DNA from: Flavobacteriales bacterium
Lineage (GTDB): Bacteria; Bacteroidota; Bacteroidia; Flavobacteriales_D; CALLUQ01
Assembly: GCA_963669295.1 (NCBI GenBank)
Contig: OY769938.1
Coordinates: 2,286,394 to 2,350,393 of the forward strand
Direction of reading: 5' to 3'
DNA: 64,000 nucleotides
This document shows positions 1 to 64,000 of this stretch, piece after piece. The position numbers were made by a program, and so were the translations under genes. The number at the start of each line of letters is the position of its first letter. The stretch's first letter is position 1. Under the pieces are notes generated by a model. The model made no database searches, was not told the origin of the DNA, and worked only from the letters and a program-made list of their open reading frames with translations.

Positions 1-136
1 TAAAAAGGTTTCATAGTTAATTTTTAGTCTTGGGAAACCAAATACTGTGCCCAAAAGACACGAAATGCTAAATTAAAAAACACATTGCCGTTTACCTACT
101 TATTCTTCACCAATTTATTTTGTAGTAAAGTAAAAG

Positions 137-162
137 CAACCATTTTGTATAATTTGTATCTT
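137..162 (+). promoter_or_regulatory. possible ECF-type promoter of the sigma/anti-sigma/lipase operon
   Basis: CAACC (137-141), 16 nt, ATCTT (158-162). This is the same CAACC-N16-xTCTT layout as the better supported motif pair at 5107-5141 and 8618-8652. If real, the start codon is GTG 191 rather than TTG 161. Confidence 0.25.
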
Positions 163-736
163 GCTCCCATCGAAAAAGAGGCTGCTCAACGTGCAGGAAA
201 ACACCCATAAAATAGAGGAACAGGAGTTGGTTGCCCAACTCAAGAAGAAAGATCAAAAAGCCATTGCGCTCTTGTACGATAATTATTCAGCAGCATTGTA
301 TGGTGTTGTTTTACGGGTAGTACAAAACGAAGCGGTGGCAGAAGACACCTTACAAGAGGTGTTTGTGAAAATATGGAAAAGCATCGATAACTATGACCGA
401 AGCAAAGGACGTTTGTTTACATGGATGTTAAACATTGCTCGTAATTCGGCCATTGATGTATTGCGCTCCAAGGCCTACAAAAAGTCGGAAAAAGTCCAAA
501 GCATTGATAACACCGTATATGCTGAAAAGAATAGTGCTGTTCAGATAAACATCGATCTCATCGGCCTTCGGGAAAAAGTAGGTGCGTTAAAGCCCGACCT
601 GAAGGAGGTGATTGATTTGGTGTACTTTGGTGGTTATACCCATAAAGAAGCTGCTGAAAAGCTGGAATTACCTTTGGGAACGGTAAAAACAAGGATTAAA
701 ATAGCCATTCGTGAATTAAGAAATTTGATGGAATAG
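161..736 (+). CDS. ECF-family RNA polymerase sigma-70 factor
   Basis: Region 2 and region 4 signatures (LYDNYSAALYGVVLRVV; DLVYFGGYTHKEAAEKLELPLGTVKTRIKIAIRELR). No ATG near the 5' end; start is TTG 161 or in-frame GTG 191. The stop overlaps the next start (TAGTG at 734-738). Confidence 0.9.
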   Translation: MLPSKKRLLNVQENTHKIEEQELVAQLKKKDQKAIALLYDNYSAALYGVVLRVVQNEAVAEDTLQEVFVKIWKSIDNYDRSKGRLFTWMLNIARNSAIDVLRSKAYKKSEKVQSIDNTVYAEKNSAVQINIDLIGLREKVGALKPDLKEVIDLVYFGGYTHKEAAEKLELPLGTVKTRIKIAIRELRNLME

Positions 737-1545
737 TGGATATACAAGCCTACATAGCATCAGGGGTCTTAGAAGATTATGCACTGGGAATGCTTACTGC
801 CGAAGAAAGAGCAGCGGTAGAAGCGCATGCTGCACAGCATCCCGAAATTAAGGCCGAACTGGAAGCCATTGAATTGACCATGGAAAATTATGCCATGGCA
901 CATCAGGCAATTCCTTCCGACAAGGTAAAAACACAACTGCTGGCGCAAATTGGTGCAGAAGAAGACACTGCTAAGGTCATACCCATTCAACCAACAGTTG
1001 AAGCCATAAAGCCGGGAGGGTTCTCAAAATGGATTGCAGCAGCAGCGGTATTGGCCTTTGTGCTCAGTATAGGCTACAACGTGATGCAAAGCAACCGCAT
1101 GGAGGCCATGCAACAAGAGCTGGCCGACCTTAATACCCAGCAAAATGTATTGCTGGGAGAATTAGGGCTCATGCGCGATAACTATGCAAAAGTAAAGGGC
1201 GATCTGGAGAAAATGCTGAGTCCGGAAGTAAAGCCGGTAATGCTGAGTGGAGAAGCGCACCATAAATGCTCTAAAGCACTGGTATATTGGAACACTGAAA
1301 CCAAGGAAACCTATCTCAATGTAGAAATGCTGCCCGAACCACCCGAAAACATGCAATACCAACTATGGGCTTTTGTAGATGGGGAACCGGTTGACATGGG
1401 CGTATTCAGCTTCAATCCTAATCAACCCGAAATACACCCCATGAAACACATTGAAGGGGTAACAGCCTTTGCGGTTACATTAGAGCAAATGGGAGGAAGC
1501 ACCCACCCCGACATGGACCAAATGTATGTGAAGGGAAGTGTTTAG
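736..1545 (+). CDS. anti-sigma factor (RskA-like C-terminal domain)
   Basis: 1-nt stop/start overlap with the sigma gene. N-terminal anti-sigma helix (LEDYALGMLTAEERAAVEAH), one central TM segment, C-terminal YQLWAFVDGEPVDMGVF typical of anti-sigma-K/RskA domains. Confidence 0.8.
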   Translation: MDIQAYIASGVLEDYALGMLTAEERAAVEAHAAQHPEIKAELEAIELTMENYAMAHQAIPSDKVKTQLLAQIGAEEDTAKVIPIQPTVEAIKPGGFSKWIAAAAVLAFVLSIGYNVMQSNRMEAMQQELADLNTQQNVLLGELGLMRDNYAKVKGDLEKMLSPEVKPVMLSGEAHHKCSKALVYWNTETKETYLNVEMLPEPPENMQYQLWAFVDGEPVDMGVFSFNPNQPEIHPMKHIEGVTAFAVTLEQMGGSTHPDMDQMYVKGSV

Positions 1546-1547
1546 CG

Positions 1548-2405
1548 ATGACAATGCCCAATCATAGCTGGGAGGCATTGTTAAAGCCAGGCACTGCAAC
1601 TCAATATTTCCAATGCCACCCACTGCCCATTTGGGAAAACACAACAGCATATACCCCCGTTAATGCATGGTGGATGGCGGAATTGTGCAGGCTGGTATAC
1701 CGGCAGGAAGCCGATGAAATAGGAAACAAAGCAATACCACCCACCCGTAACAACGTATTGCAACAAGTGGGTTGGAACGAACAAGCCTTTATTTGTACGC
1801 AGCACATACAGGCCATGGTCGTAGCACATCAATCAACCACTGCCATAGTATTTAGAGGCACCGACGAATTGCGCGACTGGCTCACCAACATCAACACACT
1901 CCCTACCAGCTGGTTGGCAGGAGGAAAAGTACACCAGGGGTTTAAAAAAGACTTTGAAACCATAGCGCAACAACTTACCCCATACATAACAACAGGCCTT
2001 TACTTTACCGGGCATAGCCTGGGAGGAGCATTGGCACAATTGGCTGCGTCTAAATGGGTGGATCAGGCTCCTGTTACCTATGCTTTTGGCAGCCCGCGTG
2101 TGGGCAATAGCGATTTTGCAGAGGTGCTCAATGCTACCACATATCGAGTAATCAACTACACCGATATGGTAACGGAGTTGCCTCCCAAAGAATGGGGGTA
2201 CGCACATGCAGGCACTTGCTACTACCTATCTAAAACAGGTGCCTTGTGGGAAAACCCTTCTGATACAGCATTAAAGGAAGACCGCGAGCAGTGGAAAGAC
2301 TTCATGCAGCACATTGCCAACATTGGTAAATGGGATACGCCCATACCACCACTGCACAACCACGCACTAATAAATTACGTAGCACGACTGGAGCAGCTGC
2401 TGTAA
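1548..2405 (+). CDS. class 3 (triacylglycerol) lipase family protein
   Basis: Nucleophile elbow GHSLGGALA with flanking IVFRGT and FGSPRVGN motifs. Lies 2 nt after the anti-sigma stop. Confidence 0.8.
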   Translation: MTMPNHSWEALLKPGTATQYFQCHPLPIWENTTAYTPVNAWWMAELCRLVYRQEADEIGNKAIPPTRNNVLQQVGWNEQAFICTQHIQAMVVAHQSTTAIVFRGTDELRDWLTNINTLPTSWLAGGKVHQGFKKDFETIAQQLTPYITTGLYFTGHSLGGALAQLAASKWVDQAPVTYAFGSPRVGNSDFAEVLNATTYRVINYTDMVTELPPKEWGYAHAGTCYYLSKTGALWENPSDTALKEDREQWKDFMQHIANIGKWDTPIPPLHNHALINYVARLEQLL

Positions 2406-2457
2406 AAAAAGTGCCCCGAAATGGAGCACCTAATGCAATAACATTGCCCATTACCAT

Positions 2458-4551
2458 TTAGTCGTTTTGCATCAGCGAAACAGTTTCTACCAACTTTACA
2501 AACTCGCTGCGATAACCCTCTATATCTTTTCCTTTAGCATGTTTAGCACGTTGGAGCAATTGCTGAAAACCCGCATTGCCCTTGTACTTAGAGTTGCGCA
2601 ACAACAGTCCAAACTCAGCCACCGAAGTGGCAAACTTAAAGTTGTTCGATACCGGATGAATTTGAGTGGTTTGCAAGCTCTTTTTTATCAACCTGCTTTT
2701 GTGGCCATTTGGTTTCTTGTAGCGAAACTTTACCGTTAAAATCTCATTGTTGTAGGTGTCGTCCAATACCGTACGTTGATATTTCAAGGGCTCTTCAGCA
2801 ACCGTTTCGTTGGTGCCTGCCGGAATAATCTCATACAATGCCGTAACGGTATGGCCTGCACCAAGCTCTCCAGCATCTTTGGTGTCGTCATTAAAGTCGC
2901 GGTTGGCCAATAGGCGGTTTTCATAGCCAATCAACCGGTAGGCCTGTACTTTAGAAGGGTTAAACTCAATTTGAATCTTTACATCTTTGGCAATGGTTAA
3001 CAAGGTGCCCCCCATCTCGGTGACCAACACTTTTTTTGCTTCCATAATATTATCGATGTACGAAAAGTTACCATTGCCATTGTCGGCAATCTTTTCCATT
3101 TTGGCATCCTGGTAATTGCCCGTACCAAAGCCCAACACCGATAAAAACACCCCTTTGTTGCGCTTTTCTTCAATCAACTTTACCAACCCATCATCGTCCG
3201 AAAGCCCTACATTAAAATCACCATCGGTAGCTAAAATCACCCGGTTGTTGCCTTTTTTCATGAAATGCTTTTCCGCCATCTTATAGGCCAGTTCAATGCC
3301 TTCTCCACCAGCAGTAGAGCCCCCTGCATTCAGGTTGTTCAAGGCATCCAAAATGTTGTCTTTATGGGCTCCCGAGGTAGGAGGCAGCACCACACCCGCA
3401 GCACCGGCATACACCACAATAGATACCCGATCTTCTTCACGCAACTCTTTCACCAATAGTTTAAAGGCCGACTTTAACAATGGCAACTTGTCAGCGTCTT
3501 CCATAGAGCCCGATACATCGAGCAAAAACACCAGGTTGTTGGCAGGCAACTCTTCCGCTTCCACCTTTTCACCCTGCAGTCCAATCATCACCATTTGGTG
3601 TTTGGCATTCCAGGGACATTGCCCGTATTCGGTAGTGATGGAAAAAGGATGTGGCCCTTCGGGTTGAGGATAATTGTAATTGAAGTAATTGATCATTTCT
3701 TCAATCTTTACCGCATCAGGAGGGGGCAGCATACCATCGTTAATGAATCGTCGCATATTGCTGTATGCTGCACCATCCACATCAATAGAAAAGGTAGACA
3801 CCGGCTCAGTAGTGGCAGTAATAAAATCGTTTTCAACAATAGGGGCATACGTTTCGGTGTTGACCCGCTCAAATCCACCTTGTGTGGGTTGGTCATAGCC
3901 CCAACCATCTTTATTTTTCTCATCGTCAATAACCACGGTGTAAGTGCCATTACTTAGCCCTTGTTCTGTTCTGCCCATGGTAAAAGTTCCGCCCTCTACC
4001 AATTGCAACTCGCCATTGTTATGGTAGTACACCTTCCCGTCTTTATCGGAGCCAGGCGACTCACCCCCTTCTGGCCCCCAATGATAGGTATAGGGTGGCG
4101 TACCCCCGGGGGCATTAATAATAGTGCCATCTGCAACCCTATAGTTGGCATTCTCCTTTTGAGAAAGCGGTTGCTGATTTTGTGCTACAGATGGTTCAGT
4201 AACTGGATTATGAATGAGCTCCGTGCTGGTTTCTTGCTCTTCTATTGTAGCGGGGTTAAGGTTGTGTTGAAAAGAATAGGCATCCGTTGAGTCGGCCCTC
4301 AAAGAGTCGGGAATGGCATTTACAGCCAGTTGGTTTTCGTTCGATTGGCCGGGCCCTAAGAGTATATTTACCACATAACCAATGCCCAACAAAAGGGTAA
4401 TGGCAGCAGCAATTTTTAGGTAAAAACCAACACGTCGTTTTTTTTCAGGCTGTAACGTTTGTTCAATATTGGCCCAAACATGGTCGCCCGGAACGTCGAG
4501 GTCCATGCTATTACGATGTATTTCTATATATTGATTAAGATCGAATTTCAT
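2458..4551 (-). CDS. anti-sigma-like membrane protein fused to vWA (YfbK-type) domain
   Basis: Chosen start is ATG 4551 (MKFDLNQY...), which overlaps the stop of the upstream ECF sigma by 17 nt. One TM (FYLKIAAAITLLLGIGYVV). vWA MIDAS motif LLDVSGSM. YRLIGYENR...DAGELGAGHTVTALYE is typical of the YfbK/DUF3520 C-terminus. Confidence 0.8.
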   Translation of the reverse strand: MKFDLNQYIEIHRNSMDLDVPGDHVWANIEQTLQPEKKRRVGFYLKIAAAITLLLGIGYVVNILLGPGQSNENQLAVNAIPDSLRADSTDAYSFQHNLNPATIEEQETSTELIHNPVTEPSVAQNQQPLSQKENANYRVADGTIINAPGGTPPYTYHWGPEGGESPGSDKDGKVYYHNNGELQLVEGGTFTMGRTEQGLSNGTYTVVIDDEKNKDGWGYDQPTQGGFERVNTETYAPIVENDFITATTEPVSTFSIDVDGAAYSNMRRFINDGMLPPPDAVKIEEMINYFNYNYPQPEGPHPFSITTEYGQCPWNAKHQMVMIGLQGEKVEAEELPANNLVFLLDVSGSMEDADKLPLLKSAFKLLVKELREEDRVSIVVYAGAAGVVLPPTSGAHKDNILDALNNLNAGGSTAGGEGIELAYKMAEKHFMKKGNNRVILATDGDFNVGLSDDDGLVKLIEEKRNKGVFLSVLGFGTGNYQDAKMEKIADNGNGNFSYIDNIMEAKKVLVTEMGGTLLTIAKDVKIQIEFNPSKVQAYRLIGYENRLLANRDFNDDTKDAGELGAGHTVTALYEIIPAGTNETVAEEPLKYQRTVLDDTYNNEILTVKFRYKKPNGHKSRLIKKSLQTTQIHPVSNNFKFATSVAEFGLLLRNSKYKGNAGFQQLLQRAKHAKGKDIEGYRSEFVKLVETVSLMQND

Positions 4552-5092
4552 GATGTTTCTTTTTGAGTAGGGAAACTCGTAGCAACTTTTTAGCGCGATT
4601 GTGCTGCGACTTTGAAGTGGAGACACTTACATTCAAAATCGAGGCAATCTCCTGGTGGCTATACCCCTCAAGGCTGTATAGCGTAAAAATAGTTCGACAC
4701 CCTGTTGGGAGAGCTTTAATAGCATGGTGCACCATTTCCGGACTGATACTGCCTTCTTCTGGTTCTTCCTCTGCTTCAGAGGGAATACCGTTGAGGGCTA
4801 CAAAATCAAGCTGCTTTTGTTTGTTCAATAGGGTAATGCATTTGTTAACAACAATGCGCTTTAACCAGGCACCAAACGAAGATTTTTCCTCGTACTTATG
4901 CAAGTTGCGAAAGGCACTGATAAACGATTCCTGCAACACATCCTCCGCATCAGAAGTGGTGTTCATCATCCGTGTACAGATGTTGAACATCGCTGTTGAA
5001 TACAAACGATACAACTCGAACTGCGCCTTGGTGTCGCCACCTTTACACCGTTCAACAAGGTCCTTGTGAATATGTGCTACGTTGTCTCCCAA
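4535..5092 (-). CDS. ECF-family RNA polymerase sigma-70 factor
   Basis: FELYRLYSTAMFNICTRMM (region 2) and LYSLEGYSHQEIASILNVSVSTSKSQHNRAKKLL (region 4 HTH). Apparent TTG start at 5092. Confidence 0.88.
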   Translation of the reverse strand: MGDNVAHIHKDLVERCKGGDTKAQFELYRLYSTAMFNICTRMMNTTSDAEDVLQESFISAFRNLHKYEEKSSFGAWLKRIVVNKCITLLNKQKQLDFVALNGIPSEAEEEPEEGSISPEMVHHAIKALPTGCRTIFTLYSLEGYSHQEIASILNVSVSTSKSQHNRAKKLLRVSLLKKKHHEIRS

Positions 5093-5106
5093 AATGTGAA
5101 TACTAC

Positions 5107-5141
5107 CCTAAAGACTCATCAATTTTAAAAAGGTTGGAATT
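5107..5141 (-). promoter_or_regulatory. ECF-type promoter candidate (autoregulatory), copy A of a shared 35-bp motif
   Basis: The minus strand reads AATTCCAACCTTTTTAAAATTGATGAGTCTTTAGG and ends 14 nt upstream of the sigma start codon. AAC-N17-GTCT spacing. 31/35 identical to 8618-8652. Confidence 0.5.
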
Positions 5142-5228
5142 CGAGGCAACTTTTTTTTGAGCCCTTATTTAACCCTTCCTAAGTTACTACATCTTAATTT
5201 GTATATTCGTAATTGAACCAGGTCGCTC

Positions 5229-6218
5229 ATGGGTAAGCAACGACGCAAGAAAATCCAATGCCTTAATTGTGGGACAAAGTTGAATGAAACGGTCAACTTT
5301 TGTTCTAATTGTGGGCAGGAAAACCACGATAGAAAAGTGCCGCTGAAATTTTTGTTGGGCGACTTTGCACGCGATTACTTTACCTTCGATTCCAAGTTCT
5401 TTCGCAGCATTGTGCCGTTGTTAATTAAACCAGGGTACCTTACTCGCAAATTTAATGAAGGCAAACGCACCGATTACATCCTGCCCATCAGGATGTATAT
5501 CTTCATTAGCATTGTGTACTTTTTTGCATTGTCGCTTGACAGCCGGGAAACCAGTAGCACCAACTCTTCTGATTTAAACATGTTTTCGTTAAGTGCGGGG
5601 GTGCCAGATGTTGGGGCAACTGAAGTTGATACTACTGAAGTAGTGCCCGACACGACGGCTTCCGATCTAAGCTTATCGCTAGATCAGGATGGAAAAGTAA
5701 CAGGAGAAGGCATGGAGCAGATTATAGCACTGGTAGACGAAATTGGGTTTGAAGCGGCCCTCGATTCGATAGGCCTGGAGCAGGGGTCGTTCGACCGATT
5801 CCTGATTGGGCAAATGATAAAAATATCGTTGGGGCAAACCAACATGACTCAAATGTTGCGCAAAAACATTTCTATTATGATGTTTTTTCTCATGCCTTTT
5901 TTTGCGCTGCTGCTCAAATGGATGTTCCGAAAAAATAAACGCTACTACATCGAACACCTCATCTTTGCCTTTCACTTCCATTCATTTGTGTTTTTATTCA
6001 GCACCATCTTCATTCTGTTTAGCCTCTACATCTACGATTTGCCAGGTATTATCTTAGTAGTTGTTGTATTGGGGTACTTGTACATTGCCTTACATAATGT
6101 ATACCAACGCAAAGCATTGGCCACCATCTACAAATACTTGTTGCTTAATATTACCTACCTAATTTCCATTACCCTCGCCATGTTAATTACAGTATTCATT
6201 ACGCTATCGATGGTTTAG
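5229..6218 (+). CDS. zinc-ribbon membrane protein (DUF3667-like), paralog 1
   Basis: N-terminal CLNCGTKLNETVNFCSNCGQEN zinc ribbon, conserved DYFTFDSKFFRS block, several C-terminal TM helices. Confidence 0.65.
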   Translation: MGKQRRKKIQCLNCGTKLNETVNFCSNCGQENHDRKVPLKFLLGDFARDYFTFDSKFFRSIVPLLIKPGYLTRKFNEGKRTDYILPIRMYIFISIVYFFALSLDSRETSSTNSSDLNMFSLSAGVPDVGATEVDTTEVVPDTTASDLSLSLDQDGKVTGEGMEQIIALVDEIGFEAALDSIGLEQGSFDRFLIGQMIKISLGQTNMTQMLRKNISIMMFFLMPFFALLLKWMFRKNKRYYIEHLIFAFHFHSFVFLFSTIFILFSLYIYDLPGIILVVVVLGYLYIALHNVYQRKALATIYKYLLLNITYLISITLAMLITVFITLSMV

Positions 6219-6219
6219 T

Positions 6220-7131
6220 ATGGCAAAGGATCGGAGGAAGAAAGAAACATGCCCCAATTGTAAGGAAACAATAGGAGCAGCTAACTTTTGCTCCAATTGC
6301 GGGCAGGAGAATACCAGTAAACGTGCATCGTTAAAGTACATTTTCAACGACTTCTTAGGCGATTACTTTACGTTCGACTCCAAACTGTTGAGCAGCATTG
6401 TTCCGCTAATCGTTAAACCTGGATTTTTAACCCTTGAATTCATTAATGAGCGCAGGGCCAGATACATTCCACCGTTGCGCATGTACTTGTTCATCAGCAT
6501 CGTATATTTCTTTGTCACCTCCTTTCCGCACCAGGTACCGGAGCCATTAACCCCAGAACAGTGGGGAGAGCAAGTCATCACTTTTGAACGGGTAGATGTA
6601 GCGCAAACGGCTGTTACTACTACCTTTCAAGAGGTATCTGAAGGAGTTGATAGCCTGGGGGTAGATGGTTACATTCAATCGTTAGACATCAAAAATGGAC
6701 TGGCGGTTTTTATTGCCAAAGCACAAATCAAAGGCATTCAAGAAGACAATAGCATTGACGATCGTGTGCAAAAAGGTTTCTCGCTCATGATGTTCCTACT
6801 CATGCCCTTCTTTGGATGGGTGCTCAAATGGTTTTACGGACGTAAATTCAATTACTACATCGATCACCTGGTGTTTTCTTTCCACTTTCACTCCTTCTTA
6901 TTTTTGTTCAGCAGCGTGTATTGGTTAGCAGCATTGTTTACGGTCGATTTTTACGACAAATACATTGTATTAGCTGTAGCGGCTATTTATTTGTTCATCG
7001 CTATGCTGAAAGCTTATGGAGAAAGCGTTGGCCGAACAGTGTGGAAATTTTTGCTGGTATCGCTCATTTACATGCTGATCTTCATTATGACTTTTGCCAC
7101 TACATTAATTATTTCAATTGCAACCTATTAG
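6220..7131 (+). CDS. zinc-ribbon membrane protein (DUF3667-like), paralog 2
   Basis: CPNCKETIGAANFCSNCGQEN, DYFTFDSKLLSS, IDHLVFSFHFHSF. Colinear with the preceding gene, 1 nt after its stop. Confidence 0.65.
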   Translation: MAKDRRKKETCPNCKETIGAANFCSNCGQENTSKRASLKYIFNDFLGDYFTFDSKLLSSIVPLIVKPGFLTLEFINERRARYIPPLRMYLFISIVYFFVTSFPHQVPEPLTPEQWGEQVITFERVDVAQTAVTTTFQEVSEGVDSLGVDGYIQSLDIKNGLAVFIAKAQIKGIQEDNSIDDRVQKGFSLMMFLLMPFFGWVLKWFYGRKFNYYIDHLVFSFHFHSFLFLFSSVYWLAALFTVDFYDKYIVLAVAAIYLFIAMLKAYGESVGRTVWKFLLVSLIYMLIFIMTFATTLIISIATY

Positions 7132-7134
7132 CAC

Positions 7135-8196
7135 ATGGAGAAAGACTTTTTAATTGTTGGGCAAGGATTGGCAGGAACGGTGCTTGCGTACCTGTTAACA
7201 AAAGCAGGGAAACGGGTAATGGTGGTAGATAATGCACACAAGCAAGCAGCATCTAAAATTGCCGCAGGCCTTTATAATCCAGTAGTATTTAGAAGGTTAG
7301 GAAAAACGTGGAAAGCAGATGCGCTCATCCCCTTTGCAGAACAATTTTATCAAATATTCCAACAAGAATTAGGGGTAGAAATTCTTTCCTCTAACGAAAT
7401 TGTGCGATTGTTTTCTAGCATAGAAGAGCAAAACAATTGGATGGCCAAAAGCGCTTCCGAATCCTTCAATCATTTCATTACTGATAAAGAATATGAAGGG
7501 GTGAAAACCAATGGGCTGTACAACGAGCACGGACATGGTGTGGTAACCGGAGCAGGAAGAGTGCGCATTGGCAGGATGGTGAAAAAATACCGGGAACAGT
7601 TAAACAAGCAAATGCAATTAGCAGAAGAACCGTTTGAATTTGATGCATTGGAGTTGGAAGAAGATAGTGCCATATACAAAGGAATGAAAGTAAAGAAGGT
7701 TGTTTTTTGTGAAGGAGCTCAGGCGGCAAAAAACCCCTATTTCAACTGGCTGCCATGGAACCTGGCCAAAGGAGAAGTACTCAAAGTTCGTATGCCTAAC
7801 CTTGAATTAAACAAGGTCATCAACAAAGGGTTTTTTATTCTCCCATTAGAAGATGACGAATATAAAATTGGATCCACCTTTAGCTGGAAAGACCTTAGCA
7901 ACAAACCTACAGAAGCGGCAAAAGAAGAATTGCTACAGAAGTTAAGAGGAGTAATAGATGTACCAGTAGAAGTATTGAAACAGCAAGCTGGGGTACGCCC
8001 TACCGTAAGCGACCGTCGACCCTACCTGGGTTTACACCCCAAACACCCTGCATTAGCCATATTTAACGGATTGGGAACAAAGGGTGTGATTCTAGCTCCC
8101 TACTTTGCTAACCAAATGATGGATTTTCTTGTTTCGGGCACGAAAATTGATGATGAGGTAAACATTAACCGACACCTTGATCGCTTTAACCAATAA
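7135..8196 (+). CDS. FAD-dependent oxidoreductase (DAO family-like)
   Basis: N-terminal Rossmann dinucleotide motif FLIVGQGLAGTVLAYLL...VVD. Length 353 aa. Confidence 0.7.
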   Translation: MEKDFLIVGQGLAGTVLAYLLTKAGKRVMVVDNAHKQAASKIAAGLYNPVVFRRLGKTWKADALIPFAEQFYQIFQQELGVEILSSNEIVRLFSSIEEQNNWMAKSASESFNHFITDKEYEGVKTNGLYNEHGHGVVTGAGRVRIGRMVKKYREQLNKQMQLAEEPFEFDALELEEDSAIYKGMKVKKVVFCEGAQAAKNPYFNWLPWNLAKGEVLKVRMPNLELNKVINKGFFILPLEDDEYKIGSTFSWKDLSNKPTEAAKEELLQKLRGVIDVPVEVLKQQAGVRPTVSDRRPYLGLHPKHPALAIFNGLGTKGVILAPYFANQMMDFLVSGTKIDDEVNINRHLDRFNQ

Positions 8197-8224
8197 GACG
8201 GGAAGGGGCGCATTTAATCAATAT

Positions 8225-8572
8225 ATGAAGCAACAATTCTACGCACTTTTTAGCTTGTTCATGTTATGCTTACTGGCCACTACAACACAAGCACAATCCA
8301 TCTACCCGGTAAAATATCAATCGCAAGCAGATGTAAAAGTATATGTTGTAAAGTACGAGTCGCAATGCGACTTGAAAGTGTATATGGTCAATTATGAATC
8401 GCAGGCATCAGGGAACGATGGCAACTGGTTTACAGTGAAGTACGAATCACAAGCCGATAAAACAGTATTCTTTGTCGACTACGAATCGCAAGCAGATTTA
8501 AAGATCTTTTATGTCGATTATCAATCGCAAGCAGGTTGGCGTAACACCTCGAAAAAACACTTGATGTACTGA
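8225..8572 (+). CDS. small secreted protein with six tandem 13-aa YESQAD repeats
   Basis: Start moved to ATG 8225 (signal peptide MKQQFYALFSLFMLCLLATTTQAQS). Repeats are VKYQSQADVKVYV / VKYESQCDLKVYM / VNYESQAS... / VKYESQADKTVFF / VDYESQADLKIFY / VDYQSQAG. Confidence 0.6.
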   Translation: MKQQFYALFSLFMLCLLATTTQAQSIYPVKYQSQADVKVYVVKYESQCDLKVYMVNYESQASGNDGNWFTVKYESQADKTVFFVDYESQADLKIFYVDYQSQAGWRNTSKKHLMY

Positions 8573-8617
8573 CCCAACAATTGTTCGCTAGCTACTCAAC
8601 ACACAAAATCAGCTAAC

Positions 8618-8652
8618 AATTCCAACCTTTTTAAACCTTTTGAGTCTTTAGG
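8618..8652 (+). promoter_or_regulatory. ECF-type promoter candidate, copy B of the shared 35-bp motif, upstream of the alpha-2-macroglobulin gene
   Basis: AATTCCAACCTTTTTAAACCTTTTGAGTCTTTAGG, 45 nt upstream of ATG 8698. Same orientation relative to its gene as copy A. Confidence 0.5.
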
Positions 8653-8697
8653 TGTACAGGGAATTAAATCGAACAATAAAATAACTAACTTATCGGT

Positions 8698-11600
8698 ATG
8701 AAACGACGAAAGTTATTGACCCTCCTCCTGCTGTTTGTGGCCAGCATAGCAGGAGCAATTGCTATTTACAATACTTCTTCCATCAATACACCCCCGCCTT
8801 TGTTGGTGTTTCCCGAAGGAAGCGATTATGAGCAGGCATGGAGCAAAGTAGATTCGCTGCACAATAAAGGGCTTGTAAAATCGGCATTGGAAGTCATAGA
8901 CGATATTTACAACGAAGCCATGTCTGACCACAATTATGAACAGGTGGCCAAAGCGGTTATTCACAAACTAAAGTTCAATTCCTACATTCAAGAAGAAGAT
9001 TTTGAACTGGCCATCAATGATTTAGATAGCCTGGCAAAAACCGCCCCCTTTCCACTCAAGCAGGTCATTCATTCGTTAAATGCAGAAATATATTGGGGCT
9101 ACTATCAAAACAATTATTGGAAATTTAGCCAACGTTCGCATACGGTTAACTTCGACAATACCGACATCCGTACATGGAGTCTCGAGCAAATTGCTGATCA
9201 AGTCATCAAAAACTACATGGCTTCGTTAGAAAATGCAGATGAGCTGAAACGAGTACCTATTAAAACCTTTGATGCGATCTTAATTAAAGGCAATGCAGAT
9301 TACTTGCGTTCTTCGTTGTACGATTTTTTGGCGCATCGTGCATTCGATTTTTTACGAAACAGCGAAGTAGACCTTACCAAACCAGCCTACCGTTTTGAAA
9401 TAAAAGACGAAAAGTACTTTGGTGATGCTGATGCATTTATAGCAATGCAAGTAACCACGCCCGATAGCATGTCTACCAAGTACTACGCAGTAAAAATATT
9501 GCAAGACCTCACACGGTTACACATCAACGATAAAGACCCCTCAGCATTGGTAGACATTGAGTTGAAGCGATTGCGTTTTGCAAACACTTACGCTGTGATT
9601 GAGAACAAGGAGCAACGATATTACGATGCGTTAAAACGGCTGGAAACATTTTGTAAAGATCATGTGTCGAGTACTGAAGTAATGCATCAATTGGCACAAT
9701 ACCATTACCAACGAGGTATGCGTTACAACCCAGCACAATCACAAGAATTTAAAGATGAACTTAAAATAGCGCATAAAATATGTGTTGAAGCCAATACCAA
9801 TTACCCAAAATCATATGGTGCAGATTTGTGTAGGAACCTATTGAGCTCTATTGAAGAAAAAGCCATGAACTTCTCTTTAGAAGAGGTGAGCACTCCAGGG
9901 AAACCTTTTCGCACGCTGTTTACCTACAAAAATGTAAAGCGGGTTTATTTTAAGGTAGTGCGGTTGGATCCGCAGTATCACATTAGTCGCAATAACAACA
10001 GGTACGGCAAGGAATTAATACAATGGCTCAACAAAAAAGAACCTGTAAAAGAATGGCTGCAAGAACTCCCTGATGAAGGCGATTATCAGTCGCATGCTGT
10101 GGAACTGAAGATGCCTGAATTAAATTATGGGCATTACATGGTTATGGCAGGTAGCGACAAAGAATTTAGTGGAAACGAACAGGCAGTAGCTTATGCTTCC
10201 TTTTGGAGCTCTAACATCAGCTATGTAAATAGGAAAAATGCAGATGAAACCTTGGATTTCACAGTATTTCATCGTACCACCGGTATGCCACTAAAAGGAG
10301 TCAATGCCCAATTGTATTACCGCAAGTACAATTATGTATCGCGTAAATACGAGGTCAATAAAGCCGAAAGCTATACCACCAATCAGGATGGGGGCTTTAC
10401 GGTGCCCACACGAGGCAGAGATTCTCGTTATGTGTATGTAGAGTTTACCAAAGACGATGACCGGTATTTTAATGCCAGTGAATTTTACCAGTATAGACGA
10501 AACAACCAGGAGCCAAGAGCACATATTGTGACTCATTTTTATACCGATAGAGGCATATATCGACCTGGTCAAACCATTTACTTTAAAGGCATTGTACTCG
10601 AATCTAAAGGCGAATCGCACAAAATAAAGGCCAACTACACCACAACCGTTACGTTGTATGATGTAAATGGACAAAAAGTGGAAGACGTTAAGCTAACCAC
10701 CAACGAGTTTGGTACTGTTAGTGGGTCGTTTACTGCTCCTATGGGAGTATTAAACGGACAAATGCGTATTAGCGATAAACATGGCTCTAAGTACTTTTCT
10801 GTGGAAGAGTACAAGCGACCAAAGTTTGAGGTGGAGTTTTTGCCGGTAAAAGGCAGCTACAAACTGGGGCAACAGGTTACTGTAAAAGGTACAGCAAAGG
10901 CCTATGCAGGTGCTAACATTGATGGAGCGAATGTTACTTACAGGGTTACGCGTTATGCCAACTTCCCTTATTGGGTGTACTATCGCTGGGGCTACTATCC
11001 TTATTCCAGCGAAATAGAAATCACTAATGGCACTACAACAACGGATGAAAACGGAGCGTTTGTGGTAGATTTTACAGCGTTGGCCGACAACAGTGTGGAT
11101 GCTAAGTTTCGTCCTACCTATAACTATACAGTAACGGCAGATGTAACTGATATTAATGGAGAAACACATAGCGCCAACACATGGGTATATGTAGGATATA
11201 ATGCCATGAATTTAAGTGTTAATGTTCCTGGGCGCTTGAATGTATTGGATGAAAACAAATTTCAGGTGAGCACTACCAACCTTAACGGGGAAAAAGTGAA
11301 TGCGAAAGGCACCATTAAAATAGTGAAGTTGAAAGAACATCCGGAGTTGCTGCGGTCACGTCAATGGCAAAAACCCGATTTACACTTATTATCAAAAGAA
11401 GAGTACCGCAAGGCATTTCCTGTAGACATCTATAGCGATGAGTTGAATTCTTTCCAATGGAAGGAGGAAACTGTAGTAATGGAAACAACATTCGACACTA
11501 AAAAAACCAATGACCTACACTTGGATAATTTATCCAAGTGGAAACAAGGCTATTATAAATTAGAAGCTGCATCAACGGATAGCTTTGGAGTAGAAGTGAT

Positions 11601-14600
11601 TGAAGAAAAGTACTTTACGGTATTCAATGAGAAGAGTAAGCAATGCCCTGAAAATACCTTCCACTGGTTTGCGCGATTAAAAGACCATGGAGAACCAGGA
11701 GAACAAGCAGAGTTTCTCATTGGCTCAAGGGCAAAAAATGTAAAAGTACTGTGCGAAATCGAGCACAAAGAAGAAATAGTAAGCAAACAGTGGCTTACCT
11801 TAAGCAATGAACAGCGAAAAATTACAGTACCCATTGAAGAAAAACACCGGGGCAACTTTGCTATACACTTTACTTTCGTAAAAGAGAACCGCTGTTATAC
11901 ACAAACAGAGGTGGTATACGTACCACGCACCAACAAGCAACTTGACATGGAATTTTCCACCTTTAGAAATAAGTTGCTGCCCGGACAGGAAGAAGAGTGG
12001 AAAGTAAAAATCAAATCAAAAAATGGCGATAAAGTAGCGGCAGAAATGTTAGCAACCATGTACGATGCCTCATTGGATGAATTCAGAAGCAATTACTTTG
12101 GATTGAACATTTATCAAAGCTATTATGCCAGAAGAAACTGGTCGGCTTACCACGGGTTCAGCTATCGAAGTGCTCAATTATTTGCAGACAACTGGAACCG
12201 CTATCATTCATACGAGGGAAGGGAATACGATTACCTCAACTGGTTTAACTTTGATCGTTACCGCTATTCCCGCTACTCAGGCTATGAATACCAATGGGAT
12301 TTTGGGGAGGCTGAAGGAAATATGCCCATGGCTATGGATGAAACCATGGCTGAAGAAGATGCGCCTTCTCCTGATGGGGCTTATACCATGACTATAGCAG
12401 ATGCAAATGGTGCATCAGCTACTATAAGCAATAACACTACTTCAAGAGAAAGAGAAAGGGGAGGCGAAACAGATAAATTAGTATCGGGGTTGGTTACTGA
12501 ACAGCAAAAAGGAGAAACGGGTCAATCAGGGAAAGACCTGGGCAAGGTGAAGGCACGTACTAATTTAAACGAAACGGCATTTTTTTACCCACAGTTGCAA
12601 ACCAATGAAGCGGGTGAGGTTATCATAAAGTTCACTATTCCGGAAGCATTAACACGGTGGAAGTTTTTAGGAATGGCACATACCAAAGACTTGCAAATAG
12701 GCACCATTACCGAAAGTGTGGTAACGCAAAAGGAATTGATGGTAATGCCGAATCCACCAAGATTTTTTAGGGAAAGTGATAAAATGACCTTTTCGGCCAA
12801 GGTGTCGAACCTGGCAGAGGAAGACCAAACAGGTACAGCACAATTGTTTTTGTTCGATGCAATTACCATGAAGCCGCTCGATCAGCAATTTAAACTCAGC
12901 AATGCACAGCAATCATTTTCTGTGAAGCAAGGGCAAAGCACCGCACTAAACTGGAACATTGAAATTCCGGAAGGAATACAAGCGGTAACCTATCGTATGG
13001 TGGCAAAAGCCGGAAAATTTAGCGATGGAGAAGAAATGGCATTGCCTGTATTAACCAACAGGATGCTGGTAACAGAGTCACTACCCTTACCAATGAAAGG
13101 GAAGGGCAGCAAAACATTTACCCTCAAGAAACTGATGAATTCAGGGAAATCCAAGACCTTGAAAAACCATAAGCTTACGTTAGAATACACTTCTAACCCG
13201 GCATGGTATGCCATTCAGGCAATGCCTTATATGATGGAATACCCCTACGAATGCGCAGAGCAAACCTTTACCCGCTACTATGCAAACAGTTTGGCTACGC
13301 ACATTATGAACTCTAACCCTAAAATCAAAAAAGTATTCGATAGCTGGAAGCAAAACAGCAAAGAAGCTTTCTTATCGAACCTCGAAAAGAACCAGGAGTT
13401 GAAAGCATTGCTGCTCGAAGAAACCCCATGGGTAGTGAATGCGCAAGATGAAGCAGAGCGTAAAAACAGAATAGCACTGTTATTCGACCTCAACAAGATG
13501 AGCAATGAGTTGGCGCGAGCCATGGATAAACTGCAAAAGGCTCAGGTGTCTAATGGAGGATGGCCATGGTTCCCGGGGATGCCTGAAAGCAGATACATTA
13601 CCCAACACATTGTAACAGGCATGGGGCACCTCGATCGATTAGGAGTAAAAAATGTGCGCGAAGACCGTAAGGTATGGGGGATGGTACAAAACGGGGTGCG
13701 CTACCTTGATCAACGTATCATTGAGGATTACCAGTATGTGAAAAAGCACTGGCCCGATTCTTATCGCAAAAACAAACACATCACCAACACACAAATTCAG
13801 TATTTGTATGCACGCAGTTACTTTATGGATTTGCCTGTAAGAGGTCAATTAAAGGAGGCCGTTGATTACTATAAAGAACAAACGAGCAAGTACTGGTTGG
13901 ACTACAACATCTACATGGAAGGAATGATGGCCATAAGCATGCACCGTATGGATGAAAAAACATTGGCCAACGATATTGTAAAATCATTAAAAGAAAGAGC
14001 ATTAACCAATGACGAAATGGGAATGTACTGGAAAGACCTTACAGTAGGAGGCTACTATTGGTACCAGGCACCCATAGAAACACAAGCACTGTTAATCGAA
14101 GTGTTTGATGAGGTAGCTAATGATCAAGCAGCAGTAGAAGAAATGAAAGTTTGGCTGCTCAAGCAAAAGCAAACACAAGACTGGAAAACGACTAAAGCAA
14201 CTGCCGAAGCATGTTATGCATTGCTGCTAAAAGGAACAGATTGGTTGTCAGACGACGACATTGTAGAGGTAAAAGTGGGAACCATTCAAATTGTACCTAC
14301 CACTGCAGAAGCACGCGATGAAGGCAACAAACGTTACGTAACCACTGAAGCTGGGACAGGTTACTTTAAAACCTCGTGGAATGGTAACGCTATTACGCCC
14401 GACATGGGTAGCGTAAGTGTGACGAAAAAAACGGATGGTGTAGCCTGGGGAGCGTTGTACTGGCAGTACTTTGAACAGTTAGATAAAATCACACCACATG
14501 AAACACCTTTGAAGTTGAACAAACAGTTGTTTTTAGAACAGTTAACAAACGCAGGCCCAGTAATTACTCCGGTAACTGAAAAAACAACCCTAAAGCCAGG

Positions 14601-14928
14601 AGATAAGATCAAAGTACGCATTGAGTTAAGGGTAGATCGAGCCATGGAGTATGTACATATGAAAGACATGCGCGCTGCCGGGTTTGAGCCTACTAATGTT
14701 ATTTCCAGCTACCGCTATCAAGATGGGTTGGGATACTATCAATCAACCAGAGATGCGGCCACCAACTTTTTTATGGATTACATGGCGAAAGGTACCTATG
14801 TATTCGAATATGATTTAAGGGTTTCCCACAAAGGGAATTTCTCCAATGGAGTGACCACCATACAATGCATGTATGCCCCAGAATTTACCTCGCATTCGGA
14901 AGGCATTCGGGTGCAAGTAGGAAAATAG
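8698..14928 (+). CDS. alpha-2-macroglobulin family protein (large, thioester-type)
   Basis: 2076 aa. MG-domain signature YRPGQTIYFKGIV. CxEQ thioester motif YECAEQT (CAEQ at 13252-13263). Signal-anchor N-terminus. Confidence 0.85.
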   Translation: MKRRKLLTLLLLFVASIAGAIAIYNTSSINTPPPLLVFPEGSDYEQAWSKVDSLHNKGLVKSALEVIDDIYNEAMSDHNYEQVAKAVIHKLKFNSYIQEEDFELAINDLDSLAKTAPFPLKQVIHSLNAEIYWGYYQNNYWKFSQRSHTVNFDNTDIRTWSLEQIADQVIKNYMASLENADELKRVPIKTFDAILIKGNADYLRSSLYDFLAHRAFDFLRNSEVDLTKPAYRFEIKDEKYFGDADAFIAMQVTTPDSMSTKYYAVKILQDLTRLHINDKDPSALVDIELKRLRFANTYAVIENKEQRYYDALKRLETFCKDHVSSTEVMHQLAQYHYQRGMRYNPAQSQEFKDELKIAHKICVEANTNYPKSYGADLCRNLLSSIEEKAMNFSLEEVSTPGKPFRTLFTYKNVKRVYFKVVRLDPQYHISRNNNRYGKELIQWLNKKEPVKEWLQELPDEGDYQSHAVELKMPELNYGHYMVMAGSDKEFSGNEQAVAYASFWSSNISYVNRKNADETLDFTVFHRTTGMPLKGVNAQLYYRKYNYVSRKYEVNKAESYTTNQDGGFTVPTRGRDSRYVYVEFTKDDDRYFNASEFYQYRRNNQEPRAHIVTHFYTDRGIYRPGQTIYFKGIVLESKGESHKIKANYTTTVTLYDVNGQKVEDVKLTTNEFGTVSGSFTAPMGVLNGQMRISDKHGSKYFSVEEYKRPKFEVEFLPVKGSYKLGQQVTVKGTAKAYAGANIDGANVTYRVTRYANFPYWVYYRWGYYPYSSEIEITNGTTTTDENGAFVVDFTALADNSVDAKFRPTYNYTVTADVTDINGETHSANTWVYVGYNAMNLSVNVPGRLNVLDENKFQVSTTNLNGEKVNAKGTIKIVKLKEHPELLRSRQWQKPDLHLLSKEEYRKAFPVDIYSDELNSFQWKEETVVMETTFDTKKTNDLHLDNLSKWKQGYYKLEAASTDSFGVEVIEEKYFTVFNEKSKQCPENTFHWFARLKDHGEPGEQAEFLIGSRAKNVKVLCEIEHKEEIVSKQWLTLSNEQRKITVPIEEKHRGNFAIHFTFVKENRCYTQTEVVYVPRTNKQLDMEFSTFRNKLLPGQEEEWKVKIKSKNGDKVAAEMLATMYDASLDEFRSNYFGLNIYQSYYARRNWSAYHGFSYRSAQLFADNWNRYHSYEGREYDYLNWFNFDRYRYSRYSGYEYQWDFGEAEGNMPMAMDETMAEEDAPSPDGAYTMTIADANGASATISNNTTSRERERGGETDKLVSGLVTEQQKGETGQSGKDLGKVKARTNLNETAFFYPQLQTNEAGEVIIKFTIPEALTRWKFLGMAHTKDLQIGTITESVVTQKELMVMPNPPRFFRESDKMTFSAKVSNLAEEDQTGTAQLFLFDAITMKPLDQQFKLSNAQQSFSVKQGQSTALNWNIEIPEGIQAVTYRMVAKAGKFSDGEEMALPVLTNRMLVTESLPLPMKGKGSKTFTLKKLMNSGKSKTLKNHKLTLEYTSNPAWYAIQAMPYMMEYPYECAEQTFTRYYANSLATHIMNSNPKIKKVFDSWKQNSKEAFLSNLEKNQELKALLLEETPWVVNAQDEAERKNRIALLFDLNKMSNELARAMDKLQKAQVSNGGWPWFPGMPESRYITQHIVTGMGHLDRLGVKNVREDRKVWGMVQNGVRYLDQRIIEDYQYVKKHWPDSYRKNKHITNTQIQYLYARSYFMDLPVRGQLKEAVDYYKEQTSKYWLDYNIYMEGMMAISMHRMDEKTLANDIVKSLKERALTNDEMGMYWKDLTVGGYYWYQAPIETQALLIEVFDEVANDQAAVEEMKVWLLKQKQTQDWKTTKATAEACYALLLKGTDWLSDDDIVEVKVGTIQIVPTTAEARDEGNKRYVTTEAGTGYFKTSWNGNAITPDMGSVSVTKKTDGVAWGALYWQYFEQLDKITPHETPLKLNKQLFLEQLTNAGPVITPVTEKTTLKPGDKIKVRIELRVDRAMEYVHMKDMRAAGFEPTNVISSYRYQDGLGYYQSTRDAATNFFMDYMAKGTYVFEYDLRVSHKGNFSNGVTTIQCMYAPEFTSHSEGIRVQVGK

Positions 14929-15029
14929 TGATAGCCAATTGGGTGACCTTCCTGTATGAGGCAGTATATAGATTAAAACAGCCATTTGGCGCTTGCTACA
15001 TAATTTTTGTTAGTAACACATGGATGTTC

Positions 15030-15037
15030 TATATTTG
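15030..15037 (+). promoter_or_regulatory. Bacteroidota -7 box (TAnnTTTG)
   Basis: TATATTTG, 26 nt upstream of ATG 15063. Confidence 0.4.
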
Positions 15038-15062
15038 TCACTACCTTAAACCAAAACCCGTC

Positions 15063-15632
15063 ATGAAGAAATTATTGCTTCCTTTTGCGGTAATCGCAAC
15101 AATTGCCCTTGTTAGTTGCGGAGGAAATTCTGAAGCCGATAGCACTAACGAAACCGATTCTACTAATGTAGAAGTGGTAGATACTAAAGGCATGATCGAA
15201 TTGATGCTCACAGAGCATGGATACGACCTAAAAGTGATGGTTCCAAATGAAGATGAAGCAAAAGGTACGCCTGTGGTTTCTTTAAATGATGCTACCGGTG
15301 CTTTAGACATCAAAGTGGGAGAGAACTTTCATTTTTCTTTGATGGAAGATGACATGGCCTACCTGCAAGAAACCTTAACATTGTTAAAGAGCGATCTCGC
15401 AGAGAACTTTACCTTCAACAACACCATCATTACTGATGAAGAAAATTGTTTGGTATACAAGTCAGCATTGAAGAACGATGCAGAACGAGAGTACTATCAT
15501 TTTTTCTCGATTGTTGAGGTTGGAGGCAAATACTATAGTGTTCAAGACGATCAAATGGGTGAGTTTAAACAACACCACATCGATAAAATGTTAAAATCGT
15601 TGAAAACATTAGCCGCTGTAATGGCGTCCTAA
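15063..15632 (+). CDS. hypothetical lipoprotein
   Basis: Start moved to ATG 15063. Lipobox MKKLLLPFAVIATIALVSCGG. The upstream part of the tracked ORF overlaps the A2M gene end. Confidence 0.6.
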   Translation: MKKLLLPFAVIATIALVSCGGNSEADSTNETDSTNVEVVDTKGMIELMLTEHGYDLKVMVPNEDEAKGTPVVSLNDATGALDIKVGENFHFSLMEDDMAYLQETLTLLKSDLAENFTFNNTIITDEENCLVYKSALKNDAEREYYHFFSIVEVGGKYYSVQDDQMGEFKQHHIDKMLKSLKTLAAVMAS

Positions 15633-15655
15633 TGATTGCAACATAGTCCCTTAAA

Positions 15656-15690
15656 AACGTTATTGGAGATTTTCGAATAACGTTTTTTTT
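15656..15690 (+). terminator. rho-independent terminator
   Basis: Stem AACGTTATT / AATAACGTT followed by a T8 run. Confidence 0.7.
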
Positions 15691-15783
15691 ATGTTCTGAT
15701 AGTAGTATCGAACATCATTTACACATCAATTTCAGGAAGAAGGTTTTATCTACACCATGGGGTGTTAATAAGCAGTGTGCCGC

Positions 15784-15817
15784 AAAAAAAAGCCCCATTC
15801 CTAAAAAAGAATGGGGC
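15784..15817 (-). terminator. rho-independent terminator of the T9SS cargo gene
   Basis: Stem GCCCCATTC / GAATGGGGC with an A8 run on the plus strand (a T run on the minus strand), about 20 nt after the stop. Confidence 0.7.
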
Positions 15818-15837
15818 AATGTTATAATGGTTAGGTT

Positions 15838-18800
15838 TTATTGCTTCACAATTTGCTTGATATTAGAGTATTCACCACTACTCACACGAACATAGTAAAT
15901 ACCGTCTGCCAAATGGCTCAAGTTGATTTCGCGCATGTCTTTGTTGTTCAATCCACTCACGTCCTTGCTGTACATCACTTCACCCAATAGATTAACTACC
16001 TGAATGTTTACCGTTTGATCGGCATAACCATCCATTACAAGGTTAAACTCACCTTTAGATGGATTAGGGTAGATATTCAGTTGTGTGGCATTTTCATATT
16101 CCTCTTCCTCTAACGTATAACCAATAGTAAACGAATGAATGATGCTTCTTCCAAAATTAGGATTGAAGCTCACAAAAGCACCTTGCATGTCTCGCAGGCG
16201 CACCCAGCCGTTGCCATCGTTATTGGCAAAAAACGACATGCCATCATCATCCGAATCCAAAAACTCTAACCGGTAACAACCTGGGTTGAGAAGCACCGTG
16301 TCTTTATGTTGTGCGTAAGCGGTATAAGTTCCTGCCGAGCGGGAAGCGATGACATTATTCTGGTCGTCGTAAAGGTTCCACGAGTTTTCAGCTGCAGCAC
16401 TATTGGGGAGAGCCCAAACAACAATGCCATCATAATATACAGGGGGCACTTCGTAAGTGGTAGTATACGTGTTGTTGTAAGCATATTCATCGGCGCCACC
16501 ATTAGGACTGCTTATCGTAACAATAAAAGTATTTTGAGCACCACCGCCACCATTTACCCAAAACGTTTGACCGGAAATGGGTAACGATACTTCTTCTTCC
16601 TCCAAAAAGTCAAGGCTTCCATTCCAGGTATAGGTTTCAGCAGTACCACCATCTACCATATAAGTAATATCCAAGCTGGTTAAAGTAGTTGATCCAGTGT
16701 TTTTAATCTTTACCCTTGGGCTGGCACAAATAGGATTCATTCTGCCATAGATTTCCCAATCGTTAGGAGAAACGATATCTGTAATAGCAGCATCTAAAGC
16801 AAAGTTAGGTGCTCCATAAGAAATTAACTGTACTGCAATACGATAGTTACCTTCGCCACCACCACCAGGGTACGCCTCCATGCCATAGTCTACCGATACG
16901 GTAGTGCCAGGTGTTACCAATGGCGTTAACTCGTGATCATATGTATCCCCAAAAGTTCCGGGGCACCAGCCTGCACGATCGTAAATCCAGGTTCCTCCTT
17001 GTGGGAATACAGGATTATCAGCACACTCTTTCCAGTTCAACCATTGGAATTGTTGTACCCCATTTATTTCAAGGTGATGTAGCTTAGGGCAAAATTCTGC
17101 GCAATTTTCTCCACTACCAAAGCCATGGCCTGTGGTTCGTGTTTTAATGCGATACATCGAAGCATTAGGGTCGAGGTCGATATCTACTGCAGGCAATACC
17201 ACATCATCGGCAATAGCCGCATGTCCCCAATCACCTGTCCAAATGGTTTCAGCACTGATGACATCTCTTGGGGGCGTGCCTACAATCATCATGAATTTAA
17301 CATCGATCAATTCTTGCTGATTCCCCGCAGAGAAATCTATGGTATCATGCAACACAGGAGCATAGTCTGTTACATCGTATACCCAACGCGTACCATCAGG
17401 ACCAAGATCAAGTCCAATACCATAAGGAGTAACATAGTTTTGAATTTGAAAGGTTGAGCTACTGTAAAAGTTGAACAATTGATTACTGTAGCCAACCCAA
17501 ATAGAATCCAACACATTACCCATGTTGTCATAAGTATAACTATACCCTGGTAGCCAGGCGTAAACAGTATCAACTGCTGTCATGGTAATGCCAGTACTAT
17601 TAATATCAATAGTGGGTAACGATTCAAAAATAGTGATTGGTGGATTCATTACAGAGTCCGTTACTAAAGTAGAATCCCAATGTGTGTTATAGTTGCCCTG
17701 AACGAAAACAATGTTAGGGCGCTCCATGGCTTGTGTCATATTGCGGAAATGGTCACACCCATCAATGTATTCCCAGGCAGGAGTACCAATTAAAGTGCCT
17801 TCTTGATTACTTACTTCTTCACCAGCCAATAAACCATTCATATCGTCGAACTTATAATAAGCCGCCAGGTTGCTATAATAGGGGTGACTTGGATCAACAT
17901 CTTTAAACATCCAGTTTTGGATGGTGGTGGCATCAAGCGTAGCGTTAAACACTCTAAAATCATTGATGTATCCATCGTAACGCCCGTTGGTAGAGCTGGC
18001 CTGTCCGGCAATTTTAAAACTGGTAATGCCATCCATAGTGCGGGTTTTGCCAGTGCCACTGTGCCAAAGCACACCATTCAGGTAAATAAACATTTCACCA
18101 GTAGAAACATCTTTTGTAAATGCCCAATGGTTCCATTGCCCTGCAAAGTCAGCAAAGTTTGCGGCCTGGTCAATCCGATCATATCCAGAAGTGCCTGAGT
18201 TTCCAGCATCCCAATACACCCTGCTGTTGCTCCAGGGGAGGTGTGAATTAATAACACGGTAGCCATTGGCATCTCTCCCTTCAAAAGCATAAGAGTTTGA
18301 TGGCATAGCATTAGGGTCACCATAGCACCAAAACGAAACAGTAATGAAGCTATCAATAGCGGCAAATGCTGAAGCAGGAACATCTACGTAATCGGGTCTT
18401 CTAAAGGCAAGGTAACCATCGTCTTGCTGGCTGTAAACCGCGGAATTAAAGCCTGTAGCGTCACCCACTACGGTATTGTCTGTACCAGGGCCATTATTAT
18501 TGTAGCAAAACTCTACCACAATGTTGGAAGTACCATCCCAGTTAAAAGGGGTGGTGAAGTTAAGGTCGTTAAGTCCCAGGCTCCCAAAAGTGGTGTTGTA
18601 TTCATATACATTAGTGAATCCACTGGTTTCATAGTTGTTAATGTCAATATCGCTGTAAGCAGTATGCTTCATGCGGATTTGCAAATAGTTTAAGTCAGTA
18701 CCCAGAGCACTAAGATCCATGCGCAACTTATCAACATTACCGGCAGACATCCCTGCGCTAGTTAACTCACTGGCACGAAATAAATATTGGGCCTTACCCG

Positions 18801-19302
18801 TAGCATTCGATGTTTGAAAAGTGTGATCCATGGGAGTTGAACCGCTACCAACAGCATAATCATTCTCGCTAATAACATTGTCGTACACCATGTTGTACTG
18901 GTAGCTTTGGTAGTAGGTGTAAGTGGGATTGCTTACATATTCTACTGTGTCGGGAGCAGAGCCACCGATGGTGTAATAAGGAGTGCCTGTGTTGTTGTGT
19001 AAATAAGTATTGGTAAAAGTCGTGTAATCCCATTCTCCACAATCAAAATTGTCTTGTGTGGTTTGAGGGTCGCACTTAAGGGTATAGTACATGAGTATTT
19101 TCTCATACTGCATCGTGTCAGATGGAAAAATGTACCAACCTCTACGCTTGGTAATGTCATTAAAATCTAATGTTTGCACTACAATGGTGTCACCAATGTT
19201 TTGTGCAAAAGCAGTTGTAGAGAGTGAAACGGTTAAAAGGATGGTAAGTAGTGTGGTAAAACGATTTAGCATAGCGAACATAGTTTTTAATCTTACCGTC
19301 AA
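15838..19302 (-). CDS. T9SS-secreted large protein with LamG/concanavalin-like and possible PNGase F-related domains
   Basis: C-terminal T9SS type A sorting domain (LNIYPNPSKGEFNL...GIYYVRV). LamG-like WNHWAFTKDVSTGEMFIYLNGVLW. CAEFCPKLHHLEINGVQQF...GGTWIYDRAGWCPG resembles peptide-N-glycosidase F-related proteins, from memory. Signal peptide from M8/M11. Confidence 0.7.
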   Translation of the reverse strand: MTVRLKTMFAMLNRFTTLLTILLTVSLSTTAFAQNIGDTIVVQTLDFNDITKRRGWYIFPSDTMQYEKILMYYTLKCDPQTTQDNFDCGEWDYTTFTNTYLHNNTGTPYYTIGGSAPDTVEYVSNPTYTYYQSYQYNMVYDNVISENDYAVGSGSTPMDHTFQTSNATGKAQYLFRASELTSAGMSAGNVDKLRMDLSALGTDLNYLQIRMKHTAYSDIDINNYETSGFTNVYEYNTTFGSLGLNDLNFTTPFNWDGTSNIVVEFCYNNNGPGTDNTVVGDATGFNSAVYSQQDDGYLAFRRPDYVDVPASAFAAIDSFITVSFWCYGDPNAMPSNSYAFEGRDANGYRVINSHLPWSNSRVYWDAGNSGTSGYDRIDQAANFADFAGQWNHWAFTKDVSTGEMFIYLNGVLWHSGTGKTRTMDGITSFKIAGQASSTNGRYDGYINDFRVFNATLDATTIQNWMFKDVDPSHPYYSNLAAYYKFDDMNGLLAGEEVSNQEGTLIGTPAWEYIDGCDHFRNMTQAMERPNIVFVQGNYNTHWDSTLVTDSVMNPPITIFESLPTIDINSTGITMTAVDTVYAWLPGYSYTYDNMGNVLDSIWVGYSNQLFNFYSSSTFQIQNYVTPYGIGLDLGPDGTRWVYDVTDYAPVLHDTIDFSAGNQQELIDVKFMMIVGTPPRDVISAETIWTGDWGHAAIADDVVLPAVDIDLDPNASMYRIKTRTTGHGFGSGENCAEFCPKLHHLEINGVQQFQWLNWKECADNPVFPQGGTWIYDRAGWCPGTFGDTYDHELTPLVTPGTTVSVDYGMEAYPGGGGEGNYRIAVQLISYGAPNFALDAAITDIVSPNDWEIYGRMNPICASPRVKIKNTGSTTLTSLDITYMVDGGTAETYTWNGSLDFLEEEEVSLPISGQTFWVNGGGGAQNTFIVTISSPNGGADEYAYNNTYTTTYEVPPVYYDGIVVWALPNSAAAENSWNLYDDQNNVIASRSAGTYTAYAQHKDTVLLNPGCYRLEFLDSDDDGMSFFANNDGNGWVRLRDMQGAFVSFNPNFGRSIIHSFTIGYTLEEEEYENATQLNIYPNPSKGEFNLVMDGYADQTVNIQVVNLLGEVMYSKDVSGLNNKDMREINLSHLADGIYYVRVSSGEYSNIKQIVKQ

Positions 19303-19378
19303 AGTTAGGGAAAAAGACGGGGGAGTAAAAACAGAACTTTACTCAAATTGTTAAAATACTGACAGGAATGTTGAAATC

Positions 19379-20794
19379 TTAAAACTTATAGATTAGGAAG
19401 TAATCGTTTTCAAACTGCAATTGCAATTCGGGAAATGAAAGAGTAGATTCTAGCAGTTGTTTGTCAATAATGAGGTAATTGCATCCCAGGTTCTTGATAC
19501 GCGGTATCGTTTTACCGTCCACCAGCTGTTGGTGAGTGAGTTGCCATCCTTTACGGTGGGTAAAGTAGTTGTGTAATGGGGTTAGTCCGCCATTTACTGC
19601 GATGAGGGCTTCCTTTTCTACTTGCTCATCCATCAACGACTCCAGGGTAAGAAGGTACATGCGCTTTTCTTTTAGAAAGAAATCGTGTTGATAGTTGGAG
19701 GCACTAACAATGGTGGTAACAACAAGGGCGCCAATGGCAATATAGCGGTTAGAAATCGTACTTATCCCATATCCGGCAATCAATGCCATGGCAGGTACGA
19801 AAGGGATGATGTAGTAAATGTGATGAGAAAAATAATCACCAGACTTGGCCATAAAGCCTAAAAATGGTAGAAAAAGTACAATGAATACAAGGAGCGGCTT
19901 TTTTTCCTTTCGATAAATGGCCACACTCAGCCCAAGTACAAATAAGAGGAATCCGGATAAGTGAATGGCATCGAAGTAAAAGTGTTGCGCCACTTCCCCA
20001 AAGTGTTGGAAGAGTTCTACAATGCCAGTCGACATGCTTTTACCCATAAAGAAACCTACATATCCATAAGTTTCATTTAGATAGGGTACCCAATAAAAAT
20101 ACCACCAACCAGTAGTAGTGAGGGTGAAGCACATAGCTACGGTAATCCCAATTTTTTTAGGAGTAGCGACCGACTTGCTAAAGAATGGAAGTACCAGGAT
20201 ACCACAGGCATACAATGAAGGCACTTTAGATAATACACCAAATAGCGTAAAAATGAAGAAGAGCAGTAGATTTTTAATGTTCCCTTTTTGATATAGGTAC
20301 TCCAACCCATAGTATAACCCAACCATCACCAGGGAAATGGAGAAAGTATCGGGCATGCTTTTACGTGCATAAGAAAACCAAATCGAACTGAGCAAAATAA
20401 GAACAGCATTGAGAGCTATGGTTTTACTGAAGTAACGAGTAATAGTTTTACCAAAGAAGAAAATTCCTATGCTGGATAAGATGAGATTAATAAGACGACC
20501 ATACCAATGCTCGTAACCAAAAATGGCAGAAGCAAGGTAAATCAAGTAGTTGAGTAGTGGAAATTCCATACCAGTAATTCCGGTACGTTCTCCAGCCATA
20601 TCCATACGTGGATAGAGAATGTTATTGTCTACTTCGAGAAAGTTGCGCGCAGCCATATTAACCGTGGCTTGTCGCCAGCTATGCGCAACTTCTAAGGGTG
20701 GATTTGTAATGCCATATAACCTGACAATAAAAAAAAGTACAATCCAAAACCGGTAATCACCCAGCCATGTTTTCCAGTTTAATCCTTTACTCAT
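19379..20794 (-). CDS. polytopic membrane protein, GT39/ArnT-like glycosyltransferase (putative)
   Basis: 471 aa with more than 10 predicted TM helices. N-terminal pattern IVRLYGITNPPLEVAHSWRQATV resembles ArnT/PMT-family glycosyltransferases. Confidence 0.45.
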   Translation of the reverse strand: MSKGLNWKTWLGDYRFWIVLFFIVRLYGITNPPLEVAHSWRQATVNMAARNFLEVDNNILYPRMDMAGERTGITGMEFPLLNYLIYLASAIFGYEHWYGRLINLILSSIGIFFFGKTITRYFSKTIALNAVLILLSSIWFSYARKSMPDTFSISLVMVGLYYGLEYLYQKGNIKNLLLFFIFTLFGVLSKVPSLYACGILVLPFFSKSVATPKKIGITVAMCFTLTTTGWWYFYWVPYLNETYGYVGFFMGKSMSTGIVELFQHFGEVAQHFYFDAIHLSGFLLFVLGLSVAIYRKEKKPLLVFIVLFLPFLGFMAKSGDYFSHHIYYIIPFVPAMALIAGYGISTISNRYIAIGALVVTTIVSASNYQHDFFLKEKRMYLLTLESLMDEQVEKEALIAVNGGLTPLHNYFTHRKGWQLTHQQLVDGKTIPRIKNLGCNYLIIDKQLLESTLSFPELQLQFENDYFLIYKF

Positions 20795-20808
20795 ATGAAT
20801 ACGATGTG

Positions 20809-22464
20809 CTAGAATTTGGCACGATAACGCTTTTTCGATTTACTGGCGTTGATGCTCCTCCCTTTCGGGTATTTCATGGCGAAACTAAGATTGATCTGTT
20901 CACTTTGTCCAGAAGCGATATTGAATTTCCAACTGAGTTCCCCTGTAGTGAGGTCTCGGTCTGCATTTGAAATATCCATAACATCTACTGTAATGTCGCT
21001 ATTTTTAGAAACCGGAACTTGATCAATTACTTCGATTTGAATGGGTGATTTTCGATTGTTTTTCACAATGATTTCATAAGCTAATGTTTCTTTTTTGTTG
21101 CTGCCAATGAATTTGGTACTTGAAAAATCTTTTTGTTTGGTGCGGGTTACCAGTACCTTCTTATCGCGTCCAAGCGATAAGTCAAGAGTATCGTTTACAC
21201 TTCGGGTATAGATATACGATTGTCCTATGTATGTGCCAGCATAATATACATTGGCGGGGCCTTCTACCAGGTTCAAATCTTCCCAGCCGGTAATGCGGGC
21301 CAGAAGGAAGGCATCTTTGTCAACTTTTGGAATACAATAGTGACTGTAGGTGGCATTGAGGTTATATTCCGTTACATCAACAATGTAGGGTTTGGCATCT
21401 GAAGGAATAGAGTAGGGAGTTTCAATTTCAAACTCTGCACTCAGCTCTGGCAATTCAATTTCTTCAAATACAATATCGCCTCGGTTAATGGTATTTCTAT
21501 CGGATGAGTAGTTGCCAACATCTGTACTTTGCACTCGGCCTTCTTTTTCCTGATCGTTGCTCCAATTGTAACTTTGCCTGTAAAAGCCACTGCTAGATTG
21601 GTAGTCAAGGTTCCAAACATTCATGGCAGGTTTGGCAGCGCTTTGCGTGGGGTCAGCTGTTGAGAGCTTAATTTTTACGTTGTCCCAATCGATGTTGGTA
21701 TTGTTGAACACTTTAGCGCGATATTTTAGCTCTATAGGTTGCCCTACATCTTCAGCTCTAAGGTCGTAGCTGGGAGCCCACCCTGCTCCAGCAACAATGT
21801 ATTTAAGTGAAATGGTAGTGGAGCCACCAGATGGGGCAAGCAATAACACAGAAACCTCTCCCTTGCTGTGATTTTCTTTAGCGTTTAACTCATTGAGTTG
21901 CTGATTTACACGCTGCAATTCTAAACTTTGTGAGGTCACCTTTTTATTGAGCGAAGAAATCTTTTGGTTGATCTCTTTTACGCGGGTTCGATAAAAATCG
22001 GCTGCTTGCTTTAACTCGGCTATAGGAACGCCATTTTGGTTGCCACCAATCGACTGATTCTTGAGCAACATTTCTTTTTCAATGGTATAGGCATTCTTTT
22101 CATCATTTAAGCCAACAACCTTATTGTTTAAAAGCACCACAGAATCTTTAAGCTGTTTAATGCGAGGGTTTTCATTTTCTGGAGCAAGGTAATTGATCTT
22201 ATCTGATACGGCTAAGATGTTAACGTTTCCACTAGCGGTTACTTGTACACTCTTAGAATTTATGTTGGGAGATAGCCCTTCAAAAATAACTTGTGTGCGC
22301 CCAGCGCTAAGCGTAAGTTGTTGCTCCCGATTTACTTCTGCACCATCCAGGTAAACAATTACGGTATTGATAGTAGTGCTTACAGTTTTTACTTTAACAT
22401 CCTTTATTTGAGAAAATCCTTGCGCGTAAAACAAGGTCGTAAAGAGAATAATAGCGTATTTCAT
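20809..22464 (-). CDS. DUF4139/DUF4140 (MuiA-like) family protein
   Basis: Start moved to ATG 22464 (signal peptide MKYAIILFTTLFYAQG). N-terminal VIVYLDGAEVNREQQLTLSAGRTQVIFEGLSP, central coiled coil, C-terminal beta-rich region. Confidence 0.55.
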   Translation of the reverse strand: MKYAIILFTTLFYAQGFSQIKDVKVKTVSTTINTVIVYLDGAEVNREQQLTLSAGRTQVIFEGLSPNINSKSVQVTASGNVNILAVSDKINYLAPENENPRIKQLKDSVVLLNNKVVGLNDEKNAYTIEKEMLLKNQSIGGNQNGVPIAELKQAADFYRTRVKEINQKISSLNKKVTSQSLELQRVNQQLNELNAKENHSKGEVSVLLLAPSGGSTTISLKYIVAGAGWAPSYDLRAEDVGQPIELKYRAKVFNNTNIDWDNVKIKLSTADPTQSAAKPAMNVWNLDYQSSSGFYRQSYNWSNDQEKEGRVQSTDVGNYSSDRNTINRGDIVFEEIELPELSAEFEIETPYSIPSDAKPYIVDVTEYNLNATYSHYCIPKVDKDAFLLARITGWEDLNLVEGPANVYYAGTYIGQSYIYTRSVNDTLDLSLGRDKKVLVTRTKQKDFSSTKFIGSNKKETLAYEIIVKNNRKSPIQIEVIDQVPVSKNSDITVDVMDISNADRDLTTGELSWKFNIASGQSEQINLSFAMKYPKGRSINASKSKKRYRAKF

Positions 22465-22495
22465 GTGATGTGTTTTAGCGTTGCAGATTAAAGAT

Positions 22496-22533
22496 AAAAA
22501 AAAGCCCATTTTGATGATTCAAGATGGGCTTTT
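22496..22533 (-). terminator. rho-independent (bidirectional-looking) terminator
   Basis: Stem AAAGCCCATTTTG / CAAGATGGGCTTT flanked by an A8 run (a T run on the minus strand). Lies after the binding-protein gene. Confidence 0.6.
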
Positions 22534-22551
22534 ACTTATTTCGTTAAATGT

Positions 22552-24291
22552 TTACTGGTGTCCTTGACTCTGCACTTTTCCTTCACGTTCTTTGATGTAA
22601 ACATCTGTAAGATCAATTAGATTCATGGGGTTAGAGTAGAAGTTACGCACATACGATTGCAATAAGCGGTAGTTTTCACTGTACCACAATGGAATCAGCG
22701 GTGCATCTTGCATCAAGATTTGCTCTGCTTGCGTAAAATAACCGTAGCTTTCTTCTTTATCACGAGCAGCAATGCCTTTTTCAAACAATGAGTCGAATGC
22801 AGCACTTTGATATCGCATGGTGTTGGGATGCGATGGCTCATCTAAAGATGCTGGCACGTCTCTTCCATAGCAAGTCCAAAGAAAACTTTCGGGACTTGGG
22901 TAATCAGCTACCCAGGCTGACCGGAAGATGTCAGCTTTCGCATATTTAGCATCTTCCAGCTTTTGTGCGAAAGGCACTACTTCAATATCCACATTAATGT
23001 TAAGTACATCCGACAATTGTTTTTGGATTTCAAAAGCAACACGTGTGTTTCGGGTTCCGCCACTGTTTAATTCCACTTTAATAGAAGGGAAATTACTTCC
23101 GTTGGGGTAACCTGCATCAGCCAATAAAGCACGTGCCTTATCAGGGTCATAGCTATAGCCACTAACCTTGCTTACGTCATAACCTGGAAATGAAGGGGGG
23201 CATAAACCGTTAATGCCAGGGCCAAATGCCTCGCGGTTCAAAATATCGTTTACGATTTTGTCTTTATCAATGGCATAACTGAAAGCTTGTCGTACCCTTA
23301 CATCTTGAAATACCTCACGAGTAAGGTTGAATTCGTAAAACTGAGTTACCATTTCAGGCGATCGGCCAAGGATAAATTTTGGAGGAACGTTAGCAAAATC
23401 AGCAATTTGCTCTTGCACCACTTCATTTATTTTCTCCGATGGCAAGCCAAAAATTACATCAAGACCACCGTTGCGAAACTCATCCAACTGAGTGTTTTGT
23501 GAATTGATAAATCGGTAATGAACAGTGTCAAGATATGGCAATTGATTGCCAGCAGAATCCAACTTGTAATAATCTTCGTTGTATACTAAAAACAACTCTT
23601 TATCGACTTCACCACCCTCAGTGTATTTAAATGGCCCTGTGCCAATTGTACATTGGATGCCATACTTGTCTACAGCTTCCTTCGCAACAACAGACGTGGC
23701 AGGGTTGGCCAAAATGTAAAGAAACGATGATGAGGGCTGCTCCAATGTGATTTCAACAGTGTAGTCATCAATTACTTTTACTCCTTCTAAACTCTCGGCT
23801 TCTCCATTGTAATAGGCAGTAGCGCCTTTTACACGATCTTTGAATGTGCTGGTGAACATGGCATTGTCTGGGCTGGCAGTACAAAGCATTTCAAAAGAAT
23901 ATTTCACATCATTGGCATTCATTTCACGCCCCTCTCCTCCATCAAAGCAGGGGTCATCATGAAATTTAGCACCCTTCCGAAGTTTAAATGTGTACACAGT
24001 GCCACTGGCATCTATTTCCCAATTCTCAGCAAGCGCGGGAATAACCGACATATCTTTAGGGCTAAACTTCACAAGCCCTTCGAAGATTTGTTTGGCGATG
24101 TTAGCTGAACCCAAGTCGATGATGGTATGTGGAAAGAGTGACTGAAACTTTTCAGCTTCACTCATTGTAAATGTACCTCCATACACCACGGCTCCCTTCG
24201 CCACCCTTTCTGTACTGGTGTCCTCTTTGGTTCCTTCACACGATGCAAGCAAAACAACAGCGGCCAGAAAGCTATAAATTATCTTTTTCAT
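22552..24291 (-). CDS. ABC transporter substrate-binding protein, family 5 (peptide/nickel, OppA-like)
   Basis: Start moved to ATG 24291 (lipoprotein signal MKKIIYSFLAAVVLLASCEG). Family-5 blocks (LVKFSPKDMSVIPALAENWE, GTGPFKY, WVADYPSPESFL). Confidence 0.8.
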   Translation of the reverse strand: MKKIIYSFLAAVVLLASCEGTKEDTSTERVAKGAVVYGGTFTMSEAEKFQSLFPHTIIDLGSANIAKQIFEGLVKFSPKDMSVIPALAENWEIDASGTVYTFKLRKGAKFHDDPCFDGGEGREMNANDVKYSFEMLCTASPDNAMFTSTFKDRVKGATAYYNGEAESLEGVKVIDDYTVEITLEQPSSSFLYILANPATSVVAKEAVDKYGIQCTIGTGPFKYTEGGEVDKELFLVYNEDYYKLDSAGNQLPYLDTVHYRFINSQNTQLDEFRNGGLDVIFGLPSEKINEVVQEQIADFANVPPKFILGRSPEMVTQFYEFNLTREVFQDVRVRQAFSYAIDKDKIVNDILNREAFGPGINGLCPPSFPGYDVSKVSGYSYDPDKARALLADAGYPNGSNFPSIKVELNSGGTRNTRVAFEIQKQLSDVLNINVDIEVVPFAQKLEDAKYAKADIFRSAWVADYPSPESFLWTCYGRDVPASLDEPSHPNTMRYQSAAFDSLFEKGIAARDKEESYGYFTQAEQILMQDAPLIPLWYSENYRLLQSYVRNFYSNPMNLIDLTDVYIKEREGKVQSQGHQ

Positions 24292-24452
24292 AAGGTCTAT
24301 AAATGTCACGCGTACAATAAATGCAAGAATAATGTTTCTTTGCCAAAATTGCAAAATTAAATCCTATGATTTTCCATTTATCCCTTGATAAGGTTTTTTT
24401 GTCGAAATAAAAGCTAAAATCGTAGAGAAAAATTTAGTAAAAAAGTGGGCTA

Positions 24453-24460
24453 TAATTTTG
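24453..24460 (+). promoter_or_regulatory. Bacteroidota -7 box (TAnnTTTG)
   Basis: TAATTTTG, 74 nt upstream of ATG 24534. Confidence 0.3.
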
Positions 24461-24533
24461 AAATAATGAAAATTGCTTTTAATATTGCCACCTAGAAATG
24501 AGGAGTGTGTCTTTACATCTGTAAAGTGTTGTA

Positions 24534-25334
24534 ATGAAAAGGATAGCAAGTATTTTAACAATTGTTTTCGCCTTCGTTTCCGTTGCGTTTTCACAACAGC
24601 ATGACGCTATTGTGTTGACAGGCAATTACCAGGGAAAGAACATTTATGTGCAAAACCCATTCGCATCATCGGGTGTTGGTTTCTGCGTATATGAGGTAAC
24701 CATCAATGGTGATGTCTCTACGGACGAGTGGAACTCTAGCGCATTCGAAATTGATTTCGCCAATGTTGAATTGAAGATAGGTGACCCTGTTGAAGTGAAG
24801 ATCAAGCATAAGCCTGATTGCCACCCTAAGGTATTAAACCCTGAAGTATTAAAGCCTAAGAGTACGTTTGAGATCATAGAAATGTCTATTGATAAAGATG
24901 GCACGTTAAGGTGGAAAACTAAGGGAGAGACTGGTGAATTGCCTTATGTAATTGAACAGTACCGGTGGAACAAGTGGATTAAGGTTGGAGAGGTGCCAGG
25001 CATAGGCACTCCTGATGAACACTCCTATGAATTCAAAGTTACTCCACACTCTGGTGAGAACCAATTTAGAGTGAAGCAGGTTGATTATAGCGGAAAGCCA
25101 AGATACTCTCCAGCTAAGAAGTACAGAAATGCTTCTGTCGAGGAAATCACTTTTACTCCTCAAAAGGTAAACAAGGAAATCATGTTTACCGGTGAAACTA
25201 AGTTCGAGATTTACGATGCATATGGAAACATTGTGAAGAAGGGTTTTGCAGATAAGATTAATGCAGAAAATCTTACCAAAGGAGTATATTATCTGAACTA
25301 CGACAATAAGACGGAGAAGTTCATTAAAAAGTAA
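24534..25334 (+). CDS. hypothetical secreted protein with T9SS-like C-terminal domain
   Basis: Signal peptide MKRIASILTIVFAFVSVAFSQ. The C-terminus KFEIYDAYGNIVKKG...LTKGVYYLNYDNKTEKFIKK resembles a T9SS sorting domain. Confidence 0.5.
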   Translation: MKRIASILTIVFAFVSVAFSQQHDAIVLTGNYQGKNIYVQNPFASSGVGFCVYEVTINGDVSTDEWNSSAFEIDFANVELKIGDPVEVKIKHKPDCHPKVLNPEVLKPKSTFEIIEMSIDKDGTLRWKTKGETGELPYVIEQYRWNKWIKVGEVPGIGTPDEHSYEFKVTPHSGENQFRVKQVDYSGKPRYSPAKKYRNASVEEITFTPQKVNKEIMFTGETKFEIYDAYGNIVKKGFADKINAENLTKGVYYLNYDNKTEKFIKK

Positions 25335-25356
25335 TAACTAACCCACAATAGTTAAA

Positions 25357-25386
25357 ATAGTCCCGCATATCGGGACTATTTTTTTA
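25357..25386 (+). terminator. rho-independent terminator
   Basis: Stem ATAGTCCCG / CGGGACTAT followed by a T7 run. Confidence 0.75.
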
Positions 25387-25396
25387 CCCTAATGTT

Positions 25397-25798
25397 ATGA
25401 AAAAGATTGAGCACATTGGTATTGCGGTCAATAGTTTTGAAACATCTATCCCTTTATTTGAACAGTTGTTAGGGGTTAAATGCGATAAAATTGAGGCTGT
25501 TGAAAGCGAGGGTGTTTCCACAGCTTTTTTTAACTCAGGACCTAATAAAATTGAATTGCTTGAGGCAATTTCTGACGAGAGCCCTATTGCCAAATTCCTT
25601 GAAAAGAAAGGAGAGGGAATTCACCACATTGCTTTTGATGTAGATGATATTCATGCAGAGCTGGAGCGATTGAAAGAAGCAGGGTTTCAACTTATTCATG
25701 AAACACCAAAGGTAGGAGCAGACAATAAACTGATTGCTTTTCTTCACCCTAAAGCTACCAACGGGGTACTTATCGAATTGTGTCAGGATAGATCATAG
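25397..25798 (+). CDS. mce: methylmalonyl-CoA epimerase (VOC/glyoxalase family)
   Basis: 133 aa. MKKIEHIGIAV...GEGIHHIAFDVDDI...NGVLIELCQ is typical of the epimerase. Confidence 0.8.
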   Translation: MKKIEHIGIAVNSFETSIPLFEQLLGVKCDKIEAVESEGVSTAFFNSGPNKIELLEAISDESPIAKFLEKKGEGIHHIAFDVDDIHAELERLKEAGFQLIHETPKVGADNKLIAFLHPKATNGVLIELCQDRS

Positions 25799-26397
25799 TA
25801 GCGCTCAAAAATTGCTGTAGCGGCTTCTTGTAATGTCTCACCAAAGGCAATAATGCCGTCTTCATGCCCAGCCATTACCAGAACTCTTGTTTTTAGTAGT
25901 TCCGTTTCCTTGAACAATCGACGGATTTCTTTTGCCATTTCAGGTGTACCATAAGGTATTATAGCACGGGTGGTAGGGAGTTTGCCCTTTAATTTATTCC
26001 ATAGCGGTGCGTAATGGATATGAATGACGCCTTGAATGAACTTGTTGGTATCATAAATAGCAGCATGTGTTAACGATTCGGAAGAAGCTTTAATGGGCCC
26101 TTTACAAAACAAATAATTGCGAGCAATGTTGTACTGAGTAACCGTAGTGAAATGTTCTGATTGTATGTTTTTGAAGTGTCCGGTTTGTGTTCCTGAGATG
26201 ATAAAATGTTGGCTGTCTGGAATACGATGACTTATATTACCAAACCCTACATTATGAATGGTATCATGTCCAATAAATTGATACTCGTGCATCTTGTTAC
26301 GCCAGAATGTAAGCTCCCTCAGTAGTTCGGAATGATGCGTAGGGTTAGATTCCTCCCAATGCATATCAAATTTGATGTAGCCTTCATCGATGCTCAT
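25783..26397 (-). CDS. class II aldolase/adducin family protein (MtnB-like dehydratase candidate)
   Basis: ASSESLTHAAIYD...GVIHIHYAPLW matches the class II aldolase metal-site pattern. Start ATG 26397 lies 1 nt from the mtnA stop. Confidence 0.65.
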   Translation of the reverse strand: MSIDEGYIKFDMHWEESNPTHHSELLRELTFWRNKMHEYQFIGHDTIHNVGFGNISHRIPDSQHFIISGTQTGHFKNIQSEHFTTVTQYNIARNYLFCKGPIKASSESLTHAAIYDTNKFIQGVIHIHYAPLWNKLKGKLPTTRAIIPYGTPEMAKEIRRLFKETELLKTRVLVMAGHEDGIIAFGETLQEAATAIFERYYDLS

Positions 26398-26398
26398 G

Positions 26399-27505
26399 TT
26401 AAGCGTGTTCTGGAAATAGACTCGTAAGACCTTGCTCGCTTGCTTCACAAATGCCTCGTTCCGTAATTAGGCCGGTCACCAATCTGGCGGGGGTTACATC
26501 AAAGCCATAATTGGCTGCTGTTGTGCTTTCAGGACAAATTAAGACATCAACCACCTCGTTACTCCCTTTTCCACGGATAAATCTCACCTCATTTTCATCA
26601 CGCATTTCTATGGGAATCTCTTCCAGTCCATCGTTAATTTTCCAGTCTATAGTAGAAGAAGGAAGGGCTACATAAAAGGGAACGTTATTATCGTTTGCAG
26701 CCAGTGCTTTGAGGTAGGTGCCAATTTTATTCGCAACATCGCCTTGACGAGTAGTGCGGTCGGTACCTACAATGACCATGTCTACCATGCCGTGTTGCAT
26801 TAAGTGGCCGCCTGTATTGTCTGCAATAAGTGTATGTGGAATGCCTTGTTGCCCCAGTTCAAATGCGGTAAGGTTAGCTCCCTGGTTTCGCGGTCGTGTT
26901 TCATCAACCCAAACGTGTACAGGAATTCCCAGATCATGAGCCTGGTATATAGGAGAGGTAGCAGTGCCCCAATCAATACATGCCAGCCAACCGGCATTAC
27001 AATGTGTGAGTATGTTGACAGGTTTTTTAGGGTTTTTAGCATGTATGGCTTCAATAAGTGGCAAAGCATGAGTGCCAATTTGAAAACAGGTTTCAACATC
27101 GTCTTGCTTCAATCGTTCGGCAAGGGCTAATGCAGCATCAACCTTTTCTGTAAGGCCTTTGGTAGCATTGATGATGGAGAGTGATTGATCTACGGCCCAA
27201 GTCAAATTAACAGCAGTGGGTCGTGATGCTTTTAACTGTTCAGCAGCGGTGGCAATATGGCCTTCAAAGTTTTTATGCTTCGAAGCCTCAATTGCGGCCA
27301 GCCACATACCATATGCTGCGGTTACACCAATAAGTGGGGCTCCTCTTACTACCATATTGCTAATGGCATTAATAGCGTCTAGGCTGCTTTGGATAGTATA
27401 GATGTTACATTGATGTGGCAGATAACGCTGATCAAATGTATTGACCTGTTGCGAATGCAGGTTATCTACCCAAATGGTGTGTTGATGAAGCCCATTAATC
27501 TTCAT
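26399..27505 (-). CDS. mtnA: S-methyl-5-thioribose-1-phosphate isomerase (eIF-2B alpha/beta/delta family)
   Basis: VRGAPLIGVTAAYG, THCNAG, VGTDRTTRQGDVANKIGTY, FDVTPARLVTGLITERG. ATG 27505 preferred over TTG 27514. Confidence 0.85.
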   Translation of the reverse strand: MKINGLHQHTIWVDNLHSQQVNTFDQRYLPHQCNIYTIQSSLDAINAISNMVVRGAPLIGVTAAYGMWLAAIEASKHKNFEGHIATAAEQLKASRPTAVNLTWAVDQSLSIINATKGLTEKVDAALALAERLKQDDVETCFQIGTHALPLIEAIHAKNPKKPVNILTHCNAGWLACIDWGTATSPIYQAHDLGIPVHVWVDETRPRNQGANLTAFELGQQGIPHTLIADNTGGHLMQHGMVDMVIVGTDRTTRQGDVANKIGTYLKALAANDNNVPFYVALPSSTIDWKINDGLEEIPIEMRDENEVRFIRGKGSNEVVDVLICPESTTAANYGFDVTPARLVTGLITERGICEASEQGLTSLFPEHA

Positions 27506-28127
27506 GAGGTGCAAATAACTCGTCTATGGTTTCGTATTTCTGTAGATGTTTTACCTGAATTCCCGCCTTGATGGCTGTGGTGATGTGCATGGCAGTATCA
27601 TCAATAAATAATGTTTCAGACGGGACAAGCTTCTGCGACCGTAGTACGTATTGAAATATTTTAGGGTCAGGTTTGCTCAATTGCAATTGATATGAGTAAA
27701 ACTCTTTTTCGAACAATGGAGTTAGTGTATCTAATCCGTGCACTTCCTTTAATTGTGCATTGATTTGTTCCATGTGTATGGCATTGGTGTTGCTGAGCAG
27801 AAACAGGCGATACTTTTTATTTAACGTTTTGAGCAATTCAATGCGAGGTGCGGGAATATCGATTAACATGACGTTCCATGCATTGATGATGTCATTATCT
27901 GTTAAATTATTGCCCAGCATTTTCATGCGATTGATAAACTGCTCAGGGGTGATCTCTCCATGTTCAATCATGCGGTACAACCCTTCGCGCCTCAACTGCT
28001 CGCGGATCATTTCAAAGTTGGGGTAATCCAACTGTTTAAAGGCTTCAAGTGTACGGTCAGGGTCAATGTTGATGATAACACCTCCAAGGTCGAAAATAAT
28101 GTTTTTGATGCCATTCAATAATTCCAT
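27495..28127 (-). CDS. HAD-superfamily hydrolase (subfamily IA-like)
   Basis: Start moved to ATG 28127. Motif I is IIFDLGGVII, later LLSNTN and FIDD. The stop overlaps the mtnA start by 11 nt. Confidence 0.75.
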   Translation of the reverse strand: MELLNGIKNIIFDLGGVIINIDPDRTLEAFKQLDYPNFEMIREQLRREGLYRMIEHGEITPEQFINRMKMLGNNLTDNDIINAWNVMLIDIPAPRIELLKTLNKKYRLFLLSNTNAIHMEQINAQLKEVHGLDTLTPLFEKEFYSYQLQLSKPDPKIFQYVLRSQKLVPSETLFIDDTAMHITTAIKAGIQVKHLQKYETIDELFAPHED

Positions 28128-28230
28128 TCTGCTACCGTTTTTACTGCATGTAAAGATGGTAAAATTTTTAAGAAATGCTTTGTTTTTCGCCTTGGCAACA
28201 ATACATTTGCAGTCCTTTGCCATTTAGGCA

Positions 28231-28304
28231 GGGCCTATAGCTCAGCTGGTTAGAGCACCTGACTCATAATCAGGGGGTCCCAGGTTCGAGCCCTGGTGGG
28301 CCCA
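28231..28304 (+). tRNA. tRNA-Met (anticodon CAT), elongator-type; tRNA-Ile2(lysidine) not excluded
   Basis: Manual cloverleaf: GGGCCTA-TA-GCTC-AGCTGGTTA-GAGC-A-CCTGA-CTCATAA-TCAGG-GGGTC-CCAGG-TTCGAGC-CCTGG-TGGGCCC-A. 74 nt, no encoded CCA. Confidence 0.9.
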
Positions 28305-28319
28305 CACTTTACAAAAGCA

Positions 28320-28357
28320 AAAGCCTTTAAGTCAGCGACTTAAAGGCTTTTCTTTTT
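28320..28357 (+). terminator. rho-independent terminator after the tRNA
   Basis: 14-bp stem AAAGCCTTTAAGTC / GACTTAAAGGCTTT followed by a T-rich run. Confidence 0.75.
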
Positions 28358-28555
28358 CTACTGCACAAAAACCGAACAAGATATTATCAAAATCAGAACT
28401 GTGGCAGATGCCAAGGTTTACAAACTACAGAAAAGTCTGTTTCCCTGTGCAAATCATACGTCCAGTAACTACCAATAATATTGTTTGCATGTATTTCGCT
28501 GATGCTAAACAATCTATATTTAACATTAAAACATTACATATATATTTATTTTCCC

Positions 28556-28563
28556 TATATTTG
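28556..28563 (+). promoter_or_regulatory. Bacteroidota -7 box (TAnnTTTG)
   Basis: TATATTTG, 20 nt upstream of ATG 28583. Confidence 0.4.
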
Positions 28564-28582
28564 TATAAATATAGTATTCAGC

Positions 28583-28813
28583 ATGAGTAAAACCACTAGA
28601 AGAGAGCGTTTTGAGAAAGTAGCAGCGCGAAGAACACAGAATATTCTTGACTCACTCGATAGTCTTTCTAAGTGTAGTAACAGAAATAACTATGAATATT
28701 CTGAAGAGGACATAAAGAAAATGATAAGAGCGATTAGGGAAAAATTAACACAAACAGAATCAGCGTTTGATAATGAAATAAGTAAGTCAAAAAAAAACCA
28801 ATTTAAGTTTTAG
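28583..28813 (+). CDS. small basic hypothetical protein, partner of the GHKL ATPase
   Basis: 76 aa (MSKTTRRERFEKVAARRTQNIL...). Its stop TAG overlaps the GTG of the next ORF (TAGTG). The upstream part of the tracked ORF is low-complexity and was dropped. Confidence 0.5.
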   Translation: MSKTTRRERFEKVAARRTQNILDSLDSLSKCSNRNNYEYSEEDIKKMIRAIREKLTQTESAFDNEISKSKKNQFKF

Positions 28814-31290
28814 TGCCAATGGACAGTAAAGAGATCTTTTTAAAAATTTTCAATTCCAAAGATGAAATTGAATTGGGAGAGTTTATAGACAGTGAATCAA
28901 CTCTTTTTGATGATGATAATTGGAAACCACTTGGAGAAAATTATAGCAATTATGGTGTAGTTAAGAATCAACAATCTAATCCAATTGCAGCACTAATTGA
29001 AAAGGTGACTAATTCAATTGATGCTATTTTAACAAAACAGTGTTTGGAAAATGGAATAAACCCTAAATCAGATGAGGCTCCAAGATCTATGGAAGATGCT
29101 ATTAATCAATTCTTCCCTGATAATTCAAACTGGGACCTTCAGAGTTTTAGAAAGGCGCAATCAGAGAATATTCAGGTAATTGCAGATGGAAAAGGTCCTC
29201 GTACCCAAAAAAGGCAATATCCAACATCAGTTATTATTTATGATAATGGAGAAGGCCAACATCCAGAAGACTTTGAAAGAACCTTCTTATCGCTACTCCG
29301 TGGAAATAAAAACGACATTCATTTCGTGCAAGGAAAGTATAATATGGGTGGATCTGGCGCTATCGTCTTTTGTGGTAAAAGAAGGTATCAACTTATAGCA
29401 TCAAGGCGATATGATAAAACAGGAGACTTCGGCTATACACTGATTCGAGAACATCCAAAAAAAACAACAGATCAAGCGAAAGAGACTTGGTACGAATACT
29501 GGATTCCTGATGGCATTATTCCTTGTTTTAGCATTGGCACTATGGATCTAGGTCTAAGCAACAAGAAATTTGAAACAGGAACTTTGATCAAACTATACTC
29601 TTATCAATTCCCTAAAGGGTATTCTGGATTTGCACAAGATTTGAATCAAAGTATTAATGAATTTTTATTCTCGCCTGCTCTACCCATATTGACTAAAGAT
29701 ACTGCTGAAAGATATCCAAATAATAAAGTTCTTGAAAATGATCTATTTGGACTAAAAAGAAGATTACAGAAGGAAGAAGATGATTATCTAGATACAAAAT
29801 TCTCTGAAACCTACAATGATGATTTATTTGGAGAAATGAAAGTATCTTGTTTTGTCTTCAAGGTAAAAGTAAAGGAGTTTGACATAAAAAAAACTAGGGA
29901 AGAGATTCAAAGGAGATACTTCAAAAATAACATGAATGTATTGTTCTCAATGAATGGACAAGTTCATGGTTATTATACCTCTGAGTTTATTACTCGTTCT
30001 CTGAAATTAAACTTGCTTAAAAATCACCTTCTTATTCATGTCGATTGTACAAACATGAAATATGAGTTTCGAAAGGAACTATTTATGGCTTCTAGAGATA
30101 GGCTTAAAGATGGCGAAGAGACTCAACTATTAAGACAGTATCTAGCAAAAAAGCTTGGTGCAACTGGTGGTAGATTATCAGAAATTCAAAAATTGAGAAA
30201 GCAGGCCGTTAATGTAGATACTTCTTCAAATACAAGTCAGCTTATCAAAGACTTTACTAAGAATCTTCCGATTAATTCGGATCTAATGAAGTTACTTGGC
30301 GACACATTCAAACTTGATTTAAAAAAAGAGAAAAAAGCAAAGAAGGCAGACCCAAAAAAGCCATCTAAACAAAAAGAAGAAATTCCTTTTCAACCTGAAC
30401 GATTTCCTTCTCAATTCAAAATTAATTCTAAATCAAAAGGAGATACTGAAGTTGCCAAAATCCCCATTAACGGAGAAAAGACAATAAAATTTGACACGGA
30501 TGTTGAGAATGATTATTTCGACAGAACTAGCGAACCTGGAGAACTTAAGATAGGGGTCTTAAATATTAAATCGAATGATGTCACAGGAGGAACTGCTCCT
30601 GGAGAACCAAAAGAGATATCAGACATATTCAATGTAAATAAAAGTAGTCCTAACAAGGGAACTATAAAATTAAGTTTAAATCCAAAGGAGAAGTTAAGTG
30701 TAGGAGATGCTGTTCAGTTAAAAGTATCTCTAACAGCACCTGGAGGTGATTTTGATGAAATCTTTTGGGTCAAAATTACAGACCCTGAAAAAGCCAAGGA
30801 ACCTTCGCCAAAAGTTGAAGACGACAACGAACCATTAGGATTACCAAATATGATATTTGCATATCAGAATAAGGAAGGCAAGGATGAAAACGCTGTTGAT
30901 TGGGAAGCGGTTGGCAATGCTACTAGCCAAGAAATGGACATTAAAACAGTAATGGTCCCAGATGCTTCAGGAGATAATCTTAATGGTATTTATGTTAATA
31001 TGGATAGTGCTGTTCTAAAAAGCTTTCTTTCTAGATATAAGAATCCTAACTCTGAACAAATTCAAATAGCCAATAGAAAGTACTATACCTCCGTCTATTT
31101 CCATACATTGTTTCTCTATACAATCACAAAAAATCGAGGATATGAAATTCAAAGAAAGATGGAGCAAACCGACAAATATGATCATGTAGACATTGCAGAG
31201 TACCTAATGGACTTATTTGATCATTATTACTCAACTTTTATCTTAAATTTTGGTGGCATGGAAGAAATGATGCAGGGTATTGGAGACTAA
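28813..31290 (+). CDS. GHKL (Bergerat-fold) ATPase domain protein, MORC/MutL-like N-terminus, unknown C-terminal region
   Basis: N box EKVTNSIDA (28999-29025), G1 box IIYDNGEGQ, G2 box GKYNMGGSG. Lys-rich linker (KKEKKAKKADPKKPSKQK). 825 aa. Alternative ATG start at 28819. Confidence 0.65.
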   Translation: MPMDSKEIFLKIFNSKDEIELGEFIDSESTLFDDDNWKPLGENYSNYGVVKNQQSNPIAALIEKVTNSIDAILTKQCLENGINPKSDEAPRSMEDAINQFFPDNSNWDLQSFRKAQSENIQVIADGKGPRTQKRQYPTSVIIYDNGEGQHPEDFERTFLSLLRGNKNDIHFVQGKYNMGGSGAIVFCGKRRYQLIASRRYDKTGDFGYTLIREHPKKTTDQAKETWYEYWIPDGIIPCFSIGTMDLGLSNKKFETGTLIKLYSYQFPKGYSGFAQDLNQSINEFLFSPALPILTKDTAERYPNNKVLENDLFGLKRRLQKEEDDYLDTKFSETYNDDLFGEMKVSCFVFKVKVKEFDIKKTREEIQRRYFKNNMNVLFSMNGQVHGYYTSEFITRSLKLNLLKNHLLIHVDCTNMKYEFRKELFMASRDRLKDGEETQLLRQYLAKKLGATGGRLSEIQKLRKQAVNVDTSSNTSQLIKDFTKNLPINSDLMKLLGDTFKLDLKKEKKAKKADPKKPSKQKEEIPFQPERFPSQFKINSKSKGDTEVAKIPINGEKTIKFDTDVENDYFDRTSEPGELKIGVLNIKSNDVTGGTAPGEPKEISDIFNVNKSSPNKGTIKLSLNPKEKLSVGDAVQLKVSLTAPGGDFDEIFWVKITDPEKAKEPSPKVEDDNEPLGLPNMIFAYQNKEGKDENAVDWEAVGNATSQEMDIKTVMVPDASGDNLNGIYVNMDSAVLKSFLSRYKNPNSEQIQIANRKYYTSVYFHTLFLYTITKNRGYEIQRKMEQTDKYDHVDIAEYLMDLFDHYYSTFILNFGGMEEMMQGIGD

Positions 31291-31295
31291 AATGT

Positions 31296-32213
31296 CTATA
31301 TCTTATATACATTTTCTAAATCTTTACGATATGTCTTGATTTTGTCTAATAGGCTTATTGAATTTGCTTCCATATCGAATACATTATTAAAACTGTGGAT
31401 CAAATCAAAAATGCTTTTGTTCTTTCTTTTGTTTTGAGAAAAATAATCTTTGAGCTCATTTATTCCATTAAAGTCGTAATTGTGAAGTTTCGAAATTAAC
31501 ACGTTCAAATTTGTCATAAACGTTTTATTTCTGAGCAGTGATACCGATAGGGTTTCCCTCAGTCCTCTCAACTTCTTTTCCAATACCACCACCTCATGTG
31601 CATACTCTGAAAATAGGTTGCTTAATATACGATCAAGTTGCTTTCTCGTAAAATTATCATCTATTCTATAGAGTAGAACGAGCAAATCGGCAGTATCTTC
31701 TATGTGTCCAATTTGTTGGTGTAGATAAAATGAGGAGAATTGCTCCTTAGCTGGATAATCATCTGTATGAAAATAAAGTTTGGTTGGAACAAATCCGTTG
31801 GGATGATTTTTAGACAATTTATATCGACTCAAAAACAGCGATAATGCAGCCGAATAAAACTCCCCATTGCTTTTTGAATAGCCAGATAACTTTTGAACTG
31901 TTCTAAAAAAATCTTCACCAAATTCATATTGAATTTCGCTATCAAGTTTTTGATTACTCCTAAAAACATTCAGTACCTTATCGATTTCTTCTTTCCTCTC
32001 TCTGACCTGAGAATTATCATTCCCCTTTTTCGTACCATACTTATCAATTCTATCATACACATTAGCACATACTTCATTAAATACTTTCTGACATAAATAG
32101 AAATCAATATTCTTAAGTTTTTTAATCAGGAAATCGTCCTCATCAATATGAATTAAATTGATGACCGAACATGCATCTAAGACACAAGTTATTTGATTCA
32201 ATCCTCCTTCCAT
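31296..32213 (-). CDS. PIN-like nuclease domain protein (putative), last gene of the Ssp-like operon
   Basis: Acidic PIN-type positions read by eye: CVLDACSVINL (D13), VFNEV (E47), NGEFYSAALSL (E118), FHTDDYPA (D151/152). Its start overlaps the upstream ATPase gene by 16 nt. Confidence 0.4.
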   Translation of the reverse strand: MEGGLNQITCVLDACSVINLIHIDEDDFLIKKLKNIDFYLCQKVFNEVCANVYDRIDKYGTKKGNDNSQVRERKEEIDKVLNVFRSNQKLDSEIQYEFGEDFFRTVQKLSGYSKSNGEFYSAALSLFLSRYKLSKNHPNGFVPTKLYFHTDDYPAKEQFSSFYLHQQIGHIEDTADLLVLLYRIDDNFTRKQLDRILSNLFSEYAHEVVVLEKKLRGLRETLSVSLLRNKTFMTNLNVLISKLHNYDFNGINELKDYFSQNKRKNKSIFDLIHSFNNVFDMEANSISLLDKIKTYRKDLENVYKI

Positions 32214-33316
32214 CCAATTATTTCATCTTTATTATCTTCAAAAAATTCAATTTTAATTGGAGCATCAATCTCATCTAAATCAGCTAATTCTAATAGAAGT
32301 GAAAATGCCTCATTAAAAGAACGAAGGGAAGCATTACCTTTTTCTTCAATTACCTTATCAACCAATTTTTCATCAAAAGGAAAGTATTCATTTCCATCAT
32401 TCCCTTCTCGGTATGACTTGAGTAAATCCACTAAATACAGTTTAAATTGTTCTTCTGTCGGCAAATCAAATTCAATACGTTCTTTTATTCTTGATTTAAC
32501 GGCTTCAGTAAGATATTCCCCCAAATCCTCAAGACCAAATAAGGCAGTTTGAGTTAAGTTTAAAAACATTAATAAGTTATTTGGAGTATTATCTAATATT
32601 TCCCTCAAAAAATTATTTGTTTTATCAATGTTAGAACTACTTAATATAGCTAAATCTTCAAACTCATCAAACCAAATTATTACGGTTGAAAACACCTTTT
32701 TTTCAAATGTCAAGCATGTGAATATTCCTGCTAGAAGTTTTGTATAATCACTATCTGAATTTAATTGTCTTAGAATTCCATATTCATTCAAATCCTTTAA
32801 TTCTGTATTTGTAATATTTCCATACAAATACTTCTTTAATAATGAGATATCGCTCACATTTTCATCAAATATTGCCTTTAACACACTTGTTATTTGCATA
32901 TTATCGCTGATGTCCTCAATAAATGGTAGTACTTGGACATTAGCTTCTTTAAAAGATGAACGTATCTCCTCTATGTTTAACTTATCGATAACAGCAGTAT
33001 AGATGTTATACACAGGGTCCTTTCCTTTAGGTAGAGTTATTACCATTGAGTACGGTAATGATGAATCTAAACTATCTGAAAGGGATTTCAATTCAGATTG
33101 TTTATTGAAAAACCGTGCTGCATGTGTTTTTCCACTTCCATACTCTCCCCAATTTAATACTAAGCTAGAATTTGGGATTCGAATACTTCTCTTGATTCTC
33201 TTCTCGAACTTTTCTTTTGTTTCTGAAAATCCAGCCCAAACTAAATCTTCTGAACTAGTAGCTGGTGTTATTCTGAAAGGGTTCGTTTTTAACTTATACT
33301 TTTCTTTGAAACTCAT
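32198..33316 (-). CDS. AAA+/ORC-Cdc6-style P-loop ATPase (uncharacterised)
   Basis: Walker A GEYGSGKT, Walker B VIIWFDEFEDL. ATGA start/stop overlap with the upstream gene at 33313-33316. Confidence 0.6.
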   Translation of the reverse strand: MSFKEKYKLKTNPFRITPATSSEDLVWAGFSETKEKFEKRIKRSIRIPNSSLVLNWGEYGSGKTHAARFFNKQSELKSLSDSLDSSLPYSMVITLPKGKDPVYNIYTAVIDKLNIEEIRSSFKEANVQVLPFIEDISDNMQITSVLKAIFDENVSDISLLKKYLYGNITNTELKDLNEYGILRQLNSDSDYTKLLAGIFTCLTFEKKVFSTVIIWFDEFEDLAILSSSNIDKTNNFLREILDNTPNNLLMFLNLTQTALFGLEDLGEYLTEAVKSRIKERIEFDLPTEEQFKLYLVDLLKSYREGNDGNEYFPFDEKLVDKVIEEKGNASLRSFNEAFSLLLELADLDEIDAPIKIEFFEDNKDEIIGWKED

Positions 33317-34986
33317 TTTAATATTTTTTGAATGTACCCATCCCCATACTGTTTTTGAAACTTGTATATGAATAAATCTTGTTCTTTACTTTTTAGATAA
33401 TTTACTATGAATTGATGCCCTACTTTTATGTTGTGAGTTAAGTACAATTTGTACTTGGCATATGTAATCGCTTGAGACGCAGTAACTCGATTTGGTGCTA
33501 AGGTCTTAAAGTATTTAAAACTGTCCATGAGACATGAAATCGTATTAGACACAACTTCATTTTTAGATATTTCTGTCTTTTCACCATTATAAATATCATC
33601 ATACATATGTACCATGAAACGGTTTAAAAAATCATTTGGTGACACTACTCTGGACCAATTGATGTCATTCCAATAACAGATATGACTGAATAATTTCACC
33701 CCTTTATTAGAAAGCTTCAAATTCAATCTTAAATCAATTTCAATTAACTCTAAATCATACAGCCAGTTAAGTCGAGGCATAAGAACGTGTTCTAGATATA
33801 CCTCTGGATTCTTCCAGTTTTGAATTCTATCTATGATTCTCTTCAATTCTTTATATTCTGCACTGTTCTTCTCAAACCAAAATAAATCGCTTAATTGTTT
33901 TAGTCTTTTTAATAGTAATTGCTGAAATGATTTTAGAAGTATTTGAAAGCTAGATTTCCTATTGAGTTTTAAATGCTCCAGGATAATAGAAGTATATAAG
34001 AAATCTTCTCTTAAGATTGTTTCAAGAAAAAACAGCTTGTCCAGTTTTGCTAAAGCAAAAGCATTTTCCGACTTAACTCCTAACTCTTTATTTAATGCAC
34101 CAAATACCTTAAAAAGTTTCCCAGAAGAATAAACATTGTTTAAAAGATTCAGAAACCCAAGGTCTTTGGCTACCTCAATATATGGCGCAGCAGAAGTACC
34201 ATTCTTTGTTACCTTAATTAGTCCTTTGTCGTTCTTATACTGACCTAGTTGAGTTCTATATTCCTCAACAAATCTTTCAAACTTTTTATTAATAAAATTA
34301 GAGGGTACTTTTTCCTGTTCTTGTAGAAACTTGAGAAGGAGTTTGAAGTATCCAAGTCTTCGAACTTTTGTGTTTGTGTTGAGAATGGACAATCTTCGAT
34401 TATCAGGAATTTTCTCGTAATTTTTGTAGAATACCCAATAAAACTCCGGAGGAGTATAACTATCATTAGCGAACCTTAATTTATCAATAACTTCATTGTA
34501 GAAATTTGAATTTGAAATGTAAGAATCAGCTATATGTATCTCGAAAATATAGTTTGGTTCAGTATCACAAAACGCTGCGGCATCAAAATCTTCGTTATAT
34601 CCTTCATTTTGAGATACAAAATATTCTTTGACCGAATCTTGATCTATTTCTTGTATAATTTGAATTGCTTCATACATTTTATTACATATAGAAAATGGTT
34701 CCGAATAATCAATTATATCATTTCTATAGCCTAAGTATTCGCTAGAGCCTATATATGAAGCAGACGGTTCAAGTCTAGAAAACTCTTCAAGTTCTTTTTC
34801 TGAAAGACTTCTATAAAAGAGGTCTTCTTCTATTTGTTCTGAAGTCCCCGAAGGAAGATCAAATACTATTTCATACTCGGTAAAATCAAATAGTAACCTA
34901 TCATTCCGTAGAAGTGAAGTATCATTAGAAAACTGATTCAATATTTTATAAACCTCAATCATTTCTATACAAAACATGTAATACAA
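33313..34986 (-). CDS. hypothetical protein (about 550 aa, no recognisable motif)
   Basis: Long uninterrupted ORF. Candidate starts are TTG 34986, ATG 34977 or ATG 34962, all within or 2 nt from the SspD-like stop at 34965. Confidence 0.6.
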   Translation of the reverse strand: MYYMFCIEMIEVYKILNQFSNDTSLLRNDRLLFDFTEYEIVFDLPSGTSEQIEEDLFYRSLSEKELEEFSRLEPSASYIGSSEYLGYRNDIIDYSEPFSICNKMYEAIQIIQEIDQDSVKEYFVSQNEGYNEDFDAAAFCDTEPNYIFEIHIADSYISNSNFYNEVIDKLRFANDSYTPPEFYWVFYKNYEKIPDNRRLSILNTNTKVRRLGYFKLLLKFLQEQEKVPSNFINKKFERFVEEYRTQLGQYKNDKGLIKVTKNGTSAAPYIEVAKDLGFLNLLNNVYSSGKLFKVFGALNKELGVKSENAFALAKLDKLFFLETILREDFLYTSIILEHLKLNRKSSFQILLKSFQQLLLKRLKQLSDLFWFEKNSAEYKELKRIIDRIQNWKNPEVYLEHVLMPRLNWLYDLELIEIDLRLNLKLSNKGVKLFSHICYWNDINWSRVVSPNDFLNRFMVHMYDDIYNGEKTEISKNEVVSNTISCLMDSFKYFKTLAPNRVTASQAITYAKYKLYLTHNIKVGHQFIVNYLKSKEQDLFIYKFQKQYGDGYIQKILK

Positions 34987-36101
34987 CCTTCTTCTGTATC
35001 ATCTAAAATATCCAAAAGGAATTTTGAGCCTTTCGACTTTTCACGTCCTTTTCTATTCAAGTGCTCACGTTTAATAGATTCAATACGACTAGCCTCTTTT
35101 AACTCTTCAAGTGATTCATATTGGTTCCAAGTAAATGTCTCGTCAATATTCTCATAGTGCATCGCCTGTTCATACAAATCAGGGTGTTGTTCATACAACC
35201 ACACCCATTCAATTTTTTGCTGAAAAAAACAGAAGAAACAACCTGATCTGCTTCTTGCATACTCTCCTTTTTGCCCATCAACTTCATACTCTATTTTATT
35301 GTAGTATGCAGGAACTCCTACTCCACTTTCTTCAAGAATTCGAAAAATATCATCTCGCACTAGAATGTCTTCATTTTCAAGTAATGGAAAACTGTCTTCT
35401 ATAGACAAAGCATAATTGGTAGTCTTCAGAAAATCATAAATCACTCTATTCATTCCACTTATGGAAATATCAAGACAAGTATCGATTTTCTTATGTAGAT
35501 TCTTCTGTGCAACAATTCTTTCATTGAAATTAGTTGATACTTCAATGTCGAGCGCCTTTTTGAACTTATCAAGACTTTCTATTCCTTGTATGGTTTGAAA
35601 TAAATCTAATGCTTTTGATTGATTATCAGAATGAAAAAACTTCGTCCAAACATCCTCACTCCAAATGTTTCTTCGAAAAGGAAAAATTGATTGTATGTTC
35701 TCCTTTTTAGAAACATATCCTTCCCTACTTTCATCACCTCTAATACCCACATATGACACCGTAGGAGCTGTTCCAACATATTTTTCAAATGGCTGTAACT
35801 TCATCATGTTTGTACACCATCTAGCTTGAGGAGAAGGAAGGTAGCCTTTGAATATTTTATAGAAATAATCAAATGGGTTTTCCGAGCTTTTTTCAGCTTC
35901 TTCAGCAATAAGACGCTTTATCTTTTTCCCGAGATAAGACTCCAAATTGTCAATCAATTGATAAGTTTCATCAAGCTCTTTTCCAGTATCACAACAATAG
36001 TAGTCGAACTCTATTTGTGGATATTTATCTCGCAAATAAATTGCCAATGCTGCACTATCCTTTCCTCCTGATATTCCTAATACATGTCGGGCTTTACTCA
36101 T
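34965..36101 (-). CDS. PAPS reductase/PP-loop ATP pyrophosphatase family protein (SspD/DndC-like)
   Basis: PP-loop GISGGKDSAA, ARWCTNMMKLQP, C-terminal SRSGCFFCFFQ cysteine motif. 8-nt overlap with the upstream ATPase gene. Confidence 0.75.
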   Translation of the reverse strand: MSKARHVLGISGGKDSAALAIYLRDKYPQIEFDYYCCDTGKELDETYQLIDNLESYLGKKIKRLIAEEAEKSSENPFDYFYKIFKGYLPSPQARWCTNMMKLQPFEKYVGTAPTVSYVGIRGDESREGYVSKKENIQSIFPFRRNIWSEDVWTKFFHSDNQSKALDLFQTIQGIESLDKFKKALDIEVSTNFNERIVAQKNLHKKIDTCLDISISGMNRVIYDFLKTTNYALSIEDSFPLLENEDILVRDDIFRILEESGVGVPAYYNKIEYEVDGQKGEYARSRSGCFFCFFQQKIEWVWLYEQHPDLYEQAMHYENIDETFTWNQYESLEELKEASRIESIKREHLNRKGREKSKGSKFLLDILDDTEEGCITCFV

Positions 36102-39100
36102 TTTCTAATTCTCTTTTTAACAACTTGGCAAGTGCCATAATTTTCACACTCTTGTCTTTAGTTAACTCTTTGTCAAGTGCAGCAATTGCTTTATCAAGTT
36201 CTTTCTTTTTTGATTTATTCATTTTAACAACGACTCCCTTCATTCCAGAATCTCTTGTTGTAATGTCGAGCTTAAACGCTTCGTCATCATCATTTGTCAC
36301 CTCATCAATTTCAAGAAGGTTATCCAATTCTTTGAACATGTGTAATAGTTGGTCTTTGAGTACCTCTTCTTCTTGATCTTGAATATCAACCAATCGTTTT
36401 TTAAGAATTGCATGAGCGATTGATTCAATCCAACTGTTTCTATCATTTATAGGTGAATTCAACCTTAATAAGAAAGTTTTTTGATACTGCACCAATTTGT
36501 GTTCTTTAATTCCTTTGTACCTTTCTTGTAGAACAGATTTGTACTTTGAAAATCCTAGACTCTCATCAAGTATCTCGTCTACTATAAATTTTTCTATACG
36601 ATTCAATAATTCTGGGTACGCTCCTCTTATTTCAGTTATAGTTTCCTGAAACCTAATGATGTACTGCTCATAAGAGTCTTGTGATGTTGAAACGTCAATA
36701 CTTCTGAATTTAAGAGCCTCAGGAAAATCTTCAAAAAACACTTTTTCTGGATCTTCAGATTTAGCAATTGCAGTTCTTAGGTTTATTGCTTCACTAGAGA
36801 TTCTCTTTGTAATCTTCGAATATTGTGGGAGATTCTTATAGAGAGATATTATAGGTCCGATACATTCGATAAAAGACTTTACAGTCATTTTATCTTGCGA
36901 TTCAAGGTTTAATAATTCCCGATATTTATTAAACAATTTTATTCTAGCATCAGAAAGTTCAAAGGACTTGATTTCATACTCCTTTGGTGATCGAGATATT
37001 AAATGTAGTCTTGTCGCATCAATTTTTGGAATGAAGCCTTCATCCCCATATAACGCATAATCGCCCCGTTTAATAAAAAGAAACAAAGGCACCCAAAAGT
37101 CGACCAACCCTTTCTTTAATTTATAAGGCTTAGTTTCTAGTACCTTATATAACTCTGTGAGACTCTTTCTTTCCTCCCTACATTCCGATAAAAACCTTTC
37201 AGAAGCGTCCCATATTTCCCAAATAGGTGATTGTTGAGTTGGTGCACCTAACTCATATTTCCCTTTTATCTTATTATGGAGTCCAGTTTCCTTTAACAGA
37301 GAAATGTATATAGTTTTTTCTGCTGGAAATTTAGACTCAGGGAAATCTAAATCCTGTTTACTCCAATTATCCGAAACGGCTGAAAACAAATTCTTTCTTG
37401 CCGTGTGAATCGCAGTCGAAATTTTGTGCTTATTGAATAATTCATTTCTCAGTTTTGGAGTACCTGAATACACTTCTTCACATATTAATGATAGTTGTTG
37501 GTTTAATTTTCGAGAGGAATCGATTTGAAGAATTTTACCTCTCCAAACCCAAGATACTTTGTCCGCAAATAAAGCATCCTTGACGTAGTGATTCAGTAAA
37601 GATTTATGACTTTCTATTATGTTTTTAAGCTCTTTTCTAGCAACTAAATCATCATCATCTATATTTTGAAGTACTCTACTTGACTTTTCAATTTCAAACA
37701 AGGAATTTTTAATGTCACCAGCATTTTTGAAAAGACAGTAAATAATCGCTTCATCATGATTATTCGAAAATTCTTTTAACTTCTTTTCTGAAAGATCTTC
37801 ATTAAATACTAGGTTAATAAATCCATCAATCTCATCAACAGGGATATCTTGAGTTGGGTTTCGTGTTATCTTATATTCAAATAGTCTTGGTGTTCCAGTC
37901 TTATAGGAAAATGCTTTCGCCGTCAATATTGAGAATTCAAACGAATCTCTAAGTTTTGCAACAATATCAATATCATTCTCAACTTGGTTCTCAGCTTTTA
38001 ATAATGCTCCTTCTATGTCCAAATCAGTTCCTTCGAATAGCTTGTAAGAATCACTGAATTTATTGAAGCGGACTATTTGCAGCCTTGATAATTCGGATAT
38101 TACGCCTTTAGTATCACTCGATTGAGAGTTTCTTGTTATCTCCAGATATTCTTCGAGTAGACCATTGTCAATTATTGCTCCCTTATTAGCGAAAAGAGAT
38201 AGTAGTCCTACTGATTTAACAATAGAAAGGGCAAGTGATTGATTTTCCTCTATTCTGGCCTCAACCCTTTCAATTGAGGATCTAATACTTGCCCACTGAA
38301 TATAGTCTGGGTTATTGCGAGAAGACAGAAATGGATAGAAGTCCGCCCATAAATAGTCATAGACTTTGTCAATGCTGAAATAACTTTCAGTTTTACTATT
38401 CTCTCCAAATTTAGATAAAAATGAGAAGAGGGAACGTTCATTTTGACCATACCTCTGAAGAGATGCGGTGAGTATGAATGCAGATATTGGATCCAAGGGG
38501 TATAATCCATTAGAAATTCCTTCAAAGAATGTCTCACTAACCTTGAATAGCTTGTTGTTCTCAACTAATTTACCAATAGCATGACTACCATCCATTATCT
38601 GTACACCTAAATCCTCTGCTTGAAGTTTTTCAGATGCCAAGTACAATAACTGTTCTATTGGTTCGTTAAACGGCAACTCTTTAAATCGACCCTTTATTTT
38701 TCTCCATTCATTTCTCTCAATCTCACTTAAGTTAGAACCGTATGTATCGAAAGCTTGATGCAGGGTAGTAATAAAAAGTATATTTCGATTTGGGGAATTA
38801 ACAAACTCTGCCAATTGTTGAATAAAATAAAGCTCCCTTTCTGGATTATTCTTGACGGCATACTCAAGGAATTTCCCCATTTCATCAATCTGAATCACCA
38901 ACATTCCATTTTCCTCCCCTACTTCTTCATATTGTTGGTATATGGCATCAAAAAGTTCTTGATTACCTGAATGGGAACTTGAAACATTTAACACCTCGTG
39001 AAAATGCCCAATCATTGATTCATATACACCAACGATATTTATGAACTTTACATTCTCAACCTTATCGGGCAATGTCAAATCAAAGAGCTTTCTCTTATTA

Positions 39101-39300
39101 AGAATTGACTGCTCTATTGCCCATAGAAAAGAAGACTTACCTGTACCGTAAGAACCTATCAAATTGAATGAGTGAATCCCTTTCTTAAACTCATTAAAAA
39201 TGGTATAAATTGATTTCTGAGCATTGGGTGTTACAATATATTCTAACTGAGAATCTTCATCTCTTATAATGTTAACCGAAGGAGTATATCTATTTGCCAT
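36094..39300 (-). CDS. giant P-loop ATPase (SspC-like / BrxC-style)
   Basis: 1068 aa. Walker A GSYGTGKS (39133-39156), Walker B MLVIQIDEMGKF. 11-nt overlap with the upstream DUF4007-like gene. Confidence 0.6.
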   Translation of the reverse strand: MANRYTPSVNIIRDEDSQLEYIVTPNAQKSIYTIFNEFKKGIHSFNLIGSYGTGKSSFLWAIEQSILNKRKLFDLTLPDKVENVKFINIVGVYESMIGHFHEVLNVSSSHSGNQELFDAIYQQYEEVGEENGMLVIQIDEMGKFLEYAVKNNPERELYFIQQLAEFVNSPNRNILFITTLHQAFDTYGSNLSEIERNEWRKIKGRFKELPFNEPIEQLLYLASEKLQAEDLGVQIMDGSHAIGKLVENNKLFKVSETFFEGISNGLYPLDPISAFILTASLQRYGQNERSLFSFLSKFGENSKTESYFSIDKVYDYLWADFYPFLSSRNNPDYIQWASIRSSIERVEARIEENQSLALSIVKSVGLLSLFANKGAIIDNGLLEEYLEITRNSQSSDTKGVISELSRLQIVRFNKFSDSYKLFEGTDLDIEGALLKAENQVENDIDIVAKLRDSFEFSILTAKAFSYKTGTPRLFEYKITRNPTQDIPVDEIDGFINLVFNEDLSEKKLKEFSNNHDEAIIYCLFKNAGDIKNSLFEIEKSSRVLQNIDDDDLVARKELKNIIESHKSLLNHYVKDALFADKVSWVWRGKILQIDSSRKLNQQLSLICEEVYSGTPKLRNELFNKHKISTAIHTARKNLFSAVSDNWSKQDLDFPESKFPAEKTIYISLLKETGLHNKIKGKYELGAPTQQSPIWEIWDASERFLSECREERKSLTELYKVLETKPYKLKKGLVDFWVPLFLFIKRGDYALYGDEGFIPKIDATRLHLISRSPKEYEIKSFELSDARIKLFNKYRELLNLESQDKMTVKSFIECIGPIISLYKNLPQYSKITKRISSEAINLRTAIAKSEDPEKVFFEDFPEALKFRSIDVSTSQDSYEQYIIRFQETITEIRGAYPELLNRIEKFIVDEILDESLGFSKYKSVLQERYKGIKEHKLVQYQKTFLLRLNSPINDRNSWIESIAHAILKKRLVDIQDQEEEVLKDQLLHMFKELDNLLEIDEVTNDDDEAFKLDITTRDSGMKGVVVKMNKSKKKELDKAIAALDKELTKDKSVKIMALAKLLKRELENE

Positions 39301-40162
39301 AATACTTTTCTAAAACGTTAAACTTATTCGGTTTCCCATCCTTAAATTGAAGTTCTTTCACACCTGCATCATTTTTATAGACTATACCCTCAAACTCTTT
39401 TTCTATTTCTTGTAGAATCGATTCAAGGTTATCTTTATCAAAACAAAATACATTACCTGTACTTTCATGTGATTCAAACAAAGAACTAAAACTTATCGAA
39501 TCACCATAATCTTCATTATCAAGGATGGAATAAAGAACGATTTCCTTAGGTATCGATAACTGATTTCTATTCTCAATTCTATAAATGCTATTCTTAAGCT
39601 CATCTTTTCTAGCTAGTTCATGTAATAATCCAAGTTCTGTAAGCAACCCCGAATAACTTTCCTCAATATCTTTAGATGGTTTAGAAAAATACGTCCTAAC
39701 AAAAACAGAAAAATCTTTTTCTAACGTGTTTTCGTTTGCATTACCATCTTTTTCTAATGCTAAGGACTTAAAATGAAGCTTTGTGAATTCAGGTTTTAGC
39801 TTTCTCAGTTCTCCAAAAATGAGGTGATAAATTGATGCTCTCGATTTTGACTTTACGAGCGAGTAATGAAGTAACCATAAAGTTCCTTCGTCTTCCATAT
39901 ATGGATCATATCCATTATCCTGAAATATACTTGTTGCTAACTCACTGACTTGATCATAATCATCAAATAACCCAAATGCTCTCAGCCAATATCGAATTGA
40001 CCCAACCATATTTCTTCCAACGCCTAGCTTCATAACCGCCGAATCATTGAAACTAGCTTCTGATTCATTCGCATAATCAAAGCCTTTTTTTAACCAAAAA
40101 CTTCGACAGTGAAATGTCTCATGCCCAGAAAAATTGTAATTAACCTCGTTTCTCATCAACAT
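39290..40162 (-). CDS. DUF4007-like protein (SspB-like)
   Basis: 290 aa. The N-terminal FSGHETFHCRSFWLKKGFDY is, as I recall it, the DUF4007 signature. Its genomic partnership with PAPS reductase and a large ATPase fits that family. Confidence 0.55.
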   Translation of the reverse strand: MLMRNEVNYNFSGHETFHCRSFWLKKGFDYANESEASFNDSAVMKLGVGRNMVGSIRYWLRAFGLFDDYDQVSELATSIFQDNGYDPYMEDEGTLWLLHYSLVKSKSRASIYHLIFGELRKLKPEFTKLHFKSLALEKDGNANENTLEKDFSVFVRTYFSKPSKDIEESYSGLLTELGLLHELARKDELKNSIYRIENRNQLSIPKEIVLYSILDNEDYGDSISFSSLFESHESTGNVFCFDKDNLESILQEIEKEFEGIVYKNDAGVKELQFKDGKPNKFNVLEKYYGK

Positions 40163-40358
40163 TCATTTTAATACTAGAAACTATTAATTCTCTAACATCT
40201 ACATCAAGATGTTTAGCGATTTCATAGAGCAATTCTATCTTAGGCTGACACTTATTAGTACAATAGTTTGTCACCATCACAGTGCTCTTTCCAATCTGCT
40301 GCGCCAACCATTTTTGAGAACGCCCTTGTTCCTTTAATACTTCCTTAATTCTATTCAT
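40140..40358 (-). CDS. XRE-family helix-turn-helix transcriptional regulator
   Basis: QKWLAQQIGKSTVMVTNYCTNKCQPKIELLYEIAKHL is HTH_3-like. ATG 40358 preferred over GTG 40364. Overlaps the next gene by 23 nt. Confidence 0.8.
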   Translation of the reverse strand: MNRIKEVLKEQGRSQKWLAQQIGKSTVMVTNYCTNKCQPKIELLYEIAKHLDVDVRELIVSSIKMNVDEKRG

Positions 40359-40372
40359 AGTCACCTACTTGT

Positions 40373-40403
40373 GATCAAGGATCAAGTTTAATTATTATTA
40401 AAC
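40373..40403. promoter_or_regulatory. candidate operator upstream of the XRE/Ssp-like operon
   Basis: Tandem GATCAAG GATCAAG (40373-40386), immediately followed by the inverted repeat GTTTAAT-TATT-ATTAAAC (40386-40403). Lies 15-45 nt upstream of the XRE start. Confidence 0.3.
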
Positions 40404-40475
40404 TAATATTTTAACTTTTATTAAAATATTTTTACACCACATAATGTATATAATGGATTGAAGTATTAAAGGGAA

Positions 40476-40778
40476 TCACTTCTTTCCAAAGGCAGCACCT
40501 ATGGCAATATGAACGGCACGGCTTGAAAGTATCTTACCTAAAACTCCATTCGGTTTAAGGCCAAGGGACTTAATAAGTATTCTTCCTATTAGTCTTCCAA
40601 AGGCCAGACCTGTTAAACCTCCTAGAATGCGTTTAAATGCGGATTCATTGGTGTTTGATAAGTAATCGTCTATAGACAGACCAGATTCTTTTAATTCATT
40701 CCAAAATGCTGTTTCAATATCCTTTTCCTTCTTTGATTGAATGGAAGAAATGAATTCTTCGTATGATTTTATATCCAT
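40476..40778 (-). CDS. hypothetical small protein with Gly-rich amphipathic/TM C-terminus
   Basis: 100 aa. C-terminus GGLTGLAFGRLIGRILIKSLGL...AVHIAIGAAFGKK. Confidence 0.45.
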   Translation of the reverse strand: MDIKSYEEFISSIQSKKEKDIETAFWNELKESGLSIDDYLSNTNESAFKRILGGLTGLAFGRLIGRILIKSLGLKPNGVLGKILSSRAVHIAIGAAFGKK

Positions 40779-40808
40779 GATAGGGCTTTTAGTTATATAT
40801 CAAAAAAA

Positions 40809-40827
40809 GTTTCAACTGATTTGAAAC
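40809..40827. promoter_or_regulatory. inverted repeat in a divergent promoter region
   Basis: GTTTCAA-CTGAT-TTGAAAC, about 30 nt upstream of ATG 40856. Confidence 0.25.
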
Positions 40828-40855
40828 AATTTGATTGGTCGTGTCTATACAAGAC

Positions 40856-42091
40856 ATGAAAAAAGAAATAAAAGCACATTTTATACTTCCTGAAAGTGGA
40901 TTTAGAAGAGTGATGAGTAGTCCTATGTCTAAGAAATCAAAAAGTAGAGACAAACTTCTTTTTGTTGTGAGTTCATTGTACTGTTATCAATACAAAAACT
41001 TCAACCCAGATTACAAAGGCTTCATTCCGTTACACTCTAGTATTTTAAAAAAGTTTTTGGGCAATCATTCCTACACATCTTTTATAAAAGAACTCATGAG
41101 ATTGGGGATGATCGAAAGGTCAGGATTGTATGTGCCATCACAAATTAGTCGTGGATATAGACTTAAAGAACCTTTTCGGTCTGATAAACCAATTTTGATA
41201 AAAGCTAAGGATAAGGTAATCACAAACAAACTTATCGCTACTAGGATTAGTGAAGAACAGCTTTTAACGGATGTAGATCGGTTTTTATTCAAAAACTTAA
41301 GGAGAATGTCATTCCGAGTTGAAGACGGCTTAGAACAGATTAAAACAGATTTAGAGATGAATGAAGCTTATACGCAATATCGCTTCAATTCTGATTTCGT
41401 TTCAATTGTAGAATTAGCAGATGAGAACTTTAGGTTCACACGAGATCAATTCGGAAATCGTGCTCATCATAATTTAACCAATATGCGCTCCTCATTAAAG
41501 AAGTTTTTGCGTGTTGATGGAATCGATGAATTAATAGGGCTGGATATTGCCAATTCTCAACCGTTTCTATTCAATGTAATTCTACGAAAAATGTACCCAT
41601 CCGAAATACCTAAAGATGTTGAACATTACATTAACCTTACGAGCAATGGAAACTTCTATTCGTATTTAAAAGAACACTTAAATAACAACAAAAGCATTAA
41701 GCAAATTAAGAAGGAGTTTTTTGGAAAGGTATTTTTCAGTCGAAACTTCATTTATGGTCGAAAAAATACTAATGAATATACACTACTGATGGAGCAACAT
41801 TTCCCTACAGTTTATAAAGCTATTTGGCATTGCAAAAGAAGAAATCACAAGGAGCTACCAAAGGCATTACAACAAGTAGAAAGTCATATAATAATTGATA
41901 CCGTAATTGAATCCGTTTCTACTAAGAACCCAAATGCATTTTGCATCACAATTCATGATGAGATTTTGACCACAATGGAGCACTTAAAATTGGTTGAAAA
42001 TAAGCTATTGGATGGGTTTGATCAATTTAGTCTCAAACCCTTGATACGACTGAGAAAATATAGTAATATATTTGCTAAAAAACTTGCATAA
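40856..42091 (+). CDS. compact protein with family-A DNA polymerase / T7-type polymerase-like palm motifs (putative replication protein)
   Basis: Residue numbers follow the 418-aa tracked ORF from 40835. Motif A-like GLDIANSQPFLF (D237). Motif B-like KEFFGKVFFSRNFIYG (Y307 G308) followed by HFPTVYKAIW. ALQQVESHIIID (compare PolA QGTAADIIK). Motif C-like CITIHDEILT (H374 D375 E376). Confidence 0.35.
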   Translation: MKKEIKAHFILPESGFRRVMSSPMSKKSKSRDKLLFVVSSLYCYQYKNFNPDYKGFIPLHSSILKKFLGNHSYTSFIKELMRLGMIERSGLYVPSQISRGYRLKEPFRSDKPILIKAKDKVITNKLIATRISEEQLLTDVDRFLFKNLRRMSFRVEDGLEQIKTDLEMNEAYTQYRFNSDFVSIVELADENFRFTRDQFGNRAHHNLTNMRSSLKKFLRVDGIDELIGLDIANSQPFLFNVILRKMYPSEIPKDVEHYINLTSNGNFYSYLKEHLNNNKSIKQIKKEFFGKVFFSRNFIYGRKNTNEYTLLMEQHFPTVYKAIWHCKRRNHKELPKALQQVESHIIIDTVIESVSTKNPNAFCITIHDEILTTMEHLKLVENKLLDGFDQFSLKPLIRLRKYSNIFAKKLA

Positions 42092-42302
42092 TTCAATTGT
42101 TTTTCCTATATTTATTATGTTATTGAAAGGAAGAAGTTTTATGCTTATAAAGTAAATTAAAACGACATAAAAAAGAACTCTTAAAAGGGTGTATATATCT
42201 GTTTGGATATTTGCACCCTTTTTTATTGGTGCGCACCAAAGAGCAATAACACAAAACAATAATTTATTAATCAGCTTAACGACCAGTTTCGAACTGTATC
42301 GT

Positions 42303-42512
42303 ATGGCACAATTATGTCCAAAAATGAAGACAGAAAACACACAATTTATTGACAGTTCAAACTGTCCTGAAAAGCTCTTTGAATGCGCTATAAATGAGAA
42401 CCTACTAATGAATGCCATTAATGAGCAAATTTCAGAACATGAGATAGAATTATGGTTAAAAACTATTGACCACAAAATGTTTAATAACGAATGGGATCTC
42501 ATAGAATACTAA
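42303..42512 (+). CDS. small hypothetical protein
   Basis: 69 aa from ATG 42303. Followed by a perfect palindrome. Competes with a low-complexity antisense ORF. Confidence 0.3.
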   Translation: MAQLCPKMKTENTQFIDSSNCPEKLFECAINENLLMNAINEQISEHEIELWLKTIDHKMFNNEWDLIEY

Positions 42513-42529
42513 TAATTAAATATAAACCC

Positions 42530-42551
42530 GCTCTCACCTTAAGGTGAGAGC
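42530..42551. other. perfect 22-bp palindrome / hairpin
   Basis: GCTCTCACC-TTAA-GGTGAGAGC. No T run follows. Lies 16 nt upstream of ATG 42567. Confidence 0.5.
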
Positions 42552-42566
42552 ACAAAACAAATAAAT

Positions 42567-42896
42567 ATGATTACAGAAGAAAAAGAATTAGAAATCACAG
42601 TAGAAGAATTTATAAAGCTAGTCCCAGAGTGTTGTCCTCATTGTGTTGAGGAAATGTTTCCAGACTTAGTAATGTTACCCTTGGTATATGAAGATGCCAA
42701 ATTAGAAGACATTGTAAAAGAATTTAAAAAGGAATATTCAACCATAAGGAAAGTTGTAGAATATATGGGCGCAACTGTCTACTATGACAAAGATGGAAAC
42801 GAAGAAGATGTTGACCTTGGAGGACTTACAGAAGTAAGATGGGAATGCTCATCGTGTCAAGCAGTATTTGAAGATTATAAACCAGAAAACTATTAG
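42567..42896 (+). CDS. small acidic protein with putative CxxC...CxxC zinc ribbon
   Basis: 109 aa with CCPHC near the N-terminus and CSSC near the C-terminus. Confidence 0.5.
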   Translation: MITEEKELEITVEEFIKLVPECCPHCVEEMFPDLVMLPLVYEDAKLEDIVKEFKKEYSTIRKVVEYMGATVYYDKDGNEEDVDLGGLTEVRWECSSCQAVFEDYKPENY

Positions 42897-42898
42897 AA

Positions 42899-43294
42899 AT
42901 GAAAAATACAAAATATGAATTCGAGTATGAATCTGATATAATTCTAGAGGAAGAATTTACATTGATATTAGACTCATCAGAAATAGGTTATGAGAATCCG
43001 ACAATAGACCAAATTTCAGATTGGATTAAGGATAACTATAAAGCCGTGTTTAACCACGATAATGAGTACATAGTAGATTTCGATTATGTAGATGAAGTAT
43101 ACTGCAATCTTAAAAACTTTAAAGTGAGTGGAAAACAAATCGAAGGAGAGGTACTCGACAGAGATTATCGTTTAGGAGATAATGTTTGGGGGTTGCAAGA
43201 CTATGAAAGTCTTTGCCATAAAAACATATTTGGGTCAGGTAAACAATGTACTGACTTAGCAGATTATATTATAAATTCTTTATACCAATTGTAA
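42899..43294 (+). CDS. small acidic hypothetical protein
   Basis: 131 aa. Starts 2 nt after the previous stop. Confidence 0.5.
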   Translation: MKNTKYEFEYESDIILEEEFTLILDSSEIGYENPTIDQISDWIKDNYKAVFNHDNEYIVDFDYVDEVYCNLKNFKVSGKQIEGEVLDRDYRLGDNVWGLQDYESLCHKNIFGSGKQCTDLADYIINSLYQL

Positions 43295-43554
43295 TGAAAA
43301 TAGAAATTAAGATAACACCTAAACTTAGATACGAAAAACAGTTTAAATCAAAACTCGAATTCAAATATTTTGAAAAGGCTCAAAAAACGGCTGAAGTCAA
43401 AGGAATTAGCTTTTTGGACGAAGTAAAATACTTAACTAAGAATTATCCTTTCTTTATGAAGCATAATTGTATGGAAGCTGATAGATCTTCATTAGAAGAA
43501 AAAAGTGAATTAGTTGAAATTTATGAACTCGGTGATATAGAAATACTTAAATGA
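43294..43554 (+). CDS. small hypothetical protein
   Basis: 86 aa. 1-nt start/stop overlap with the previous ORF. Confidence 0.5.
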   Translation: MKIEIKITPKLRYEKQFKSKLEFKYFEKAQKTAEVKGISFLDEVKYLTKNYPFFMKHNCMEADRSSLEEKSELVEIYELGDIEILK

Positions 43555-43580
43555 ATCGAAACATACTAGGTTCTGAACTT

Positions 43581-43621
43581 AAAAAGCCAACTGACTGAAA
43601 AACTGTCGGTTGGCTTTTTTT
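43581..43621. terminator. bidirectional rho-independent terminator between convergent genes
   Basis: Stem AGCCAACTGAC / GTCGGTTGGCT (one G-T pair), flanked by A5 on the left and T7 on the right. Confidence 0.65.
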
Positions 43622-43650
43622 ATTTCTTTAGTGCACAAAAAATGAACTAA

Positions 43651-44349
43651 TTATGCATAAGAGTCAGCTAAATATTCACAGTACTTGTAAAAGGAAAAAT
43701 CTTCCGATCCATCTTTTCTGAATTCCTCTAGAGTTACCCCATACTGATCAGAAATCTTAACCCCACTCCATCTTATCATATTGTCAAGAGTTGTATCTAA
43801 TAATATCTCTGGAGCTTCAAGTTCTACCCCATAGAAATGATCAACATAAGAACTGTCTACATCCAAAAATTTATGCATCCACATAAAAAATTCAGTTGAA
43901 TTATATCCATAAGTTATTCCATCTAATGAAGGTTCTGGTAGAGGAACGTGGCTTGAATTTGCACTAAAAAACACATATAATACATTATAAGACAAATATT
44001 CCTCAAAGCTGTTGAAATGAGATTTGCAATTATTGTACTCAATTAAACATTGATCAAATTTTAAATATTCTTCACCCACTTCAGGTATGATAAAGACTTG
44101 AAGCTTTGAAATTTCGTTTAACAAATAGTTAGGATAGGTGAATTTCTGATTTAAGTCAATGATTTGATCTGACAGTTCATACATTTCAGCATTTTCTATT
44201 ATTCTTTCCAATTCTGACAATGTAACAAAAGAATCCAGCAATACTTTTGGATTCTTTTCAGCAATTATACTATCAATTTGTTTTTGAACGTATTCAACAA
44301 AAGTGTTTTTGCGAAGTTCAGAAGTTAAGTTTTCTATGTTCATAATCAT
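43651..44349 (-). CDS. hypothetical protein
   Basis: 232 aa. ATGA overlap with the upstream ORF at 44346-44349. Confidence 0.5.
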   Translation of the reverse strand: MIMNIENLTSELRKNTFVEYVQKQIDSIIAEKNPKVLLDSFVTLSELERIIENAEMYELSDQIIDLNQKFTYPNYLLNEISKLQVFIIPEVGEEYLKFDQCLIEYNNCKSHFNSFEEYLSYNVLYVFFSANSSHVPLPEPSLDGITYGYNSTEFFMWMHKFLDVDSSYVDHFYGVELEAPEILLDTTLDNMIRWSGVKISDQYGVTLEEFRKDGSEDFSFYKYCEYLADSYA

Positions 44350-44702
44350 GTACTTGCTTCTACCTCAAAACCTCCTGTTTTGGTCATTTGAGGATTTGTT
44401 TTTCCTACTTGATAAAGATACTCGGCACCATCATTACGAGAATCGTAGAAATCTGTCATACCGTTTTCGCAGTAATACAATTCGTAAAGAGCTTCTTTAT
44501 TCTCTTCTGAAAGGACATCTTCATTTTCATCTATGAAGCTATCTACATCATAAATTTCATTAGCAAGAAACTCAACTAAGCTTTGAGCATCTTCCCCTTT
44601 ATATTTGGGAGTGCATTTCTTTAGGTTATCAATATCAAATTCTTGTACTTCACTCGCTGAACTCATTTGATACACTTCAACCTTTCTTATTTGTACTTTC
44701 AT
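44346..44702 (-). CDS. small highly acidic hypothetical protein
   Basis: 118 aa, rich in D/E (DVDSFIDENEDVLSEENKEALYELYY). Confidence 0.5.
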   Translation of the reverse strand: MKVQIRKVEVYQMSSASEVQEFDIDNLKKCTPKYKGEDAQSLVEFLANEIYDVDSFIDENEDVLSEENKEALYELYYCENGMTDFYDSRNDGAEYLYQVGKTNPQMTKTGGFEVEAST

Positions 44703-44711
44703 ATTAGTTTT

Positions 44712-46226
44712 CTACTTTTTTGGTTTTACTTTAATGTCTTTAGTAGAGGTCAACTTGCCATAAGTGTAAACTTCCTTCTTATATTTTATACCATCTTCAT
44801 TATAGTGAATCCAAACCCCATTCATTTCATAAACTTTGTTTTTGCCAAAAGGATCATTTGGCGTAGGACCTGCCATTGGGTTTATCGCATAATTACTAGT
44901 CATTTTTAAATTGCCATTTTCATGATAGTCCTTCCATTGACCTGATTTCTGACCATTAGTTACCGATCCTTCTGACATTTTGTTACCATTTGGATAATAA
45001 TAAATACAAGGCCCATCAAGAGTTTCAGGATCAAGTGAAATCATCTTACCTTCAAATTGTAATTGTCCGTTAGAATAATAGTCTCTAACTGATTCATTTG
45101 AAATGCTTCCAGTTTGAGTAAATGTTATTACTCGATAGAATGAAGCTTCTCTTTTTGAATCTACCTCTTCCCAGTTTTCGTTATAATAGATCGTCCATTT
45201 TCCAACTCTGTACCCATTACTATATTTTAGATCACCATTCTTACTGCCATCTTCATTGTACGAAACCCAAATACCATCTCTATCTCCACGCTGATTCAAG
45301 CCACCTTCCAGAGACTTATTACCATTTTCATAATAAGAAATCATTGTACCTGAATACTGGCGACTACTACCTCCAGCTCTCCGATTTGATAATACCTCTG
45401 AATACTGCATTCTCGGGTTCCCATTTGGATAAAAAAGTGTTGTTTGAACATTCTGCTTCCCATTTGATATAGCTTCATACACTATTTTCTTTTCCATGTT
45501 GCCAAGACTGTCGTAATATACTTGCTCGCCTTCCATGATTTCTCCATACATATCACCTTTGGCGAAATTTTCTAAACTTTTTACCTTCCCATCAGCGTAC
45601 CAGATTGTCTTCTTGCCAAACCATTTTCCATTTTCCATTAAACCTTCTGCTAGCTTTGCCCCATCAGGGTACCATTCATTTATATCTCCATGATAAACTC
45701 CCTCTAGCATATTAAATTCTATCTTCTTTTGACCATTATCATACCAAGCTGTATTCTTACCTGTTATAGGATGTGCGGCCTCAATTTTAACTCCTTCAAG
45801 GTTGTACTTTTCATAATATGTCTTCTCGCCATTCTCATATTTCTCCATCAAAATCATTATTCTTTTACCTTCTTTACAACCATACTCATACCAAGTTCCT
45901 GATGGATTTCCTTTAGAATAGTTCTTTACTGAATAGGGAAGCTTTGCGCACTCACTGTCATCCTTCATTCCAATCCAAAACTCTTGTTTTCCATTAGCAA
46001 AACTGTTGCTAAATGTTGCTTTGGTTATCATCTTTCCATTTGAATCGAACTTCTTATAAGAACCATTCTTTTGTCCCTTTGAATTAACGAAATAGATTTC
46101 TTTGATTTTTGATTGTACTAATGGGTCGTAATATGTTCTTACTTCCTTTTGAGCCAATGCAAATGAAGCAGATAAAACGAAAAGAGAAACAGCGATAAAT
46201 GATTTCATAATTAATGAGTTTTTCAA
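44712..46226 (-). CDS. MORN-repeat-variant (YwqK family) secreted protein
   Basis: Signal peptide. More than 10 repeats of the W(Y/K)xxYxxNGxxxxEGxxxNGxxxG type (for example EWYPDGAKLAEGLMENGKWFGKKTIWYADGKVKS). Confidence 0.7.
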   Translation of the reverse strand: MKNSLIMKSFIAVSLFVLSASFALAQKEVRTYYDPLVQSKIKEIYFVNSKGQKNGSYKKFDSNGKMITKATFSNSFANGKQEFWIGMKDDSECAKLPYSVKNYSKGNPSGTWYEYGCKEGKRIMILMEKYENGEKTYYEKYNLEGVKIEAAHPITGKNTAWYDNGQKKIEFNMLEGVYHGDINEWYPDGAKLAEGLMENGKWFGKKTIWYADGKVKSLENFAKGDMYGEIMEGEQVYYDSLGNMEKKIVYEAISNGKQNVQTTLFYPNGNPRMQYSEVLSNRRAGGSSRQYSGTMISYYENGNKSLEGGLNQRGDRDGIWVSYNEDGSKNGDLKYSNGYRVGKWTIYYNENWEEVDSKREASFYRVITFTQTGSISNESVRDYYSNGQLQFEGKMISLDPETLDGPCIYYYPNGNKMSEGSVTNGQKSGQWKDYHENGNLKMTSNYAINPMAGPTPNDPFGKNKVYEMNGVWIHYNEDGIKYKKEVYTYGKLTSTKDIKVKPKK

Positions 46227-46325
46227 TTTGGATAAAAGTAAATTCGATTAATTCAGAATAACTGTACATTAATGTACACTATTGGTTATTTTTGATTTAT
46301 AACCTTGAATGGTTGTATTTAAATA

Positions 46326-47537
46326 GTGCCAAGAACGCCAAACAATATTGACCCAGAAATACTGTCTTCGTTGAAAGAAGAAGTATTGATTGTTTACAAT
46401 AAACCATTGAAACGATCCGTGGACTGTGATAAATTGGCTGATGTCGTAACTCGGAAAACAAACCAATTTATCAATGGCATTTCGTTCAAAAGACTATATG
46501 GATTTACCAAATACCCCTTTAATCCGTCCTATCAGACATTAGATATTTTAGCACAATACGTTGGGAAAAAAGATTGGTATGACTTCCAACAATCCTTCGG
46601 TGACCCATCGGAGATTTCCAATTCAGAATTGGAGCTAATGTTGTCGGTTTATAACTTTGACTTTATAAACCAAATAGACAATTATGAAGGAGGCATTCAA
46701 TCAGTATCTCGTTTAATTGCTTTAAGACTTAGAGATAACCCAGAAGCATTTAAAAGAGTAGCTGAAAATCTAGCTTCAAACCCAAATTCACAGGTGTTCT
46801 TTATTGAACATTTTCCTGACTATGATAACCTCATCAATTATTATCACATTGCCTTTGAAGAATACCTTAAACATAAGCATACAAGTGAAGCTCAATTATT
46901 TGGAAACTGCGTTCTCTTTTTGAAAGGATTTTGGGAAGACAACGAATCAGAGTGTATTCAACGAATTAATAACATCAATGAAGTTGGTGTAAATGATAGT
47001 ATTCATCCATACGTTATTGGTCGATATTACGGCTGTAACATTCTCTACAAACACTTTTTTGGAAACAAAGAAGTTGAGTTTTTAATCGAAAAAACATTTG
47101 AGGTTAGTAATCGTATGCCAGTTGACGGCAAACATTTCATTGATTTCCCAGCCTTTCAATATATCGTTTCAGAAGCTATGTTGCATTGTGAAAAACATGA
47201 AGCGTGTATTAAAATGGTAGATGAAGCCTTTGAAAGATATCCTTTGAAAATGGAATTCGTTAGAAAAGGATATTACCGCCAATTACAACTATTTAAATCA
47301 ATAGCATTATGGAAGCTTGGCAGAGAAAGGGAGTCAATTGATTTGTTTGATAAAATCAACCCTTCCAATTTCTACTTCTTTTCCAGAAAATACTATACTG
47401 CCATCTACTTATTGCAAAAGCTGAGAATAGAGTTTGACGAGACAACATCTAATCATACCTCTAGAATCATTAAAGAGATGAGTAATTACTTCCTAGCAAA
47501 AGAGTACCAAAAAGTAACTGGCAACAAGGTTTTCTGA
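46326..47537 (+). CDS. hypothetical protein (helical, TPR-like C-terminal part possible)
   Basis: 403-aa ORF with a GTG start. No catalytic motif recognised. Confidence 0.45.
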   Translation: MPRTPNNIDPEILSSLKEEVLIVYNKPLKRSVDCDKLADVVTRKTNQFINGISFKRLYGFTKYPFNPSYQTLDILAQYVGKKDWYDFQQSFGDPSEISNSELELMLSVYNFDFINQIDNYEGGIQSVSRLIALRLRDNPEAFKRVAENLASNPNSQVFFIEHFPDYDNLINYYHIAFEEYLKHKHTSEAQLFGNCVLFLKGFWEDNESECIQRINNINEVGVNDSIHPYVIGRYYGCNILYKHFFGNKEVEFLIEKTFEVSNRMPVDGKHFIDFPAFQYIVSEAMLHCEKHEACIKMVDEAFERYPLKMEFVRKGYYRQLQLFKSIALWKLGRERESIDLFDKINPSNFYFFSRKYYTAIYLLQKLRIEFDETTSNHTSRIIKEMSNYFLAKEYQKVTGNKVF

Positions 47538-47588
47538 GAATCTCTTTGGCGTGTCTAACTCCATTGATAGTTTAGCTCAAAAACAATT

Positions 47589-47840
47589 ATGGAAAAGAAC
47601 AAATTACAAACGCTATTAAGCATAGCTCAAAAAAATCAATTCTGCATTAGAGATGAAAAGAACAATTATCTACCAGTTGCTCCTAGTTCAAAAGGAGAAG
47701 TGGTTGATGTTGTAAGTCTAATCGCCAAAGAAATTTTTGGCTCTTGGCCACTAAACGAAGAACAAGAAAAGCAATTTAAAATTCTAACTAACCTAAAGTA
47801 TCGTCCTTCTACCAGAAAGCCACAGGAGAAAACGGCATAA
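47589..47840 (+). CDS. small hypothetical protein
   Basis: 83-aa ORF followed by a hairpin. Confidence 0.4.
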   Translation: MEKNKLQTLLSIAQKNQFCIRDEKNNYLPVAPSSKGEVVDVVSLIAKEIFGSWPLNEEQEKQFKILTNLKYRPSTRKPQEKTA

Positions 47841-47857
47841 CCACCAAAATCTCCAGA

Positions 47858-47882
47858 AGCCATGATTACCTCATGGCTTTGT
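47858..47882 (+). terminator. hairpin, possible terminator
   Basis: Perfect 9-bp stem AAGCCATGA / TCATGGCTT with a 5-nt loop. Weak T tract. Confidence 0.4.
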
Positions 47883-47958
47883 GGGGTTGCTATATAAACA
47901 TGTATATGATTTTAAGATGTCACCGTTGCTGTCGAAATATAGTCAGCCCAAAATTGAG

Positions 47959-48177
47959 CTATTTACCTCTTTTGGTAGGCTTTTTTCTTAGATTAGGATA
48001 AGGGACTATTTTCTTTTTATCCTCACAGACTTCTTCAATGATTTTATGATTCAGTTTAACCAGTAGTTCGTTCTGTTCCTTTAGCAGTCTATTCTGCTCA
48101 CCAAGACTATCTAGATTAGCCAATTGTATCAAAATCACCTCTTCCATTTCTTCCTTGGTATATCTTAACTTACCCAT
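47959..48177 (-). CDS. small coiled-coil hypothetical protein
   Basis: 72 aa. 1-nt overlap with the upstream HTH gene. Confidence 0.45.
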   Translation of the reverse strand: MGKLRYTKEEMEEVILIQLANLDSLGEQNRLLKEQNELLVKLNHKIIEEVCEDKKKIVPYPNLRKKPTKRGK

Positions 48178-48629
48178 TATGCGGCTTGAACTTTAAACTT
48201 TCTTTTTGATGAGGTGATAAAATCATTTAAATCGACTTCTGATATACGTGTTTTCTTTTCTGACAATCTACTAGCCCTTAACTTACCTTCATTGATGTAG
48301 TTGTTCACGGTCATTCTTGATACGCCAAGAATATCAGCTACCTCAACAGGTGTAAATAACTTATTTGGATCAGGTTCATTTCCATTTGGATTCAAAGAGG
48401 GTTGAACATCCTCTTCCAAGTTGAGCTTATCTAAAAACTGTAGTTTGTATTCGGCCAATCCATTTAAAAAGGACCTTTGAAACTGTTTGACTGCTTTGTG
48501 CATATTTATATAGTCTCTCTTCTCATTCAATGAGCTAGCCAGAATAGAAAATGCCATATCTTCTACCTCAGCAGAGCATACGTGACCCTCAGCAATTCGT
48601 GTAAAGTATTTCTTAAATAGTTCTTCCAT
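48177..48629 (-). CDS. helix-turn-helix (excisionase/MerR-like HTH_17) DNA-binding protein
   Basis: C-terminal FTPVEVADILGVSRMTVNNYINEGKLRASRL. Lies directly downstream of the integrase. Confidence 0.65.
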   Translation of the reverse strand: MEELFKKYFTRIAEGHVCSAEVEDMAFSILASSLNEKRDYINMHKAVKQFQRSFLNGLAEYKLQFLDKLNLEEDVQPSLNPNGNEPDPNKLFTPVEVADILGVSRMTVNNYINEGKLRASRLSEKKTRISEVDLNDFITSSKRKFKVQAA

Positions 48630-48634
48630 AACTT

Positions 48635-49861
48635 TTATTTTATCTCCAATCGGTCAACAAAATCAAAGGTCTTATCTCCAAACTTTTGCATATAATTCAA
48701 AAGCATACTGATTGAAGAATGACCAGTCATTTTCATTATCTCATTGATTGGAACATTTTGTTTAATGCAATTTGTAATAAATGTTCTTCGGGCATTGTGG
48801 CTGGATATCTGTGTCCATTTCTGGACCATTTGATATTCCATCTCGTTATACCTTCTTCTTTTAATCTTAATCTCCTTTTGAAACTCTTTAATTGAGAGCA
48901 ACATTTGCTTTAAGTAGAGATTGTATTTCTGCAATATGAAATGGTTAAGGCTTTCATTATTGCGTTCCCAAATCTTCATTGCTGTAGAATTCAACGGAAC
49001 TTCAAAATAACCGCCAGTTTTTATGGCATATTTACAAATGATATTTCCCTTTATATGGCTTGAATCTAGGGTTCGGATATCGCTATACCTCAACCCTGTC
49101 ATACATCCAAAAACGAAAACATCTTTAACCTTTCTTTCTCTTGCCGTTCTTGGCTTGAAATCCAAAACAGCTTTTAATTCCACTTCATTAAGTACAATGA
49201 TGTCCGTTTCGTATTTGCTCACTTTATAAGAATCTAAGTCTTTGTTCTCATTGGCTAAATCACGTTCAACAAGATTCTTCCAGAACTCTTTTAAATGCTT
49301 ATATCGTTTGCTTATTGTGTTGTCATTTAAGTTACCCTCTGTCAAACAACCGTATGGTCTTTCTTGACTTAAGAAGTACTCAAACTCTTGCAGGAAATTT
49401 CGATTAATATCCTTTAATCTCAATTGAATATTGTTGAGGTTTTCATAATCTTTAAAAGCATTCATCATACTGCGATATGCTTTCAAAGAGCCTGGTTTAA
49501 TCTTGCTCGACTTCTTCATTTCATAGAATTCTTCCATAAAATCCATCAAAGCAAAATGATCCCGATTAATCTCGGAATTCACTTTTTTGGTTTCATCTTT
49601 AAACCTATGCTTAACCAATTCAACAGATGGAGTAATTCCATCAGCTTTTAGCTTTAGAATGATATTATCAATTCTCTGCTGAATTTGAATAATATTACTA
49701 TTGATTTCGTCATAGTTTCTGATTCCGCTAGACTTCAATATCAACTTTGATTCTGAGAAATGCTTTGCATCAACTCTGAATCCAGTATTGTGTCTTAGCA
49801 CTCCATTTTTGGAGTAATATATAACTATGGTTCCTCTATATAATTTTACTTTGGTTAACAT
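48635..49861 (-). CDS. tyrosine-type site-specific recombinase/integrase
   Basis: Box I is GCMTGLRYSDI (Arg). Box II is SSHNARRTF (HxxR)...TGHSSISMLLNY (His, Tyr). Bacteroidota-type N-terminal arm/SAM-like region. Confidence 0.88.
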   Translation of the reverse strand: MLTKVKLYRGTIVIYYSKNGVLRHNTGFRVDAKHFSESKLILKSSGIRNYDEINSNIIQIQQRIDNIILKLKADGITPSVELVKHRFKDETKKVNSEINRDHFALMDFMEEFYEMKKSSKIKPGSLKAYRSMMNAFKDYENLNNIQLRLKDINRNFLQEFEYFLSQERPYGCLTEGNLNDNTISKRYKHLKEFWKNLVERDLANENKDLDSYKVSKYETDIIVLNEVELKAVLDFKPRTARERKVKDVFVFGCMTGLRYSDIRTLDSSHIKGNIICKYAIKTGGYFEVPLNSTAMKIWERNNESLNHFILQKYNLYLKQMLLSIKEFQKEIKIKRRRYNEMEYQMVQKWTQISSHNARRTFITNCIKQNVPINEIMKMTGHSSISMLLNYMQKFGDKTFDFVDRLEIK

Positions 49862-50019
49862 TTATTCTTAAAATGGTTCCCATCTTATAGCACGTAAATT
49901 CAAATTGTTTCAAGATGGAATCAACTTTATTTTGAGCCAAAGTATTACAAGGGGTTCAGGGGCCAAAGAGGTAGGTAGGATTTGCAACCTAAATCGAGAA
50001 AAAGACGTTATTAACGTAC

Positions 50020-50805
50020 ATGAGTGATAATATTAGAACCATACTTAGTGACCGTCATGATATGGACGACTATTTAATCCACTTCATCCATAACAATGAC
50101 GATCTAACTTCTTTCGAGGTATTGAAATCAATTTTAGATGATGGATATATTCGTGCTGGCTGGGCTAAGAGAGGTGCAAAACGAACAGTAATGGGCAGAA
50201 CACCAGCCGTTTGTTTTACAGAAATGCCGCTATCAGCATTCTTTGATTACGTTGACAAAAGAGAAGACTTTGAGAAAATAAACTCGTATGCCGTTTGTAT
50301 ATGGAAACCCAACATGTTTAACCTCGGAGCTCGTAATGTGATTTACGGAACAACAAATTATGCTGAAGAAAAGGAGCACCCAGATGGACATTGGTACATT
50401 GACAATTTGCCAGAGGACGAAATGTACCGCTATATGTTAACTGAGATTAAAATTAAAAATGATTGGACTCATGAACGTGAATGGCGCTGGGCTGATATTA
50501 AGGAACTAACTGATGGTCGTAATATTCTACCCATTTGGTATAACGAAAGTGAAGACCCTAAAGATTTTGAATATGGTACGAATTCTCGATTTGGATACGA
50601 ACGAATTATTGTAATTGTTAAGAAGGATGAAGAATTGGAAGAGGTGCTCGGGATTCTTCGATCTAAAATGACAAATAAGAAGTTTATTCAAGAAAGAATG
50701 AGGGCGACAAGAGTTATATCGAGAGAGAGTATCGAGGCCCTTCAATTGGAGAAACCATTTAGATTCAGAGACTTGTTTGATTATAAGTTGTTTAAAAAGA
50801 TGTAG
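50020..50805 (+). CDS. hypothetical protein, AbiGi-like (abortive-infection family) candidate
   Basis: DYLIHFIHNNDDLTSFEVLKSILDDGYIRAG ... TPAVCFTEMPLSAFFDYV resembles the AbiGi N-terminal pattern as I recall it. Confidence 0.35.
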   Translation: MSDNIRTILSDRHDMDDYLIHFIHNNDDLTSFEVLKSILDDGYIRAGWAKRGAKRTVMGRTPAVCFTEMPLSAFFDYVDKREDFEKINSYAVCIWKPNMFNLGARNVIYGTTNYAEEKEHPDGHWYIDNLPEDEMYRYMLTEIKIKNDWTHEREWRWADIKELTDGRNILPIWYNESEDPKDFEYGTNSRFGYERIIVIVKKDEELEEVLGILRSKMTNKKFIQERMRATRVISRESIEALQLEKPFRFRDLFDYKLFKKM

Positions 50806-50962
50806 ATAGGTTGTATGGCGCCGATGAACAAACATTGAACAAAATTCTATGTAAATTCATCAAGCACTTTGAAAAACCGAAAATTGTAATCAACTGAATT
50901 TAAGTGAGCTACTAGAATTCAGAACTGATTATGTAAAATATAAGCCCATTTGGTAAAGATTA

Positions 50963-50983
50963 TTCGAAACCTTCAGGGCCCAC
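50963..50983 (+). repeat. degenerate copy of the tRNA-Met 3' end (attR-like scar)
   Basis: TTCGAAACCTTCAGGGCCCAC versus tRNA TTCGAGCCCTGGTGGGCCCAC (28284-28305 region). 16/21 identical, including an exact GGGCCCAC. Confidence 0.55.
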
Positions 50984-51365
50984 GAAGTGGATCAAAGCCT
51001 TTTCCGCGTATGCGGGGGAGGCTTTTTTGTTGGAGTGAAGCGAGCAACAAAACTTTGGGGCGAGAAGTTTATGCCGATCGTAGCGCTAGCGGAGTATCGG
51101 TAAGTCCTGCCTGTCCCGGTTGATCCTGGACCTGTTGAAGGAGAGTACCGGGAGTGGCTCCACGAGAGTGAACCAAAGCCTTTTCCGCGTAGCGAGGAAA
51201 GCTTTTTTGTTGGAGCGAAGCGAGCAACAAAATTCCGGGGTGAGAAGCCTGTTTGAACGAATTCATTCGGGCAGTTTATGTTAATGATAAGCTTGCCGGG
51301 GAGAAAACACTGTTAAGTCCTACCAACCCCAAATGCAGTGCGGTAGCATTTTGGGAGTGAGCTGG
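50979..51365 (+). repeat. degenerate tandem repeat (unit about 180-205 bp, 2 full copies plus 1 partial), each full unit carrying a terminator-like hairpin
   Basis: CCACGA..CAAAGCCTTTTCCGCGTA..GCTTTTTTGTTGGAG.GAAGCGAGCAACAAAA...GAGAAG occurs at 50980-51068 and 51160-51248. AGTTTATG, TAAGTCCT and GGGAGTG blocks recur at 51066/51273, 51101/51314 and 51150/51353. Confidence 0.7.
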
Positions 51366-51523
51366 CAAGCTGGGGCGGGGCTGAATATTTATGTGATTTT
51401 TCAGACATCATTGTAGCAACTTATGATATTATCGCCTAATTTTGAATGCTGCAAACGTCTCTATGTTGTACTAATCAATCGACACTGATTAGTAATGCGG
51501 ATGTCTATTGATTTTTTTAAAGT

Positions 51524-53266
51524 ATGTTGAGAAAAATACATCTCTTCCTTTTTCTTATTGTAGGAAATGGATTATTTGCACAGCAATTCTCGTTAGAAGA
51601 GTTGCGCAAGCAATCGGTAAAAGATCCTGAAGCTACAGTTCAGCAAATTAATGTTATTCTGAGTGAAGAAAGCGAGTTACTAAGCAGCCAGGTACATGAA
51701 CTTAAGTTAGTGATGGCGTTTGCCTATAAAAATGCCTATAACTATGACCAGGCATTTGATGTGTTGAACGAAATAATCAATGCTGAAAATGCATCTATTG
51801 ACCCAATCATTCAATTAAAGGCATATAAACTATATGGCATTATCTATGGAGAAATTGGCGATTACGAAAAGGCATTTTCCTATTACTATAAAAGCCTCGA
51901 AATTATAGAACAATCAGGGTTGGATGATAAGCAGCAACTGGTTGAAATTTATAATAATCTCGGTACAGCTTATTTAAATATTGAAGAGGTCGGAAAAGCA
52001 AGAGAAACTTTTCAGCAATCATTAAATTTATTGATTGAACAAAGAGATACGGCTCGAATTTCTATCGCATACAACAACATGGGGAGCCTGGAGCGAAAAG
52101 ATGGCAATTACGAGTTGGCAAACGCTTATTTCAGAAAGAGTTTGTACTATGGGAAAGATCACATGTTGGTGCGAATTCGCGCTCATCGAAATTTAGGGTA
52201 TTCATACGAGTTAATGGGGTTATCAGATAGCGCTCAGTTTTATTATTCCTTAAGTTATGATTTTGCGGAGAGAGATAGTAGCCTTTACGACATGTCGGTA
52301 ATAAAAAATGATATGGCAAACCTTCGCTATCAACAAGGGCGGTTTGCTCAAGCTTTAGCCATTGGAATGGAATCTTTGCAATTGGCTACCGGAATTGATG
52401 CAAAAGAATTGGTCATGAGTAATCATGAATTGTGTTATAAAGCACTAAAGCAATTAGCGCGATTTGAAGAAGCATTAAAACACTATGAGCAATTCAATAC
52501 CATTAAGGTAGAATTGTTGGGCCTGACAAAGGCCAAAGAATTTAGAGAAATAGAGGCTCGTTATGCGCTAAACAAGAAACAGCAAAGGATTAACCACCTG
52601 GAAGAGGTTAACAGGTTGAACGAGTCAAAAATGGTGGGCTTTTATTGGATTGGAGGGCTATCTGTGGTTCTTGCTATAGTCGTTTTTTGGTTGATGGTGC
52701 TATACATCAAAAAATTGCGCATTAAGAAACGATTGGCTGCTCAAGAAAATCTGGTACTATCTAAAGAGATACAAGTGCTGGGTGAAGCCAATGAAATTGT
52801 TGTTAATGAAAATGCTGGTTTGATAGAACAAATTGACCATAAACAGCGTGAGCTAGCTTCTATTGCTCTTCATCAAACACATAATAGAGTATACCTGGAT
52901 GAGCTTAAAACTAAGCTCAAAAAAATTACAATCGACTCTGTTCAAACACGATCAGAAATTCAGGAGGTAGCGCAAACACTTCAAAAGCTTCGCGTCTTTG
53001 AAAAGGATTGGGAAACATTTAAGATACATTTTGAAACGGTACACCCTACCTTCTTCACAAAAGTGCAGGAAATTTGCCACGGTCAGCTTACTCCAAATGA
53101 GCTTAGGCATTGTGCTTATGTTAAGTTAAAACTTACTCTAAAAGAAACAGCATCGTTTTTGAATGTTGGAGAAAAAGCAGTTAAAATGGCCCGCTATCGC
53201 CTAAAGAAGAAGCTGAAAATAGATGCAACAACGAGTTTGTCAAACTATATTGCTGAAATCGATTAG
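51524..53266 (+). CDS. TPR-repeat membrane-anchored regulator with C-terminal LuxR-type HTH
   Basis: Signal/anchor, TPR-like repeats (YNNLGTAYLNIEEVGKA, YNNMGSLERKDGNYELA), one TM (FYWIGGLSVVLAIVVFWLMVLYI). C-terminal HTH is LTPNELRHCAYVKLKLTLKETASFLNVGEKAVKMARYRLKKKL. Confidence 0.7.
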   Translation: MLRKIHLFLFLIVGNGLFAQQFSLEELRKQSVKDPEATVQQINVILSEESELLSSQVHELKLVMAFAYKNAYNYDQAFDVLNEIINAENASIDPIIQLKAYKLYGIIYGEIGDYEKAFSYYYKSLEIIEQSGLDDKQQLVEIYNNLGTAYLNIEEVGKARETFQQSLNLLIEQRDTARISIAYNNMGSLERKDGNYELANAYFRKSLYYGKDHMLVRIRAHRNLGYSYELMGLSDSAQFYYSLSYDFAERDSSLYDMSVIKNDMANLRYQQGRFAQALAIGMESLQLATGIDAKELVMSNHELCYKALKQLARFEEALKHYEQFNTIKVELLGLTKAKEFREIEARYALNKKQQRINHLEEVNRLNESKMVGFYWIGGLSVVLAIVVFWLMVLYIKKLRIKKRLAAQENLVLSKEIQVLGEANEIVVNENAGLIEQIDHKQRELASIALHQTHNRVYLDELKTKLKKITIDSVQTRSEIQEVAQTLQKLRVFEKDWETFKIHFETVHPTFFTKVQEICHGQLTPNELRHCAYVKLKLTLKETASFLNVGEKAVKMARYRLKKKLKIDATTSLSNYIAEID

Positions 53267-53536
53267 CCCATATCTTTCTGAAGAACAGCCTTATAAAGAG
53301 ATGTAGACCTTTTGTAGCCCTCGTAAATTGTAGTTCTTAGAAACTCCCTATTTAGCTTTGCGACATCAAAAGTTTAAAGTTAAATAAAGTAATATGTGGC
53401 GGTTGTTGGTGCTTGCTTTTGACCATCGGCCGTGGTCAAAAAAAGGGGAGATAATATCCTTGCGATAAATGGTAATAAGTTCAATCAACCTGACAAGTTC
53501 GATCAACCTGCCACATGCTTTTCAAAACAATTCAAC

Positions 53537-54718
53537 ATGAAACGGACACAAATGCATATTGCAATAGTTGCCTTGATTATTTTTTGCGCTTCATTAAGTC
53601 AACCGTTGTACAGTCAGATTAAGCTTGGGGGAAAACTTAAAGAGAAAGCAAAAGCAGTAAAGGCAAAAGCAGGGGTAAAAAACCCAACAAGTGCTCAAGG
53701 CTCACAAGTAAACCCTAACGCTCTAAACCGAAATAAAGGCTTTAAGGTAGAAGAATTAACCTTGTTGTCTGCTCCTGAAGTTCCACGAGCTGAGTGGTAT
53801 GTAGTAGGAGGGGGAGGCCTTTCAGGGAAGAGTTCCACCATATGGAAATCAACTAATGGGAAGTCCTGGGAAATCGCTTATGACGATCAAGGGTACGAAG
53901 AGTTTTATGACGTTACAGAACACAAAGGGGTAATTTTTGCTGCAGGCGGACATAGAGGTATTGCCTCTTCCAATGGAAAAGATTGGACTACTGTTGATTT
54001 AGGTAAGTTGCGTCAAACGACAAGTGGCCCGGTAGGGTTTGAAATCAAGGGAGTTGCTAGTGGCGATGGCTTTTTCTTGATTTGTGGAACAAAAAGTGGC
54101 ATTGCATATTCGCCCGATCCAGCTGACCCAGGGAAATGGCAATACCTGGAGTTTAGCGGAATGGTGGATGGCAATAAAGGAATGACGCATTTTTATGGCG
54201 CTAATTTCATTGATGGAAGCTTTTATGTGATGGGGAACTTTGGAGGTATACTGGAGCTAAAAAGAAATGGTGGAAAACTGGAAGTAGTGAATAAGCATCA
54301 AACAAGTACAGAAGGCACAAAAACATTAAGTACTGTTGCACGTCATGGAGATATTATGGTAGCATCAGGCCATATTGGGTTTTCCTTGCTTGTAATTAGT
54401 AAGGATGGTGGGAAAACCTGGAATCAAGTGCACGACAATAAGTTTACAGCAAAATCTATTGTTTGGAGCGAAGCATTACAAAAGTTTGTTGCGGCAGGAA
54501 ACTATGGTCAGGTACGGCAGTCGGCCGATGGCGAAAATTGGGAACTGGTTGCTGATGGAAGTATGACTCCTTTTATTGGATTGGCGACTAACTCGAAAGA
54601 AGGAGCTTTTGTAGCGGTAGGTTCTAATGGTAGTAGGTATTCGCCAGATGGAAGCAACTGGGATTTAGAAATTTTTAATTACTCTAAAACCGTACTTGGA
54701 GCTATTTATATCCCTTAA
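53537..54718 (+). CDS. secreted BNR/Asp-box repeat beta-propeller-like protein
   Basis: Start moved to ATG 53537 (signal peptide). Repeated SxDxGxxW-type boxes: STNGKSWE, SSNGKDWT, SKDGGKTWN, SADGENWE, SPDGSNWD. Confidence 0.55.
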   Translation: MKRTQMHIAIVALIIFCASLSQPLYSQIKLGGKLKEKAKAVKAKAGVKNPTSAQGSQVNPNALNRNKGFKVEELTLLSAPEVPRAEWYVVGGGGLSGKSSTIWKSTNGKSWEIAYDDQGYEEFYDVTEHKGVIFAAGGHRGIASSNGKDWTTVDLGKLRQTTSGPVGFEIKGVASGDGFFLICGTKSGIAYSPDPADPGKWQYLEFSGMVDGNKGMTHFYGANFIDGSFYVMGNFGGILELKRNGGKLEVVNKHQTSTEGTKTLSTVARHGDIMVASGHIGFSLLVISKDGGKTWNQVHDNKFTAKSIVWSEALQKFVAAGNYGQVRQSADGENWELVADGSMTPFIGLATNSKEGAFVAVGSNGSRYSPDGSNWDLEIFNYSKTVLGAIYIP

Positions 54719-54986
54719 TCAATAGGTGTTCGCGTACCTGGAAGGTGGGAGAGCAATTGTGTTCTTCCTGCCTTTCTGGTATTTGGCACAAAACATATCA
54801 CCTCAAGAAGTTGAGGGATAATATTGCCCACCCTGTCAAATCAGAGGTGGGTTTGCTTTTTCATCGTGTTGATAAACAGCACATTAAGATTCCTCCCCCC
54901 TGTTTTTCAGAATAAAAAGCTGCTTGTAACTGTCCTTTGATATGATGTGAAAATGCCGTATTTTCACCCTTTAACAGTTCGTTGTT

Positions 54987-56729
54987 ATGATTACACATGC
55001 TGCAGAAAATACGGCTTCCACTTTTACTCCCATCAATACAGGGATACAGCCAAAACTAGAAATAGGAGCACCTAACGATCGTTATGAGAAAGAAGCTGAT
55101 GCGGTAGCTGACCGTGTGGTAATGTCCCCATCTGCTTCACCTGTTCAGCTAATGAGCGATGAGGAGGAAGGCATACAAATGAAACCGCAGCAACAGTTGG
55201 TACAGTTGATGCAAGATGACGAAGAAAAGTTGCAGATGAAATGTGAGGACTGTGAAAAGGAAAAGTTACAGCCAAAATTGATTCAACCTTTTGGAACTGG
55301 AAATGGTGTGGCGTCTAATAATGTGGAGCAAGGGCTTTCTTCATCAAAAGGAGGTGGAACAGCATTGCCTGAGCACCTAAGCCATGAAATGGGCACAAAA
55401 ATAGGAGCAGACTTTAGTGGGGTGCGGATTCATACCGGCAGTAATGCTGTGCAAATGAATCGTGAAATTGGGGCAAAGGCATTTACACATGGCAATGATG
55501 TTTATTTTAACCGGGGTCAATACAACCCTCATTCAAGCAATGGAAAACGATTACTTGCGCATGAGTTAACGCATACTGTGCAACAAGGAGCAGCACCGGC
55601 AGTACAATCGAAGGAACAGCACGCACATACTACATCACCCATACAGCAATTACAGACCATGCGCATTCAACGCGACTGTGATGCTGATGAGGCGATAAGA
55701 TGGTACAGCGAGTCGGCAACAGGTAGAGAAGTGCAGTGGACAAGAGGATTGGTAGATACTCTATTAAGAGTCGTTGGTACAGACCATCAAGCCCTTTACG
55801 ACAGTGCAGTAGCTGAAGGCGAAATTGGTCCCGCATTTGTTGCTCTAGTATGTCAGGCTCAACAAACACTCGGTTTAACAGGCGATGACGTGGATGGGAA
55901 AATTGGGCCAACTACCATTTCCACTTGGGAAAATTGGCGAACAGGAGGAGAGCATGGCATCAATTACAACCGCTTATTTGAAGATGGGAGATTAACAATG
56001 GGTATTGCGGTAGGTCATGAATTTCATAGTACAGAGTTTGTGGCAATTGAGCAACTGCTTGTTACAGAAGGTTTCACTCTTGCCAGCACTACCACTACCA
56101 TGAAAACATATACGGCTACCAGGTCATTTGCAGTGCAAGGAGACAATACTGCACCACCACGAAATATCGATATTGTGATTGACCTGATTTCTGAGCAAAG
56201 CGCAACACCAGCGGATACCTATGGCGAATTTTTAACGGATCGCGAGATTGCTATTTACTCTGGACACGCCAGGTACGGTACGGGCCCTGACTTTGATCCT
56301 AAAAATAGCGTTGCAGAAAACTTTGTTATTGGGGTAAATTCGGCACTTCATGATGCCGGGAGCCTTACCAGTGGCTACGATGCGCACATGAATGAGATCC
56401 TTGAGAACCAAGCCAACGACCTTGAGGCATTAAGTACAGCTGGTGAATTTGACCCAGATACCTACCGCGTATGGTTCTTCAACGCTTGTTCTACCATCAA
56501 TTACCTCGACGAAATTAGAGGTGGACTGGTGCATGATGGTAGTGGCAACAACCTTTCGGATGATAATTTGCGTGTAATGGGAACCAATAGAGCTATTGTT
56601 TCTGATGCAATACCTATTATACAAGGCATTCTTAACATGCAAACCATGCAAGAAATAGTAGATGCAATGGACGCTTATGAAAATGTTAACGCTGGTACAT
56701 CGAATCGTGATTACTATTTCGCAGATTAA
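54987..56729 (+). CDS. DUF4157 zincin-like metallopeptidase domain protein with PG-binding-like and C-terminal caspase-like regions
   Basis: YEKEADAVADRVV, DFSGVRIHTGSNA, HELTH at 55560-55574 (HExxH). LGLTGDDVDGKIGPTT is PG_binding_1-like. C-terminal IAIYSGHARYGTG and VWFFNACSTINY form a possible His/Cys dyad. Confidence 0.7.
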   Translation: MITHAAENTASTFTPINTGIQPKLEIGAPNDRYEKEADAVADRVVMSPSASPVQLMSDEEEGIQMKPQQQLVQLMQDDEEKLQMKCEDCEKEKLQPKLIQPFGTGNGVASNNVEQGLSSSKGGGTALPEHLSHEMGTKIGADFSGVRIHTGSNAVQMNREIGAKAFTHGNDVYFNRGQYNPHSSNGKRLLAHELTHTVQQGAAPAVQSKEQHAHTTSPIQQLQTMRIQRDCDADEAIRWYSESATGREVQWTRGLVDTLLRVVGTDHQALYDSAVAEGEIGPAFVALVCQAQQTLGLTGDDVDGKIGPTTISTWENWRTGGEHGINYNRLFEDGRLTMGIAVGHEFHSTEFVAIEQLLVTEGFTLASTTTTMKTYTATRSFAVQGDNTAPPRNIDIVIDLISEQSATPADTYGEFLTDREIAIYSGHARYGTGPDFDPKNSVAENFVIGVNSALHDAGSLTSGYDAHMNEILENQANDLEALSTAGEFDPDTYRVWFFNACSTINYLDEIRGGLVHDGSGNNLSDDNLRVMGTNRAIVSDAIPIIQGILNMQTMQEIVDAMDAYENVNAGTSNRDYYFAD

Positions 56730-56909
56730 GTTGAGCTTAGCGAAGCACACTTAAATATATACTAACAATAATTTGCCTCTTTATTCCTCACCCCTACAGA
56801 GCAGTTACATCTTGTAATACGTTTGTTAATAACACTTTGAAATGACGAAAGTTGCATTTAAAGTGCTTTGGGTCATATCACTACCGGTTTTTTGCTTAGA
56901 TTTATCATT

Positions 56910-57212
56910 GTGAAAGACATATCTCCCCCCCTAAGAGCAAACGCCTTCTGCTTGTTATTATTGATGATGGGGACTATGTTGAGCGCCTTTTATACCACCG
57001 TTACCGAAGATATTGTTGTTGAACTATGTCAGACTTCGGAGGAAGATTGCGAACCTGAGGAAGAAAGGGATGAAATAGAAGAGTTCATTTTCATCAACGA
57101 AACAACATTAGCAACTGCATCACCCAATAGCTTGTTTCATCGCGACAATAACAAGCTACTATTTCCTACTTGCATGGAAGTTTACACCCCCCCTCCTGAA
57201 TTGAGCATGTAA
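56910..57212 (+). CDS. doubtful small membrane-anchored acidic protein
   Basis: ORF in a 575-bp gap. Only GTG/TTG starts are available. One hydrophobic segment (FCLLLLMMGTMLSAFY), then an acidic tail. No other support. Confidence 0.2.
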   Translation: MKDISPPLRANAFCLLLLMMGTMLSAFYTTVTEDIVVELCQTSEEDCEPEEERDEIEEFIFINETTLATASPNSLFHRDNNKLLFPTCMEVYTPPPELSM

Positions 57213-57305
57213 TACTTATTGGGTAATTCCGAGAAACCTTCAAGATCAACTAACTATGCAAATGTTCTGTTATAGCGCCAGAATAGCATTTGTAAAACAG
57301 AACGC

Positions 57306-59189
57306 ATGAAGAAATTGTTCAATTTCAAACATTTTAGAGGTGATCTTTTTGGAGGGATTACTGCAGGGATAGTAGCGTTGCCATTAGCACTTGCTTTTGG
57401 TGAACAATCGGGACTTGGTGCGGCAGCCGGACTTTATGGAGCAGCATTTATTGCATTTTTTGCAGCACTGTTTGGGGGAACCCCAACTCAAATAAGTGGG
57501 CCAACAGCACCAATGACTGCTCTTAGTATGGTAGTGATTGCTGGACTGTTACAAGTGTCGGAAGGAAGGATGGAGCAAGCATTGCCCATGATTTTAATGG
57601 TCTTCTTTTTAGCCGGTATTTTTCAAATTCTTCTTGGAGTCATAAAGTTAGGCACTTATATCAAGTATATCCCATATACTGTAGTTTCTGGCTTTATGAC
57701 TGGAATTGGAGTCATTATTCTCATTACGCAACTGTTGCCAGCTGTGGGTTATTACTCTGGCCAGGATGAGGAGGTTATAGAACATTTTAAACCTCATGCA
57801 GAGGAGTTGATTCTCGATCGCATTTTAATGGAGGAAGCCGAGGGTGGGATGTTGGTATTGGAAGATTTTAAAGAAACGATTAATCGGGCAGAAAAGATTA
57901 CAGAAGATGATATCATGTTGGAAGCGACACTATTGGCTGCTAATGATGCGAAAGGTGTTAATGGTTCGCTGAAGTATTATTTAAAGGCTCTTCAAAACAT
58001 CAATTGGCTAGAGTTAATTTTGGCCCTATCTACGATAGTTATCATTTATGGGTTTAAGCGAATAACGAAAGCAGTCCCCAGTACGCTAGTGGCCTTGTTA
58101 GTGGTATCTGGAGCGGCTTATTATATGGAGCTTGATTACGCTCAAATTCAAGAGATACCGGCTGGTTATCCGGTTTTTCATTACGAAGTATTTACAAATG
58201 TTGACCTTGGAGAAGTTGCACCATACTTGTTTACTGCACTGTTGTTAGCGATGCTAGGTGCGATCGATTCTTTGCTTACATCCATTGTAGCGGATAACCT
58301 TACCAAGACCCAACATCGCTCTAATCGTGAATTAATTGGCCAGGGTTTTGGTAATAGTATTGCAGCTTTGTTCAATGGTTTGCCTGGTGCAGGGGCTACC
58401 ATTCGTACTGTAGTAAACATTCAAGCCGGAGGTAAAACTAAGCTTTCAGGAATGATTGCGGGCTTGTTGCTGTTCGCCATCTTGTTACTGTTGGGGCCTG
58501 TTGCGTCAAAAATACCTGCGGCAGTATTGGCTGGAATCTTAATTACCGTTGGTATTGGAGTAATGGATTACAAAGGGCTCAGGGCATTGCCTCGAATGGA
58601 GCTTTCAGAGAAAGTAATTCTTCTTACCGTATTGGGAGTCACTGTGTTTTACGACCTTGTGTTTGCCGTTGGGCTGGGGTTGGTATTTGCAGCCATTGTT
58701 TTTCTAAAACGCATGAGCGACATTTCTTCCAGCCGTACCGTTATTCAAGATTTAAGCATTCATGATGATGAACCATTGTGGGAGGATGAAATTTCAATTG
58801 TACAAGAGGTTCGGGAAAAAGTAATTTTCAAACATCTCGATGGCCCAATGTTTTTTGGTACAGTAAGTAATTTTAGAGATACTGTGGCAGGGCTACCTGA
58901 TATACATATGTTGGTTATTCGTTTGGAGAATGTACCCTTCATCGATCAATCTGGGGTTTATGCATTGGAATCGGCCATTGAAGACCTACATGGTCAAGAA
59001 GTAGTAGTGGCCTTATGTGGTGCAAATACCCAGGTTGGAGATATGTTGCGTAAGATGAAGCTTGTTCCGCAGATGGTATCAGAAAGGCATGTGTTTAATA
59101 CCTTTGAAGATTGTCGCTTGTGGTTGCGAGAAGTATTAAGGCAAGAAGAAGGGATTGATTCAGAGTTGAAATTGCTATTGGCAGAGTAA
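57306..59189 (+). CDS. SulP family inorganic anion transporter with C-terminal STAS domain
   Basis: FRGDLFGGITAGIVALPLALAFGEQSGLG, IDSLLTSIVADNLT, STAS-like VIFKHLDGPMFFGTVSNF...FIDQSGVYALE. Confidence 0.88.
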   Translation: MKKLFNFKHFRGDLFGGITAGIVALPLALAFGEQSGLGAAAGLYGAAFIAFFAALFGGTPTQISGPTAPMTALSMVVIAGLLQVSEGRMEQALPMILMVFFLAGIFQILLGVIKLGTYIKYIPYTVVSGFMTGIGVIILITQLLPAVGYYSGQDEEVIEHFKPHAEELILDRILMEEAEGGMLVLEDFKETINRAEKITEDDIMLEATLLAANDAKGVNGSLKYYLKALQNINWLELILALSTIVIIYGFKRITKAVPSTLVALLVVSGAAYYMELDYAQIQEIPAGYPVFHYEVFTNVDLGEVAPYLFTALLLAMLGAIDSLLTSIVADNLTKTQHRSNRELIGQGFGNSIAALFNGLPGAGATIRTVVNIQAGGKTKLSGMIAGLLLFAILLLLGPVASKIPAAVLAGILITVGIGVMDYKGLRALPRMELSEKVILLTVLGVTVFYDLVFAVGLGLVFAAIVFLKRMSDISSSRTVIQDLSIHDDEPLWEDEISIVQEVREKVIFKHLDGPMFFGTVSNFRDTVAGLPDIHMLVIRLENVPFIDQSGVYALESAIEDLHGQEVVVALCGANTQVGDMLRKMKLVPQMVSERHVFNTFEDCRLWLREVLRQEEGIDSELKLLLAE

Positions 59190-59295
59190 GCAAATAGTTT
59201 TGTAATAGCTAGTTTTAGTTGGCAACTATTATGTGATGGTTTATATGTACTTTCAAAATTCTCATCATTAAAACTGTATCTTAGGAAACAGCAAC

Positions 59296-60096
59296 ATGAT
59301 GAAATCTCTTTATACCTTATTGGCACTTTGTGTGATGGTTTTAGCCGGAAAAGCACAATCACCTTATGAATTGCGTTGGAATGTTGATGTACCTATGCTA
59401 GTGTTAGGAGGGGGTGGTATGATTGGAGGGGTGCTACTCAAAGATCAGGTGGAACCATTTGCCCTGGAGGAATTAGCGGAGTTAAACGCAAACAACATCA
59501 GTGGCTTCGATCGATCGGCCACCAAAAACTATTCGACAGCGGCAAGTAATACCAGCGACATTTTCTTGTTTGGCTCTGCCGGAATTCCCGTGCTTACTAT
59601 GATGGATGTACATGCAAGAAACGATGCACCAGTAATTGGCATTATGTTAATTGAAACAGCATTAATTGTCAACGGCATTACTGACATCACGAAAGCTGGG
59701 ATAAAACGCTCGCGACCACTGGCTTATAATGTCAATGCTCCACTCGAAAAAAAGTTGGAAACAAATGCCAGGCTTTCTTTCTTTTCGGGGCATACTTCTA
59801 ACACAGCAGCCTATAGTTTTTTTACAGCCAGGGTGTTTTGCGACTACCACCCTAACTCAAAACTAAAACCTTACGTATGGACTGGGGCAGTTGCTATTCC
59901 TGCAGTAACGGGATACTTGCGCTATAAAGCCGGGAAGCACTTTCCCTCAGATGTGATGGCAGGATATACTGCTGGAGCATTGGTGGGATATTTTGTGCCT
60001 CAATTACATAAAGTTGGAGAAGAGAATAATGTTACAATATTGCCGGTTCCTCAACAAGAAGGAATGGGATTTCATTTAAGCATTTCACTTCGTTAA
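59296..60096 (+). CDS. PAP2-family phosphatase
   Basis: KRSRP ... SGHTS ... HFPSDV tripartite PAP2 motif. Signal peptide. Confidence 0.8.
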   Translation: MMKSLYTLLALCVMVLAGKAQSPYELRWNVDVPMLVLGGGGMIGGVLLKDQVEPFALEELAELNANNISGFDRSATKNYSTAASNTSDIFLFGSAGIPVLTMMDVHARNDAPVIGIMLIETALIVNGITDITKAGIKRSRPLAYNVNAPLEKKLETNARLSFFSGHTSNTAAYSFFTARVFCDYHPNSKLKPYVWTGAVAIPAVTGYLRYKAGKHFPSDVMAGYTAGALVGYFVPQLHKVGEENNVTILPVPQQEGMGFHLSISLR

Positions 60097-60138
60097 ATAC
60101 GGTTTTCTTTTTAAGTATTATGCCATATCTTAGGAAGC

Positions 60139-62034
60139 ATGTGGCAGCGAATAGTTTTAATAGCCCTTGTGTTTTTTCATGTAGGACTTCATGCACAAAG
60201 CAATGCCGATAGTTTGCGTGTGCTTGATTATTTGAAGAGAGCAGATGGTTTTTGGAATAAAAACCTTGATTCGCTAAGCTATTATATTCAACAGGCGATT
60301 GCTCTAGCCGACCAACTAAAAGATCAAAGTTTACAACAAAAAACGTATAATGTGCGCGGCCTTATGGAAGAGGAAAATGGGCAGTTGGAAGCAGCTATTG
60401 ATTGGTATGAAAGAGGAGTATCAATTAACCAGGTAGATACTACAAAACCCGGGTTGGGAGTATTGTACTTTAACCTAAGCTCTGCTTATCGAAAAATGGG
60501 TGACTACAACAGGGCCTTGTTGGCTCTTGAAAAAGCTAATGTGATTTTTCAAGGGTTGGAGGATTACAATCGGTTGGCGAAGATCAAAAATTCATTGGCC
60601 ATTATTTATAAAGCACAGAAAGACTATGGTACTGCACTTAAGTACTACAATGAAGCTTTGGATGCACATGAAGTTAATGACGACCCCGAAGGCCAGGTCA
60701 ACGTGTCTATTAATATTGCATTAATACATTTAGCTAGATCGCAGCCCGATGATGCAAAAGAATACGTGGAAGGAGCTTTGAAACTGGCGGATTCTGTTCA
60801 CTATGTAAGAGGGATTGGTTATGCTTATTCTGTACTTTACGACATCTATTTAAACACCTTTGAACTGGCTGAAGCTGAAGTTGCCTTAGATTCAGCATTT
60901 CAAATTTTTGAACGACTAAATATTCCCTATCGAATAGCTGGATTAAAGTTGAAGCAAGGTACGCTTAGTATGAGTCGAAAGCAATTTGAAAATGCGATTG
61001 AGGCATGCAGTGAAACCCTTGTTTTAGCGGAAGAAAACGGGTTCCTTGAAATTGAGAAGTCGGCTTGTGATTGTTTGCAACGTGCTCATTTTAAAAAAGG
61101 AAATTACCAACAAGCCTACAAATTCCAAACACGTCTATACGCAGTTAGGGATAGTTTGTACAACACCAAAATTAAAGTGTCACTAGCTAACTTACAATCA
61201 AAATATGAGGCGGAAAAAAGTAAGCGATTATTGGTGCAGTCAGAGCTTGAGTTGGAAAAAACCATTTCTGAGAAGGAAACAATTGTTGCTAATGCGGAGC
61301 GGCAACGGAAGTACATTTGGATAGCGGTGTTGGGCTGCAGCATTGCTGCAATAGTAGCATTGGCGCTTTGGTTTATGTACGCTCAAAAGAGAAAAACCAA
61401 TAAACACATTGCAGCGCAGCATGAGGTTATAGAGCAGGCACTTAAAGATAAAGAGATGCTGCTGGGAGAGATCCATCATCGCGTAAAGAATAATTTGCAA
61501 TTAGTAAAAAGTATTCTTGATTTACATGCCCGCTCTGTTAACGATGAACCATCCCGTATGGCACTGCTCGAAAGTTTAAATCGGGTGAATGCCATTGCAG
61601 TAGTGCACCATAAACTCTATAGCTCTGAGTCGGTTAGCGAGTTACAGTCAGAGCACTACCTGGTAGAATTGGTACAGGCAGTTAAGAACCTATATACCGT
61701 TCAAAACACTAGTGTGAATGTAGCAGTTGAATCTGACAATTTTGCGCTGAACATTGAAAAGGCAGTCCCATTAGGACTCATCATTACAGAGCTCATTACC
61801 AATAGCTATAAACATGCATTCCCAATTTCAGGGGGACATATATCTGTAGCTTTAACTCACCAAAAAGGCAAAGCTGTAATTACTGTTGCTGATGATGGAG
61901 TAGGGCAAGCTGCTACTCATGAACCTTCATTTGGCACATTGATGATCAAGAGCATGGTGCGGCAGCTAAAAGGAGAGCTACAGGTAATAGTAGAGCAAGG
62001 CACCAAAACAATCATTAATTTTGATTTACAATGA
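60139..62034 (+). CDS. TPR-repeat sensor histidine kinase (HisKA_2-type)
   Basis: TPR-like N-terminal half, one TM (IWIAVLGCSIAAIVALALWFMY), H box EIHHRVKNNLQLV, HATPase blocks (ELITNSYKHAF, DDGVG). Confidence 0.8.
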   Translation: MWQRIVLIALVFFHVGLHAQSNADSLRVLDYLKRADGFWNKNLDSLSYYIQQAIALADQLKDQSLQQKTYNVRGLMEEENGQLEAAIDWYERGVSINQVDTTKPGLGVLYFNLSSAYRKMGDYNRALLALEKANVIFQGLEDYNRLAKIKNSLAIIYKAQKDYGTALKYYNEALDAHEVNDDPEGQVNVSINIALIHLARSQPDDAKEYVEGALKLADSVHYVRGIGYAYSVLYDIYLNTFELAEAEVALDSAFQIFERLNIPYRIAGLKLKQGTLSMSRKQFENAIEACSETLVLAEENGFLEIEKSACDCLQRAHFKKGNYQQAYKFQTRLYAVRDSLYNTKIKVSLANLQSKYEAEKSKRLLVQSELELEKTISEKETIVANAERQRKYIWIAVLGCSIAAIVALALWFMYAQKRKTNKHIAAQHEVIEQALKDKEMLLGEIHHRVKNNLQLVKSILDLHARSVNDEPSRMALLESLNRVNAIAVVHHKLYSSESVSELQSEHYLVELVQAVKNLYTVQNTSVNVAVESDNFALNIEKAVPLGLIITELITNSYKHAFPISGGHISVALTHQKGKAVITVADDGVGQAATHEPSFGTLMIKSMVRQLKGELQVIVEQGTKTIINFDLQ

Positions 62035-62744
62035 GCCAGCCTTACCACATATTGATCGTAGAGGATGAATTGTTGATTGCAGAGCATCTAGCGGCTTGCC
62101 TGGAGGATGATGGCTATGTGGTAGGTGGCATTGCTACTTCTTTTGAAGAAGCCATCGAATTAATTGTTGTACAAACACCAGACCTGGTGTTGCTTGATAT
62201 TAACTTAGAAGGCGATTTAGATGGTATTGACCTGGCAAATGAATTGCGGCACAAATTTCAAATTCCCCACCTTTTTGTTACCTCTAATACCGATGATAGA
62301 ACCATTGCCAGGGCTAAACTTACCAATCCTAAAGGCTACCTTGTAAAACCATTTCAGCCACAAGATCTTCGCCCAGGGATTGAAATTGCTTTGTACAACT
62401 CCAGGCAACGACCTATAGTTGAATCGAAGGAATCAGATTCCTTTTTTATCAAAGAGAAACACGAAATGAAAAGGGTTTTTTACCATGACATTGAGTATGC
62501 TGAGGCAGCAGATAATTATACCATATTACACACTTCTGAAAAAAAATACATGTTGAGTCAAACCCTAAAAGCGGTGGAGCAAAAGTTAATCCCTCATGGT
62601 TTTTTACGCGTGCATCGCTCTTATGTTGCCAACATTCATAAAATTAACTGTGTGCGCCCCACCGAAGTATTAGTCAACCATACACCAGTTCCTACCAGCA
62701 ATAATGCACGACAGGAATTATTGAAATACATCAATACGTTTTAG
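62031..62744 (+). CDS. LytTR-family response regulator
   Basis: REC domain (ILIVEDE...DLVLLDINL...KP), C-terminal LytTR (FLRVHRSYVANIHKI). ATGA overlap with the kinase gene. Confidence 0.88.
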   Translation: MSQPYHILIVEDELLIAEHLAACLEDDGYVVGGIATSFEEAIELIVVQTPDLVLLDINLEGDLDGIDLANELRHKFQIPHLFVTSNTDDRTIARAKLTNPKGYLVKPFQPQDLRPGIEIALYNSRQRPIVESKESDSFFIKEKHEMKRVFYHDIEYAEAADNYTILHTSEKKYMLSQTLKAVEQKLIPHGFLRVHRSYVANIHKINCVRPTEVLVNHTPVPTSNNARQELLKYINTF

Positions 62745-62857
62745 TTCACTCAAAAAAACAACTCTTTCCCTCAAAAAATGCCCCTGTTCACCCCTATTAT
62801 TTCGTGACTTCAACCAGATCTGTGAGTTTTGTGTTTCAACCATTAAAAATAGAAGTC

Positions 62858-64000
62858 ATGAAACATGTTACACAACGTTTTGGGGGAGGTGTTACCCTTA
62901 CAAGTAAACTTAAAGCTGGATTGGTAAGTTGCTCCTTCCTTGTTTCCAGTTGTATTGCAACGGCACAAAGTTGCATTCAGGTAGGCACAAGCTTTGATGA
63001 AGAAAATGTTACTGAAGCGATTGCTACCAGTGATGGAGGAATGATGTTTTTAGGTTATTCATCTCCTAACGCTAATCAGATTTATTTGCGCAAGTTAAAT
63101 CAAAATGGGGGTGCCGTATGGGGCATGAACTATACAAGAGTTGGGCAGGGATTACACAATGAAGCTTACGATATATTGGAAGATAACCAGGGTAACTATG
63201 TCCTTGTAGGTGAAACAAATAACGGTTCGTTTACGAATGAACCAGCACCGCATATCATGCGTGTTAGTAGCACAGGAACCTTCGATTGGTCAACAAAAAT
63301 TACGGGAGATTGGGAGCGAGGGGAGTTGAAATCGGTAATTCAAACTAGCGATGATAACTATGTTGGGGTTGGTTACATAAAAAATCACTTTACTGGAGAT
63401 TATGATATTTACGTAGTGAAAGTAGATGGTAGTGGAAATGTGTTGTGGGATGCTTCTATTGGAGGAAGTGATGATGATTTTGGAAATAGCGTTGTAGTAA
63501 CTGATAATGGTGACTTACTCATTGCAGGAAGCACTACCTCCTTTTCAGGTGGGGGTTCATCAGACCTTTATATTACGTTGTTGAGTGGCGATGGTCAGCA
63601 ATTGCTGAATACTAAAACGCTGGGTGGTTCCAATAGCGAATCGACGAAAGCATTGTACAAAACATCAAATGGCTATGTGTTATTGGGGCAAACCAATTCT
63701 TTTGGTGCAGGGACATACGATGTATATGTAGTTTTTTTAAATGGAGGGGGAAACATACAATCGACAGCTACTATTGGCGATGACAACCTTAATTATGCCA
63801 CCAGTATGTTGAGAGTAAATAGCGGTTATTTAATTGGCGGTCGGCACGATGGCATCAATATCGACAGCGATATGTTCATTACGCACATCGATAATTCAGG
63901 AACCGTGTTGAGTTCAAAAACAGTAGGCCTTGATGATAAAACAGATATAGGAGGATATTTGGTGAAGTTGAATAATAATAGCATTTCAATGGTTGGCTCT
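62858..64000 (+). CDS. secreted repeat (beta-propeller-like) protein, 3'-truncated by the window end
   Basis: My own translation from ATG 62858 is open to the window end (381 codons). It has a signal peptide and recurring D(I/V)Y(V/I)VK(V)D..G..LW / GG...D.G motifs. Absent from the ORF track because no stop lies in the window. Confidence 0.65.
   Translation, partial: MKHVTQRFGGGVTLTSKLKAGLVSCSFLVSSCIATAQSCIQVGTSFDEENVTEAIATSDGGMMFLGYSSPNANQIYLRKLNQNGGAVWGMNYTRVGQGLHNEAYDILEDNQGNYVLVGETNNGSFTNEPAPHIMRVSSTGTFDWSTKITGDWERGELKSVIQTSDDNYVGVGYIKNHFTGDYDIYVVKVDGSGNVLWDASIGGSDDDFGNSVVVTDNGDLLIAGSTTSFSGGGSSDLYITLLSGDGQQLLNTKTLGGSNSESTKALYKTSNGYVLLGQTNSFGAGTYDVYVVFLNGGGNIQSTATIGDDNLNYATSMLRVNSGYLIGGRHDGINIDSDMFITHIDNSGTVLSSKTVGLDDKTDIGGYLVKLNNNSISMVGS

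Follow-up and report, generated by a model that had tools for sequence, protein, structure and literature searches.

Whether a GHKL-type ATPase and the small basic protein encoded in front of it form a defence unit of their own, or belong to the phosphorothioate (PT) modification system on which they converge, is the question raised by one 64,000-nucleotide stretch of a Flavobacteriales genome (the window). Both options were held out by the original prediction, and both find support: the two genes recur as a conserved pair that stands solo elsewhere, and the link of the GHKL gene to SspBCD is invariable in the clade of the window.

The system is held by a low-GC island whose left edge is a tRNA-Met gene (28231–28305, + strand; ARAGORN), the GC content dropping from 0.40–0.44 to 0.29–0.36 from ~28 kb onward. 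A bidirectional terminator-like hairpin (28319–28351; 15-bp stem, both strands) lies between the tRNA/housekeeping flank and the island, and the far island end carries an HTH_17 (excisionase-like) gene and a tyrosine integrase (48177–49861, − strand; Pfam); a direct repeat marking an att site of the island was looked for and not found. On the + strand, a 76-aa helical protein (28583–28813; from translation), hereafter sm, which is as basic as had been claimed (pI 9.7; 18 K+R against 12 D+E), precedes the GHKL gene (28819–31290). The − strand holds a cassette encoding 557-aa, 372-aa and 305-aa proteins (31296–34986; weak or no matches in Pfam, PADLOC and PDB), SspD (PAPS-reductase-like, 34965–36101; PADLOC SspD E 1e-91, Pfam PAPS_reduct), SspC (BrxC-like ATPase, 36094–39300; PADLOC SspC 1288 bits, full length), SspB (DUF4007, 39290–40162; PADLOC SspB E 1e-95, Pfam DUF4007 E 3e-73), and a 74-aa XRE-type HTH protein (40140–40364; Pfam HTH_3 E 1e-9) whose gene overlaps the sspB start and which is likely the operon regulator. 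An HTH regulator is likewise found 5′ of the sspBCD operon in locus L120, ~0.9 kb ahead of sspB. The 5-nt gap reported between the convergent genes is borne out, with the GHKL stop ending at 31290 and the 305-aa ORF at 31296–32213; the description of the latter as 'PIN-like' is not, the sole match of this protein being a weak, sub-threshold one to CdiI_2.

Bacteroidota promoters have a −7 element of consensus TAnnTTTG. A candidate for such an element, TATATTTG (28556–28563, + strand; sequence inspection), is located 20 nt 5′ of the small ORF and fits this consensus, as a putative promoter element; TACATTTG occurs 5′ of the GHKL gene in L001, L014, L020 and L021, all without the small ORF. The TAG stop of the small ORF (28811–28813) does share its G with a GTG (28813) opening an 825-aa frame on the + strand, as had been noted, but the likelier start appears to be the ATG at 28819, 5 nt past that stop. 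The same layout of a stop, 5 nt and ATG GAY recurs in homologous loci L012 and L017, and in L027 and L029 the ATG start comes right after or overlaps the small ORF, so the GHKL protein is probably 823 aa long. Judged from this arrangement, the two genes are tightly coupled under either start, and are probably co-transcribed and translationally coupled.

Motifs, predicted structure and relatives of the GHKL protein

The Bergerat boxes EKVTNSIDA, IIYDNGEGQ and GKYNMGGSG, on which the original prediction rested its assignment, are all found in the 825-aa ORF, and the GHKL superfamily motifs I (ExxxNxxD), II (DxGxG), III (GxxGxG) and IV (T) are all there and in order. The ATPase motifs are intact, with E61, N65, D68, D142, G144, G146, G172, G177, G180 and T207 (ATG numbering) invariant in a 127-sequence alignment spanning 26–81% identity. 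More than 2,600 full-length homologs exist (2,013 cluster representatives at E ≤ 1e-3), placing the 823-codon ORF far beyond chance, and their spread is patchy across Bacteroidota, Proteobacteria, Firmicutes, CPR and archaea. A phage origin was rejected, since 50,697 phage genomes gave no match and 2.9 million viral contigs gave 13.

Profile libraries assign the protein poorly. The only Pfam match, to HATPase_c_3 (PF13589), scores 20.8 bits, below the gathering cut-off of 25; precomputed Pfam matches are held by 0/120 of the closest homologs and about a quarter of one sister clade; and hhalign comparison with canonical HATPase_c_3 neighbours gave a probability of 5–11%, aligning the motifs only. 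There was no PADLOC match (E ≤ 0.01) and no NCBIfam name, PADLOC returned no assigning match for five distant family members or sm, and nothing useful came from PDB sequence searches with the single protein, a 98-sequence profile or a C-terminal profile.

An AF2 model built from the 127-sequence alignment (pLDDT 81.2, pTM 0.75), for which a model from 28 close homologs (pLDDT 58) was discarded, has the anticipated GHKL fold: Foldseek matched the ATPase domains of ParE, GyrB (both as 43K modules), Topo VI-B, SMCHD1 and Hsp90 (TRAP1) at E 4e-10 to 3e-5, the matches to Topo VI-B, ParE, SMCHD1 and TRAP1 covering 430–810 columns, and Ig-like domains were also matched. A transducer domain (S5-fold) is predicted directly C-terminal to the GHKL domain from the extent of the alignments (430–490 columns against the ParE 43K, SMCHD1 and TRAP1 N+M modules), and would be followed by a helical region, a K-rich linker, an Ig-like domain and a C-terminal alpha/beta domain (AF2/Foldseek). 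The Lys-rich linker, previously recognised by eye, is confirmed at about residues 499–521 and predicted to be disordered, and the C-terminal 300 aa, earlier left without assignment, matched nothing in Pfam and PDB sequence searches, with Pfam giving scattered chance matches only on 32 C-terminal regions; the same two kinds of search revealed no recognisable nuclease or PT-binding domain in the protein. On the strength of the model, the 823-aa protein is a very divergent GHKL ATPase with a transducer, belonging structurally to the Topo VI-B/MORC/GyrB class.

The best structural match, Topo VI-B of M. mazei (PDB 9o0g; E 4e-10, ~810 aligned columns), is ~13% identical in sequence, and the query-normalised TM-score is only 0.27; unlike Topo VI-B, the GHKL gene sits in a defence island and not in a housekeeping topoisomerase operon. 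A Topo VI-like holoenzyme was considered and rejected, no Top6A/Spo11-like neighbour being conserved. The family resembles MutL in combining a GHKL domain and transducer with a long linker and C-terminal domain, and in its tie to epigenetic strand or self marks. The earlier term 'MutL-like' was nevertheless too specific, given that there is no DNA_mis_repair or MutL_C match in Pfam, no MutL match in NCBIfam or PDB, and no DQHA(X)2E(X)4E endonuclease motif, and that the family is not vertically inherited.

That an ordinary cellular chaperone, sensor kinase or topoisomerase subunit has come to lie in the island by chance is hardly credible, for all the resemblance of the structure to Hsp90/TRAP1 and topoisomerase ATPase modules. 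Neither HisKA, HSP90 and Toprim nor a Top6A partner was found, the protein bears no NCBIfam name, and, as regards sensor histidine kinases, HATPase_c is likewise unmatched and the GHKL domain lies at the N-terminus. Homologs have a patchy phyletic spread, the gene is part of a low-GC island that adjoins a tRNA and carries an integrase, and modification or defence genes are consistently found next to it. Of the outcomes named beforehand as damaging to the prediction (no GHKL fold, housekeeping kinases or Hsp90-type homologs, absence from defence contexts) none was encountered.

The closest described counterparts are the GHKL+S5 ATPases that belong to restriction-modification systems, prokaryotic MORC and paraMORC1–5 (Iyer, Abhiman and Aravind 2008, PMC2292703). 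Shared with these are the N-terminal GHKL domain with intact ATP motifs, the S5-type transducer predicted after it, a family-specific C-terminal extension, a sporadic occurrence among bacteria and archaea with lateral mobility, an abundance of DNA methylase and restriction-modification (R-M) genes nearby (here SspBCD, a type II-like methyltransferase (MTase) or type I R-M, by clade), and the proposal that the protein loops or clamps DNA. Differences lie in the HATPase_c_3 score and hhalign probability given above, in the lack of an SFII helicase partner, and in the RecB, TIR and HxH C-terminal domains of paraMORC3, 4 and 5, which were not found in the GHKL family, the paraMORCs being compared by their description. 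The partner here is moreover a phosphorothioation module, and PMC2292703 contains 0 occurrences of 'Dnd' or 'phosphorothio'.

Linkage to SspBCD, a variable cassette and methyltransferases

SspBCD adjoins the GHKL gene in 21/21 informative loci of the clade of the window, which comprises Flavobacteriales, Cytophagales and Alphaproteobacteria. A genome scan placed SspB/C/D beside the gene in 19/23 loci and the clade count found Ssp in 21/23, the contig ending after the gene in both exceptions (by ~1 kb in L004 and ~0.3 kb in L008); sampling was biased, with one genome per species, pattern-seeded scans and ≤80 loci per scan. Independent annotated plasmids repeat the pattern, in Hymenobacter with GHKL and Ssp genes (57% identity) and in Devosia and Ensifer with GHKL and SspABCD (45% identity). 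Pairwise identities of the GHKL protein and of SspB, SspC and SspD are correlated (r = 0.81–0.83), which can come from co-transfer and not physical interaction, and of these proteins conservation is highest for GHKL (mean identity 68%, against 47% for SspB, 49% for SspC and 64% for SspD). Literature searches on SspBCD with GHKL, PT with MORC, HARE-HTH with GHKL, GHKL with anti-phage, and DUF4007 found no description of the association.

Between these constant flanks, the content of the cassette differs by locus, types including DUF262+kinase, DUF262+HEPN, DUF262+SIR2, DndB-like, Septu-like, and the three-protein set of the window. The trio of the window is also found in L001 and L014; its 372-aa member is an AAA+ protein, weakly BrxD-like, and no informative match to any of the three was obtained from Pfam, PADLOC or PDB. 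In 7 loci the cassette genes share the strand and operon of the GHKL gene, with gaps of −11 to +53 nt (≤21 nt in six of them), and elsewhere they come after sspD. Further uncharacterised cassettes include a nucleoside deoxyribosyltransferase-like pair and a MORC-histidine-kinase fusion. One close SspBCD locus without this GHKL family has another HATPase_c_3 protein, in a helicase-GHKL-PLD operon that occupies the cassette position immediately 3′ of sspD on the same strand. Ssp genes are missing from the one locus in which the GHKL gene is frameshifted.

In a sister clade, the partner is a type II-like MTase in 28/30 loci, the other 2 being short contigs (28/28 informative loci), and the MTase gene is convergent to the GHKL gene in 25/27, at a median gap of ~7 nt. 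Members of another clade either adjoin type I R-M or stand alone; type I R-M loci are insertion hot spots, and this association may therefore be mere co-localisation.

The high conservation of the GHKL protein, above that of SspB, C and D, invites the reading that it acts on the modification side, loading, targeting or throttling SspBCD (or, in the sister clade, the MTase) as DndB regulates Dnd, and that restriction lies wholly in the cassette, where plausible sensors and effectors are already present. The absence of a nuclease domain from the protein would agree with this, and in L010 an SspA-like cysteine desulfurase gene on the GHKL strand ends 10 nt 5′ of the GHKL start, an operon that suits a modification-side role no less well. 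Such a role is nonetheless doubtful: the gene is convergent to the ssp operon and outside it, in 7 loci it is in one operon with effector cassettes, the MTase clade shows no other candidate restriction gene, and type II-like MTases and the characterised SspABCD systems need no such factor to modify DNA (PMC8092258, PMC12914056).

The small basic protein and other contexts

Homologs of sm are found directly upstream of the GHKL gene in 31/105 loci from several phyla, and at no other place in the 117 loci. There is no Pfam or NCBIfam assignment, PADLOC giving only a weak match to LeoC (E 1e-3), and kinship with the alternative upstream proteins (wHTH and HARE-HTH types) was rejected. As a universal partner sm was also rejected, being present in 3/21 Ssp-linked loci and missing from 18/21. 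By its gene neighbourhoods, sm is a real, cross-phylum but optional partner of the GHKL family, and is best read as an optional accessory, an adaptor or regulator, of this family and possibly of other GHKL proteins.

That sm and the GHKL protein make up an autonomous two-gene defence or abortive-infection module, gathering beside modification systems in defence islands and functionally independent of SspBCD, draws on the upstream position that sm always keeps across phyla and on loci of Patescibacteria and Hydrogenedentes in which only housekeeping genes surround the pair, from which it follows that the family is not strictly dependent on an adjacent modification module. Of the 42 loci of clade 7, 18 have sm as the sole partner and 15 have no identified partner, and several contexts of family members are generic defence islands (Dcm+MutH, HEPN-MNT, GIY-YIG). 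This autonomy is unlikely for the locus in the window, however, as SspBCD is linked in 21/21 informative loci across three groups and sm in 3 only, the MTase link of the sister clade holds in 28/28, GHKL divergence tracks that of SspB/C/D, and the operon to which cassette genes belong is that of the GHKL gene at some loci and that of sspD at others.

Proposed role and significance

The explanation that best accommodates the locus, and which is given about an even chance of being right, is that the GHKL protein is a conserved, non-modifying partner of the Bacteroidota/Alphaproteobacteria-type SspBCD system, a constant restriction-side engine used with a swappable cassette. SspBCD would write the PT self-mark; the cassette would supply a sensor and an effector, usually a DUF262/DndB-type protein plus a kinase, HEPN, SIR2 or HNH module, a slot that in the window would be filled by the three proteins without assignment. 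By analogy with the GHKL class, ATP binding would dimerise the N-terminal gates of a dimer held by the C-terminal domain, enclosing a DNA-binding chamber whose lining may be formed by the disordered K/R-rich linkers together with the Ig-like domain, and the protein may thereby clamp or scan DNA, in a PT-dependent manner, coupling modification status to the cassette effectors.

The arrangement recalls SspABCD-SspE and SspABCD-SspFGH (PMC8092258), in which the same SspB/C/D module forms a modification operon with an adjoining non-modifying partner; DUF262, the sensor domain of SspE, is frequent in the cassettes. The GHKL protein itself, unlike SspE (DUF262+DUF1524), has neither DUF262 nor DUF1524, and unlike SspFGH, as described in PMC8092258, it has neither the Walker A motif of SspF nor the FtsK-like C-terminus of SspH.

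A broader, decidedly improbable proposal is that the family represents an undescribed class of modification-coupled immunity in which one ATP-driven DNA clamp is plugged, by clade, into SspBCD, a solo type II-like MTase or type I R-M. As no nuclease is recognisable in minimal systems of an MTase, the GHKL protein and a small DNA-binding protein, restriction may proceed without nucleolysis, unmarked DNA being trapped and silenced in the manner of MORC or SMCHD1, or may depend on a novel C-terminal catalytic domain.

The GHKL protein looks like an undescribed core partner of the SspBCD immune system. No known restriction partner accompanies ~84% of sspBCD loci (PMC8092258); a subset of these orphans, in marine Flavobacteriia, Cytophagales and Rhizobiales, would, if true, be explained by a conserved GHKL partner used with an exchangeable cassette. 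The family also ties prokaryotic GHKL clamps closer to the view that eukaryotic MORC and SMCHD1 compact DNA in response to epigenetic marks, and the cassette position is a site for discovering uncharacterised genes. The solo-methyltransferase pairing of the sister clade is a natural experiment that shows how one 'reader/engine' could be rewired between PT backbone and methyl base marks.

Gene boundaries, fold and genomic setting

The small ORF (sm; 28583–28813, +) encodes a basic protein of 76 aa (pI 9.7), and its TAG stop has one base in common with the GTG of an 825-codon frame, as the original prediction described. An ATG at 28819 lies 5 nt past that stop; the same ‘stop, 5 nt, ATG-GAY’ pattern is repeated in L012 and L017, the closest loci with a small ORF, and in the distant loci L027 and L029 the ATG of the GHKL gene abuts or overlaps the small ORF. 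On these grounds, the GHKL gene is taken as 28819–31290 (+), encoding 823 aa. The three predicted Bergerat boxes are found in its translation, and 5 nt separate its stop from that of a convergent 305-aa ORF. Searches gave no support for the ‘PIN-like’ label this ORF had received.

By sequence, the GHKL protein scores 20.8 bits against Pfam HATPase_c_3, under the 25-bit cut-off, with no match in NCBIfam, PADLOC or the PDB. The family is nevertheless very large (>2,600 matches in 90% clusters; 2,013 representatives of 50% clusters at E≤1e-3), its members being mostly 750–850 aa and all annotated as hypothetical. Across an alignment of 127 sequences (26–81% identity), motif I with its catalytic Glu and Mg-binding Asn (E61, N65, D68), motif II (D142, G144, G146), the ATP-lid glycines (G172, G177, G180) and T207 are invariant in every sequence, which argues for an active ATPase. 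An AlphaFold model from close homologs only reached pLDDT 58; a diverse alignment was used instead (pLDDT 81, pTM 0.75), and a Foldseek search of the PDB with this model confirmed the proposed GHKL fold. Its matches cover the GHKL and transducer domains and include M. mazei Topo VI-B (E 4e-10), the 43K ATPase modules of ParE/topo IV, the ATPase module of SMCHD1, and TRAP1/Hsp90. The protein is a GHKL+transducer ATPase, and its catalytic residues are intact. Among viral structures (BFVD), phage rIIA (‘membrane integrity protector’) is one of the best matches to the GHKL+transducer module, with phage topoisomerase subunits ranking beside the rIIA proteins.

In the model, the ATPase module is followed by helices (residues 433–497), a Lys-rich disordered linker (about 499–521), a domain with Foldseek matches to Ig-like domains (about 530–655), a further disordered linker, which is short and in most family members rich in G/K/R, and lastly an α/β domain (677–822). 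The last 300 aa have no Pfam or PDB sequence match, and no nuclease motif is seen in the protein. By analogy, this order of an ATP gate at the N-terminus, then charged linkers, then a globular domain at the C-terminus would be the usual layout of dimeric GHKL DNA clamps.

Both genes lie in a block of about 21.5 kb (28231–49861) with a GC content of 0.29–0.36 vs 0.40–0.44, starting directly after tRNA-Met (28231–28305, the left edge) and a bidirectional hairpin, and carrying an HTH_17 excisionase-like gene and a tyrosine integrase near its end (48.2–49.9 kb). This block looks like an integrated genomic island; a flanking direct repeat was searched for and not found. A 504-aa MORN-repeat protein (44712–46226, −) is encoded within it amid unassigned ORFs.

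Linkage to SspBCD and the variable cassette

Very strong PADLOC scores identify sspB (39290–40162, −), sspC (36094–39300, −) and sspD (34965–36101, −) in the island. A 74-aa XRE/HTH_3 protein (40140–40364, −), whose gene overlaps the sspB start and precedes the ssp genes, is a candidate controller-type regulator for the operon; in L120, a plasmid of Hymenobacter sp. GOD-10R, an HTH regulator likewise lies ahead of sspBCD, at about 0.9 kb from sspB.

A scan in which each species was represented by one genome gave 22 loci, and ORF clustering placed SspD–SspC–SspB next to the GHKL gene in 19 of 23, the window counted. Locus samples came from pattern-seeded scans of at most 80 loci each, again with one genome per species; from 120 loci, 116 usable family members were clustered, and clade and partner agree almost perfectly. 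In the window's clade with its alphaproteobacterial sister, Ssp genes stand beside the GHKL gene in 21 of 23 loci; in the other two the contig stops shortly past the GHKL gene, after about 1 kb in L004 and after about 0.3 kb in L008. In this clade the GHKL gene is an obligate SspBCD neighbour, and in Devosia and Ensifer plasmids (alphaproteobacterial; 45% GHKL identity) it adjoins a full sspABCD. A GHKL homolog of about 72–74% identity in Pseudotenacibaculum sp. (L019, 10001–12464) has a frameshift near residue 412–430; this single case, with no Ssp genes within 10 kb, may be a decaying remnant.

The stretch that separates sspD from the GHKL gene changes in gene content locus by locus. The window carries three co-directional genes after sspD (31296–34986, −), encoding proteins of 557 aa, 372 aa (AAA+, weakly BrxD-like) and 305 aa; this trio recurs in L001 and L014, receives no assignment from Pfam, PADLOC or the PDB, and may be a PT-dependent effector module not described before. 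Elsewhere the cassette comprises DUF262 (NsnA-like) with a Ser/Thr kinase, or a 174-aa protein with a DndB-like protein (several loci each); DUF262 with RiboL-PSP HEPN, PDC-M62 (Septu-like ATPase and HNH), or a nucleoside-deoxyribosyltransferase-like pair (one locus each); DUF262 with SIR2 (a Hymenobacter plasmid); or, on plasmids of Devosia (L118, 12533–17035) and Ensifer (L119, 5327–9702), a 635–680-aa protein with a MORC–histidine-kinase fusion of 776–786 aa (N-terminal HATPase_c_3, C-terminal histidine-kinase HATPase_c, HEF_HK). The cassette lies on the GHKL strand in seven loci, its gaps ranging from −11 to +53 nt (≤21 nt in six), and on the ssp strand elsewhere, and is therefore common to both transcription units.

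Pairwise identities of the GHKL protein correlate with those of SspB, SspC and SspD (r = 0.81–0.83, 17 loci), the GHKL protein having the highest mean of the four (68%; 47–64% for the Ssp proteins). The GHKL start in L010 comes 10 nt after the end of an SspA-like cysteine desulfurase gene. SspBCD loci were surveyed independently of the GHKL gene on plasmids; there, L120 (7797–20731) has an equally close SspBCD but no member of the present GHKL family; after SspBCD come a 176-aa protein, an SFII helicase, a 600-aa protein of canonical HATPase_c_3 (MORC-like) type and a PLD nuclease. The helicase–GHKL–PLD operon stands directly after sspD on the same strand, with a convergent GmrSD/SspE-like gene beyond, and is therefore a different GHKL module in the cassette position. 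The correlated identities, the strand-sharing cassette, the L010 desulfurase and the L120 operon tie the GHKL gene to the Ssp system beyond mere island membership.

The small protein and clades with other partners

Among 105 loci with enough upstream sequence, an HMM built from five copies of sm found a homolog immediately ahead of the GHKL gene in 31, and none at any other position. The 31 loci span Flavobacteriales, Patescibacteria, Hydrogenedentes and many metagenomic lineages, and on this evidence sm is a real gene and a partner specific to the GHKL family. It is optional, being found in 3 of 21 Ssp-linked loci, and could be an adaptor or controller-like regulator. Thirteen plasmids without the GHKL family also carry sm homologs (including L134, 5992–8071; L135, 5983–8089; L136, 6001–8154; L137, 5968–6198). 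In L134–L136, the three plasmid loci whose downstream gene was viewed, the sm homolog lies just upstream of a hypothetical protein of 615–629 aa with Bergerat-like strings by eye, for which tools gave no match. Genes in the neighbourhood include Dcm with MutH/Sau3AI, Dcm with Vsr, and a UvrD-type helicase.

The 42 loci of clade 7 comprise 18 with the small ORF only, nine with a type I R-M neighbour and 15 with no identified partner. Loci in which sm and GHKL stand alone keep alive the reading of the pair as an autonomous module, one of the two options of the original prediction; we consider this reading unlikely. On the Changchengzhania lutea chromosome (L115, 6131–16321), a defence cluster beside phage-like genes runs from a Dcm methyltransferase, a MutH-like and a 239-aa protein through the small ORF and GHKL gene (800 aa) to a Metallophos protein (491 aa) and a second HATPase_c_3 protein (774 aa).

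In a further clade of 30 loci, a type II-like N6/N4 methyltransferase of roughly 400 aa is present in 28, the other two being short contigs, and converges on the GHKL gene in 25 of 27, where the median gap is about 7 nt. Here the sm position is often held by HARE-HTH or winged-helix proteins unrelated to sm. The clade (metagenome loci L066–L114; for example L076, 6480–10800, and L112, 1730–5385) shows a compact unit of three genes with no recognisable nuclease: first a DNA-binding protein that varies between a HARE-HTH, a winged-helix, a 225-aa type and the small ORF, then the GHKL gene, then the convergent methyltransferase.

Known systems and proposed role

The nearest published concept is that of MORC/paraMORC, GHKL+S5 ATPases in R-M systems, with which the GHKL protein shares architecture and type of context (PMC2292703); unlike these, it falls short of HATPase_c_3 by sequence, and it has neither the partner helicases nor the nuclease or TIR domains at the C-terminus that are described for them. 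Identification as SspE was rejected, and, judged by published descriptions, the protein seems unlike SspF, G and H (PMC8092258). No GHKL partner is mentioned in recent comparative-genomics papers on Dnd, BREX and Menshen, and no PADLOC v2 model matches any family member. On these comparisons, the locus is rated as an R-M-like system that is based on PT and has the GHKL protein as a core component.

Functional statements all rest on comparative genomics and predicted structure. A modification-side or regulatory role, for which the SspA–GHKL operon of L010 and the missing nuclease domain are the strongest arguments, appears doubtful. For a restriction-side role, to which we give an even chance, the strongest argument is the methyltransferase-linked sister clade, which shows no other restriction candidate. 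Acting on the restriction side, the GHKL protein would be an ATP-gated DNA clamp that cooperates with the DUF262/DndB-type sensors and effectors of the cassette.

Follow-up and report, generated by a model that had tools for sequence, protein, structure and literature searches.

To our knowledge, only a handful of effector types have been described for phosphorothioate (PT) defence, namely DndFGH, SspE, SspFGH, PbeABCD, DndI and TdpAB. SspFGH is a three-gene cassette that lies beside sspBCD, includes one P-loop ATPase and has been put forward as the restriction counterpart to single-strand PT modification in Vibrio anguillarum FF-93 and Escherichia coli C10 (PMC8092258). Another described defence theme is formed by operons in which an Orc/Cdc6 ATPase is encoded together with a nuclease and a triple winged-helix protein resembling DndG (PMC10853773). 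For sspBCD itself, a 2021 survey found 83.9% of the loci without a known partner; its authors proposed undiscovered restriction counterparts and left open whether the partnerless sspBCD genes are true orphans or users of other effectors (PMC8092258).

In the present study, we analysed a window of 64,000 nucleotides from a Flavobacteriales bacterium (GCA_963669295.1 OY769938.1:2286394-2350393), in which three genes, hereafter the trio, continue an sspBCD operon and, like the SspFGH cassette, include one P-loop ATPase. We propose that the locus encodes a six-gene, single-operon PT restriction-modification system with the trio as its effector half, a reading to which we assign a probability of about 0.68. 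Because the trio is fused into the SspBCD operon here and in dozens of other species, it is probably an undescribed restriction arm of a sulfur-based phage-defence system.

Layout and conservation of the operon

39290..40162, minus strand: SspB, 290 aa, DUF4007; first gene of the operon (PADLOC SspB, E 1.1e-95)
36094..39300, minus strand: SspC, 1068 aa (PADLOC SspC, E 0, 1288 bits, full length)
34965..36101, minus strand: SspD, 378 aa (PADLOC SspD, E 1.4e-91)
33313..34962, minus strand: gene 4 (X557), 549 aa from ATG 34962; candidate DNA-reading subunit
32198..33316, minus strand: gene 5 (X372), 372 aa; predicted stand-alone ORC/Cdc6-clade, BrxD-like AAA+ ATPase
31296..32213, minus strand: gene 6 (X305), 305 aa; predicted PIN-fold nuclease domain and C-terminal helical domain
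28813..31290, plus strand: X825, 825 aa; GHKL-type ATPase by a weak Pfam HATPase_c_3 match

Judged from their sequences, the upstream genes are true SspB, SspC and SspD in one operon. SspB, the DNA-binding/nicking subunit of the Ssp phosphorothioation module, matches Pfam DUF4007 over its full length (E 3.4e-73). SspC is a BrxC-like ORC/Cdc6-clade ATPase whose translation contains the Walker A motif GSYGTGKS, and the PADLOC BrxC model also matched it (E 1.7e-67). SspD, a PAPS-reductase-type PP-loop sulfurtransferase (Pfam PAPS_reduct, E 2.6e-10) with an SGGKDS motif, is a long form: it shares 51% identity with SspD of E. coli C10 across the N-terminal 145 residues, and it has C-terminal Cys motifs as well as an insert that E. 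coli SspD lacks. SspB and SspC overlap by 11 nt, and SspC and SspD by 8 nt.

The initial annotation had placed three coupled minus-strand ORFs behind SspD (33313-34986, 32198-33316 and 31296-32213), and all of them are there as described. Genes 4 and 5 share an ATGA stop/start overlap at 33313-33316, genes 5 and 6 overlap by 16 nt at 32198-32213, and an in-frame ATG of gene 4 (34962) follows the SspD stop codon (TAG, 34965-34967) after 2 nt. The start of gene 4 is ambiguous, with TTG 34986, ATG 34977 and ATG 34962 yielding 557, 554 and 549 aa, respectively; the version on record at NCBI/ENA has 554 aa. We favour 34962 because the SspD-to-gene-4 gap has a median of 3 nt in 37 homologous loci, in which the next two junctions have medians of 2.5 and 1 nt.

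The order SspB-SspC-SspD-gene 4-gene 5-gene 6 on one strand is found in 37 of 41 genome loci, a share of gene-4 loci and not of SspBCD loci, as all loci were retrieved through gene 4; the search behind these 41 species-representative genomes used only two peptide patterns. The hosts are mostly Bacteroidota, gut genera included, and comprise Bacteroides, Prevotella, Phocaeicola, Parabacteroides, Flavobacterium and Elizabethkingia. Since the same order and tight junctions recur in about 37 species, the arrangement is more than chance, and none of the other tested ORFs of the island is conserved near these clusters. Short-form distant relatives of the trio are arranged differently, either as PAPS reductase, core, PIN, ATPase, SspB, SspC (variant B) or as SspB, SspC, SspD, core, (PIN), ATPase. 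The link to Ssp genes on which the initial annotation had built holds in at least three operon layouts. At one genome locus (L033), the trio is surrounded by housekeeping genes and no SspBCD lies closer than 10 kb, and the metagenome contigs L073, L075 and L081 carry no Ssp gene in several kb of flank.

Table S2 of the 2021 survey lists Flavobacterium chilense NZ_LSYT01000006.1 and Filimonas lacunae without SspE and SspFGH (PMC8092258). Both carry homologues of genes 4 and 5, and the F. chilense locus, L004 in our set, carries the whole trio.

X825 converges on the operon and ends 5 nt from gene 6. The weak HATPase_c_3 match recurs in 7/7 homologues, with invariant DNGEGQ and GKYNMGGSG motifs, and PADLOC returned no match. 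Homologues (54-76% identity) lie immediately beside the six-gene cluster in 6 of the 41 genome loci and also adjoin 3 of 4 variant-C metagenome loci; X825 is possibly an optional seventh component or a frequent neighbour.

Predicted functions of the trio proteins

[quoted passage not shown] The Walker A (GEYGSGKT, 33125-33148) and Walker B (IIWFDEFE, 32657-32680) motifs noted initially are present and invariant in the family; the invariant residues are G57-T64, D217, E218, N253, R276 and R332, with T255 listed beside N253 among the invariant sensor-1/arginine positions. Pfam PF10923 (BrxC_BrxD) matches 31 of 34 members (best E 1e-6) and AAA_22 matches 27, many homologues carry a precomputed PF10923 assignment, and the best PDB sequence match of the profile is ORC4 (E 0.02), which bears out the original ORC/Cdc6-style call. 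The window protein itself scores 19.1 bits against PF10923, just under the cut-off of 22.2, and 18 bits against NCBIfam BrxD, for which the cut-off is 350; its PADLOC matches are weak ones to BrxD and IetA, with no others. By hhalign, the family also aligns weakly with SspC from Walker B to the arginine finger (E 0.003).

On its structural model, gene 6 is a PIN-fold protein with conserved acidic residues. The AlphaFold model (pLDDT 92.2) has the PIN domain at about residues 8-185 (31659-32192) and a helical C-domain at residues 190-305. The best 12 Foldseek matches in the PDB are all PIN proteins (PAE0151, VapC4, SMG6, VapC), with target-normalised TM scores of 0.43-0.65 and, for the first eleven, probabilities of 0.95-1.0; the leading PIN/VapC matches have a probability of 1.0 and target TM scores of 0.62-0.65, and the fold suspected from sequence motifs is thereby recovered in the model. 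In 79 homologues, E47, N116, G117, E118, D151 and D152 are invariant and D13, D173 and D176 are kept in at least 90%, while a distant compact variant still has D13, E47, E118, D151, D152 and D176. The acidic positions picked out in the initial annotation correspond to D13, E47, E118 and D151/D152 and are thus invariant or nearly so. Within the model, the acidic residues are located behind the first, third and fourth beta-strands and within one helix: D13 follows strand 9-12, D151/D152 strand 146-149 and D173/D176 strand 169-172, and E47 lies within helix 42-51. Pfam PIN matches 2 of the 79 relatives (best E 5e-4) and does not match the window protein. The UniRef name of one homologue is 'DUF4935 domain-containing'. 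Most PIN domains act as RNases or as structure-specific nucleases and not as classical restriction endonucleases, which speaks against a restriction role.

Gene 4 had been described as lacking any nameable motif; indeed, the window protein matches no Pfam, NCBIfam or PADLOC model, and neither do its 89 relatives, beyond a weak HTH_45 in 3 of them, in a family of 390 clusters at 50% identity. Its AlphaFold model (pLDDT 93.3, pTM 0.93) consists of an N-terminal alpha/beta domain (residues 1-181, about 34420-34962) followed by three winged-helix-like modules (residues 204-546, about 33325-34353), each modelled as a helix-helix-helix-hairpin unit. Foldseek gave no match at E 0.001 or better, and the weak fold and sequence hints converge on recognition domains of the winged-helix and FokI types, namely N.BspD6I with a probability of 0.63, PadR/AphA/FOXM1, a FokI-like protein of a phage, and Sso10a with E 0.019. 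The secondary-structure pattern and these sub-significant matches are suggestive of a winged-helix assignment. The initial annotation counted this protein as part of the trio, which stands, and cast it as an adaptor; from the modelled domains, it is more probably a DNA-binding reader.

The trio as a candidate restriction arm

In the system we propose, SspB, SspC and SspD, together with a housekeeping cysteine desulfurase supplied in trans, would put PT into host DNA, an insertion step that is established for the SspBCD family. Gene 4 would bind DNA through its winged-helix modules and read a site or its modification state. The gene 5 ATPase, by analogy with its family, may assemble on DNA or load the complex there and couple ATP hydrolysis to scanning or licensing, and the gene 6 PIN protein would be the nuclease that damages the invader, a role suggested by the modelled fold and the conserved catalytic residues. 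The idea of an effector arm made up of an ATPase and a PIN nuclease, put forward in the initial annotation, is supported, whereas the PT sensing it had assumed is one of two possible logics. We consider it slightly more likely that the trio attacks DNA lacking PT, like SspFGH and DndFGH, than that it is activated by PT, like SspE, because the overlapping junctions lock the trio into the modification operon, or even into its interior, as expected if it were harmful alone. A more specific version, which we put forward tentatively, is that the operon encodes two parallel three-part machines, each with a multi-winged-helix reader, an ORC/Cdc6-type ATPase and an enzyme: SspBCD would write the mark, and the trio would inspect these very sites and cleave if they are unmarked.

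We think it unlikely that the trio is instead a co-transcribed 'backup' or abortive-infection module, in which the ATPase and winged-helix proteins would detect infection or a breakdown of the main system and the PIN protein would then stop the cell by cleaving RNA (tRNA, rRNA or mRNA), with no reading of PT. PIN domains are typically endoRNases, which would suit such a role, as would the solitary trio at L033. Suicide backup is a role that has been proposed for PIN endoRNases beside PT and BREX genes (PMC10853773, PMC12839542), but the proposed backup nucleases lie at system boundaries, often on the opposite strand (PMC10853773), whereas the trio overlaps or nearly abuts the Ssp genes and, in one layout, is enclosed by them. 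A backup role would also leave about 37 genomes without any primary effector, and the three-winged-helix partner, as modelled, suggests engagement of DNA, not RNA.

It seems quite improbable that the trio belongs to the modification side, acting in site selection, regulation or nick processing, for example with a PIN/FEN-like domain at the SspB nick. Variant B, which places the trio after the PAPS reductase and before SspB-SspC, fits this role equally well; moreover, the trio mirrors SspB-SspC in pairing a winged-helix DNA-binding protein with an ORC/Cdc6-type ATPase, and the weak hhalign match between gene 5 and SspC points the same way. Yet no such genes are needed for DNA modification by SspBCD plus IscS of Vibrio and E. 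coli (PMC8092258), and nearly all gut isolates with the C-PS-C PT dinucleotide have sspBCD, with or without sspE (PMC12914056). Homology to SspB is not significant (a probability of about 2%), and the trio moves as a unit between positions and can stand alone, which is typical of an exchangeable effector module.

The absence of known effector signatures reported in the initial annotation was borne out by comparisons with SspE, SspFGH and DndFGH. Neither the trio nor any of the 89 gene 4 and 79 gene 6 relatives matched the PADLOC SspE, SspF, SspG or SspH models, whereas the SspF/G/H models detected the E. coli C10 proteins at E 5e-220, 3e-203 and 0 in a positive control. Against these E. coli SspF/G/H proteins, BLASTP and phmmer found nothing in the trio and hhalign probabilities were <1%. 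The trio matched no NCBIfam PT-restriction family, and no DndFGH/DptFGH model in NCBIfam (E 0.1) or PADLOC (E 0.01), libraries that presumably contain DptFGH. No DUF262, DUF1524 or PADLOC SspE match occurred in the 8 ORFs scanned with PADLOC and Pfam, 10 further island ORFs had no DUF262/DUF1524 Pfam domain, and no other recognisable effector was found in the 22-kb island. Although a three-gene cassette beside sspBCD with one Walker A member recalls SspFGH, we give very little credence to the trio being highly divergent SspFGH, SspE, DndFGH or PbeABCD, as the SspF/G/H and trio proteins are far apart in size (605, 510 and 1794 versus 549, 372 and 305 aa), no FtsK/HerA domain is present, and models that detect real SspFGH at E 1e-200 or better miss all of these relatives.

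The trio is a concrete and widespread candidate for the missing SspBCD partner. If confirmed as an effector, it would represent a new and compact architecture of an ORC-type ATPase, a PIN nuclease and a winged-helix reader, offer a small, tractable system for studying how a complex tells sulfur from oxygen on the DNA backbone, and improve the annotation of defence loci that PADLOC-like tools would call incomplete. Should the two-machine reading be true, gene 6 would be the first PIN-fold restriction nuclease to discriminate a DNA backbone modification, and the trio would account for much of the 'orphan SspBCD' class, human gut Bacteroidales included.

Comparison with known phosphorothioation effectors

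Besides protein size, SspFGH differs from the trio in having an FtsK/HerA translocase, SspH carrying an FtsK/HerA-like C-terminus, in the nuclease, which in the trio is a predicted PIN domain, and in orientation: the SspFGH operon of E. coli C10 converges on sspBCD, whereas the trio continues the same operon. SspE directly follows sspBCD, as the trio does, and depends on PT, as the trio may. It is, however, one protein with an N-terminal DUF262 and a C-terminal DUF1524/HNH-like domain that has GTPase and nicking activities, and such domains are absent from the island.

DndFGH is a PT-coupled restriction complex of the ATPase DndF, the triple winged-helix DNA-binding protein DndG and a catalytic subunit, and is toxic in the absence of modification (PMC8092258, PMC10853773). 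It pairs with double-strand Dnd modification, and DndH is a giant helicase/FtsK/REase protein, whereas the largest trio protein has 549 aa. The archaeal PbeABCD is set apart by description, as the four genes pbeA-D accompany dndCDEA and the trio comprises three genes with Ssp. BrxD of type 2 BREX resembles gene 5 in being a stand-alone ORC/Cdc6-clade ATPase, similar in length and matching the same Pfam family (PF10923); its partner is the BrxHI helicase, whereas that of gene 5 is a PIN protein, and the matches between gene 5 and BrxD are weak. The Orc/Cdc6 operons of Rakesh, Aravind and Krishnan (2024; PMC10853773) share the overall theme; by description, they differ in having a REase-fold nuclease fused to ASCH instead of a PIN protein, and their description does not place them within Ssp operons, where the trio lies. 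By these comparisons, the trio probably adds a new effector type to an already known kind of system and is not a divergent SspE, SspFGH or DndFGH.

A six-gene operon on a low-GC island

Six minus-strand ORFs are arranged head to tail in the window, the first three encoding the phosphorothioate (PT) modification module SspBCD and the last three (genes 4, 5 and 6, collectively the trio) a predicted DNA reader, an ATPase and a PIN-fold protein. They are listed below together with X825, the gene convergent with gene 6.

Coding features of the operon and its neighbour
39290-40162, minus, SspB, 290 aa
36094-39300, minus, SspC, 1068 aa
34965-36101, minus, SspD, 378 aa
33313-34986, minus, gene 4, 557 aa from TTG (554 aa from the ATG at 34977, 549 aa from the ATG at 34962)
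32198-33316, minus, gene 5, 372 aa
31296-32213, minus, gene 6, 305 aa
28813-31290, plus, X825, an 825-aa GHKL-type ATPase with a weak Pfam match to HATPase_c_3

SspB and SspC overlap by 11 nt and SspC and SspD by 8 nt; SspD and gene 4 are separated by 2 nt or overlap by 13 or 22 nt, according to the gene 4 start; genes 4 and 5 share an ATGA overlap, and genes 5 and 6 overlap by 16 nt. Re-reading the ORFs and junctions in the window showed that the coordinates, overlaps and motifs reported for the trio in the initial annotation were all correct.

Profile matches identify the upstream genes as a genuine Ssp modification module: PADLOC recognises SspB (E 1e-95; Pfam DUF4007, full length), SspC (E 0, 1288 bits, full length; in Pfam, a weak AAA match only, E 0.0045) and SspD (E 1e-91; Pfam PAPS_reduct), and the PP-loop half of SspD is 51% identical to that of E. 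coli C10 SspD. SspD (34965-36101) is about 100 residues longer than its E. coli counterpart; an insert follows the PP-loop half, and the C-terminus bears CFFC and CITC cysteine motifs.

The Ssp cluster lies within a low-GC island of ~22 kb (GC 0.30-0.35 inside versus 0.39-0.46 outside). Its start directly follows a tRNA-Met gene (28231-28305), and close to its other end are a tyrosine integrase (48635-49861) and an HTH_17 excisionase-like gene (48177-48629). The island boundaries yielded no convincing att-type direct repeats when searched. None of the nine other island ORFs tested is conserved near homologous Ssp clusters. ORFs of 418, 109, 131, 232, 118 and 403 aa (40835-42091 on the plus strand, 42567-44702 and 46326-47537) have neither Pfam matches nor relatives near such clusters, and a 504-aa MORN-repeat lipoprotein-like ORF is located at 44712-46226.

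Association of the trio with Ssp genes in genomes and metagenomes

The six-gene cluster is conserved in gene content and operon structure. Two peptide patterns taken from gene 4, searched across GTDB with each species represented by a single genome, yielded 41 loci, mostly from Bacteroidota (Flavobacterium, Chryseobacterium, Pedobacter, Algoriphagus, Dyadobacter, Cyclobacterium, Saprospiraceae, Bacteroides, Prevotella, Phocaeicola, Parabacteroides, Coprobacter and Paludibacteraceae), with the remainder from Gracilimonas, a Melioribacteraceae member, a Desulfococcaceae member and one MAG labelled Clostridia. The order SspB-SspC-SspD-gene 4-gene 5-gene 6 is found on one strand in 37 of these loci, the contig ending before SspB in 2 of them. 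Estimated junctions of the trio clusters have medians of 3, 2.5 and 1 nt, and 89%-97% do not exceed 20 nt. Among the 4 exceptions to this order, one is cut by a contig end, and in the Desulfococcaceae locus the trio adjoins convergent SspB and SspC genes of a different type. In a Bacteroides sp. MAG (L041, 3749-12845), the SspC-SspD-trio cluster is broken into several ORFs, reflecting either decay of this copy or errors in the assembly. The MAG labelled Clostridia (L033, 9860-13715) carries a solitary trio, with no Ssp gene within 10 kb and housekeeping genes (GatE/GatD, aldehyde dehydrogenase, cytochrome c) as neighbours; its ATPase has an insert of ~75 residues.

A metagenome scan seeded with short-form gene 4 relatives (7-sequence alignment), with loci annotated using HMMs built from our own alignments, added 36 loci and two further layouts. 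In variant B, a long PAPS reductase, the short core (the shorter relative of gene 4), a PIN protein (~240 aa), the ATPase (~410 aa), SspB and SspC all abut in this order; the layout is complete in eight loci, and four more, cut by contig ends, have SspB and/or SspC following the trio. The variant-B reductases combine an SGGKDS PP-loop with a C-terminal 4Fe-4S-type cysteine motif; at ~575-620 aa, they are longer still than the SspD of the window, and the motif is of the ferredoxin type (e.g., L068, 8216-9982). Variant C has the order SspB, SspC, SspD, short core, (PIN), ATPase and is whole in three loci; a further locus, in which the PIN gene was detected, is truncated at SspD. Two loci depart in other ways: in L045 (217-7115), a compact rearranged trio (short core of 362 aa, PIN-only protein of 211 aa, ATPase of 389 aa) comes after a different HATPase_c_3 protein of 564 aa, two unknown ORFs and a fragment similar to the C-terminus of SspD, and L049 has the ATPase on the other strand and then a PAPS-reductase-like ORF. 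Gene 4 had no tblastn match in PLSDB plasmids or INPHARED phages, and scanning IMG/VR likewise produced none.

The occurrence of the trio families in three gene orders and in distant lineages indicates that they are tied to Ssp genes, an adjacency that is hard to explain by chance. The adjacent X825, which ends 5 nt from gene 6, could be a seventh, optional part of the system or a frequent neighbour. Its homologues (54-76% identity, with invariant DNGEGQ and GKYNMGGSG motifs) lie immediately next to the six-gene cluster in 6 of the 41 genome loci and adjoin 3 of the 4 variant-C metagenome loci, and a homologue fragment lies beside the short core in L047; besides the window, the X825-bearing loci are L003, L006, L010, L021, L025, L035, L047, L083, L085 and L086. 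Neither PADLOC nor PDB sequences gave a match to X825.

Predicted folds of the trio and comparison with PT effectors

In the structure model of gene 6 (pLDDT 92), we recognise a PIN fold with intact acidic residues. The best twelve Foldseek matches in the PDB are PIN domains, including PAE0151, Pyrococcus VapC4, human SMG6/EST1A and mycobacterial VapC, with probabilities of 0.95-1.0 for the first eleven and TM scores of 0.43-0.65 on the target; residues 190-305 form an additional helical domain. E47, N116-G117-E118, D151 and D152 are invariant in 79 homologues, and D13, D173 and D176 are kept in at least 90% of them. In the model, D13 comes directly after strand 1 and E47 lies in a helix, and strands 3 and 4 are followed by D151/D152 and D173/D176, respectively; most of these conserved residues occupy PIN catalytic positions. 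A compact, 211-aa PIN-only metagenome relative retains D13, E47, E118, D151, D152 and D176. Curated sequence models barely detect the family (Pfam PIN matches 2 of 79 members), and its profile had no match among PDB sequences.

Gene 5, the most conserved member of the trio (53-71% identity), is an ORC/Cdc6-type ATPase with intact motifs. Pfam BrxC_BrxD (PF10923) and AAA_22 match 31 and 27 of 34 relatives, respectively, the best match of the profile to PDB sequences is ORC4 (E 0.02), and PADLOC returned weak BrxD and IetA matches only. Walker A, Walker B, N253/T255, R276 and R332 are invariant across the family, the last three being candidates for sensor-1, arginine finger and sensor-2.

For gene 4 and its 89 relatives, no consistent Pfam or PADLOC match was obtained. 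The confident model (pLDDT 93, pTM 0.93) comprises an alpha/beta N-domain (residues 1-181) followed by three helix-helix-helix-beta-hairpin units (~204-294, 306-417 and 419-546). Many relatives (~365 aa) entirely lack the N-domain, and the predicted winged-helix part is therefore the core of the family. The fold search found no significant match; weak ones were to the N.BspD6I nickase (probability 0.63), PadR, AphA, FOXM1 and a phage protein labelled FokI-like. Against PDB sequences, the short-core profile matched Sso10a (E 0.019) and the full gene 4 profile matched nothing, while Pfam HTH_45 matches 3 of 89 family members. Because these weak matches converge on winged-helix DNA-binding domains and FokI-type recognition modules, it is a well-motivated inference that gene 4 is a multi-winged-helix DNA reader.

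By sequence comparison, the trio does not appear to be a known PT effector. As a positive control, we used the authentic sspBCD-sspFGH locus of E. coli C10 (Table S2 of PMC8092258): PADLOC recognises its SspF, SspG and SspH (605, 510 and 1794 aa) with E values of 5e-220, 3e-203 and 0, and its library therefore holds working SspFGH models, which matched neither genes 4 and 6 nor their families, as did no other PADLOC model. The reading as a divergent SspFGH was rejected: BLASTP, phmmer and hhalign comparisons with the E. coli C10 proteins retrieved only the bare P-loop, and PADLOC gave no SspFGH match. NCBIfam assigned the trio to no PT-restriction family, and the island contains neither SspE (a DUF262/DUF1524 protein) nor any other recognisable effector. 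In the variant-B locus L057 (10956-13864), SspF (E 2e-24) and SspG (E 5e-9) homologues occur downstream of the trio-bearing operon; two candidate effector sets can therefore coexist, which recalls the published coexistence of SspE and SspFGH.

A putative effector arm for SspBCD

Collectively, we consider the trio to be probably, at roughly two chances in three, a defence effector functionally coupled to SspBCD. The reading of the trio as an effector arm, put forward in the initial annotation, gained support in every respect that could be checked, and the underlying observation was confirmed. SspBCD would mark host DNA with PT, gene 4 would bind DNA and read a site or its PT status, gene 5 would oligomerise on or load onto DNA, using ATP to scan or license, and the PIN protein would cut. 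Given the obligatory physical coupling of the trio to the modification genes, we mildly favour an attack on DNA lacking PT, like that of SspFGH and DndFGH, rather than activation by PT as in SspE.

Alternatively, the substrate of the PIN protein could be RNA, which would make the trio an abortive-infection module. The trio could also serve modification itself. Consistent with this, hhalign aligned gene 5 with the ATPase core of SspC over Walker B, sensor 1 and the arginine finger (E 0.003, probability 10%), a weak match that fits, and is suggestive of, membership of the same clade only, not paralogy. Against it, hhalign revealed no homology between gene 4 and SspB (DUF4007): a local winged-helix-like match (E 0.016-0.025, probability 2-3%) was all that family and then broader alignments produced.

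A coupled defence effector would fall into a gap that is already apparent in the literature. Among 2,678 sspBCD loci, Wang et al. 2021 found sspFGH in 7.3%, sspE in 7.4% and neither in 83.9%, and raised "more diversified restriction counterparts" as a possibility (PMC8092258). In their Table S2, F. chilense LMG 26360 (NZ_LSYT01000006.1) and Filimonas lacunae (AP017422.1) are entered with neither SspE nor SspFGH; the former is our locus L004 and has the whole trio, and the latter has homologues of genes 4 and 5 at least. A 2026 paper on SspE cites only DndFGH, SspE, SspFGH, DndI and Tdp. The trio occurs widely and is missing from the 2023 PADLOC library, and the literature searchable without subscription gave us no account of an Ssp-embedded trio with a PIN member, although a prior description is possible. 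The closest published concept is that of Rakesh, Aravind and Krishnan 2024, who described mobile operons with an Orc/Cdc6 ATPase, a REase-ASCH nuclease and a DndG-like triple winged-helix protein, the triple winged-helix module being common to DndG, SspB and the FokI recognition domain (PMC10853773). Within the known class of PT-based restriction-modification systems, the trio is best placed as a new effector variant.

Follow-up and report, generated by a model that had tools for sequence, protein, structure and literature searches.

A gene at 40,856–42,091 on the + strand of the window (the whole 64,000-nt stretch of Flavobacteriales DNA analysed here) encodes a genuine stripped-down relative of DNA polymerase I without a proofreading domain, and is a core gene of a mobile Bacteroidota island that carries anti-phage systems. 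Its most likely role is that of a primase-polymerase for the excised island. On balance, we consider it probable that the protein is an active, exonuclease-less family-A polymerase of the TV-Pol type, encoded by the island backbone, that primes or copies the island after excision. This reading is based on the fold, on the conservation of catalytic residues and on linkage to integrase and excisionase-like genes; from these we infer the catalytic activity, the substrate, the ability to prime and the excised island as the target.

A DNA polymerase I fold without an exonuclease

The open reading frame runs on the + strand to 42,091 from either a TTG at 40,835 or an ATG at 40,856. The ATG is the likely start, because the two closest homologues (P0002 and P0003) begin at the MKKE that it encodes. 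The residue numbers of the original prediction, which followed the 418-aa frame from 40,835, equal the 411-aa numbering used here plus 7. The family has at least 3,758 representatives with E ≤ 1e-3, each standing for one cluster at 50% identity. Curated models in Pfam, NCBIfam, PHROGs and PADLOC gave no significant match to the polymerase; the Pfam DNA_pol_A model was unmatched, and neither Pfam nor NCBIfam produced a hit at E ≤ 1. A sequence search of the PDB returned nothing significant, its sole hint being motif C against the Pol I of phage G20c (E 1.2). Homology to family A is visible at the level of profile–profile comparison and fold only.

The AlphaFold2 (AF2) model of the polymerase (pLDDT 91, pTM 0.86) gave 59 matches with E ≤ 1e-3 in a Foldseek search of the PDB, and the best 50 of these are all family-A DNA polymerases, among them the apicoplast polymerase (E 2e-6), T7 DNA polymerase, KlenTaq, Bst and Pol theta (TMq 0.40–0.43). 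Matches in BFVD include proteins annotated as DNA polymerase I among unnamed ones. There is no exonuclease domain within the 411 residues. The structure check proposed with the original prediction of a compact family-A enzyme, with palm and fingers and no exonuclease, thus returned family-A DNA polymerases, and the profile alignment and invariant carboxylates described below agree with it. The gene divides as follows.

40,856–42,091, + strand: exonuclease-less family-A-type polymerase gene, 411 aa (open reading frame; TTG at 40,835 as alternative start)
40,856–41,305, + strand: N-terminal domain, aa 1–150, mostly helical with a short β-hairpin (DSSP of the models)
41,318–41,419, + strand: thumb-like antiparallel helix pair, aa 155–188 (helices 155–168 and 174–188 in both models)
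41,435–41,482, + strand: β-hairpin with the motif GNR202AHHN206LT208N209 and invariant Arg202 (strands 194–196 and 203–205)
41,534–41,572, + strand: motif A, L-D230-I-A-N-S-Q235-P-F (hhalign to the PolA profile; conservation in 126 homologues)
41,696–41,737, + strand: motif B (O-helix), K285-xxx-F289-xxx-F293 (hhalign to the PolA profile; conservation)
41,801–41,887, + strand: F316-P317 and L338-Q339..E342 motifs, corresponding to ERYPGV and Q849 of Pol I (hhalign; conservation)
41,945–41,962, + strand: motif C, T-I-H367-D368-E369 (hhalign; conservation)

Catalytic residues

Aligned with hhalign to a 10-sequence PolA profile, the protein matched over 170 columns (E 3.6e-6) with every catalytic residue in register, whereas reversed-sequence controls gave E 0.16–0.46; the small comparison profiles were built from phage genomes. 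Single-sequence alignments to Escherichia coli Pol I, T7 DNA polymerase and T7 RNA polymerase were too weak (E 0.02–0.46). In the profile alignment, D230 and D368 occupy the catalytic Asp positions D705 and D882 of Pol I and are invariant in 126 diverse homologues. Q235 corresponds to the steric-gate residue E710, K285 to K758, F289 to F762, F293/F294 to Y766, F316-P317 to the Y-P of ERYPGV, Q339 to Q849, and H367-D368-E369 to H881-D882-E883. Beyond the two Asp residues, R202, Q235, Y268, P317, E342 and H367 are invariant in the same homologues, and conservation reaches at least 90% at N233, S234, P236, G265, K285, F316 and Q339. Each of the five motifs is there, far from what chance would give, and we read the invariance of the catalytic residues as purifying selection.

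These alignments bear out the catalytic motifs A, B and C that had been recognized by eye, with several corrections. Of the three proposed catalytic carboxylates (D237, D375 and E376 in the longer numbering), the two Asp residues hold as D230 and D368, whereas the third is Glu369 here and Ser in most homologues (TIHDS). Motif B had been placed in the wrong register: it comprises K285, F289 and F293, and the FIYG at 298–301 is non-conserved and lies outside the motif. To the original list we add the invariant upstream motif GNR202AHHNLTN. By eye, this motif can be likened to TGR668LSS..PNLQN of Pol I; single-sequence hhalign reached only E 0.059, to the upstream TGRVHTSY.

One position departs from the family consensus. 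The Arg at −4 of motif B (RxxxK) is Ile281 here and in the two closest relatives, with Lys282 next to it. This substitution could fit a catalytically dead polymerase fold that now serves to regulate by binding DNA or to initiate replication, and some PolA-SSB 'Pol' proteins have been reduced to a possibly inactive RRM core. However, thousands of clusters retain, with few or no exceptions, both catalytic Asp residues, the Lys of the O-helix, the Arg of the hairpin and Q339, and Lys282 adjoins the altered position. We regard a dead fold as the least probable of the readings considered.

Probable DNA rather than RNA synthesis

The protein had also been described as T7-RNAP-like, and a single-subunit RNA polymerase or RNA primase, transcribing island genes or making RNA primers in the manner of T7, would account for several features. 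Most homologues have the motif C sequence of T7 RNA polymerase, IHDS; a Phe replaces the hydroxyl position of Tyr766; and an hhalign comparison with a single-subunit RNA polymerase (ssRNAP) profile reached E 2.2e-4. In addition, the authors who described divPolA2 left such a role open for this structurally similar phage protein. The ssRNAP match, however, spans 35 columns around motif C (against a 9-sequence profile) compared with 170 for PolA, and RNA polymerases are absent from the best 50 of the 59 PDB fold matches. Motifs of the DNA polymerase type (GR..NL.N, FP and LQ..E) are present, the protein has neither a promoter-specificity loop nor an ssRNAP-like N-terminal domain, and the tested relative CcPol prefers dNTPs. 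The resemblance to T7 RNA polymerase therefore holds for motif C and not for the rest, and we judge an RNA-synthesizing enzyme to be distinctly unlikely. Judging from F289 (F762) and Q235 (E710), use of dNTPs would fit better than use of NTPs.

Compared with Klenow-type Pol I and T7 DNA polymerase, the protein shares the palm and fingers, and its motifs A, B and C and the Q849 motif follow one another as they do there. It differs in having no 3′–5′ or 5′–3′ exonuclease, a thumb of two helices, fingers shorter by about 60 residues, Gln in place of Glu710, Phe in place of Tyr766 and an extra N-terminal domain. The predicted layout thus comprises a DNA-binding-like N-terminal domain (1–150), a two-helix thumb (155–188) and the Arg202 β-hairpin, leading into a predicted core of an RRM palm with Asp230 and Asp368 and helical fingers with Lys285, Phe289 and Phe293.

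Similarity to TV-Pol and other minimal polymerases

In architecture and in context, the protein agrees with the little-studied TV-Pol family, proposed in 2008 to be primase-polymerases (Iyer, Abhiman and Aravind 2008, Biol Direct 3:39, PMC2579912). The likeness is set by the published description, there being no curated TV-Pol model. TV-Pols are minimal family-A polymerases of 400–600 aa found in transposons, integrative islands and viruses, with members in Bacteroidetes, and their link to viruses or, within mobile elements, to an integrase, resolvase or transposase has its parallel in the present family (an integrase in 70 of 86 loci; 71 viral contigs). The core features all recur here: a two-helix thumb, whose position agrees with the published description, a hairpin with an invariant Arg, an RRM palm with two Asp residues, and fingers with RxxxK (the consensus; Ile281 in this protein). 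TV-Pols are never fused or linked to nuclease domains, and the same is true here: the longer homologues that we scanned carry only integrase or unknown extensions, one of them being an integrase–polymerase fusion. A TV-Pol subset has an N-terminal helical domain and lies next to lambda-type integrases in restriction–modification hot spots, again as seen here. Different from the published picture is that the D5-like helicase, fused or adjacent, was not found here; PMC2579912 links it to one subset only. Conversely, the module of integrase, HTH_17 gene and polymerase and the islands with defence cargo are absent from that description.

The N-terminal domain is equivalent in position to TV-PolN and is possibly a winged-helix DNA-binding domain. 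Foldseek with this domain alone gave no significant match; its weak hits are almost all winged-helix proteins (best E 0.17), which is no more than a weak hint of the winged-helix N terminus originally suggested. The N-terminal region also aligns with the group of MAP_030 from phage Ma-LMM01 (P 0.0053). MAP_030 is presumably the TV-Pol that was published in 2008. The match to a 3-sequence profile that combines MAP_030 with its Polaromonas and Calothrix homologues was weak, with collinear motifs (local P 0.0053, global P 4e-4; reversed controls 0.42–0.46). The family HMM found nothing in the 100 kb searched of the 162-kb Ma-LMM01 genome, that is, outside its middle 62 kb. In that phage, MAP_134 is a DnaG-type primase and MAP_178 an ordinary PolA.

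A biochemical precedent comes from CcPol-MP of SCCmec, the one tested member of the TV-Pol family and a dNTP-using primase-polymerase (Bebel et al. 2020, eLife; PMC7581432), which belongs to the PolA-SSB primases (Rice 2023, PMC10061031). Like the present protein, CcPol is a family-A polymerase that lacks an exonuclease, belongs to the core of an island with variable cargo that a recombinase drives, has an aromatic residue at the F762 position and has been proposed to start replication of the excised element. Its hosts, by contrast, are Bacillota with serine recombinases, and its steric-gate Glu is kept whereas the present family has an invariant Gln. CcPol also needs a small OB-fold partner (MP) to prime, and a helicase gene follows; neither was found here, and the recurrent small neighbour would instead be the HTH_17 protein, judging by its sequence.

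Another relative in form is divPolA2, which Yutin et al. (2024) describe from barbaviruses and related phages. At about 430 aa, it combines an active-looking palm with a globular N-terminal domain whose relation is unknown, lacks an exonuclease and sits in variable gene neighbourhoods. In fold, the Barba31A protein matches (E 1.3e-6, TM 0.32), compared with TM 0.78–0.81 for true family members in BFVD; divPolA2 is said to have no recognizable thumb and is confined to phages. Exonuclease-less enzymes of 400–600 aa are thus known (TV-Pols, PMC2579912; CcPol, PMC7581432; divPolA2), and the statement that the protein is less than half the size of known members does not stand.

A conserved backbone with interchangeable cargo

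The polymerase gene sits in a 9.4-kb backbone (40,476–49,861) common to the window and to L004, an island of a marine relative. Because this block is shared while the cargo differs (Ssp in the window, BREX in L004), the gene belongs to the backbone rather than to the cargo, in keeping with its original assignment to the island. The neighbourhood is laid out as follows.

31,296–40,364, − strand: variable cargo adjoining the polymerase (PADLOC; L004 has BREX genes at the same position)
31,296–34,986, − strand: three further cargo genes with no assigned function
34,965–36,101, − strand: SspD (PADLOC, 1e-91)
36,094–39,300, − strand: SspC (PADLOC, E 0)
39,290–40,162, − strand: SspB (PADLOC, 1e-95)
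40,140–40,364, − strand: XRE HTH cargo gene
40,476–40,778, − strand: divergent 100-aa backbone gene, 63% identical to its positional counterpart in L004
42,183–42,222, + strand: imperfect 17-nt inverted repeat with a T run, terminator-like by eye, 92 nt past the stop (no call by a consensus terminator scan)
42,567–49,861: remaining genes of the conserved backbone (all with homologues, in matching order, in L004; 40–81% identity; Pfam)
42,567–42,896: 109-aa backbone gene
43,651–44,349: 232-aa backbone gene
44,712–46,226: MORN-repeat protein, backbone (Pfam)
46,326–47,537: 403-aa helical protein, backbone
47,589–47,840: 83-aa backbone gene
48,177–48,629: HTH_17 excisionase-like gene, backbone (Pfam)
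48,635–49,861: tyrosine integrase, backbone (Pfam)

The product of the 100-aa gene is possibly membrane-associated, going by a sub-threshold Pfam glycine-zipper hint (E 0.7). The 403-aa protein was considered as a helicase or relaxase and rejected: on reading the sequence it has no P-loop and looks helical and repeat-like.

Across the family, a tyrosine integrase lies within 10 kb of the polymerase in 70 of 86 Bacteroidota and Ignavibacteriota loci; among 76 integrase copies, 59 are on the same strand and 61 are upstream, at a median distance of about 1.1 kb. An HTH_17 gene is close to the polymerase in 48 of the 86 loci, mostly immediately upstream and on the same strand. The typical arrangement runs from the integrase through the HTH_17 excisionase-like gene and the polymerase to the cargo. 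The cargo varies between Ssp, BREX and type I/IIG restriction–modification, while the polymerase stays.

With the XRE–sspBCD operon only 0.5 kb away and many homologues adjoining restriction–modification genes, the polymerase might itself be anti-phage cargo, either by working with the neighbouring Ssp phosphorothioation system or as a stand-alone defence polymerase. Membership in the Ssp system is rejected on the grounds that the cargo of related islands differs. A broader defence role is very improbable: PADLOC gave no hit on the polymerase, the gene is kept while the cargo switches, minimal 7-kb elements combine it with a secreted protein and no defence gene, and its strongest linkage is to the integrase and HTH_17 genes.

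That linkage suggests another role, in which the enzyme fills gaps or assists excision and integration, acting alongside the integrase and the HTH_17 protein during recombination instead of copying the free island. The tight one-strand order in most loci, the known integrase–polymerase fusion and the lack of a helicase or origin nearby all favour such an accessory function. There is also a parallel in Bacteroides, where the element NBU1 depends on the primase homologue PrmN1 for its excision. Tyrosine recombinases, however, require no DNA synthesis, and the integrase of the window lies 6.5 kb from the polymerase on the opposite strand. Moreover, the family occurs in 71 viral contigs, hardly any of which has an integrase; because these viral copies are unlinked to integrase, the role of the family is not bound to integration as such. 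We therefore hold an accessory role to be unlikely.

Searches for replication partners were negative within their scope. No helicase was found in the window backbone or among the recurrent neighbours in the 86 loci (AAA_24 alone occurs, in 7 loci), no SSB-like partner beside the gene, and no iterons or origin around it beyond repeats at chance level. As a separate matter, the polymerase can be rejected as a sole plasmid replicon, since the one plasmid copy, from Hymenobacter, coexists with an ordinary Rep protein. A comparison of the island ends, tRNA-Met with its 3′ end among the sites covered, gave no att repeats of at least 13 nt; because the ends and att repeats were not found, excision itself is something that we infer.

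A proposed role in the excised island

In the favoured reading as a primase-polymerase, the integrase and the excisionase-like protein would circularise the island, and the N-terminal domain would position the polymerase on island DNA. The polymerase core would then start DNA synthesis, either de novo or by extending a nick or short primer, and probably with dNTPs, making at least the first stretch of DNA before host replication proteins take over. Priming or copying in this way would save the excised island from loss. That replication after excision would be unusual for an integrative island, as first supposed, is an overstatement, because SaPIs/PICIs and several ICEs replicate once excised. 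Replication of SGI1 is reported in the title of PMC7433901, and replication has been proposed for pipolins and SCCmec.

The closest conceptual parallel is piPolB of pipolins (PMC5695915; PMC11551731), a stand-alone, primer-independent DNA polymerase that is the hallmark of integrative platforms for defence genes. It belongs to family B, with unrelated sequence and a different palm topology, and is an analogue, not a homologue. A tentative extension, which we consider possible though doubtful, is that the present family is the family-A counterpart of piPolB: a single-protein, primer-independent polymerase in which the N-terminal domain takes the place of the SSB partner of CcPol and which alone starts replication of the excised island. 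The islands would then be phylum-wide, self-replicating defence carriers in Bacteroidota, or 'PolA pipolins'.

Taken together, our data make a very large family that is labelled 'hypothetical' everywhere readable as a minimal family-A polymerase, and the polymerase marks a common type of Bacteroidota integrative island with interchangeable anti-phage cargo (Ssp, BREX and restriction–modification). As a 47-kDa exonuclease-less polymerase with a built-in putative DNA-binding domain, the protein may also be a useful reagent. If the enzyme primes alone, just one other family-A primase would have biochemical support before it, and none made of a single chain; self-priming would also open a direct way of testing the TV-Pol primase-polymerase proposal of 2008.

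A compact polymerase with a family-A fold

The gene runs on the + strand from window position 40835 (TTG) or 40856 (ATG) to 42091, and because its closest homologues start at the MKKE of that ATG, we number residues from 40856 (411 aa). The ORF was confirmed where it had been proposed; its product had nothing significant in Pfam, NCBIfam, PHROGs or PADLOC, nor among PDB sequences. Relatives are nevertheless plentiful: HMMER, run exhaustively against 1.84 billion cluster representatives, recovered 3,758 at E ≤ 1e-3 (1,865 at E ≤ 1e-10). Source names, where given, read ‘hypothetical protein’ in every case but one, a clear misannotation, and no Pfam domain is recorded for any of them.

An AlphaFold2 model built with 39 homologues as input was confident (pLDDT 91, pTM 0.86). 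Foldseek returned 59 PDB matches at E ≤ 1e-3, the best 50 of which are all family-A DNA polymerases, led by apicoplast Pol (2e-6) and followed by T7 DNA polymerase, Aquifex Pol I, KlenTaq, Bst and Pol theta (query-normalised TM ~0.40–0.43); a PolA-type fold is thus predicted. Using hhalign, we compared a polymerase-domain profile of E. coli Pol I, T7 gp5 and eight diverse phage PolAs with a 183-sequence alignment of the family, which gave a probability of 87.5% and E 3.6e-6 over 170 columns (query 213–394 against Pol I 688–911), with reversed-sequence controls at E 0.16–0.46. The three residues originally proposed as catalytic (D237, D375 and E376, here D230, D368 and E369) aligned to Pol I D705, D882 and E883.

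Residues of the polymerase aligned to E. coli Pol I by hhalign
D230: Pol I D705, catalytic Asp of motif A
Q235: Pol I E710, steric gate
Arg in the family consensus (Ile281 in the window protein): Pol I R754, motif B
K285: Pol I K758, O-helix
F289: Pol I F762, O-helix
F293/F294: Pol I Y766, O-helix
F316-P317: Y-P of Pol I ERYPGV
Q339: Pol I Q849
H367-D368-E369: Pol I H881-D882-E883, motif C

Across 126 aligned, diverse members, R202, D230, Q235, Y268, P317, E342, H367 and D368 never vary, and conservation is at least 90% at R215, N233, S234, P236, G265, K285, F316, Q339 and I366; the motifs first picked out by eye are therefore under strong selection. The presence of both aspartates in all 126 homologues argues against a dead fold, which we rank last of four alternatives and consider very improbable. 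R202 lies in a further invariant motif, GNR202AHHNLTN, on a predicted β-hairpin just ahead of the palm. By eye only, it resembles TGR668LSS..PNLQN of Pol I; single-sequence hhalign led instead to the neighbouring TGRVHTSY (E 0.059).

The protein had also been called T7-RNAP-like, which holds for motif C and not for the rest: a profile of nine T7-type RNA polymerases matched 35 columns, around motif C only (IHDS, E 2.2e-4). Motif C of the family does read closer to these enzymes than to DNA polymerases, as would suit an RNA polymerase or RNA primase, the second-ranked alternative. Because the match is limited to those 35 columns, against 170 for PolA, the DNA-polymerase branch is the better comparison, and we regard an RNA-synthesizing enzyme as improbable. 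The PolA and RNA polymerase profiles, both small, barely find each other (E 0.044), whereas the family finds both, which is consistent with a minimal core.

Domain layout ahead of the palm (models)
N-terminal domain: 150 residues before the two helices, mostly helical with a short hairpin
aa 155–168 and 174–188: two antiparallel helices upstream of the palm

The 411-aa protein has no exonuclease domain, as first noted, and our analysis establishes this together with the PolA-type fold and invariant catalytic residues. Modelled alone (pLDDT 87), the N-terminal part matched nothing in the PDB significantly (best E 0.17), so the proposed winged helix did not reach significance; the weak matches are nearly all winged-helix DNA binders (PadR, ArsR, MarR and plasmid RepA_N), and a DNA-binding role is at most hinted at. 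Among individual homologues, P0108 (886 aa) is a tyrosine integrase–polymerase fusion, and P0073 (790 aa) has a 400-aa N-terminal extension without a Pfam match.

The polymerase is a backbone gene of mobile islands

The gene lies in a low-GC block at ~28.4 to 50 kb (30–35% GC versus ~42%) that begins right after tRNA-Met (28231–28305).

Main features of the low-GC block
31296–40364: full SspBCD phosphorothioation module and XRE HTH gene, then three genes
40856–42091, + strand: polymerase
48177–48629: HTH_17 protein, right end of the block
48635–49861: tyrosine integrase, right end of the block

Left of the polymerase, the XRE gene is followed by SspB (PADLOC E 1e-95), SspC (E 0) and SspD (1e-91). 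The next three genes (557, 372 and 305 aa), whose only PADLOC match is a weak BrxD-like ATPase, may form a restriction partner for Ssp that has yet to be described. The left edge of the block, directly following the tRNA (28481–31290), holds a 110-aa gene and the gene for an 825-aa protein whose GHKL ATPase match (HATPase_c_3) falls below threshold (E 4e-4; 20.8 bits, cut-off 25); these may be further defence cargo.

The TARA Oceans contig L004, which carries a 59% identical homologue (P0003), shares nine genes with the window in the same order, from a 100-aa gene to the integrase, at 40–81% identity. The counterpart of window 28.4–40.4 kb there (503–9561) carries BREX genes (BrxC/PglY-like, methylase and PglZ) in place of Ssp. 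The defence cargo is therefore exchangeable and the polymerase belongs to the backbone of a mobile island; we rejected the idea that it is part of Ssp. The same exchange of cargo speaks against a defence function, our third-ranked alternative, which we hold to be highly unlikely. PglZ on the TARA contig is in two ORFs (360 aa and 128 aa), possibly split by a frameshift.

Another conserved backbone gene encodes a MORN-repeat protein (window 44712–46226; L004 12635–14641; 41% identity), an odd partner for integrase and polymerase genes. A 403-aa backbone protein (46326–47537; 60% identical in L004; no Pfam match), which looks helical and repeat-like and in which no P-loop was seen on reading, may be a regulator. 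The 475 nt 3′ of the polymerase gene (42092–42566) hold a terminator-like hairpin (42183–42222), a candidate 69-aa acidic ORF (42303–42512) and a perfect 11-nt palindrome (42530–42551). In a search for att repeats, no direct repeats of at least 13 nt linked the block edges (27900–28900 versus 49700–51200) and no duplicate of the tRNA-Met 3′ end was found there.

Integrase linkage and a viral habitat

Scanning a single genome per species gave 159 relatives, the best 80 of which are nearly all from Bacteroidota, with some from Ignavibacteriota and Chlorobiota. Two copies that fall outside the Bacteroidota/Ignavibacteriota group, in Janthinobacterium (L033) and Clostridium (L063) MAGs, could reflect horizontal transfer or binning contamination. 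When neighbouring genes were clustered across 86 loci, a single tyrosine-integrase cluster occurred within 10 kb of the polymerase in 70, its copies being mostly upstream (61/76) and on the same strand (59/76), with a median separation of 1.1 kb. Small proteins placed in HTH_17 by Pfam are nearby in 48 of the 86, usually directly upstream and in the same orientation. The polymerase is thus strongly linked to integrase and excisionase-like genes, in the canonical order integrase, sometimes a 250–370-aa gene, HTH_17, polymerase and large cargo (often restriction–modification). In minimal elements of ~7 kb, the integrase and polymerase are accompanied only by one cargo gene for a secreted protein, two small genes and an 80-aa gene; in a minor variant, the polymerase gene is next to an AAA_24 ATPase. 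On a 35-kb Hymenobacter qilianensis plasmid (L103, NZ_CP060788; 407–4398), a 524-aa member adjoins a ParA-like gene; the plasmid also encodes a serine recombinase and its own pair of ParA and Rep, and may have arisen as a cointegrate joining two replicons.

Viral genomes are a second habitat. Members occur in 71 IMG/VR contigs (L112–L182), many of 100–675 kb, and in four published huge-phage records; an integrase is linked to the gene in only 4 of the 71. In 39 of these contigs the polymerase is flanked by conserved 442-aa and 179-aa proteins without a match in Pfam or PHROG, and a GT2 glycosyltransferase, M28-like peptidase, Dam methylase and NFACT-R protein also occur nearby. BFVD holds two near-full-length structural matches (TM 0.81 and 0.78), one labelled ‘Putative DNA polymerase I [uncultured marine phage]’.

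Relationship to TV-Pols and proposed role

TV-Pols, defined by Iyer, Abhiman and Aravind in 2008, are 400–600-aa minimal relatives of family-A polymerases and include members from Bacteroidetes and viruses. Their thumb has two helices, a β-hairpin bears an Arg conserved without exception, the RRM palm carries two Asp and the fingers RxxxK, and they are never linked to nucleases; a subset has an all-helical N-terminal domain and adjoins lambda-type integrases, resolvases or transposases in restriction–modification operon hot spots (PMC2579912). Judged against these points of architecture and context, our family shows every one.

The sequence link is weaker and suggestive. It runs to Ma-LMM01 ORF MAP_030 (506 aa, adjoining IS605-type transposases), which we assume to be the published TV-Pol, and to its homologues on Polaromonas and Calothrix plasmids, both adjoining resolvase/recombinase genes: local P was 0.0053 (N-terminal domain) and global P 4e-4, with controls at 0.42–0.46, and the Arg, Asp, Lys, LQ..E and HD motifs are collinear. 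On Polaromonas plasmid pH8NP1 (L102, 1787–3292), a 501-aa protein annotated ‘Clp protease N-terminal domain-containing’ has clear PolA-type motifs (GRLYA..NLQN, YDYDIENCH, KQALLALIYGAS, LLQGVES and LLQHDG) and a recombinase gene ~1.4 kb upstream, so that its annotation is probably wrong and the protein a TV-Pol.

The only TV-Pol with biochemistry is CcPol of SCCmec, which elongates primers from dNTPs and, together with the small protein MP, can also prime de novo, accepting no nucleotides but dNTPs (PMC7581432; PMC10061031); unlike CcPol–MP, the window polymerase has no OB-fold partner or helicase that we could find. The phage enzyme divPolA2 (Yutin et al. 2024) is alike in size and layout but structurally farther (TM 0.32 for the Barba31A protein). 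Because all three types had already been described, the original claims of a protein less than half the size of known members and of unusual biology were overstated. The core of the original reading, a compact family-A-type polymerase belonging to the island, was right: fold, catalytic residues and backbone membership agree. A functional analogue is offered by pipolins, integrative defence-gene platforms around a stand-alone, primer-independent PolB (PMC5695915, PMC11551731).

We infer that the polymerase would be catalytically active and, because of the Phe at the F762 position, the Gln at the steric gate and the CcPol precedent, would use dNTPs. It would prime or extend DNA on the excised circle and so allow the island to replicate. 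Gap filling associated with excision, the first-ranked alternative, is a lesser but real prospect. Two things make the enzyme of interest: the great size of a family that has no annotation at all, and the fact that no TV-Pol with an N-terminal domain is known to have been assayed.
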